Origin: Candidatus Saccharimonadota bacterium
GTDB taxonomy: Bacteria > Bacteroidota > Bacteroidia > Cytophagales > Amoebophilaceae
DNA: 32,000 nt
Direction: 5' to 3'
NCBI RefSeq assembly: GCF_936981045.1
Contig: NZ_OW441264.1
Span: 420,001-452,000, forward strand
The notes beneath the pieces were generated by a model that worked only from the letters and a program-made list of their open reading frames with translations, ran no database searches and had not been told where the DNA came from. The number at the start of each line of letters is the position of its first letter. Position 1 is the first letter of the stretch. Both the position numbers and the translations under genes were made by a program. This document shows positions 1-32,000 of the stretch, piece after piece.

Positions 1-161
1 ACTCTGGCAGGATTACCTCCTACGATTGCATAGGCAGGTACGTCAGAAGTTACGACTGAGCGGGATGCAATGATCGCACCATTTCCAACATCAACACCCG
101 GCATAAGTAACGCTTCATATCCAATCCATACATCATTTCTAATGACAGTATCTCCTTTATA
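1..161 (-). pseudogene. Fragment of a hexapeptide-repeat (left-handed beta-helix) CatB/Vat-type acetyltransferase; its 5' part is removed by IS982 copy A
   Basis: The minus-strand translation reads [54 protein letters not shown], a typical hexapeptide acetyltransferase pattern. The frame is cut at 161/162 by the IS terminus and runs off the window edge. Confidence 0.55.
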
Positions 162-267
162 ACGTGAGTTCGGGATTAGCTTGTTAAAAAATAGCTTTAA
201 AAAGCTCCTTTGTGTTTTAAATTTGGAGATAAAAAAATACTAACCAGATTACCCAAAGGAGCTAGTT

Positions 268-516
268 ATGAATGTAGAAAAGTTAGTTGAAATATATTAT
301 GCTGTTGATGAATTTCTCATAAAGTTTATGCCGTATATGGAAAAACAACTGTTAACCAACTCTAAAAGAAAACCCACTAGAACTTGTTCATTAACTTTGA
401 GTGAAATAATGACTGTTCTTATTGCCTTTCATGTGATTGGTTTTAGAAATTTTAAGTCTTATTATATTCATTTACAGCAATTTCATTCTAGTAAATTTGG
501 AAAGTTAGTAAGCTAG
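268..516 (+). CDS. IS982-family transposase, N-terminal segment ending at a conserved in-frame TAG
   Basis: The 82-aa ORF starts MNVEKLVEIYYAVDEFLIKF, an IS982-like N-terminus. It is in the same frame as 556..1149 and is separated from it only by TAG at 514-516, where family members have SY-NRFVEL. Confidence 0.7.
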   Translation: MNVEKLVEIYYAVDEFLIKFMPYMEKQLLTNSKRKPTRTCSLTLSEIMTVLIAFHVIGFRNFKSYYIHLQQFHSSKFGKLVS

Positions 517-555
517 AATAGATTTGTAGAACTGATCCAAAGAACGTTAGTTCCC

Positions 556-1149
556 TTGTACTGTTTTACACAAAGTCTTTCTAAAACAAAAACAGGTTGT
601 TATTTTATGGATGCAACAGCCATCAAGGTTTGCCATATCAAAAGAGCCTATACGCACAGGGTTTTTAAATCGATTGCTACTAAAGGTAAAACCAGCATCG
701 GTTGGTTTTTTGGATTAAAGTTGCACTTGATAGTCAATGATTTAGGAGAAATTATGAATTTTCAACTGACCACAGGTAAAACTAATGATAGGCTTCCTGT
801 AGAAAATTTGTGTAAACACTTGATGGGTAAAATGTTTGCCGATAAAGGTTACATAAGCAAAGATTTATTTGAAAAACTGATCGAGAAAGGCGTGGAACTC
901 ATTACCCAGATCAGAAAAAATATGAAAAATTCTTTTATGCCACTTTGGGATAAACTGATGCTTAGAAAACTATCTATAATTGAAACTATTATAGATCAGC
1001 TCAAAAATATTAGCCAGATAGAACATTCCAGGCATAGAAGCATACCTAATTTTCTAGTCAATTTGATAACTGGAATTACAGCTTATGCACTAAAAGAGAA
1101 AAAACCTTCTATAACTAATATATATATGACTGGTTCACAATACGTCTAA
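556..1149 (+). CDS. IS982-family DDE transposase, catalytic segment
   Basis: The ORF contains MDATAIKVC, ADKGYIS and RxSIIETIIDQLKN, the DDE-type motifs of IS982/IS4-like transposases. The upstream in-frame residues NRFVELIQRTLVPL continue the homology. Confidence 0.8.
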   Translation: MYCFTQSLSKTKTGCYFMDATAIKVCHIKRAYTHRVFKSIATKGKTSIGWFFGLKLHLIVNDLGEIMNFQLTTGKTNDRLPVENLCKHLMGKMFADKGYISKDLFEKLIEKGVELITQIRKNMKNSFMPLWDKLMLRKLSIIETIIDQLKNISQIEHSRHRSIPNFLVNLITGITAYALKEKKPSITNIYMTGSQYV

Positions 1150-1163
1150 TCCCGAACTGAGGT

Positions 1164-2038
1164 TACTATTAAAAATGGCTGATCAAGAAGTAGTTTATCT
1201 ATGCAAATAGAAACCAATTTGTATCAACGTCAGTCAGGTGCCATCACTAATTTTGATCAACAATTACCTCCCACACACGCCGCCCTAGGCCAGGCTACCC
1301 TAAAAAATCCTTGTTTATTTGACTTTCTAAGTCTTGGGGATGAAGCCCATGAAAGAGAATTAGAAAAAGGACTCGTTGCACACATTGAAAAATTTCTACT
1401 TGAATTAGGTGAAGGATTTGCCTTCTTAGGGCGTCAATATCATCTTCAAGTTGAAGAGCAAGATTTTTGTATAGACCTATTATTTTACCATATTAAGCTT
1501 GGTTCTTTTATAGTTATAACGTGAGTTCGGGATTTATTTTACTGATTTACAACAATTTAATATCAATTATTTAGTTAATATTTGCACCTATTTAAGAAGT
1601 TTTTATATCTAATTTTATAAATATAATATATATAATAAACTGATTATCAGAATTATTTATTATTCAACTACCTATTTAACTGTCTATAAAACAAATTTTA
1701 TAAATTTTTATTAATATTGATTATAAAATGAATAAAATAATCTAATCCCGAACTCACGTTTATAGAGTTGAAATCTGGAAATTTCAAGCCTGAATATGTA
1801 GGAAAAATGAATTTTTATCTTTCTGCTGTGGATGACTTATTACGCCACTCAAACGATCATCCTTCTATTGGGTTAATTCTATGCCGATCTAAGGTAGGCG
1901 TTTTAGCAGAATATACATTACGTGATATAAATAAGCCGATAGGCCTTTCAACATACAGACTTACTAAGAATTTGCCTGAAAAATTACAAAAAGTGCTTCC
2001 AACCATTGAAGAATTGGAAGCAGAACTTGTTAAGTTCG
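1164..2038 (+). pseudogene. DUF1016/YhcG-like PD-(D/E)xK nuclease gene: 5'-truncated by IS982 A, split by MITE 1, 3' end replaced by an IS1634-like fragment
   Basis: The two halves carry FLLELGEGFAFLGRQYHLQVEEQDFCIDLLFYH and ELKSGNFKPEYVGKMNFYLSAVDD. There is an in-frame TGA near 1179 where a W is expected (KNG*SRSSL). The N-terminal ~150 aa are missing. Confidence 0.75.
1519..1759 (+). mobile_element. MITE copy 1 (241 bp, IS982-type termini)
   Basis: The element runs ACGTGAGTTCGGGATT...AATCCCGAACTCACGT with a non-coding AT-rich interior. It is flanked by a 5-bp direct repeat TTATA (1514-1518 and 1760-1764). Confidence 0.85.
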
Positions 2039-2201
2039 TATTCCGCACCAGGATCATAGATAAATTTTAATTTAATCTTTTATAAACTAATTGGATTGAA
2101 TTTTTCTGTCATTAGCTTACTAATGTATTCGAATGTTAAAAGAAGAACAAATTATAGGCAGCTTAGTCCTAGATCATTTAGAATTAATTTCCAGTGTAAT
2201 A
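2039..2201 (+). mobile_element. 5' fragment of an IS1634-like element (partial left end plus the first 21 codons of the transposase)
   Basis: The segment is near-identical to 14471..14634, including ATGTTAAAAGAAGAACAAATTATAGGCAGC. It is cut at 2201/2202 by MITE 2. Confidence 0.7.
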
Positions 2202-2442
2202 ACGTGAGTTCGGGATTAGATTATTTTTTCATTTGATAATCAATATCAATGAAAATTTATAAAATTTGTTTTATTAGACAGTTCAATAGGTAGTTGAATA
2301 ACAAATAATTCTGGTAATCAGTTTATTATATATATTATATTTATAAAATTAGATATAAAAACTTCTTAAATAGGTGCAAATATTAACTAAATAATTGATA
2401 TTAAATTGTTGTAAATCAGTAAAATAAATCCCGAACTCACGT
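2202..2442 (-). mobile_element. MITE copy 2 (241 bp, inverted orientation)
   Basis: It has the same termini and the reverse-complemented interior of copy 1. Its flanks (GTGTAATA / TGTTACTC) show no target duplication. Confidence 0.85.
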
Positions 2443-2533
2443 TGTTACTCTTTTTTCCTATTGCTAGAAAGTGTTGTCAGAAAGCTAAACGGATACAAAG
2501 TATTACAAAACAATAGATCTATTAGACCTTAAC

Positions 2534-3558
2534 TGTTTAGTCCCAAAGTGTAGTGATATATTCTACGAAAGTGGTATATTTTACTTATCCTTAGCAAGTA
2601 GAGAACAATTATGGGACAATTATTACACGGCTGCGCCAAAACGACAATTAGAGTTCGTAAAGACATACAAGAGAGTACACAGAGTCTAGCTTCCCTTGCA
2701 CGACATTACGGCATCAACATAAAAACCGCTTCAAAATGGAAAAATCGTTCATTTTTTGAAGATGTAGCCATAGGACCTAAAGAGCGAAAATCAACAGTTT
2801 TAACCAGAGAGGAAGAAGGTATAACTATTCCTGTCGTAGGCATGCCCTTCTACCGTTAGATGATTGTCTATATGCGCTGCAAATAGTTATTCCGCATTTG
2901 ACTCGTTCGAGTTTGCACCGTTGTTTACAACGGCATGGAATAAGTTGTTTGCCTGAATCTGTAGAGAAAGAACATACAGCTAAAAAGAAGTTTAAAGTAT
3001 ATCCTATTGGTTATTTCCATATCGATATTGCAGAAGTGAGTACTGAAGGAGGCAAATTATATTTATTTGTAGCCATTGATCGAACCTCTAAATTTGTTTA
3101 TGTGGAGCTACATCCCAAAATGACTAAAATGATAGCTGCAACTTTTCTCGAAAATGTGATTAAATCGACTCCTTGTAAAATACATACTATACTCACAGAC
3201 AATGGGATCCAGTTTTGTAATAGGCAAAAAGATCGCCACAGTTTTGTACATATTTTCGATCTAGTCTGTTTAGCCAATGGAATTGAGCATCGTCTCACAA
3301 AAGTGAACCATCCCTGGACAAATGGACAAGTGGAACGAATGAATAGAACTCTTAAAGATGCTACGGTGAAAAAATACTATTATCAATCTCATGAGCATCT
3401 AAAAACGCATCTTTATCATTTTATTATAGCTTATAATCACGCTAAACGGCTTAAAACACTTAAGGGACTTTCACCTTATGAGTTTATTTGTAAGCAGTGG
3501 GAGAAAAAGCCTGAATTATTTCATACTAATCCTTACCACTACACTTTGGGACTAAACA
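2534..3558 (+). mobile_element. IS481-family insertion sequence (1025 bp)
   Basis: It has perfect 22-bp IRs, TGTTTAGTCCCAAAGTGTAGTG at 2534-2555 and its reverse complement at 3537-3558. A 6-bp direct repeat CTTAAC lies at 2528-2533 and 3559-3564. Confidence 0.9.
2611..2859 (+). CDS. IS481-family transposase, N-terminal HTH part (frameshifted from the catalytic part)
   Basis: The ORF contains SLASLARHYGINIKTASKWKNR, an HTH-like segment. The +1 frame continues as RRHALLPLDDCLYALQIVIPHLTRSSL into the next ORF, so a single frameshift near 2825-2835 splits the gene. Confidence 0.7.
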   Translation: MGQLLHGCAKTTIRVRKDIQESTQSLASLARHYGINIKTASKWKNRSFFEDVAIGPKERKSTVLTREEEGITIPVVGMPFYR

Positions 3559-3563
3559 CTTAA
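2898..3563 (+). CDS. IS481-family transposase, integrase-core (DDE) part
   Basis: The ORF carries YFHIDIAEV, LTDNGIQF and HPWTNGQVERMNRTLK, the rve/integrase core signature. The ORF reads through the right IR, and its TAA stop (3561-3563) lies in the flanking target duplication. Confidence 0.8.
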   Translation: MTRSSLHRCLQRHGISCLPESVEKEHTAKKKFKVYPIGYFHIDIAEVSTEGGKLYLFVAIDRTSKFVYVELHPKMTKMIAATFLENVIKSTPCKIHTILTDNGIQFCNRQKDRHSFVHIFDLVCLANGIEHRLTKVNHPWTNGQVERMNRTLKDATVKKYYYQSHEHLKTHLYHFIIAYNHAKRLKTLKGLSPYEFICKQWEKKPELFHTNPYHYTLGLNT

Positions 3564-4302
3564 CCACCCATAGATTTATCGCAGTGCCTAATGGTACCTT
3601 GCTGCCTGGTGCGGGCTTTTGGCGCATAACGGTACCGATGGTTGTATGGTTGTTTGTAACATGATGCAATACTCCTATCCGCATCCCCTGCTCGAGTAGT
3701 ATTAGATGCGCTTCCTCTAAAGGCATTGCTAGTACATTTGGCACCTCAATGATTTGGTTGCCTAATCCACCGCTAACGACTAAATCAATCTTTGATCCTT
3801 TATGAATCAGTTTGCCAGGAGGTATAGGATGGCGATTATGCCATTGTTCTAAAACAGCAAATTTTGTAACGTCAGGGACATACTTGATCTTACCTAATTT
3901 TAATCCCTTGTCCTGCAGGAGTAATTTTGCCTGTTTAATAGAACCTTCAATAAGGTTGGGCATGGATACAAGTGGCGGATTTTCTGCATTTAGGGTCAAA
4001 TAGATTTTTCTGTTTTGCTTCACCCAAGCACCTGCTGCAGGAAATTGTTGTAAAACGGTAAAGGGAGGTAGTTGTTCAGAGTAACCATTGTTATCGGTTA
4101 TAACGTAACGCAAATGAGCTTTGCTAAGCTTTTCATCTACTCCCTCTAAGTGTACACCTGTTAGATCAGGTACTTGAACGATTTTACCTTGATGGGTAAT
4201 ATAAGGCAATACGATATAGAAAAAGATATATAGCATTGTTATACTTAAGCAAAACATGCACACAAGGTGTTTGAATATCTTTTTTAGCTTTTCCTTGTTC
4301 AT
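3526..4302 (-). CDS. PASTA-domain protein with an N-terminal TM anchor and three PASTA repeats; the C-terminal tail is encoded by the IS481 end
   Basis: The N-terminus is hydrophobic (FCLSITMLYIFFYIVLPYI), followed by three repeats of the VPDLTG/VPNV...G pattern. The last ~10 codons (3526-3558) are IS481 IR sequence. Confidence 0.8.
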   Translation of the reverse strand: MNKEKLKKIFKHLVCMFCLSITMLYIFFYIVLPYITHQGKIVQVPDLTGVHLEGVDEKLSKAHLRYVITDNNGYSEQLPPFTVLQQFPAAGAWVKQNRKIYLTLNAENPPLVSMPNLIEGSIKQAKLLLQDKGLKLGKIKYVPDVTKFAVLEQWHNRHPIPPGKLIHKGSKIDLVVSGGLGNQIIEVPNVLAMPLEEAHLILLEQGMRIGVLHHVTNNHTTIGTVMRQKPAPGSKVPLGTAINLWVVKCLVPKCSGKD

Positions 4303-5687
4303 ATATCTGAGGTTAGTGCTGCTACAGAAGTAGAAAAATTTCTTTTGGTGTACCCATATTGAATAATGGCATCTATAAAATCAAATGGTGCATAGCCATT
4401 TAAGGCACATTGGTGAAAAATACAGGTAGCTGGTGTCATAGCAGGTAACGCATTGATTTCAATCACCCAAACTTCTACTTTTTGATGGGCATAGATTTTT
4501 ACAAAGGCATCTATTCTGGCATAGCCTTGTAGATTTAAAGCTTCTGCAATAGTTACCAGTTGGCTCTTGACACTTTTGCTAATCATTGCAACTGCTTTAG
4601 GATCGCTATGAAAACGTGCCGGGGTAATATTATGCCCTTCTCCTGCTAAAAATTTCTCTTCTAATGAAAGTATCGCATCTGCTGCTATGGTTTCTGATGG
4701 TTCAAAGACTTCATAGAAGGTGCTGCCATTAGGATCCATATGGGTCAGTAAGCCCGTTGTGGTTTCTAAACAATGAAGGCTTTCTGGATCTTTTTGGATC
4801 AGCGCTTCTAGCAGAAATCGTTCTTGCTTAGGAATATAGTCTGCTGCATGCAACCCCAATATTTGCATTAGATCAACGGAAATCAGCGGTTTATTTCTAA
4901 AACTAGCCGATGCATAAGCAATCAACATGGCGCTATAGGTGATGCGTACAACCCCTGCACTACAACCGTCATCTACTGGTTTGGCCATAATAGGATAAGT
5001 AAACGCCTCCTCTATCGTATGGATAGCGCCATCCTGATCATACGTCCAATCTTTTTTTGTGATCAAAAGCTGTTGTGCAATGGGAAAGCCCTTTTGAGCT
5101 AAAAATTGATTGGTTGCATACTTATCGATGGTTAAGGCAGTAGTGGCTATACCAGATCCGTTATAAGGTATATCATAGGCCTCTAGTATCCTTTGCAAGG
5201 TGCCATCTTCTCCAGGTCTACCATGCAAGGCTATAAAGATAAAATCTACTCTTTCTTTTAAGGCAGGAAAGGTAAGTTCTTCCGGTGTAAAAATAGCATC
5301 TTTTGCATAATTTTTTGTAATAGAGGCAGCTTCTTGCCTAATAGAGGCTACTAATGCTTCTGATTGATGCAATATAGTTGGATCTAAGAGCGCATCATGG
5401 ATATCATCTGCATTATCTTTTAACAACAGGGAAGCAGGTAGTGTAAAAATACGATAAGCCTCCCTAGAGCCAGATAAAAAAAGTGGAAGGGGCTCATATT
5501 TGGTAGAGGCAGCCAACTTACTATAGACATTCCGTCCGCTTTCTAATGATATATGTCGTTCGGGCGTAAACCCGCCCATTAGCACACCTATTTTTTGGTT
5601 CACCACTTTTCTATTCCTTAAGTTGATACATTGCCCATTCAGCTCTATGGCTAGGTTACAAAACAAGCCAAAAAGAACAGTTTCCAC
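4299..5687 (-). CDS. ddl: D-alanine--D-alanine ligase family ATP-grasp enzyme (long form)
   Basis: Motifs seen are KIGVLMGGFTPERHISLESG, ALHGRPGEDGTLQRILEAYDIPYNGSG and VIEINALPAMTP. The true start may be the GTG near 5606. The stop overlaps the PASTA gene start in an ATGA arrangement (4299-4302). Confidence 0.8.
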   Translation of the reverse strand: METVLFGLFCNLAIELNGQCINLRNRKVVNQKIGVLMGGFTPERHISLESGRNVYSKLAASTKYEPLPLFLSGSREAYRIFTLPASLLLKDNADDIHDALLDPTILHQSEALVASIRQEAASITKNYAKDAIFTPEELTFPALKERVDFIFIALHGRPGEDGTLQRILEAYDIPYNGSGIATTALTIDKYATNQFLAQKGFPIAQQLLITKKDWTYDQDGAIHTIEEAFTYPIMAKPVDDGCSAGVVRITYSAMLIAYASASFRNKPLISVDLMQILGLHAADYIPKQERFLLEALIQKDPESLHCLETTTGLLTHMDPNGSTFYEVFEPSETIAADAILSLEEKFLAGEGHNITPARFHSDPKAVAMISKSVKSQLVTIAEALNLQGYARIDAFVKIYAHQKVEVWVIEINALPAMTPATCIFHQCALNGYAPFDFIDAIIQYGYTKRNFSTSVAALTSDI

Positions 5688-5926
5688 TCAGCCTTCTTGA
5701 AACATTACCTTAAGACAAGAAAAAATACCCCTTGTAAAAAATTGCGATGAGCAAGTAGACCAGCTGAGGCGCAAAACAGTTTAATTAGAGCCGCATGGCG
5801 GCTTCTGTTTTTCCTGATGTGCTTTCAGCAACCTTTTCCATCAGCGCTTGATTTTTGCTTACTTTTTGATCAAACAAACCGTAAAATACAACTTCTTTAG
5901 GCCGGTTCTAATTCATTATTATCAGG

Positions 5927-7990
5927 TTATACTTCACTTGGTGGCACTTGCGGCACATCTTCAGCAGGTATCTCTTTAGCTTCTTTCGCAAAGCGTTTCC
6001 CTATTAAACGCTCTAAATCTGACTTAAGAATGGTTTCTCTTACCAATAAAGCTTCAGCCAAAAGGGTTAGTTTATCGATCTTTTCTTTAAGCAATCCTTT
6101 CACCCGTTCATAGGCACCATCTATAATTGCTTTTACCTCTTCATCTATAGTATAGGCTGTTTTTTCCGAGTAAGGTTTTGTAAAAGTATAGTCTGCTTGT
6201 TTAGCATTGTGGAAAGAGAGGTGCCCCACTTTAGGGTTCATGCCATAGACTGTAACCATACTGTAGGCCAATTTAGTAGTACGCTCTAAATCATTTAGGG
6301 CACCAGTAGAAATTTTTCCAAAAATAAGTTCCTCAGCTGCTCTTCCTCCCAATGCCATAGCCAATTCGTCTAACAATTGATTTTCCTGATAAACAAACTG
6401 CTCTTTCGGCAAATACTGTGCATAACCCAATACGGCTATACCACGTGGTATAATACTTACTTTCACCAGTGGGTGTGCATGTTCTAAAAACCATCCAGCA
6501 ATCGCATGGCCTGCTTCGTGGTAAGCTATTATTTTTTTCTCTTCTGGAGAGATAAGTTTATTTTTTTTTTCCAATCCACCAATAATTCGATCTATAGCTG
6601 CATGAAAGTCGCTCATGGTTACAAATTTCTTATTTTTTCTAGCTGCTATTAAAGCTGCTTCATTACACATATTAGAGAGATCGGCTCCAGAGAATCCTGG
6701 TGTTTGTTCTGCCAGTTGTTTAATCCGGATGTGTCGTTCTAGCTTTAATCCTTTGCTATGGTAGCGTATAATCTCTTCTCTATCCAATATATCTGGGTTA
6801 TCTATGGTAACCTGTCTATCAAATCTTCCTGGACGCAGCAGGGCAGGATCTAATACCTCTGCTCTATTGGTAGCACCTATCACAATCACACCAGAATTGG
6901 TTGAAAAACCATCCATTTCTACCAAGAGGGAGTTCAAAGTATTTTCACGTTCATCATTCACGCCAGGCATATTGGCCTTACCCCGTGTTCTGCCCACTGC
7001 GTCTATTTCATCGATAAAAATAATACAAGGTGCCTTTTCCTTTGCTTTTTTAAAGAGGTCACGGACACGAGCCGCACCTATGCCCACAAACATTTCCACA
7101 AAGTCTGATCCAGAGAGACAAATAACAGGCACACCTGCTTCCCCAGCTACCGCTTTGGCCAGTAAGGTTTTACCTGTTCCTGGAGGACCTACAAGCAGCA
7201 CACCTTTAGGAATTTTTCCACCAAGCAGGGTAAACTTTTCAGGCATTTTTAAAAAGTCTACCACCTCCTTTACCTCTTCCTTAGCTTCTTTCATGCCAGC
7301 TACATCTTGGAATGTAACTTTTAACTGATTATCTCTATCAAAAATAGTTGCTTTTAATGTATTCATATTAAAAAGCTGTGTGCCGGGGCCTGCCATACCA
7401 TTACCTGGTTTACGAATAAAGAACCAGTAGATAAGGAATAGAGTGAGCAAAAAAGACCAGTTGATAAAACTAGCAGGTTCTGAATGTTCTTCGCAAGTGT
7501 AACCTATTCTAGCTTCAGGGGCCATTTTGGCTTCTATGTCTGCAAATTTTTTATCAAAAATATCGAAATTCGGTATTCGAAACGTGTAGACCAATCCACT
7601 GGCACTTTTCCAGGCACTTCTTCCTGCTAATTCCTTTTGATAACGCTCTTTTTTTAATGCATCCTCTTTAAGGACTACTTCCACTAGGTGTTGATTGGTG
7701 ATTAAAGTAACCGACTTTACCTCCTGGTTTAGCATCATTGATTCAAAACGTTTCTCAGAAATAGCAATCGAACTTTTTTCCTTGCTGTAGTAAAAAAGCA
7801 ACCCCAATATGACTAATATAGCTAATACAAAAATGGACTGAGGAGCATTGTGTTGCACAAATTTTTTTTCTCTTTGTTTCATAATTTGATTTAAATTGAA
7901 TAGCTGTTTTTTTGCTAAGTGAATAGGTAAATTTACAAAAAGGCACTGAAAAAGAACATAAAAAAGAACTAAATAATGGCTTATGGGCAA
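5927..7990 (-). CDS. ftsH: ATP-dependent zinc metalloprotease FtsH
   Basis: The ORF has Walker A (GPPGTGKTLLAKAVAGEAGVP), the AAA second region of homology and the HEAGHA zinc motif. An alternative start is the ATG at 7882 (MKQREKK). Confidence 0.95.
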   Translation of the reverse strand: MPISHYLVLFYVLFQCLFVNLPIHLAKKQLFNLNQIMKQREKKFVQHNAPQSIFVLAILVILGLLFYYSKEKSSIAISEKRFESMMLNQEVKSVTLITNQHLVEVVLKEDALKKERYQKELAGRSAWKSASGLVYTFRIPNFDIFDKKFADIEAKMAPEARIGYTCEEHSEPASFINWSFLLTLFLIYWFFIRKPGNGMAGPGTQLFNMNTLKATIFDRDNQLKVTFQDVAGMKEAKEEVKEVVDFLKMPEKFTLLGGKIPKGVLLVGPPGTGKTLLAKAVAGEAGVPVICLSGSDFVEMFVGIGAARVRDLFKKAKEKAPCIIFIDEIDAVGRTRGKANMPGVNDERENTLNSLLVEMDGFSTNSGVIVIGATNRAEVLDPALLRPGRFDRQVTIDNPDILDREEIIRYHSKGLKLERHIRIKQLAEQTPGFSGADLSNMCNEAALIAARKNKKFVTMSDFHAAIDRIIGGLEKKNKLISPEEKKIIAYHEAGHAIAGWFLEHAHPLVKVSIIPRGIAVLGYAQYLPKEQFVYQENQLLDELAMALGGRAAEELIFGKISTGALNDLERTTKLAYSMVTVYGMNPKVGHLSFHNAKQADYTFTKPYSEKTAYTIDEEVKAIIDGAYERVKGLLKEKIDKLTLLAEALLVRETILKSDLERLIGKRFAKEAKEIPAEDVPQVPPSEV

Positions 7991-8054
7991 AGGGATACCT
8001 TGTACCAGTTTGCGTCTATACCTTTATGTATGATTGGCGTTATGCAGCTTTTTA

Positions 8055-8699
8055 TTATTGTGTTGCCTCCATATATCTACCTTCCACTACTTCCCAGTAA
8101 ATAATTTTCCAAAAAGCTTCTATATAGGCCAAGCGTCTATTTTGGTAAAGAAGGTAATAGGCATGCTCCCATAAATCTAGTCCTAAAATAGGCACACCTT
8201 GTTCTTGAACAGGGGTGGTGTTCATAAGTGGATTATCTTGATTGTTGGTTGTAGAAATAAGCAAACTACCATCTTTCTTAGCTACAGATAGCCAAGCCCA
8301 TCCAGAACCAAAGTGTGCTGCTGCGGCTGCTGTAAAAGCTTCTTTGAATCCTTGAAAGCTTCCAAATGATTTTTCTAATACATGCAATAAGTTTGTTCCA
8401 GGTGCTTGGGCACCATTAGGTTTCAGGCTATCCCAGAAAAATAAATGGTTAAAGTGGCCACCAGCGTTGTTGCGCACAACAGTATGGTAGGCGCTTATAT
8501 CTTTTAGAAGGTGGGTCAATACCGATATTTCGGCTCCTTCTGCGGTTGCTATTGCGGTACCGGCTATAGCCTGATTGAGTTTATCCACATAAGTTTGATG
8601 GTGTTTGGTATGGTGGATCTCCATAGTTTGGGCATCTATGTAGGGTGCTAATCCATTGTAGGCATAAGGCAAGGCGGGAAGTGCAAGAATCATAAGCAT
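8055..8699 (-). CDS. sodA: Superoxide dismutase, Mn-type signature
   Basis: Motifs seen are LPALPYAYNGLAPYIDAQTMEIHHTKHH, GGHFNHLFFW, NQDNPL and DLWEHAYY. Confidence 0.9.
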   Translation of the reverse strand: MLMILALPALPYAYNGLAPYIDAQTMEIHHTKHHQTYVDKLNQAIAGTAIATAEGAEISVLTHLLKDISAYHTVVRNNAGGHFNHLFFWDSLKPNGAQAPGTNLLHVLEKSFGSFQGFKEAFTAAAAAHFGSGWAWLSVAKKDGSLLISTTNNQDNPLMNTTPVQEQGVPILGLDLWEHAYYLLYQNRRLAYIEAFWKIIYWEVVEGRYMEATQ

Positions 8700-8738
8700 T
8701 TACGTTTATAGAATAAAGAATACAATTAGCTTGTTGTG

Positions 8739-9224
8739 CTACAATATAGTGTTTCTTAACTTTTTAAAAAAACAAATCAGCAATTGGTTGCTTTCTTTTG
8801 CTAAAATATCTGGTTGGACTGCTGTTCGTGGGTGCAGCGCAGCTTTAGAAAGGGTTTGATAGCCTCTTTTATGGTCACTAGCGCCAAAAACAAGTCGCTG
8901 TATTTGAGACCAGTAGAGTGCACCACTACACATGATACAGGGTTCTAGGGTAACATATAGGGTACAGTTAAGGAGGTATTTGCTACTGAAATAATTAGCA
9001 GCAGCAGTTATGGCCAATAGTTCTGCATGAGCCGTTGGATCTTTTAGTCGTTCTACTTGGTTATAGGCACGTGCAATAATCTTATGATCCGCTACAATCA
9101 CCGCTCCAACCGGCACCTCTCCTAATTCAGCTGCACGTGTTGCTTCTTGTAACGCTGCTTGCATAAAGAAAGCATCGTCATTGACAGGTTGTATGCGGCT
9201 CATGTAATACGCATTTGATGGCAC
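8739..9224 (-). CDS. tadA: tRNA adenosine(34) deaminase (CDA-fold zinc deaminase)
   Basis: The ORF has the HAE and PCxxC zinc-binding motifs (HAELLAITAA, LEPCIMCSGAL). The likely start is the internal ATG near 9203 (MSRIQP). Confidence 0.85.
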   Translation of the reverse strand: MPSNAYYMSRIQPVNDDAFFMQAALQEATRAAELGEVPVGAVIVADHKIIARAYNQVERLKDPTAHAELLAITAAANYFSSKYLLNCTLYVTLEPCIMCSGALYWSQIQRLVFGASDHKRGYQTLSKAALHPRTAVQPDILAKESNQLLICFFKKLRNTIL

Positions 9225-9496
9225 ATAGTTTAGTAGACTATTTAAGTACGGCTAATTTAGCAAAGTTTAGGCTACACTTACACAAAGTATATTGGAATTG
9301 GCAATATATTTTAGTAATATTTCATTGAAGATCAGCCTATTTAAGAGTTATTACAAGTAGTAGTTGTATGGCATGGTAAAACCCATGCACCAAGCGGTCT
9401 ATTTACCATATAGGTGTGTCCTTCATCTATTGGTATCTTCTCTTTATGGCATGGACCTGCACTACATTAAACTATAATTGAAAATCAATTACGCCT

Positions 9497-9638
9497 ATGG
9501 ATATAAACAAAAACAAATCGATCCGCAAGGGTTTTATATTGTCAAAAACAATATTTCCAGCAGTTGGTGCACTTTTACTAGGCACCCAAGCGGGGTGCAA
9601 TGGACTTGATAAGCATTTGGGTATGATGGAGCTAGGTA
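9497..9638 (+). pseudogene. Possible 5' stump of a lipoprotein gene truncated by IS982 copy B
   Basis: The ATG at 9497 gives MDINKNKSIRKGFILSKTIFPAVGALLLGTQAGCNG, a signal peptide with a lipobox-like AGC. The frame runs straight into the IS terminus at 9639. This call is weak because the stump is only 47 codons. Confidence 0.3.
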
Positions 9639-9744
9639 ACCTGAGTTCGGGATTAGCTTGTTAAAAAATAGCTTTAAAAAGCTCCTTTGTGTTTTAAATT
9701 TGGAGATAAAAAAATACTAACCAGATTATCTAAAGGAGCCAGTT

Positions 9745-9993
9745 ATGAATGTAGAAAAATTAGTTGAAATATATTATGCTGTTAATGAATTTCTCATAAA
9801 GTTTATGCCGTATATGGAAAAACAACTGTTAACCAACTCTAAAAGAAAACCCACTAGAACTTGTTCATTAACTTTGAGTGAAATAATGACTGTTCTTATT
9901 GCCTTTCATGTGATTGGTTTTAGAAATTTTAAGTCTTATTATATTCATTTACAGCAATTTCATTCTAGTAAATTTGGAAAGTTAGTAAGCTAG
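9745..9993 (+). CDS. IS982-family transposase, N-terminal segment (same in-frame TAG at 9991-9993)
   Basis: It differs from the copy A ORF by one residue (D14N). Confidence 0.7.
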   Translation: MNVEKLVEIYYAVNEFLIKFMPYMEKQLLTNSKRKPTRTCSLTLSEIMTVLIAFHVIGFRNFKSYYIHLQQFHSSKFGKLVS

Positions 9994-10032
9994 AATAGAT
10001 TTATAGAACTGATCCAAAGAACGTTAGTTCCC

Positions 10033-10626
10033 TTGTACTGTTTTACACAAAGTTTTTCTAAAACAAAAACAGGTTGTTATTTTATGGATGCAACAGCCAT
10101 CAAGGTTTGCCATATCAAAAGAGCCTATACGCACAGGGTTTTTAAATCGATTGCTACTAAAGGTAAAACCAGCATCGGTTGGTTTTTTGGATTAAAGTTG
10201 CACTTGATAGTCAATGATTTAGGAGAAATTATGAATTTTCAACTGACCACAGGTAAAACTAATGATAGGCTTCCTGTAGAAAATTTATGTAAACACTTGA
10301 TGGGTAAAATGTCTGCCGATAAAGGTTACATAAGCAAAGATTTATTTAAAAAACTGATCGAGAAAGGCGTGGAATTCATTACCCAGATTAGAAAAAATAT
10401 GAAAAATGCTTTTATGCCACTCTGGGATAAACTGATGCTTAGAAAACGATCTATAATTGAAACTATTATAGATCAGCTCAAAAATATTAGCCAGATAGAA
10501 CATTCCAGGCATAGAAGCATACCTAATTTTCTAGTCAATTTGATAACTGGAATTACAGCTTATGCACTAAAAGAGAAAAAACCTTCTATAACTAATATAT
10601 ATATGACTGGTTCACAATACGTCTAA
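10033..10626 (+). CDS. IS982-family DDE transposase, catalytic segment
   Basis: It has the same motifs as copy A. Several amino-acid replacements are present, including F->S next to the DKGY motif (MSADKGY). Confidence 0.8.
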   Translation: MYCFTQSFSKTKTGCYFMDATAIKVCHIKRAYTHRVFKSIATKGKTSIGWFFGLKLHLIVNDLGEIMNFQLTTGKTNDRLPVENLCKHLMGKMSADKGYISKDLFKKLIEKGVEFITQIRKNMKNAFMPLWDKLMLRKRSIIETIIDQLKNISQIEHSRHRSIPNFLVNLITGITAYALKEKKPSITNIYMTGSQYV

Positions 10627-10640
10627 TCCCGAACTGAGGT

Positions 10641-11296
10641 TAGTAGGCTTCTATTTGTCTGAAAGTGAAGGTGCTAACTTCTGGCTAGGTGTACTTAACG
10701 AACTTAAGGAAAGGGGTGTAGAAGATATCCTTATTGTCTGCGTTGATGGCCTAAAAAGCTTCCCTTCAGCCATAAATACCGCTTTTCCTAATATACAAGT
10801 TCAGGTCTGTATAGTACATCAGATACGCAACACACTCAAGTATGTAGCTAGCAAAGATGTAAAATTTTTTTAACTGATTTAAAGCAAATATATCAAGCTT
10901 CAAGTAAGGAAGTTGCTGAACATTATCTATTGGAACTGGAAGAAAAATGGGAAAAAAAGTATCAGATGGTTACCAAATCTTGTCAAAATAATTGGGAGCA
11001 TTTATCTGCTTATTTTAGGTATTCAGGTCCTGTCAAAAGGCTAATTTATACAACCAATCCCATAGAAAGCTTGCAAAGGCAGATTAGACAATTTACTAAG
11101 ACAAAGGGGGCATTTACCAGTATAAATTCCTTGTATAAATTAGTATATTGTGCCATAAAAAAGATGGAAGAAAAGTGGACTATGCCCGTGCGAGAATGGG
11201 CATTAACGATATCTCAGCTCGACATCTTTTTTCCCGGTAGGTTAAAGTTCGAGTTGAGATAGGGCCGTACTGTGACACAGTTCATTGAACACTTCC
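10641..11296 (+). mobile_element. 3' half of an IS256-family element, 5'-truncated by IS982 copy B
   Basis: It ends with GACACAGTTCATTGAACACTTCC at 11274-11296. The reverse complement of that sequence occurs as a solo end at 17405-17427. Confidence 0.8.
10655..11262 (+). pseudogene. IS256-family (mutator-type) transposase, C-terminal half, frameshifted
   Basis: The first ORF reads FWLGVLNELKERGVEDILIVCVDGLKSFPSAINTAFPNIQVQVCIVHQIRN and the second reads RLIYTTNPIESLQRQIRQFTKTKGAF. The two ORFs (10655-10873 and 10930-11262) are separated by a frameshift at an A/T run. Confidence 0.8.
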
Positions 11297-11363
11297 TAGA
11301 ATAAATCAGTCCAGTATAGTCCGGTATATCAACTCAATAGATGTTATTTCCGTTTACTTTTAT

Positions 11364-14351
11364 ATGTTTCCATATCATTTATTATGCATCTTTTTTAAGC
11401 ACAAGAAGCAAAAATATTTTATTGCTATTGTTCATTTTTTATTTTTTTTGTTACCTAGTTTTTTTCTCCACGCTAAGGAAAAAATAAGAACGCCTCATTT
11501 TAGTATTTTGTTTGATAAAAGTACCACTCACTCAGCACAGCGTATAGCCAACACGTTAGAAACAATATATCAACCTGTCTCTAAAACATTGGGCGTATAT
11601 CCTAGTCCTATTCGCTTAGTAGTCAATAATGGATCTACTCTGCTGAATGGATATTTTAAACATCTTCCACGCCATATATCTTTTTATACCTTACACCCTT
11701 CTGATCCCTATTTTATTGGCAATGCTAATTGGTTCAATATGTTGTGCATACATGAGTTTAGGCATGCAGTACAACATAGTATTGAATACTATAGTACGCC
11801 TCGTTGGCTTAGACTCTTATACTTTGGATGCAATCTTATTACCCCATGCGGTGTTCCCAAATTTTTCAAGGAAGGTGATGCGGTTGGTATAGAAACAGCA
11901 CTTTCAAAAGCTGGTCGAGGCCGTTTACCTGAGTGGGAAAAGATATACAGGGTCAACCTTCTAGAACGTGGTACAGCTAGTTTCGACAGACAATTGTTTG
12001 GCTCTTTGCAACATGAAATGCCATCTGAATACCACATAGGGTATTATTTTACTACACATATCCGAAGAAAATATGGTGCAGATTCCATCAAATCTATTTT
12101 TGAAAAAAGCGTTCGCAGTATGCCTTTCTTTGGATTTTACCATGCCCTAAAAAAGGTTACCAAAAAGTCGATACTAAAGGTATATGAGGATATGAACCAA
12201 GAGCTGTTGCTTAGTTGGCAAAAGCAGCTAGAGGGGTTAAAGATCACGCCTGGAACTCAGCTTACCATTAAAAAACCCAATGATAGCTTTGATTATATTA
12301 ATCCATTTATTGACGCATCAGGTAACCTGATGGCTTGGAAAACAGGTATAGGTTTGCGTCCTCAACTGGTACAGGTTAGGACCTCCCTTACTGAACCCGC
12401 TACATCGAAAAAAATATTTTCATCTTTGCGAAAAGACAAGACTATATTTTACTTTATAAAGGATAATAGCCTCCCACCCGCTGCTTTTGCTATAGGAGAA
12501 GGGTGTGCAGCCTGGCTAGAAACGTGTAGCCATCCTTGGCAAGAGAATAAGCAAACCAATCGTTTACAATATTACGACTTTAAACAGAAAAAAAGGCGCA
12601 CCCTTATTTCAAGCAGTAGGTATACTGCATTAGCCATGAGTCCTAATACCCATCAACTGGTTGCCGTAACAACTGACAAAACCGGTAAACATCTTCTGGT
12701 TGTTTTAGAAATGAAGTCTGGTAAAGTGGTCAAAAAAATAGATAACCCCGATGAGGGTTATTATTTAACGCCCAGTTGGTCTGGTGAAGACTATGTAATA
12801 GTAGTAAAAACCAAGAATCAACAAAATAGCATTTTGCGGATCAATGTGGCTACCAGTAAAGCAGAAATACTCTTGCCTTACACCTACGAGCATAGAAGCT
12901 ACCCTAGGATATATAAAGACTATTTGCTCTATAACAGCTCGTACAATGGTATTGATAATATTTATGCGATGCATTTGCCTACAAAAGCTTGTTTTCAAGT
13001 TACCTCAAGAAAATATGGGGCTTATTTGGGAATGGTGTATCCTATAAACCATCAACTTGTTTTTAATGATTATACTAAAAATGGTATGGATATAGTTGTG
13101 ATGCCTTTTGATCCTCTTTTATGGACACCTCTAGGGGCAGTAAAGGATAGGTCTGTAGGGTATTATGAGCCATTGGTTGTACAAGAACAGAACAGTGATA
13201 TTTTGACAAAAGTTCCCAACCATCTATATCCCCTGACTAAATACTGTTTTGCAAAAGATAATCTTGCTTTTATTGGAGCAAACTTAAAAAAAACCAATTG
13301 GGATCATGGTGGGCTTGAGACAAGTCTCGAACCTTTTGCATTAGTAAACCTAGAGAATATCCTGAAAGCCACTCCCTATTGGTACGAAAATTGGGATATA
13401 TCTAATGATATATCTAATAAGGTTAGGAATCCTAGATATATATACGAATATATGACCAGAAAAGTAGGATTAAAAGTAAGCTATACAACCTGGTATCCAA
13501 TCTTGGAAGTAGATATTAAAGCTGCTAGGTATAGATGGGAAAGTATGAAAACAGCAGTTATCTCTAGGGATAGTGCTCTATACCTGTGTGAACCAAGTGA
13601 AATACCCTACTGGAAACCAAAATTAAGTTTAGGCATAAAATTGCCTTATTATTTCACTTTAGGCAGTTCTTCGGGGGAAGCATATTTAGAGGCCACAATA
13701 CGTCTAAGCCCATCTGATCGAAATAAAAAAAAAGATCATACTGAAAAATATGCCTTTAGTATAACCAATTCCTCAACTAAAAGCAAAAGGGATATTCATC
13801 CACCCTGGTGCCAAAAACTTCGTATAGGTTTTGAGTATGCAAAAGAGAGTCCTAGGTTATTAAAAACATGGTATGAAAATAGGCTTTATTTTAATATTGA
13901 ATTTTACATCCCAGGGATTGTCGATCACCACTATTGTAGTTTAAGTCCAACTATTGAATGGTTTAAAAAACCCGGTCATAAATTGGATTGGACACCATGT
14001 ATTAACTTAGTGTATGGTTTTCCTTGGGGCTATCCAGAGTGTGGTATACCGCTTATTTGGTTTTTAGAGAAGATATGGATCGAAGGTTATTATAGTTATA
14101 AGGTTGAACCTATAAAAATACATCTGACAGAGTCCATAGGTAAAGTTGCCTATATACTTTCAGATAATTGCCAAGACACTATCACTATAGGTACAAAACT
14201 TTATTTTTTAAGTAGATTTCTAGCTAGTAAAAACATACCTGCTGTGCAAGTCTTGCTAGATTTTCCTTTTTTTAAAAAGCAGGATAATGTTTGGAAGTGC
14301 CAGTTTCCATTACCTAAACTAAGTTTCGGGATATTGCATGTAAATGATTGA
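11364..14351 (+). CDS. Large (995 aa) putative secreted or envelope protein with an N-terminal HEXXH metallopeptidase-like module and beta-propeller-like repeats
   Basis: This is an uninterrupted 2988-nt ORF. The N-terminus is hydrophobic (FIAIVHFLFFLLPSFFLHA). HEFRH lies at 11751-11765 and a downstream FKEGDAVGIE gives a gluzincin-like spacing. The central region has a TolB-like repeat flavour. The function is not established. Confidence 0.8.
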   Translation: MFPYHLLCIFFKHKKQKYFIAIVHFLFFLLPSFFLHAKEKIRTPHFSILFDKSTTHSAQRIANTLETIYQPVSKTLGVYPSPIRLVVNNGSTLLNGYFKHLPRHISFYTLHPSDPYFIGNANWFNMLCIHEFRHAVQHSIEYYSTPRWLRLLYFGCNLITPCGVPKFFKEGDAVGIETALSKAGRGRLPEWEKIYRVNLLERGTASFDRQLFGSLQHEMPSEYHIGYYFTTHIRRKYGADSIKSIFEKSVRSMPFFGFYHALKKVTKKSILKVYEDMNQELLLSWQKQLEGLKITPGTQLTIKKPNDSFDYINPFIDASGNLMAWKTGIGLRPQLVQVRTSLTEPATSKKIFSSLRKDKTIFYFIKDNSLPPAAFAIGEGCAAWLETCSHPWQENKQTNRLQYYDFKQKKRRTLISSSRYTALAMSPNTHQLVAVTTDKTGKHLLVVLEMKSGKVVKKIDNPDEGYYLTPSWSGEDYVIVVKTKNQQNSILRINVATSKAEILLPYTYEHRSYPRIYKDYLLYNSSYNGIDNIYAMHLPTKACFQVTSRKYGAYLGMVYPINHQLVFNDYTKNGMDIVVMPFDPLLWTPLGAVKDRSVGYYEPLVVQEQNSDILTKVPNHLYPLTKYCFAKDNLAFIGANLKKTNWDHGGLETSLEPFALVNLENILKATPYWYENWDISNDISNKVRNPRYIYEYMTRKVGLKVSYTTWYPILEVDIKAARYRWESMKTAVISRDSALYLCEPSEIPYWKPKLSLGIKLPYYFTLGSSSGEAYLEATIRLSPSDRNKKKDHTEKYAFSITNSSTKSKRDIHPPWCQKLRIGFEYAKESPRLLKTWYENRLYFNIEFYIPGIVDHHYCSLSPTIEWFKKPGHKLDWTPCINLVYGFPWGYPECGIPLIWFLEKIWIEGYYSYKVEPIKIHLTESIGKVAYILSDNCQDTITIGTKLYFLSRFLASKNIPAVQVLLDFPFFKKQDNVWKCQFPLPKLSFGILHVND

Positions 14352-14564
14352 TTGCAATCTATTTTTATCTTACCTTTTGCTGGATCAAAAAGCAGCATAC
14401 GACCATTAGAGGAGGATGTTTTTAGAAGGATTTAGTAAAGATGCAATCCTTAAATAGACGCCAGTGCTCATATTCCGCACCAGGATCATAGATAAATTTT
14501 AATTTAATCTTTTGTAAACTAATTGGATTGAATTTTTCTGTCATTAGTTTACTAATGTATTCGA

Positions 14565-16037
14565 ATGTTAAAAGAAGAACAAATTATAGGCAGCTTAGTC
14601 CTAGATCATTTAGGATTAATTTCCAGTGTAATAGATAAAATTGGATCGATCCAAAAAATAGATGAATGCCTTCCAGTCTCACAAGAAAAAGGAGCTAAAG
14701 CAACGATGGGAGAGCGGGTCACTGCCATGATACTCAATGGGCTAGGATTTATGGACAATCGACTTTATATGTTTCCAGAATTCTTATCTAATAAACCTGT
14801 AGATAAGTTATTTAGGCCTGATATTACAGCAGAAATGTTTAATGATGACGCTTTAGGGCGTTGTCTAGACGCTATTGCGGAATATAGTCTAACCAAACTT
14901 TTTTCCCAAATCGCATTCCAGATTGGTACACAATTTAATCTATTAGGTAAAACAGCACGTTTAGATACTACTACCTTAACTGTATTTGGTGATTATGAGC
15001 AATCGGCTGCAAATAATCCTGCTTCACCAGGTGCAGATGATTTTAAGATTACCTATGGTTATTCCAAGGAAGGCAGACCGAACTTAAAACAGATGGTTCT
15101 CAACTTGGCTACCACAGGTGCAGGTGCCTTTCTTATCTGGATGGAAGCACATAATGGAAACGCTTCTGATAAGATCATTCTGCAACATGCAGCTAAACGT
15201 ATGAAAGAATTTTGTAAGCAACTCAAGGCTGCCCCTGCCTTTCTATTTGTAGGCGATAGCGCTATGTATGAAAAGTGTGTAGCGGATAATCCAGCTATCC
15301 ATTGGCTTTCAAAAGTTCCTGCTAAGCTTAATCAAGCTAAAGCCTACTTACAAACACCTAATGAGGCCATTACTTGGCAAGTAATAGAGAACGGATGTAA
15401 GATTACTTCCTCTAAACAGTTGTATAAGGGCCTAGAGCAGCGTTGGTTATTGGTATACTCAGCACAGGCTTATGCCTCAGAAATAGCTATCCTAGATCGA
15501 CATATTGAACAAGAATACCTTAACACACTTAAAAATATTGATCGATTTGAAAATCAGTTGTTCTTTTGGAAAGCTGATGGGGAAAAAGCACTTGCTTTAC
15601 TCAGTAAACCATTGAGATACTATGATTTAGCCGTCACACAAGTGGAAGAAGTTACCCAATATAGTGGACAAGGAAGACCTAAAAAGGATACCAAACCTAC
15701 TGTCATAGGTTATAAATTACGTACGAGACTAGTTGCTAATGAGTGCAGAATAGCTGTATTGCGTTCCCAACAGGGGCGATTTATTTTGGCTACTAATCAG
15801 CTAGATAACAAGGCTTTAAGTGATCAGGAAATGTTCCAGGAGGATAAGGATCAGCATAAAACAGAACAAGCGTTTCGATTTATTAAAGGTAATGCCTTCG
15901 AGGTATCCTCTGTCTTTCTAAAAAAAGAGAGTCGTATACAAGCCCTGATGATGATTATAACGCTATGTTTAATGGTATATAACGTAAGTTCGGGATTTAT
16001 TTTACTGATTTACAACAATTTAATATCAATTATTTAG
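14565..16037 (+). pseudogene. IS1634-family DDE transposase; the C-terminus is disrupted by MITE 3 (the last 18 codons of the ORF are MITE sequence)
   Basis: Motifs seen are GERVTAMILNGLGF, ARLDTTTLTVFG, YGYSKEGRPNLKQ, LFVGDSAMY and TEQAFRFIKG. Homology stops at 15981. Confidence 0.8.
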
Positions 16038-16221
16038 TTAATATTTGCACCTATTTAACAAGTTTTTATATCTAATTTTATAAATATAATATATATAATA
16101 AACTGATTATCAGAATTATTTATTATTCAACTACCTATTTAACTGTCTATAAAACAAATTTTATAAATTTTCATTGATATTGATTATCAAATGAAAAAAT
16201 AATCTAATCCCGAACTTACGT
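15982..16221 (+). mobile_element. MITE copy 3 (240 bp)
   Basis: The element runs ACGTAAGTTCGGGATT...AATCCCGAACTTACGT. Both termini carry the mirrored G->A / C->T change. There is no target duplication. Confidence 0.85.
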
Positions 16222-16328
16222 TGCAAAGTTTAGATGCTATAATAAATTCCTAAAGAAGTCTGATGTTGATGCGGAATATGAGCAGTGGCTAAACAGGCAC
16301 CTATTTTTTGTTTTTATAATACTTTGCG

Positions 16329-17351
16329 ATGCATTTTCCCTTACAATCATTAAATAGTTTCAAGATTCCAGCATTTTCAGCTGATTATATTCAGTTTAAT
16401 AGTCTAAAAGACATAGAGGATTTTTGTGCTGCAGTAAATGTAATACAAAGTCATTTTTACATCTTAGGTGGTGGCAGCAATACACTATTTACGAGAGACT
16501 TTCCTGGCTACATACTTCATGTTCAACTACCTGGTATGGAAGTAATAGAAGAAACGTTCCATAAAGTCCTGATTAAGGCAGCGGCAGGTGTGCCTTGGCA
16601 TCAACTTGTCCTATTCTGTATAACAAAGGGGTATGGGGGCATAGAAAACCTATCATTTATTCCGGGTACGGTTGGTGGCGCGCCTATACAAAATATAGGC
16701 GCATATGGTATAGAACTTAAAGATGTACTGGATACTATTGAGGCAATCGAATTAGCAACTGGAAAAAAAACAATTTTTAAACCTTCAGCATGTGGCTTTG
16801 GGTATAGAACAAGCTTTTTCAAGACAAAATGGCAAAATCAGTATTTAATTACAGGTATTACGCTAGCATTACATAAAGAGAAAAAATTTTCTATAGAATA
16901 TGAAGCCATCCAAAACATGCTAATAAAAATGGAGATTAAGCAATTGTCATTTAAAGCAATAAGTGATGCCATTATTGCCATTCGAAAACAAAAACTACCA
17001 GATCCTGCTATTTTGGGTAATTCAGGTAGCTTTTTTGAGAATCCTTTGATATCTATGGCACACTATCAATGGCTTAAGCAGCAATATCCCTCACTAATTG
17101 CTTTCAGCACACAAAATAAAGAACAGATAAAAATCTCAGCAGCCTGGCTGATAGAAAGGGCAGGTTTTAAAGGCCTACGTCAAGGAAATGCAGGTATCTA
17201 TCCGTTACATGCACTTATACTCGTAAACTATGGAGGAGCTACTGGTAAAGATATTATAGATCTAGCTACCCAAATCAAACAAAAAGTAAAAAATCAGTTT
17301 AATATCACGCTCATACCGGAAGTTAACATTGTAGGAGACGTGGTTGAATAA
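16329..17351 (+). CDS. murB: UDP-N-acetylenolpyruvoylglucosamine reductase
   Basis: The ORF has an FAD-binding GGGSNTLF motif and a C-terminal SAAWLIERAGFKGLRQGNAGIYPLHALILVN...IPEVNIVG, typical of type I MurB. Confidence 0.9.
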   Translation: MHFPLQSLNSFKIPAFSADYIQFNSLKDIEDFCAAVNVIQSHFYILGGGSNTLFTRDFPGYILHVQLPGMEVIEETFHKVLIKAAAGVPWHQLVLFCITKGYGGIENLSFIPGTVGGAPIQNIGAYGIELKDVLDTIEAIELATGKKTIFKPSACGFGYRTSFFKTKWQNQYLITGITLALHKEKKFSIEYEAIQNMLIKMEIKQLSFKAISDAIIAIRKQKLPDPAILGNSGSFFENPLISMAHYQWLKQQYPSLIAFSTQNKEQIKISAAWLIERAGFKGLRQGNAGIYPLHALILVNYGGATGKDIIDLATQIKQKVKNQFNITLIPEVNIVGDVVE

Positions 17352-17404
17352 TCAACCAAGAATTACCAAGCAATACCAGATCTGTAGGTTTTATCTACAT
17401 TACT

Positions 17405-17427
17405 GGAAGTGTTCAATGAACTGTGTC
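17405..17427 (-). repeat. Solo terminal inverted repeat of the IS256-family element
   Basis: GGAAGTGTTCAATGAACTGTGTC is the exact reverse complement of 11274-11296. It abuts an IS6-type IR directly. Confidence 0.6.
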
Positions 17428-17807
17428 GGTTCTGTCGCTTCTATATTTTCGTTAGTAACGTCTTTTCTTTTAAGTGAAGTTTTGGATATATATTGGTTAT
17501 TATTCGGCCATTAGCATAACAAAATTCTCAAAAGTAGAAAGATGATTTTTAGCTCCGATTACTTGTCCTTTTTGAATCATAGGAATGTTTTCTATCCCTG
17601 CAATGGTCTAGAGTAAAGAAATGGTTGGACCACTTAAAATTAAGCATATCTATTGCTTCTGATTGCTCGCAATACAGTAGCTGACTAACTTGATTCTTCA
17701 TTGTTTACCCATTCCCTTCTCATCCCAAGGTGCGTTCAGTTTTCCCGAATACGGCGGTCCGATAGTCTTCTTCATAAACCTTGCACAACTCTCTCAGGAT
17801 ACTTAAT
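17428..17807 (-). mobile_element. Decayed right-end fragment of an IS6-family element
   Basis: It begins with the IS6-type IR GGTTCTGTCGC (17428-17438). The minus-strand translation gives TIAGIENIPMIQKGQVIGAKNHLSTFENFVMLMAE, an IS6 transposase C-terminus (GIE..MI.KGQ). Further upstream the frame is broken. Confidence 0.55.
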
Positions 17808-18047
17808 ACGTGAGTTCGGGATTATATTATTTTTTCATTTGATAATCAATATTAATAAAAATTTATAAAATTTGTTTTATAGACAGTTAAATAGGTAGTT
17901 GAATAACAAATAATTATGATAATCAGTTTATTATATATATTATATTTATAAAATTAGATATAAAAACTTGTTAAATAGGTGCAAATATTAACTAAATAAT
18001 TGATATTAAATTGTTGTAAATCAATCAAATAAATCCCGAACTCACGT
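17808..18047 (-). mobile_element. MITE copy 4 (240 bp, inverted orientation)
   Basis: It has the same termini as the other copies. The right flank is the interior of an IS982 copy and the left flank is IS6 debris. There is no target duplication. Confidence 0.85.
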
Positions 18048-18377
18048 TAGAATGAAATTACTGTAAATGAACATAATAAGACTTAAAATTTCTAAAACCA
18101 ATCACATGAAAGGCAATAAGAACAGTCATTATTTCACTCAAAGTTAATGAACAAGTTCTAGTGGGTTTTCTTTTAGAGTTAGTTAACAGTTGTTTTTCCA
18201 TATACGGCATAAACTTTATGAGAAATTCATCAACAGCATAATATATTTCAACTAACTTTTCTACATTCATAACTGGCTCCTTTGGATAATCTGGTTAGTA
18301 TTTTTTTATCTCCAAATTTAAAACACAAAGGAGCTTTTTAAAGCTATTTTTTAACAAGCTAATCCCGAACTCAGGTT
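18048..18377 (-). mobile_element. Partial IS982-family copy (left IR plus the first 70 codons of the transposase), truncated by MITE 4
   Basis: ORF 18058..18270 (-) reads MNVEKLVEIYYAVDEFLIKF. The terminus CTAATCCCGAACTCAGGT ends at 18377. Confidence 0.85.
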
Positions 18378-18777
18378 AATATTTCGCCCAAATTATTACC
18401 TTATTTTAAAGGCTATTGTTCTTCAGCAGAAGTCATTCTGTTATTTGTCTAGATGAAGTGTCGTTTTTCCTTGAGCTATAGAGATTTGGAAGAGATAATG
18501 GGTATGAGAGGCGCAAGAGTTGATCATTCTACGCTACAGAGATGGGTTATTAAGTTTGTTCCTCTTATAGATGAAGCAGTAAGCAAAAGAAAACGACCAG
18601 TTGGTGGTAGTTGGAGAATGGATGAAACCTATGTTAAACTAAACGGGAAATAGATCTATTTATATAGAGCAGTAGATCGTTATGGTGATACAGTTGACTT
18701 TTTTCTATCTGAGCATAGAGACAAGTCTGCAGCTTTTTCTTTTTTTCGTAAGGCGATCACAGAAAATAATATTCCTA
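18378..18777 (+). mobile_element. IS6-family fragment (copy 1), lacking the left IR and the 3' half; transposase pseudogene
   Basis: ORF 18453..18653 reads MKCRFSLSYRDLEEIMGMRGARVDHSTLQRWVIKFVPLIDEAV...SWRMDETYVKLNGK. It then hits TAG where copy 3 has TGG. The fragment is bounded by IS982 sequence on both sides. Confidence 0.8.
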
Positions 18778-18791
18778 ACCTCAGTTCGGGA

Positions 18792-19385
18792 TTAGACGTA
18801 TTGTGAACCAGTCATATATATATTAGTTATAGAAGGTTTTTTCTCTTTTAGTGCATAAGCTGTAATTCCAGCTATCAAATTGACTAGAAAATTAGGTATG
18901 CTTCTATTCCTGGAATGTTCTATCTGGCTAATATTTTTGAGCTGATCTATAATAGTTTCAATTATAGATCGTTTTCTAAGCATCAGTTTATCCCAAAGTG
19001 GCATAAAAGCATTTTTCATATTTTTTCTGATTTGGGTAATGAGTTCCACGCCTTTCTCGATCAGTTTTTCAAATAAATCTTTGCTTATGTAACCTTTATC
19101 GGCAAACATTTTACCCATGAAGTGTTTACATAAATTTTCTACAGGAAGCCTATCATTAGTTTTACCTGTGGTCAGTTGAAAATTCATAATTTCTCCTAAA
19201 TCATTGACTATCAAGTGCAACTTTAATCCAAAAAACCAACCGATGCTGGTTTTACCTTTAGTAGCAATCGATTTAAAAACCCTGTGCGTATAGGCTCTTT
19301 TGATATGGCAAACCTTGATGGCTGTTGCATCCATAAAATAACAATCTGTTTTTGTCTTAGCAAGACTTTGTGTAAAACAGTACAA
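18792..19385 (-). CDS. IS982-family DDE transposase, catalytic segment
   Basis: This 197-aa ORF is co-linear with copies A, B and D. Confidence 0.8.
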   Translation of the reverse strand: MYCFTQSLAKTKTDCYFMDATAIKVCHIKRAYTHRVFKSIATKGKTSIGWFFGLKLHLIVNDLGEIMNFQLTTGKTNDRLPVENLCKHFMGKMFADKGYISKDLFEKLIEKGVELITQIRKNMKNAFMPLWDKLMLRKRSIIETIIDQLKNISQIEHSRNRSIPNFLVNLIAGITAYALKEKKPSITNIYMTGSQYV

Positions 19386-19424
19386 GGGAACTAACGTTCT
19401 TTGGATCAGTTCTATAAATCTATT

Positions 19425-19673
19425 CTAGCTTACTAATTTTCCAAATTTACTAGAATGAAATTGCTGTAAATGAATATAATAAGACTTAAAATTTCTAAAA
19501 CCAATCACATGAAAGGCAATAAGAACAGTCATTATTTCACTCAAAGTTAATGAACAAGTTCTAGTGGGTTTTCTTTTAGAGTTGGTTAACAGTTGTTTTT
19601 CCATATACGGCATAAACTTTATGAGAAATTCATCAACAGCATAATATATTTCAACTAATTTTTCTACATTCAT
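19425..19673 (-). CDS. IS982-family transposase, N-terminal segment (in-frame TAG at 19425-19427 on the minus strand)
   Basis: The 82-aa product is identical to that of copy A. Confidence 0.7.
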   Translation of the reverse strand: MNVEKLVEIYYAVDEFLIKFMPYMEKQLLTNSKRKPTRTCSLTLSEIMTVLIAFHVIGFRNFKSYYIHLQQFHSSKFGKLVS

Positions 19674-19784
19674 AACTGGCTCCTTTGGATAATCTGGTTA
19701 GTATTTTTTTATCTCCAAATTTAAAACACAAAGAAGCTTTTTAAAGCTATTTTTTAACAAGCTAATCCCGAACTCAGGTTTATA

Positions 19785-20024
19785 ACGTCAGTTCGGGATT
19801 TATTTGACTGATTTACAACAATTTAATATCAATTATTTAGTTAATATTTACACCTATTTAACAAGTTTTTATATCTAATTTTATAAATATAATATATATA
19901 ATAAACTGATTATCAGAATTATTTATTATTCAACTACCCATTTAACTGTCTATAAAACAAATTTTATAAATTTTTATTAATATTGATTATCAAATGAAAA
20001 AATAATCTAATCCCGAACTCACGT
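19785..20024 (+). mobile_element. MITE copy 5 (240 bp)
   Basis: The element runs ACGTCAGTTCGGGATT...AATCCCGAACTCACGT. It is flanked by a perfect TTATA direct repeat (19780-19784 and 20025-20029). Confidence 0.85.
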
Positions 20025-20095
20025 TTATAGAAATTGCATAATAAAGATTGTTAGATATAAATCCAAAAAAATAGAAAAAGTATACCACTTTTTAC

Positions 20096-20580
20096 GGTTC
20101 TGTCGCGTTTATTCTAAAAAATCATTTAGTATCTTCAGTTAAAAAAGTAGTTATTATGTTTAATATTTCGCCCAAATTATTACCTTATTTTAAGGGCTAT
20201 TGTTCTTCAGCAGAAGTCATCCTGTTATTTGTTTAGATGAAGTGTCGTTTTTCCTTGAGCTATAGAGATTTGGAAGATATGATGCGTGTGAGAGGCGCAA
20301 GAGTTGATCATTCTACGCTACAAAGATGGGTTATTAAGTTTGTTCCTCTTATAGATGAAGCAGTAAGCAAAAGAAAACGACCAGTTGGTGGTAGTTAGAG
20401 AATGGATGAGACCTAACGGGAAGTAGATCTATTTATATAGAGTAGTAGATCGTTATGGTGATACAGTTGACTTTTTTCTATCTGAGCATAGAGACAAGTC
20501 TGCAGCTTTTTCTTTTTTTCGTAAGGCGATCACAGAAAATAATATTCCTAAGAAAGTAGTAATTGACAAAAATGGTAATA
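20096..20580 (+). mobile_element. IS6-family fragment (copy 2): left IR present, transposase decayed, 3' part cut by IS982 copy D
   Basis: The IR GGTTCTGTCGCG starts at 20096. The MKCRFSLSYRDLEDMMRVRGARVDHSTLQRW frame from 20236 is broken by stops and a small deletion around 20395-20415. Confidence 0.8.
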
Positions 20581-20686
20581 ACCCGAGTTCGGGATTAGCT
20601 TGTTAAAAAATAGCTTTAAAAAGCTTCTTTGTGTTTTAAATTTGGAGATAAAAAAATACTAACCAGATTATCCAAAGGAGCCAGTT

Positions 20687-20935
20687 ATGAATGTAGAAAA
20701 ATTAGTTGAAATATATTATGCTGTTGATGAATTTCTCATAAAGTTTATGCCGTATATGGAAAAACAACTGTTAACCAACTCTAAAAGAAAACCCACTAGA
20801 ACTTGTTCATTAACTTTGAGTGAAATAATGACTGTTCTTATTGCCTTTCATGTGATTGGTTTTAGAAATTTTAAGTCTTATTATATTCATTTACAGCAAT
20901 TTCATTCTAGTAAATTTGGAAAATTAGTAAGCTAG
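20687..20935 (+). CDS. IS982-family transposase, N-terminal segment (in-frame TAG at 20933-20935)
   Basis: The 82-aa product is identical to that of copy A. Confidence 0.7.
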   Translation: MNVEKLVEIYYAVDEFLIKFMPYMEKQLLTNSKRKPTRTCSLTLSEIMTVLIAFHVIGFRNFKSYYIHLQQFHSSKFGKLVS

Positions 20936-20974
20936 AATAGATTTATAGAACTGATCCAAAGAACGTTAGTTCCC

Positions 20975-21568
20975 TTGTACTGTTTTACACAAAGTCTTTC
21001 TAAAACAAAAACAGATTGTTATTTTGTGGATGCAACAGCCATCAAGGTTTGCCATATCAAAAGAGCCTATACGCACAGGGTTTTTAAATCGATTGCTACT
21101 AAAGGTAAAACCAGCATCGGTTGGTTTTTTGGATTAAAGTTGCACTTGATAGTCAATGATTTAGGAGAAATTATGAATTTTCAACTGACCACAGGTAAAA
21201 CTAATGATAGGCTTCCTGTAGAAAATTTATGTAAACACTTCATGGGTAAAATGTTTGCCGATAAAGGTTACATAAGCAAAGATTTATTTGAAAAACTGAT
21301 CGAGAAAGGCGTGGAACTCATTACCCAGATCAGAAAAAATATGAAAAATGCTTTTATGCCACTCTGGGATAAACTGATGCTTAGAAAACGATCTATAATT
21401 GAAACTATTATAGATCATCTCAAAAATATTAGCCAGATAGAACATTCCAGGCATAGAAGCATACCTAATTTTCTAGTCAATTTGATAGCTGGAATTACAG
21501 CTTATGCACTAAAAGAGAAAAAACCTTCTATAACTAATATATATATGACTGGTTCACAATACGTCTAA
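20975..21568 (+). CDS. IS982-family DDE transposase, catalytic segment
   Basis: This 197-aa ORF is co-linear with the other copies and has a few replacements (for example FVD for FMD, DHLKN for DQLKN). Confidence 0.8.
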   Translation: MYCFTQSLSKTKTDCYFVDATAIKVCHIKRAYTHRVFKSIATKGKTSIGWFFGLKLHLIVNDLGEIMNFQLTTGKTNDRLPVENLCKHFMGKMFADKGYISKDLFEKLIEKGVELITQIRKNMKNAFMPLWDKLMLRKRSIIETIIDHLKNISQIEHSRHRSIPNFLVNLIAGITAYALKEKKPSITNIYMTGSQYV

Positions 21569-21620
21569 TCCCGAACTGAGGTTTTAAGTATTTTTTTTGC
21601 GTTATTTAACGCTTTTTTTT

Positions 21621-23175
21621 ATGGCCTGCTTTAATATGCCCCTGTTTATAGTGGGAGCTTTTTTGGTATTAACCTTGGTGGCAGGTATTTATTTTAGTAG
21701 CAAAGCAACCACCTTTCGAGAGTATGCAGTAGGGCATAAACAATTTGCTACGGCTACTTTAGTGGTTACGGTATTGGCTGCATATTATGGTGCAGGAGGG
21801 TCGATTCGTAATGTACAATATGTCTATAAACTTGGTCTTTTTTGGATCATTCTTGGTCTGTTTGTGAATAGTTTCAGCATATGGCTCTTTAGTCGATTGA
21901 TGTTACGTATGGGGCCATTTATGCAAAACCTTTCTATTGCAGAGACGATGGGTAATGTCTATGGCAAGTACCCAAGGATTATTACAGCTCTGGTTTGTAT
22001 TGGTCAGTCTATTGTTGGCATTACTATGCAAATTATCGCAATGGTCCAAGCCATTAGCATGTGTGTAGATCTAGATTTGTTTTATGCCCAAATGGTCACC
22101 ATTTTTGCTGCCTTAATCTTTATTTTCTATTCTATTTTTGGAGGTGTGCATACAGTTACCATTACACATATATTGCAGTTTTTGATCTTTACTATAATTA
22201 TTCCATTTTTAGCTTGTTTTGTGCTAAAAAAAACAGGTAAATCTGTTATAGAAGTGGTTTCTTTACTACAAACGCAAGAAAAATTTCAGTTTAGTAGTCT
22301 ATGCCATTTTGATACTAATCTAGTACGTATGATTACAATGTGTTTATGTATTATGGTTCCTGATATAGGGTCATCTGCAATTATGCAAAGGGTCTATATG
22401 TCTTCTGAAGCTAATCAAGCAAAAGAGGTCTTTATTATATGTCAGTTTGTTTAGTTTTTTCATTACCGGTTTTATAGTTCTAATGGGTCTATTTGTTTTT
22501 GTAGATGGTGGAGCAGCCTTACCCATCGAGTCTATTTGGAATCATATAATGACTAATATTTCACCTGTTTTTAGGGGGGTGGTTTGTAGTAGTTTATTAG
22601 CTATGGCAATGTCTACAGCTGACTCTTGCTTAAACGCTTGTTCCGTTATAGTTAGTTATGATATTTTGGCAAGCCTACAAAAGGAAAACAAAATTCCTGA
22701 TGCGCATCAACTTAACATAGCTAGATGGGCCACCCTAGTAGTGGGCTTATACAGTATGTTTTTGGCTTTTTATTGCAAGGATCTCTTGGAATTGTTGCTG
22801 CTAGGTTTTGCTTTTTCTCTTCCAATAATCACTGCTCCAGCTTTGTTAGCTATTTTTGGCTCGAGGTACTTCCCGTACAGCTTTAATTGGCATGGCTACC
22901 GGTATACTATCCATATTAGCTTGGAACCAATGGGTGCAACCGGTAACAGAGATAGATGGGTCTTTTATTTGTATGTTAGCCAATGGTTTGGCTATGATGA
23001 CTGCCCACTATCTACTGAAACAGCCGAAAATTGCAGGTTGGGTGAGTCCGGATTACCCGTTTAAACAAATGCAACAAGCGCAAGCGCGCGGAACAAAAAG
23101 AAGCCATTAAAAATGGTTGGGCCAATAGAAAAAGTACTTTGAACAAGCTGATAACCAGTGATACTGCCTACTTTT
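21621..23175 (+). pseudogene. Decayed, 3'-truncated paralog of the symporter-like domain of the downstream 1194-aa gene
   Basis: Three ORF pieces (21597-22454, 22447-23064, 22856-23110) plus a further shifted stretch are co-linear with aa 1 to ~510 of 23291..26875. There are at least three frame disruptions, including a 7-nt deletion near 23090. Homology ends near 23165. Confidence 0.8.
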
Positions 23176-23290
23176 TGATCAAGCAAAAATTAGCTATGCA
23201 CTACCTTTCTTTTTTTTGATTTTTATCTAAAAATTCATACCTTATAAGAAGGCGGTGCTACCGCTATAATATTTTTTAACTGTTTCCTTT

Positions 23291-26200
23291 ATGATCTGCT
23301 TGGATGTGCCTCTATTTATGGTGTCGGCTTTTTTGGTATTAACCTTGGTGGTAGGTATTTATTTTAGTAGAAAAAAAACCACCTTTCGAGAATATGCGGT
23401 AGGGAATAAACAGTTTGCTACGGCTACCTTGGTGGCTACCGTGTTGGCTACTTGGTATGAAGGGGGTGGGTTGGTACGTAATGTAGAGTGTATTTATGAC
23501 CTTGGCTTGTGGTTTATAGGCGTTTTGCTTTTAGTTCCTTTTGGTATGTGGACTATTAGCAAGTTATCCTTACGTATGGGCCCATTTATGCAGCACCTTT
23601 CTATAGCAGAGACGATGGGTAGTATCTATGGTAAATATCCAAAATTTATTACTGTTTTAGTTGGCATTTGTCGTAGCATCATTGTAATTACTTCTCAAAT
23701 CATCATAATGTCCCAGGCTATTAGCATGTATGTGACCTTAGTTAACCCCTATGTAATACCTGTTTTTTCTACCTTACTTCTTATTTTTTATGCTACCTTT
23801 GGGGGTATTCGTGCCGTTACCTTTACAGATATATTGCAATTTGTAACCTTTTCTATTATTATTCCTCTTCTGGCTTGGTTTATGTTTCTAAAAGTAGGCA
23901 AACCAGTTGCTGCAATTGTTCCTATGCTACAGATCCACACTAAGTTTCAAATTAGTAACCTATTCCTTTGTAATACCCAACTAGCCAGTATAGTACTACT
24001 GTTGCTAGCTGATATACCGAGTAATATAGTAGATCCCGCTCTTATGCAGCGGGTATATATGGCTTCTAGTCCCATTCAGGCTCAAAAGGTTTTTTCGTAT
24101 GCTACTACGTTTGCCATTATTATTCAAGTTTTTATAGTTTTAATTGGTCTATTTACTTTTATAGGAGCACCAGATTTGCTGAAAGAAAGAATTTGGGATT
24201 ATATAATCGCCCATATCCCCCCTCTTTTTAAAGGATTTTTGGCGATTAGTTTACTAGCTATGGCGATGTCTACAGCTGATTCTTGTTTAAATGCTTCTGC
24301 TGTTATGGTCGGTCATGATATCGCGAAAAGCCTAAAAAAGCAAGAGGAGATTGATGATGTAGCTCAACTTAAGATAGCCAGGTGGACCACACTAACGGTA
24401 GGGCTATTGGCTATGATGGTAACTTTTAAGTGTAGAGATCTGCTAAGATTAATGTATTGGTCCCTTAACTGCAAGGTGCCTATACTAGCTGCTCCCTTTA
24501 TTTTAGCTGTTTTGGGTTTTCGGGGTACTGCCCGAACGGCTTTAGTAGGTATGACTACAGGCGTACTTACTATTTTAGCCTGGAATAAATGGGTTGAGCC
24601 TTCAACAAGTATAGATGGTTCTTTTATCGCTATGGTAGCCAATGGCCTAGCGATGATGGCTGCTCACTATTTCTTAAAACAACCGGAAGATGCTGGGTGG
24701 GTTGGTCCAGATTATGAGTTTCAACAAATGCAACAAGCGCAAGCGCGCAAGAGAGCGGAACAAAAAGAAACCATTAAAAATGCTTGGGCCAATAGAAAAA
24801 CCATATTGGCTAAGTTAGTGCCCAGCCATACTACGATGATATATGTAGGATTCTATACTACCATCACTAGTTTGTTGGCTTATTCTATAGTGCGTATTAC
24901 GCATCATGGCTTTTGGCTTATACTTCAACTCTTTGTAGCAGCTTATTTTTTAGGTTATCCATTGCTCTATGCTATCTCGAAAAAAATAAGAGCGATTCCA
25001 AGCTGGTTTATTGGCCTATGTTGGCTAGTATGGTTAGCGGTTTATTTTCCTTTAAATCTGGTTGGGCACTGGTGGCATCTGGTGGATCGAATTTTTACCG
25101 CATCCTTATCTTTGACCCATTGTGCTGTAATCTTATGGCTGTTGCCGCTCTATCTGGGTATAGGGGTTGTAGCCGTTACTGCATTAGTAGCTATTTATCC
25201 TATTGTTGGTGGATTGTCTTCCCCAATATTATCTTCGCTATTCCCACTATTTATAGCCAGTCTACTGGTATTTTCGATTATTATTTCACTTAGGGCCAAC
25301 CTAGGTGATTATATAACGCAAGTTCTTTACCTAAAAAATCAAGAAAAGATCAGAGACTCCCAACGCATAAAAGCCTTCCTGTATGATGCAGCTATAGCGC
25401 CCGCTACTACGGTTGATAAGGCCAAAGGTTATGGTTCTATTTTAGCGCAAGTGATTCGTAAAATTGAGGAATCTATCTCTTTTTTAGATAACGATACACC
25501 TCTTTATAAGCAAGATTTTCAGAGTATTATCAATAAGCTCTATGAATGGGTAGCCTATTTCAATAGAAGTGCAAAAGCCAAAAAACATGCATTGCTACAG
25601 CCTGCTAAAATTACTTTCGATAAGCTGATCCGTAAGGTGGAAGTGGCTTTGTCCCAAGAGGTCACTGATCCGCCTAGGCTACTGGTAGAAAAAATAAAAG
25701 ATCCTAACGGAGCGCCATCTTCCTATATTGTATGCGATATCAACCAGGTCGTCTATGTATTGGTTCAGAGTGTTTTGTGGGTTGGTAAGCTAGAAGGCGC
25801 CCATGCACCTGTTGTGCGCATACAACTGCATCCTACTGCTTTACAGTTTAAGCAAGCAGATCCTATTGACGGTAGCCATCCTGTATACTTGCTTTTCCAA
25901 GCTACCGCTCTGGTAGTAAGTCAGGCTACTACTGCTGCTGAGGTGCTGCCCAAAGTGAAAGCACTCTATGATGATGAGATGGATGCTATGGACCCTAAAG
26001 GGCAGCAGGAAGGGGCACCATCCATAGACCTTCAGCGGGAAACCATATCTACTATTGTTGGGGCCCACTATGGCTATTTGGAAGTCCCTAGTGACCAAAA
26101 GAGACTCACTATGCTACTGGTACTGCCTAATGATGTCACGCAGATACTTAATAAAATGACTGCTGGACTACCAATAGATTGCCTAATCTCTAAAGGCCCT

Positions 26201-26875
26201 GTTACCCCTAAGGAGCAAGCAGATTCCATGATGGCATTAATGCATTTCCATGATTATGTTTGCCAATCCTCTCATGAAGATGATCCTATTGATATAAAAA
26301 CAATTTCTGGTTTGCTTTTATTGTTGCGGAAACATTTTGGCTTTAAACGGCATGCTTCGGGCCAGTTGTTTTATGTGCGGGCGGTAGGGATTGCTGAATT
26401 AGTGGTAGAATGGGTTTTTCACTCTCCTAAAGTAATTTATGCTACTTTGCTCTATGAGTTGGTACGTCATACCTGTTTACCGCTTTCTTATGTCAAGAAA
26501 CATTATAATTTAGGTGTTTATGCTTTTGTATTGAATGTGGTAAAAATAGATAAACGGAAAGAATTAGATCATCTTTCTTTATTGCATGTTCAGAACCGAT
26601 TGGAAGCAGCGATTAAAGAAGAGCATGTACAGCTTTCTGTGCTCTTTATCAAACTAGCCGAGCGGATTTATGACCTACGCCATGCATCAGGTTATCTTCA
26701 TCTAACAGAAGTGCACCATATGGCGCAAGAAACCCTGGCCATAGATGTGCAGATAGCCAACACATACTTAGGACCAGAAATAGGAGTAGCATTAGAAGAA
26801 GCAGCTAAACAGGCGCTAGAAATTTGTGAAGATGCCAGTAAAGCTAAAGATACAGAAAAGGATAAAGATAGTTAG
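23291..26875 (+). CDS. Multidomain membrane protein: SSF (sodium:solute symporter)-like domain, a second TM block, a possibly degenerate histidine-kinase-like region, and a degenerate RelA/SpoT-type HD domain
   Basis: This is an intact 1194-codon ORF. The N-terminal ~480 aa have a multi-TM SSF-like pattern (FREYAVGNKQF, LLAMAMSTADSCLNA). A hydrophobic block covers aa ~515-668. The C-terminal aa ~1003-1172 align by eye to the SpoT/RelA HD domain (ATLLYELVRHT vs AALLHDVIEDT; FIKLAERIYDLR vs LIKLADRxHNMR). Confidence 0.8.
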   Translation: MICLDVPLFMVSAFLVLTLVVGIYFSRKKTTFREYAVGNKQFATATLVATVLATWYEGGGLVRNVECIYDLGLWFIGVLLLVPFGMWTISKLSLRMGPFMQHLSIAETMGSIYGKYPKFITVLVGICRSIIVITSQIIIMSQAISMYVTLVNPYVIPVFSTLLLIFYATFGGIRAVTFTDILQFVTFSIIIPLLAWFMFLKVGKPVAAIVPMLQIHTKFQISNLFLCNTQLASIVLLLLADIPSNIVDPALMQRVYMASSPIQAQKVFSYATTFAIIIQVFIVLIGLFTFIGAPDLLKERIWDYIIAHIPPLFKGFLAISLLAMAMSTADSCLNASAVMVGHDIAKSLKKQEEIDDVAQLKIARWTTLTVGLLAMMVTFKCRDLLRLMYWSLNCKVPILAAPFILAVLGFRGTARTALVGMTTGVLTILAWNKWVEPSTSIDGSFIAMVANGLAMMAAHYFLKQPEDAGWVGPDYEFQQMQQAQARKRAEQKETIKNAWANRKTILAKLVPSHTTMIYVGFYTTITSLLAYSIVRITHHGFWLILQLFVAAYFLGYPLLYAISKKIRAIPSWFIGLCWLVWLAVYFPLNLVGHWWHLVDRIFTASLSLTHCAVILWLLPLYLGIGVVAVTALVAIYPIVGGLSSPILSSLFPLFIASLLVFSIIISLRANLGDYITQVLYLKNQEKIRDSQRIKAFLYDAAIAPATTVDKAKGYGSILAQVIRKIEESISFLDNDTPLYKQDFQSIINKLYEWVAYFNRSAKAKKHALLQPAKITFDKLIRKVEVALSQEVTDPPRLLVEKIKDPNGAPSSYIVCDINQVVYVLVQSVLWVGKLEGAHAPVVRIQLHPTALQFKQADPIDGSHPVYLLFQATALVVSQATTAAEVLPKVKALYDDEMDAMDPKGQQEGAPSIDLQRETISTIVGAHYGYLEVPSDQKRLTMLLVLPNDVTQILNKMTAGLPIDCLISKGPVTPKEQADSMMALMHFHDYVCQSSHEDDPIDIKTISGLLLLLRKHFGFKRHASGQLFYVRAVGIAELVVEWVFHSPKVIYATLLYELVRHTCLPLSYVKKHYNLGVYAFVLNVVKIDKRKELDHLSLLHVQNRLEAAIKEEHVQLSVLFIKLAERIYDLRHASGYLHLTEVHHMAQETLAIDVQIANTYLGPEIGVALEEAAKQALEICEDASKAKDTEKDKDS

Positions 26876-27174
26876 TTAGTTATATTTTATCTAGGCGATT
26901 GCTTAACTTTTATATCTGTTTAGCCATCCGGTAGCCCTTAAAACAAATGAAGCAACTAAGGAATTCCGACTAGGTTCTATAAGAGTTATGTATTTTGCAG
27001 CGTGTATTCTGCTTATACATTTGGCATTGCGCCTAAACGAATGAAATAAGCTATGAAAAAAACTACCCATAATACAGATTGAACCTTTCAACATATTTTT
27101 AGTGTCACACCCTCTGCCCATCACATACCCCTAAAGCTTCAATGCTTAAGTTAGCGCTATAATCTGAAGCGATC

Positions 27175-27537
27175 GTGTCCTTTTTAGAGATGATTGGTTA
27201 TATTGCAACTGATCAACTACTCAAATCAACCGTTATGATTCAAAAAGAACAAGTCATAGAGGCCATTAAACAAGTTTATGATCCAGAAATACCAGTAGAT
27301 ATCTATGAATTAGGGCTTATTTATGAAATAACTATTTTGCCACTCAATAATATTGAAATCTTAATGACACTTACTTCTCCTAATTGTCCAGCAGCAGATA
27401 TTATACCTAGCCAAGTGGAAGAAAAAATTAAAGCAATAGAGGGGGTACACCAAGTAAAGGTGCATGTTACTTTTGAGCCGCCTTATACAATAGAACGCAT
27501 GTCTGAAGCAGCTAAACTAGAATTGGGATTTGCTTAA
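27175..27537 (+). CDS. DUF59 / SufT-like Fe-S cluster assembly family protein
   Basis: Motifs seen are VIEAIKQVYDPEIPVDIYELGLIY and MTLTSPNCPAADIIPSQVE. The likely true start is the ATG at 27235 (MIQKEQV). Confidence 0.8.
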   Translation: MSFLEMIGYIATDQLLKSTVMIQKEQVIEAIKQVYDPEIPVDIYELGLIYEITILPLNNIEILMTLTSPNCPAADIIPSQVEEKIKAIEGVHQVKVHVTFEPPYTIERMSEAAKLELGFA

Positions 27538-30010
27538 TTTTGTCCTACTTGGGGAATCCTATTTTATCTTTACTTTTGTTTATTCAATGGCCCAAAATAA
27601 TTATAAAATTCAACCAGATGCGCCTAAAAAAAGCGCTTCATCGAAGCCGTTTATATTAGATCAACGTACTCAAATAACCATTGGATTTTTTCTACAGGGG
27701 GTTAGCATTTGTCTAGCCCTTGCCTTCTTCTCTCATTTGATTCATGGCATTAAAGATCAGCATATTATTGAGTCCTTTCGAAGACTAGGTGTAAAAGCAT
27801 CTAGTCTGGTCATTTCTAACTGGTTAGGTTTTACGGGAGCTTTTGTAAGCTATTATTGTATACATGTATGGTTGGGCATCACTGCATTTATCTTTTTGCC
27901 TTTTCTATTTTTGACTGGCATAAAAATGGTCACACAAAAGATTTGGCCTAATCTTTCCTTATTAAAAGTTATGATAGCTTCTATTTTTCTTGTATTATGG
28001 TCCAATATTTTATTGGGCTATCTATACACACTCTACCCAACCGCTATCCTACTGGCTGGCCACCTAGGAGGCGCCAGTTATGCCCTTGGCACCTTGTTTA
28101 AAGGGCTGTTAGGCTATGGTACTTTTATCTTGCTTTTTATCACCTTGATTATCTTTGTTGTAGTATGCTTTAATGTAACTTCGTTACCGAAGATGCATCT
28201 ATTTGTACACAAAAATACAAAAAAGGATGATACATGCTTTGTCCATCAGGACGATAATAGGGCTAGTGACCCACTTGACTCAGAAAGTGAGCCACCATCT
28301 AGTAAAAAAAAAACGAATAAAATAGAAATCGTAAGTGAACCTACAGATGCAGCCCATACAAGCGACCAAACCAGTGTAGAAATTACTCACAAAAGCAATG
28401 TAGACTTTGAAGTAGTTGCTCCCCAGCCACCCCCTAAAAACTTGTCCAAAGCGTCTCCCTCTGCTGCTCCCTTAACGATGCCCCATATGCGAAGCGAAAA
28501 CTACGATCCAACCTTAGATCTATCTAACTATAAATATCCCCCTTTAGATCTATTAGAACGGTATGAACAAGAACAACTATCTGTTACACAGGAAGAGTTG
28601 GCTATAAATAAAAACAATATTGTACAAACCTTACAAAACTTTAAGATCAATATAGCTAAAATAAAAGCTACTATTGGCCCTACTGTTACCCTTTATGAAA
28701 TTGTACCCGAAGCAGGGGTAAAGATTTCCAAGATAAAGAATCTTGAAGACGATATTGCACTAAACCTAGCTGCGTTAGGTATTCGTATCATTGCCCCCAT
28801 ACCAGGCAAAGGCACTATTGGTATTGAAGTACCCAATAAAAATAGAGAAGTCGTACCACTTCAGGAGATGCTTGCCTCTGAAAAGTTTTTAAAAGGGAAG
28901 ATGGATTTACCAATTGTATTGGGTAAAAGCATCTCGAACGAGCTGTTTATTGCAGATTTAGGCCGTATGCCGCATCTACTTATTGCAGGTGCTACCGGGC
29001 AAGGCAAATCTGTGGGGCTCAATGTATTACTGACCTCTTTGATTTATAAAAAGCATCCCTCCCAATTAAAACTGGTATTGGTAGATCCGAAAAAGGTAGA
29101 ACTTTCCTTATACAATAGATTAGAACGTCACTTTCTAGCCAAATTACCGATCAGTGAAGAACCCATTATTACAGAAACCAAAAAAGTAATCCATACGCTT
29201 AATTCTTTATGCATTGAAATGGACCACCGCTATGAACTATTAAAGGAAGCGGGTACACGCAATATTAAGGAATACAATGAAAAGTTTATAAAAAGAATAT
29301 TGAACCCTCAAGAAGGCCATCGGTTTTTACCCTATATTGTATTGGTTATAGATGAATTTGCTGATATGATGATGACAGCAGGAAAGGAAATAGAAGTACC
29401 CATTGCACGGCTGGCCCAATTGGCACGTGCCATTGGGATCCATCTTGTTCTGGCTACACAAAGACCCTCTGTAAATGTGATTACAGGTATTATCAAGGCC
29501 AACTTTCCGGCTAGGATTTCCTACAAAGTAAGTTCACGGATTGATTCTAGAACCATTTTAGATGCAAGTGGTGCAGAACAACTAGTAGGAAATGGTGATA
29601 TGTTGCTCTCTATGAACTCTGATATTATTCGATTACAAACTCCCTTTTTAGATACAGCAGAAGTAGAACGTGTTTGTAGCTATATTGGTGCACAACAAGG
29701 CTACCCATCTGCCTACATGCTACCTACTTATGATCAGGAAGACAAAGAGGATAACGTGGCAGTAGATTTACAAGCAGCAGATCCCTTATTTGAAGAAGCA
29801 GCAAGACTGATTATACTGCATCAACAAGGCAGTACTTCTTTGCTCCAGCGAAAGCTGAAACTAGGCTATAACCGCTCCGGAAGACTTATAGACCAATTGG
29901 AAGCTGCAGGCATTGTAGGCCCCTTTGAGGGGAGTAAAGCTAGAGAAGTTTTGGTACCAGATGAAGCTAGTTTAAATGAAATCTTAGACAGGTTGCCACA
30001 CAAAGACTAA
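27530..30010 (+). CDS. ftsK: DNA translocase FtsK/SpoIIIE
   Basis: The ORF has N-terminal TM segments, a low-complexity linker, Walker A (LIAGATGQGKSV), Walker B (VLVIDEFADMMM) and a C-terminal gamma winged-helix (STSLLQRKLKLGYNRSGRLIDQLEAAGIVGP). The likely start is the ATG at 27587. Confidence 0.92.
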   Translation: MLNFVLLGESYFIFTFVYSMAQNNYKIQPDAPKKSASSKPFILDQRTQITIGFFLQGVSICLALAFFSHLIHGIKDQHIIESFRRLGVKASSLVISNWLGFTGAFVSYYCIHVWLGITAFIFLPFLFLTGIKMVTQKIWPNLSLLKVMIASIFLVLWSNILLGYLYTLYPTAILLAGHLGGASYALGTLFKGLLGYGTFILLFITLIIFVVVCFNVTSLPKMHLFVHKNTKKDDTCFVHQDDNRASDPLDSESEPPSSKKKTNKIEIVSEPTDAAHTSDQTSVEITHKSNVDFEVVAPQPPPKNLSKASPSAAPLTMPHMRSENYDPTLDLSNYKYPPLDLLERYEQEQLSVTQEELAINKNNIVQTLQNFKINIAKIKATIGPTVTLYEIVPEAGVKISKIKNLEDDIALNLAALGIRIIAPIPGKGTIGIEVPNKNREVVPLQEMLASEKFLKGKMDLPIVLGKSISNELFIADLGRMPHLLIAGATGQGKSVGLNVLLTSLIYKKHPSQLKLVLVDPKKVELSLYNRLERHFLAKLPISEEPIITETKKVIHTLNSLCIEMDHRYELLKEAGTRNIKEYNEKFIKRILNPQEGHRFLPYIVLVIDEFADMMMTAGKEIEVPIARLAQLARAIGIHLVLATQRPSVNVITGIIKANFPARISYKVSSRIDSRTILDASGAEQLVGNGDMLLSMNSDIIRLQTPFLDTAEVERVCSYIGAQQGYPSAYMLPTYDQEDKEDNVAVDLQAADPLFEEAARLIILHQQGSTSLLQRKLKLGYNRSGRLIDQLEAAGIVGPFEGSKAREVLVPDEASLNEILDRLPHKD

Positions 30011-30088
30011 ACGCCAAGTGGCCCCTATGTTAGGGTCTTTGTAGAACCATGTTAAAGGCAAAAAACTTAATCTAAGGTTAGATTGGGA

Positions 30089-30763
30089 GGTTCTGTCGCG
30101 TTTATTCTAAAAAATCATTTTAGTATCTGTAGTTAAAAAAGTAGTTATTATGTTTAATATTTCGCCCAAATTATTACCTTATTTTAAGGGTTATTGTTCT
30201 TCAGCAGAAGTCATCCTGTTATTTGTCTAGATGAAGTGTCGTTTTTCCTTGAGCTATAGAGATTTGGAAGATATGATGCGTATGAGAGGCGCAAGAGTTG
30301 ATCGTTCTACGCTACAAAGATGGGTTATTAGTTTGTTCCTCTTAATAGATGAAGCAGTAAGCAAAAGAAAACGACCAGTTGGTGGTAGTTGGAGAATGGA
30401 TGAGACCTATATTAAACTAAACGGGAAGTGGATCTATTTATATAGAGCAGTAGATCGTTATGGTGATACAGTTGACTTTTTTCTATCTGAGCATAGAGAC
30501 AAGTCTGCAGCTTTTTCTTTTTTTCGTAAGGCGATCACAGAAAATAATATTCCTAAGAAAGTAGTAATTGACAAAAGCGGTAGTAATAAAGCTGCCCTTG
30601 ATACGATCAATACAGAACTTGATCAAGATCATACTATTCAAATATTTCAAAACAAATACTTGAATAATAGAGTTGAACAAGATCATAGGTTTATCAAAAA
30701 ACGGCTAAAACCTATGCTTAGTTTTAAGTGTTTTAAGTCTGCAGCCATTGCACGCCGGCACAG
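30089..30763 (+). mobile_element. IS6-family element (copy 3): left IR and about three quarters of the transposase gene, interrupted by a group II intron
   Basis: The IR GGTTCTGTCGCG starts at 30089. The upstream leader is identical to copy 2. IS6 homology stops at ...GCAGCCATTGCA (about 30749). Confidence 0.8.
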
Positions 30764-30785
30764 GTGTGCAACAAATGGGGTGTAA
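30231..30785 (+). pseudogene. IS6-family transposase, interrupted before the C-terminal GIE..KGQ region
   Basis: Motifs seen are RFSLSYRDLEDMMRMRGARVD, SWRMDETYIKLNGKWIYLYRAVDRYGDTVDFFLSEHRD and NNRVEQDHRFIKKRLKPMLSFK. The last ~10 codons of the ORF are intron or junction sequence. Confidence 0.8.
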
Positions 30786-31237
30786 GTCCCCTGACTCTAA
30801 TTTGTCTATTTCGGGAGTCTAGCAGGAGGTTGGATTTGTGGGGTGATTCACAGGTTTAAGTTACCTTTAAATGCATCTGCAAAATAGCGGGCTGCAACAA
30901 AAGTGAACCTAAATTAGCCTCGTTAAGCCGTTTAAGCGCATTTGCCGACTATCTAGTGGCTACAGGAAGGCTGATAGTAGGATGGAAAAAATAGACCATG
31001 ACCATCATACAAGTGCCGGGGTGTTAGGGGTTGCACGCTATGAATGTTTCACATCGTAGTCCGGGAGATCTGATATGAATCCAGTAGGCCACTGGAAACT
31101 TTATTGTATAAGTAAAGCGAAATCAATAAGGGTGATATCAGAAGTCCGCGGGGTCTATAATACCGTTCGTATTGATTGGGAAACCACTCAAGAGGAAAGG
31201 GACCCTACTTCAGTTAACGAGTTTAAAAGAGTTGAGA

Positions 31238-31992
31238 ATGTCTGATTGCCCTAAAGCTATGAACGGAACATTAAAAGTTCAGCAACTCCAAAGAACTCTA
31301 TATCTCAAATCCAAGCAATGTAAGGAAGTCAGATTTTATAGTATATGATAAAATTTATCTAAAAGATGTACTTTGGGAAGCTTGGCGTCAAGTCAAAGCA
31401 AATCAAGGCTCAGCAGGGATTGATGGTAAAAGCATAAGTGATATATTAACGTGAGTTCGGGATTTATTTTACTGATTTACAACAATTTAATATCAATTAT
31501 TTAGTTAATATTTGCACCTATTTAACAAGTTTTTATATCTAATTTTATAAATATAATATATATAATAAACTGATTATCAGAATTATTTGTTATTCAACTA
31601 CCTATTTAACTGTCTATAAAACAAATTTTATAAATTTTTATTAATATTGATTATCAAATGAAAAAATAATCTAATCCCGAACTCACGTTATAATAGATCA
31701 AGGTGAGGCAAAGATTATCAATAAATTGCAGCAGCAACTACGCGCAAAGCTATACAAATTTACCTCAAGCAGGTTGGTAAAAATACCCAAAGCTAAAGGT
31801 GGAACAAGGCCACTAGAGGTAATGACCGTAGAAGATCTCATAGTGCTCACAGCAATGAAAATAGTCATTGAACCGATCTTCGAAGCTGATTTTCATGAAT
31901 GTTCATACGGCTATAGACCGAAACGAGGAGCCAAACAAGCGAGTTTAGTGATCCGAGAAGATCTATACCAGCAGGCATGGGGCGTAGTTTAG
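31238..31992 (+). pseudogene. Group II intron reverse transcriptase/maturase, N-terminal part, frameshifted and split by MITE 6
   Basis: The pieces read KVQQLQRTLYLKSKQCKEVRFYSI, (frameshift) DKIYLKDVLWEAWRQVKANQGSAGIDGKSISDI, (MITE) LVKIPKAKGGTRPLEVMTVEDLIVLTAMKIVIEPIFEADFHECSYGYRPKRGAKQA. An in-frame TAG lies at 31990-31992. Confidence 0.8.
31449..31688 (+). mobile_element. MITE copy 6 (240 bp)
   Basis: It has the same termini and interior as the other copies and is inserted in the RT gene. Its flanks are TATTA / TATAA, an imperfect duplication. Confidence 0.85.
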
Positions 31993-32000
31993 ATTGATTT

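Follow-up and report, generated by a model that had tools for sequence, protein, structure and literature searches.

What does an insect symbiont do with a protein that carries a sodium/solute symporter at its N-terminus and, at its C-terminus, a SpoT/Rel-type hydrolase domain stripped of its active site? The question is raised by a gene in the window analysed here, a 32,000-nucleotide stretch of DNA whose source is a Cardinium-like insect symbiont. We lean towards the answer that the product is a solute-sensing transporter (a 'transceptor') with an ancestral alarmone-hydrolysis output, which in Cardinium would have become a conserved pseudoenzyme module. The initial annotation had divided the gene into four modules, and that reading as a whole is supported, with all four borne out. 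The features are as follows.

23291..26875, + strand: whole gene, encoding an SSF / 6-TM / pseudo-histidine-kinase / pseudo-HD fusion of 1194 aa (intact ORF, homologues, AF2 model)
23291..24700, + strand: SSF (SLC5/LeuT-fold) Na+/solute-symporter domain, aa 1-470 (Pfam, TIGR00813, Foldseek)
24713..24811, + strand: cytoplasmic basic/amphipathic linker helix, aa 475-507 (model helices 475-500 and 502-507; not hydrophobic)
24827..25306, + strand: second membrane block of six predicted TM helices, aa 513-672 (hydropathy, model)
25307..25594, + strand: DHp-like helical hairpin with no phospho-acceptor His, aa 673-768 (Foldseek, profile of relatives)
25595..26164, + strand: CA-like (Bergerat/GHKL-fold) alpha/beta domain, aa 769-958 (secondary-structure order, Foldseek)
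26294..26770, + strand: RSH (SpoT/Rel-type) HD domain, catalytically degenerate and highly conserved, aa 1002-1160 (Pfam, profile, Foldseek)
26771..26872, + strand: C-terminal helix with an acidic/lysine-rich tail, aa 1161-1194 (model helix 1162-1193; low conservation)
21621..23216, + strand: frameshifted, truncated paralogue (pseudogene) equivalent to aa 1-522, directly upstream of the intact gene (tblastn)

The N-terminal region had been called an SSF/SLC5-like multi-TM domain, and it scores above the curated Pfam cut-off for SSF (PF00474, aa 70-424, E 2.9e-14, 53.2 bits against 22.8) and also matches TIGR00813 at aa 35-424. The AF2 model of the full-length protein (pLDDT 79, pTM 0.66) was searched by domain with Foldseek, which matched the SSF part to solved transporters of that family, the kinase-like part to histidine-kinase DHp-CA cores and the HD domain to the Rel hydrolase domain. 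For the SSF domain the match was SiaT (5nva; E 2.9e-14, target-normalised TM 0.84, rmsd 3.4 A), followed by CHT1, SGLT1/2, NIS and vSGLT. Two core motifs, ATxxAT..GG in TM1 and AMxMSTADSxLN in TM8, are near-invariant across 83 family sequences. The additional hydrophobic block is equally evident, with hydropathy peaks at aa 541-664 and six more model helices from aa 513 to about 672 (513-534, 540-566, 571-596, 600-617, 620-641 and 644/651 onwards). It matches no Pfam family, and Cardinium paralogues differ more in this block than in any other domain (36% identity).

At the C-terminus, the proposed kinship with SpoT/RelA is confirmed by Pfam HD_4 (PF13328, aa 1014-1157, E 3.7e-8, 33.7 bits; curated cut-off 27.2). 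A profile of the clade's HD domain matched B. subtilis Rel (8acu, 3e-11), Rel-Seq (1vj7, 2e-9), A. baumannii SpoT (7qps, 1.5e-8) and E. coli RelA (5kps, 3e-3), while Foldseek aligned the HD-domain model with T. thermophilus Rel (6s2u, 8.8e-5). All nine catalytic, metal- and phosphate-binding key positions are replaced, from R H H D E D D H N to H R Y E R H E Y D. The substitutions first read by eye (HP to RA, HD to YE, D..HN to E..YD) are found exactly so in the alignments, and the segments ATLLYELVRHT (26441-26473) and IKLAERIYDLR (26648-26680) lie where they had been placed. Relatives show the motifs RKSGEPFYLHP, LLHDTVEDT and KLADRLHNMRT, and the Cardinium clade H.SGQL..RA, LLY[EDG]LVR[HRY]T and KLAERLYDL.

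The fusion is not a singular object; it is one of many paralogues. In a set of 1.84 billion proteins the family accounts for 367 clusters (50% identity), and in this analysis it was confined to Amoebophilaceae-type Bacteroidota, mostly with small genomes (0.9-1.45 Mb). A further view comes from 74 family loci in MAGs whose taxonomic labels are Amoebophilaceae, Cytophagales or Bacteroidota. Cardinium genomes hold 8-15 full-length copies each. The claim of a degenerate HD domain also holds for this protein, with its emphasis corrected, as most non-Cardinium members retain the canonical SpoT-type active site. Moreover, in three divergent lineages (L076, L064 and L080-82) one family member is preceded, 50-140 bp upstream on the same strand, by a small (p)ppGpp-synthetase gene (~272-305 aa, with a RelA_SpoT synthetase domain). 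The intact active site of most relatives makes the link to alarmone metabolism stronger and the pseudoenzyme reading sharper.

In a neighbour-joining tree built from non-HD columns only, the H-R-Y-x-x-x-E-Y-D state forms one monophyletic clade among intact lineages; judged from these sequences, the degeneracy is derived, with a single origin, and has been frozen since. Purifying selection acts on the dead HD domain, more strongly than on any other part of the protein. Its dN/dS is the lowest of all domains (0.097, 0.097 and 0.085 in three comparisons), against 0.20-0.29 for the SSF domain and 0.20-0.28 for the whole gene, all by NG86 at dS of 0.6-1.3 and, for single domains, up to 2.2, which is near saturation. 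Similarly, mean identity among Cardinium paralogues is highest in the HD domain (0.68 vs 0.56 for SSF), and paralogues with an overall identity of only 30-77% all carry the same substituted 'active-site' residues.

These constraints bear on the simplest alternative, namely that the protein is a plain nutrient importer in which the SSF domain alone works, with the 700-aa C-terminal extension as an appendage for structure, oligomerisation or stability that takes no part in signalling or ligand binding. Symbiont papers treat the family as nutrient transporters (PMC5698495, PMC8831229), and many importers are to be expected because most biosynthetic pathways are missing in Cardinium (PMC3486910). 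The conserved SSF core motifs and the death of both enzymatic modules agree with this. However, an appendage would hardly explain why constraint is strongest on the dead HD domain (dN/dS ~0.09, identity 0.68), why its substituted residues are invariant among such divergent paralogues, or why the four-module layout has stayed colinear through dozens of duplications. We consider this explanation unlikely.

A second alternative takes the same strong selection on the HD domain as a sign of new chemistry. The replacement residues are mostly invariant oxygen-donor side chains (Tyr, Glu, Glu, Tyr, Asp), which could point to a new catalytic or metal site instead of a loss of catalysis. The fold would have been rebuilt around a hard-metal or metal-free Tyr/Glu/Asp site that hydrolyses or binds another phosphorylated metabolite, possibly a host-derived nucleotide, under transporter control. 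The replacements are conservative and coordinated (H to Y, D to E, H to Y, N to D, and an R/H swap) and were then frozen. Further, the HD_4 family offers a precedent for other substrates, with Mesh1 acting on NADPH (PMC9765508). Against this reading, the second metal ligand position (the D of the HD motif) varies between E, D, G and A within the Cardinium clade, the first metal-binding His has become Arg and the catalytic ED pair R[H/R/Y]. No HD-superfamily enzyme is known to function without the H...HD...D metal site. We also consider a neofunctionalised enzyme unlikely.

The region between membrane and HD domain had been likened, loosely, to a degenerate DHp/GHKL kinase core, and structure bears this out where domain models do not: neither HisKA nor HATPase_c of Pfam matches the protein, but the top 50 Foldseek matches of model residues 671-1001 are all histidine-kinase DHp-CA structures. 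CckA is best (5idj, 5e-8), followed by ZraS, RetS, HK853, CusS and CpxA, with alignments covering ~240-290 columns of the 331-residue model; modelling confidence is low in the DHp-like region (pLDDT 35-65). A profile of the relatives' middle domain agrees, matching ThkA (3a0r, 6e-4), DivL (0.02) and ZraS (0.027). The DHp-like hairpin runs on from the last TM helix. Family alignments of 83 and 16 sequences contain no conserved phospho-acceptor His, N-box Asn or G1/G2 Gly boxes, and alignment with ThkA puts a hydrophobic residue where the ATP-binding N-box Asn (QNAIEA) would be. The CA-like domain (dN/dS 0.36-0.45) has D816, H926, G928 and P946 as its sole invariant residues, with an AHYG motif at the place where the HATPase_c consensus of kinases has 'HGG'. 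With neither a phospho-acceptor His nor N, G1 or G2 boxes, the module is predicted to be a pseudokinase. A functional SLC5-sensor histidine kinase of the CbrA/CrbS type, phosphorylating a response regulator, would share the order of an SSF N-terminus followed by a DHp-CA fold. Yet it is effectively refuted by the motif analysis together with the missing Pfam matches and the absence of a response regulator among the gene's neighbours in the window, and is very improbable.

The gene itself is a single open frame of 1194 codons with no internal stop, as first described. Translation may instead begin at the GTG at 23306, since the protein of the closest homologue (P0001) starts with MPLFIV..., which lines up with aa 6-7. 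Its neighbours in the window are IS elements, an Fe-S assembly protein and FtsK, with no partner gene for the fusion protein. Searching the upstream pseudogene by tblastn with the intact protein gave four segments in three frames (45-73% identity); its pieces appear among the listed ORFs at 21597-22454, 22447-23064 and 22856-23110, and one fragment matches Pfam SSF. So IS-rich a region, with a broken paralogue immediately upstream, might suggest that the gene is an artefact of annotation or assembly, or fused remnants decaying as a pseudogene, but this is refuted, and hardly credible, because the frame is open, overall dN/dS is 0.20-0.28 and ~100 full-length homologues (1150-1200 aa) from many genomes keep the same colinear order.

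The transceptor reading can now be spelled out. The protein would be an inner-membrane transceptor with a dead enzymatic output, in which the SSF domain binds or transports a host-derived solute. The DHp-CA module, histidine-kinase-derived, would no longer bind ATP or accept phosphate and most likely serves as a dimeric transmission device. Because most relatives in other Amoebophilaceae keep every HD catalytic residue, and one paralogue sits in a conserved gene pair with the small (p)ppGpp synthetase, the ancestral machine was most likely a solute-gated alarmone hydrolase that degraded its presumed substrate, (p)ppGpp, when the nutrient was present. All catalytic, metal- and phosphate-binding residues would have been exchanged a single time, in the ancestor shared by the Cardinium clade; the new residues would then have been frozen, and the family would have grown to 8-15 copies per genome. 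What remains is most probably a non-catalytic regulatory module acting through ligand binding, partner binding or transporter gating, which would make it comparable to the RelA pseudo-hydrolase domain. An alarmone-sensing role for it would be speculative.

Several known systems resemble parts of this design. CbrA and CrbS (MxtR) likewise place an SSF/SLC5 input before a cytoplasmic DHp-CA core in one polypeptide; unlike them, the Cardinium protein has a kinase core without phospho-acceptor His and ATP-binding boxes, six extra TM helices, no STAC or PAS domain detected by Pfam search, and an RSH HD domain as terminal output instead of phosphotransfer to a response regulator. DivL and RetS, which are among the sequence and structure matches of the module, also keep a DHp-CA scaffold without normal kinase chemistry, but act within two-component networks, whereas here the module joins a transporter to an HD domain. 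The HD domain shares fold and sequence family (HD_4) with Rel/SpoT and E. coli RelA and, as in RelA, has been retained with its catalytic residues lost. However, it is tethered to a membrane transporter via a kinase-like module in a protein without synthetase, TGS or ACT domains, and its loss pattern (R H H D E D D H N to H R Y x R x E Y D) is clade-specific and strictly conserved. Nutrient transceptors are transporter-receptors such as yeast Gap1 and Pho84. The proposed logic, a transporter's conformational cycle read out as a signal, is theirs, although they use a separate signalling partner protein and the candidate output domains here are fused to the transporter.

In the census of Atkinson et al. 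2011, Candidatus Amoebophilus asiaticus contributes 14 HD-containing proteins to rickSpo, a subgroup of the small alarmone hydrolases; the authors remarked on this 'rickSpo[H] expansion', and their text mentions no transmembrane or symporter part (PMC3153485). As copy numbers and taxon match, these are very probably members of the SSF/HD fusion family. Small alarmone hydrolases are HD-only by definition, unlike these multi-domain membrane proteins of ~1150-1200 aa. Elsewhere such proteins are called 'putative sodium-solute symporters' (PMC5698495, PMC8831229) or 'spoT ... /sodium glucose cotransporter homologs' (PMC6232779). The initial annotation knew of no described fusion; the architecture is in fact catalogued in sequence databases and touched on in papers under these names, but the literature searched yielded neither an account of the four-module layout or of the dead kinase core and HD site, nor functional work on family members. 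In Cardinium cEper1, 12/12 'putative sodium-solute symporters' are expressed, two of them among the 22 most highly expressed genes (PMC5698495); we infer that these 12 belong to the SSF/pseudo-HD family, P0033 being the only member tied to cEper1 in this analysis. A. asiaticus has 19 such putative symporters, which are stage-regulated (PMC8831229). A family so far annotated just as 'symporters' may, in those relatives that have an intact HD domain, link host-nutrient sensing to the stringent response.

The window gene (23291..26875, + strand) is a single uninterrupted ORF of 1194 codons; a GTG at 23306 is a possible alternative start, since the nearest homologue begins MPLFIV. The initial annotation described the product as a sodium/solute symporter (SSF)-like domain and a further hydrophobic block joined to a degenerate histidine kinase and a degenerate SpoT/RelA-type HD domain. 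Based on the ORF, Pfam matches, hydropathy and AlphaFold2/Foldseek comparisons, this four-module feature is real and was correctly described, including its coordinates and residue substitutions. The gene is a variant of SLC5-sensor signalling proteins and of RSH hydrolases and pseudo-hydrolases. The reading that we favour, at somewhat better than even odds, is that a solute-sensing SSF domain signals through a kinase-derived module to an HD domain, which is non-catalytic in Cardinium. We are far surer of the architecture and of the pseudoenzyme status than of which way the signal runs and of what kind it is.

Layout of the window protein (amino acid positions)
1-470, SSF domain
475-507, basic linker helix
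513-672, six extra TM helices
673-768, DHp-like hairpin, running on from the last TM helix
769-958, CA-like alpha/beta domain
959-1001, linker
1002-1160, HD domain
1161-1194, C-terminal helix

Hydropathy places a second hydrophobic block, besides the SSF helices, at aa ~541-664. The full-length AlphaFold2 model (83-sequence family alignment; mean pLDDT 79, pTM 0.66) matches three classes of structure in the PDB by Foldseek, namely SSF transporters, histidine-kinase cytoplasmic cores and Rel, in agreement with the modules first proposed.

The SSF assignment is supported by PF00474 at aa 70-424 (53.2 bits against a gathering score of 22.8). TIGR00813 is matched with an E-value of 8.8e-18, under its own 184-bit trusted cut-off, and NCBIfam returns a generic sodium/solute symporter superfamily match, far under every equivalog cut-off. 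In the PDB, the SSF match is SiaT (5nva; E 2.9e-14, target-normalised TM 0.84, rmsd 3.4 A), followed for the full-length model by CHT1, SGLT1/2, NIS, SMCT1 and vSGLT; the LeuT-fold core thus superimposes on solved SSF transporters (TC 2.A.21 family). Near-invariant motifs among the 83 sequences occur in TM1 (A49-T50..A53-T54..G58) and TM8 (A323-M-x-M-S327-T328-A-D-S331), whose residues may, by comparison with PutP and vSGLT, form the Na+ site (Na2).

At the other end of the protein, HD_4 (PF13328) scores 33.7 bits over aa 1014-1157 (gathering score 27.2), so that SSF and HD_4 both lie above threshold; beyond them there is no other significant Pfam match. A single-sequence phmmer search of aa 681-1194 against the PDB gave only marginal matches (best SpoT 7qps, E 0.066), so profiles were required for PDB sequence matches: the clade profile finds B. 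subtilis Rel 8acu (3e-11), 1vj7 (2e-9) and SpoT 7qps (1.5e-8). Foldseek aligns the region with the catalytic region of T. thermophilus Rel 6s2u (E 8.8e-5, 194 aligned columns, rmsd 3.8 A). At nine key positions, where relatives and solved Rel proteins carry R-H-H-D-E-D-D-H-N, the window protein has H1021, R1030, Y1055, E1056, R1059, H1060, E1124, Y1127 and D1128. The metal-binding H...HD...D, the catalytic ED, and the R(xK)SG and HN motifs are all absent from the window HD. From these residues, the window protein is predicted to lack Mn2+-dependent (p)ppGpp hydrolysis, and relatives whose HD is intact are predicted to have it.

Most non-Cardinium members of the family keep the canonical motifs RKSGEPFYLHP, LLHDTVEDT and KLADRLHNMRT, and inside the Cardinium clade the replacement motifs LLY.L and KLAERLYDL hardly vary. 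In a neighbour-joining tree built from non-HD columns only (aa 1-1000), every sequence with the H-R-Y-x-x-x-E-Y-D pattern falls in one clade, comprising all Cardinium sequences and a few other Amoebophilaceae proteins and nested among intact lineages. As judged from this tree, the degenerate state is derived and has a single origin in this clade. Elsewhere, the same tree contains at least eight more scattered tips or small groups whose HD has degenerated in differing, idiosyncratic ways beside intact sisters (independently degenerate members: P0162, P0166, P0172, P0193, P0196, P0202, P0205, P0214, P0221, P0233, P0235, P0236, P0244 and P0259). Each of these lineages has lost some or most of the HD catalytic residues in a different pattern, so loss of hydrolase chemistry recurs in the family outside the Cardinium clade.

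Conservation and selection by domain among Cardinium paralogues (mean identity; NG86 dN/dS for the window gene against its homologue P0001, the window gene against a second homologue, P0041, and P0001 against P0041, in that order, or as a range)
HD: identity 0.68; dN/dS 0.097, 0.097, 0.085
SSF: identity 0.56; dN/dS 0.20-0.29
DHp-like: identity 0.47; dN/dS 0.12-0.32
CA-like: identity 0.42; dN/dS 0.36-0.45
Extra TM block: identity 0.36; dN/dS 0.17-0.29

The ratios are approximate because dS is 0.6-1.3; the HD nevertheless has the lowest dN/dS of eight segments, and the ranking of domains is the same in 3/3 pairs. This strongest constraint, together with the invariant replacement residues, indicates that the dead HD is a conserved pseudoenzyme and not a decaying remnant. 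The same selection data oppose the idea of a plain importer with an inert C-terminal appendage, which we regard as unlikely. Slightly less probable still is a neofunctionalised HD enzyme with a Tyr/Glu/Asp active site: in its favour, the substitutions are coordinated, frozen and of oxygen-donor type, but the second ligand is variable (E/D/G/A) and a His has changed to Arg.

The favoured reading, in which the SSF domain signals to the HD domain, places a kinase-derived module between them. When modelled separately (pLDDT 75), aa 671-1001 returned only histidine-kinase DHp-CA structures among the top 50 Foldseek matches in the PDB (E 5e-8 to 1e-5); for the full-length model the matched kinase cores are ZraS, RetS and CckA. 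A profile of this region from distant relatives also gives weak kinase matches in the PDB, to ThkA 3a0r (6e-4), DivL (0.02), ZraS (0.027) and AdeS. The catalytic features of kinases are missing. In the 83- and 16-sequence alignments no phospho-acceptor His is invariant or near-invariant within aa 670-770, a hydrophobic residue takes the place of the N-box Asn when the region is aligned with ThkA, and the family alignments hold no conserved Gly motif for the G1 (DxGxG) or G2 (GxGxG) box. HisKA and HATPase_c give no Pfam match to the window protein at E<=1, in line with the degenerate kinase originally proposed, and neither STAC nor PAS is detected by Pfam. The only invariant or near-invariant residues of the module are D816, H926, G928 and P946, and an AHYG motif stands at what we take to be the position of '..HGG' in the HATPase_c consensus. 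There is no response regulator among the neighbours, which are a transposase, a paralogue pseudogene, an Fe-S assembly protein and FtsK. The degeneracy extends across the entire family, even to members whose HD looks active. On its motifs, the kinase-like module is catalytically dead, and a functional histidine kinase of the CbrA type is ruled out as very improbable by the absence of the phospho-acceptor His and the N, G1 and G2 motifs.

The same colinear layout recurs in ~100 homologues, which reduces the chance of an artefactual fusion to practically nil. A protein search with the window protein gave 305 matches; among the best 120, the first ~100 are Candidatus Cardinium proteins of 1150-1200 aa with a precomputed PF00474+PF13328 architecture, labelled either 'sodium:solute symporter family transporter' or 'HD domain-containing protein', and the best match is 77% identical. 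The Cardinium of Philonthus spinipes carries at least 8 full-length copies on its 1.09-Mb chromosome, and a 1.19-Mb C. hertigii contig carries at least 15. Searching 1.84 billion cluster representatives with a profile of the kinase-like domain retrieved 367 clusters, 230 of them at E<=1e-10; the best 150 of the 367 all share the four-module architecture or look like fragments. In every full-length protein among the listed matches (1110-1245 aa), the kinase-like domain lies at residues ~670-990.

A scan of 185,579 GTDB species genomes by pattern and tblastn returned 74 loci, all of them in MAGs that bear the labels Amoebophilaceae, uncultured Cytophagales, Bacteroidota bacterium or Candidatus Amoebophilus sp. 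36-38, or in a 1.45-Mb 'Roseivirga sp.' MAG. Several hosts are complete chromosomes of 0.9-1.45 Mb with 5-8 or more copies each. One further match, on a 1.5-kb Phycisphaerales contig, is probably misbinned. Among the genes near family members in these genomes are ones for ATP/ADP translocases (TLC) and for a large ankyrin-repeat protein; proteins of both kinds are hallmarks of host-associated bacteria. The 'Roseivirga sp. RCC90_49c' MAG (CP136537.1, complete, 1.446 Mb) holds at least 6 copies (loci L006, L007, L046, L049, L055 and L057), and its small genome and family copies suggest that the genus label is wrong or that the genome is that of a reduced symbiont; every other MAG in which the family was found bears the label Amoebophilaceae, Cytophagales or Bacteroidota. 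Two loci have further copies of family parts nearby. In a 1.06-Mb Cytophagales MAG (L001), a stand-alone 480-aa SSF gene (6475-7917) lies directly upstream of the fusion gene (8001-11456), and on a JGI contig (L002) two fusion paralogues (1-823 and 8001-11342) stand ~7 kb apart, near an 823-aa ankyrin-repeat protein.

Among the family loci scanned for synthetase motifs, one family member in each of three divergent Amoebophilaceae/Cytophagales lineages is preceded, 50-140 bp upstream and on the same strand, by a short RelA_SpoT-synthetase gene. These genes encode ~272-305 aa with an HD tail and a SYNTH domain (PF04607; for example the synthetases P0263 and P0277), and they lack TGS/ACT.

Synthetase and family-member pairs (locus coordinates)
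L076: synthetase 21-773, family member 895-4269, HD intact
L080, L081, L082: synthetase 3036-3872, family member 4012-7473, HD intact
L064: synthetase 17-934, family member 982-4485, HD partly degenerate

Identity is 30-55% among the synthetases and 28-38% among their partner fusion proteins, and the synthetase/hydrolase arrangement looks like a conserved pair. Such a pairing of a synthetase with a membrane-tethered hydrolase is good evidence, from context, that the ancestral substrate was (p)ppGpp or a close analogue. In L076 and L080 an nth-like (HhH-GPD) gene follows the pair on the opposite strand. The window holds no synthetase neighbour. With SAS-type synthetases of Amoebophilaceae as queries, the best 120 of 3133 matches included no protein named as Cardinium, the query P0278 matched Rel of free-living Cytophagales (Ekhidna-like), and the literature searched yielded no clear statement on Rel, SpoT or SAS in Cardinium.

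Parts of the family appear to have been counted before under other names. Mann et al. (2017, PMC5698495) listed 12 'putative sodium-solute symporters' in Cardinium cEper1, all expressed and two of them in the 22 most highly expressed genes. Similarly, Selberherr et al. (2022, PMC8831229) reported 19 such symporters in A. asiaticus, with life-stage-dependent expression and a function 'currently unknown'. For A. asiaticus, Atkinson et al. (2011, PMC3153485) recorded Rel[HS] and 14 'rickSpo[H]' proteins, leaving the membrane and symporter parts unmentioned, and Brown et al. (2018, PMC6232779) noted '18 homologs of spoT ... /sodium glucose cotransporter' for Amoebophilus, with 7, 3 and 2 for three strains of Cardinium. 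Judging by organism, copy number and annotation, we infer that these published 'symporters' and 'rickSpo' entries belong to the SSF/kinase-like/HD family; the sole direct tie to cEper1 is the homologue P0033. Whereas rickSpo small alarmone hydrolases are single-domain, HD-only proteins, the window protein has 1194 aa and four modules. The literature searched contained no paper joining a solute symporter, ppGpp and an HD domain, nor a description of the full architecture, the dead kinase core, the dead Cardinium HD or the synthetase neighbourhood. Collectively, the family is catalogued under three unrelated labels, mislabelled and functionally uncharacterised; of the concern that it might already be a catalogued and characterised family, the database cataloguing holds and the functional characterisation does not.

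The window around the gene is very IS-rich, with four copies of a 594-nt ORF that are 97.8-98.8% mutually identical and encode a 197-aa DDE transposase (Pfam DDE_Tnp_1_3, checked on the last copy).

Other features of the window
556-1149 (+), 594-nt transposase ORF
1201-1524 and 1768-2070 (+), YhcG-type PDDEXK nuclease domain split over two ORFs (profile 2-76 / 78-157), probably a disrupted gene
2898-3563, IS-related ORF (rve)
10033-10626 (+), 594-nt transposase ORF
10930-11262, IS-related ORF (Mutator fragment)
11364-14351 (+), 995-aa ORF with no Pfam match at E<=0.001
14565-16037, IS-related ORF (DUF4277)
18792-19385 (-), 594-nt transposase ORF
20975-21568 (+), 594-nt transposase ORF
21621-23216 (+), frameshifted, truncated paralogue of the SSF part (equivalent to aa 1-522, 45-73% identical, three frames)
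23251-23265 (+), GC-rich hairpin, GGCGGTGCTACCGCT then ATAATATTTT, 26 nt upstream of the ATG
30231-30785, IS-related ORF (DDE_Tnp_IS240)

The truncated paralogue lies directly upstream of the intact gene and is itself preceded by an IS transposase, an arrangement that suggests tandem duplication followed by decay. The hairpin may terminate transcription of the pseudogene upstream, or it may have a regulatory role; hairpin-type sites in the region are in modest excess (7 against 3.5 in shuffled sequence). A sigma-70 promoter scan round the gene, a type of scan unsuited to Bacteroidota promoters, gave 10 sites against 11.9 expected from shuffling.

In the favoured reading of SSF-to-HD signalling, the SSF domain would bind or transport a host solute, and its conformational cycle would reach the HD by way of the additional TM helices and then the dimeric helices derived from a kinase. 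Where relatives retain an intact HD, the SSF cycle would gate alarmone hydrolysis. The Cardinium HD, being non-catalytic, may instead bind a ligand or partner or exert allosteric control of transport, a role that would resemble that of the pseudo-hydrolase domain of RelA.

A broader proposal, which we put forward tentatively and as a whole consider rather less likely than its negation, is that 5-19 transporter-coupled RSH modules are the main nutrient-sensing system of Amoebophilaceae-type intracellular Bacteroidota, and that in Cardinium the hydrolase became a conserved non-catalytic module. Each paralogue would be dedicated to its own host solute and would signal it by switching a (p)ppGpp hydrolase tethered to the membrane, the hydrolases working against the small alarmone synthetase encoded beside one copy; in Cardinium, a single conversion would have produced a module that binds alarmones or nucleotides and either gates transport or signals to a different partner. 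The well-studied (p)ppGpp hydrolases, namely SpoT, Rel, Mesh1 and other SAHs, are known as soluble enzymes under the control of ribosomes, ACP or small partners. If true, the proposal would add a first case of an alarmone hydrolase gated by a transporter, together with a new class of pseudo-RSH regulator, and a hydrolase hard-wired to a solute transporter via a kinase-derived module would link nutrient availability directly to the stringent response.

The natural series of active and inactive HD domains, with one ancient fixed loss and at least eight scattered, independent degenerations, is useful for studying pseudoenzyme evolution. Further, 8-15 genes of 3.6 kb amount to a substantial share of a ~1-Mb symbiont genome. 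If the published 'symporters' are this family, it includes top-expressed Cardinium genes and stage-regulated Amoebophilus genes that are annotated only as 'symporter'. Recognition of the dead kinase and the dead HD, together with their extreme conservation, makes ligand binding and regulation targets for study beside transport.
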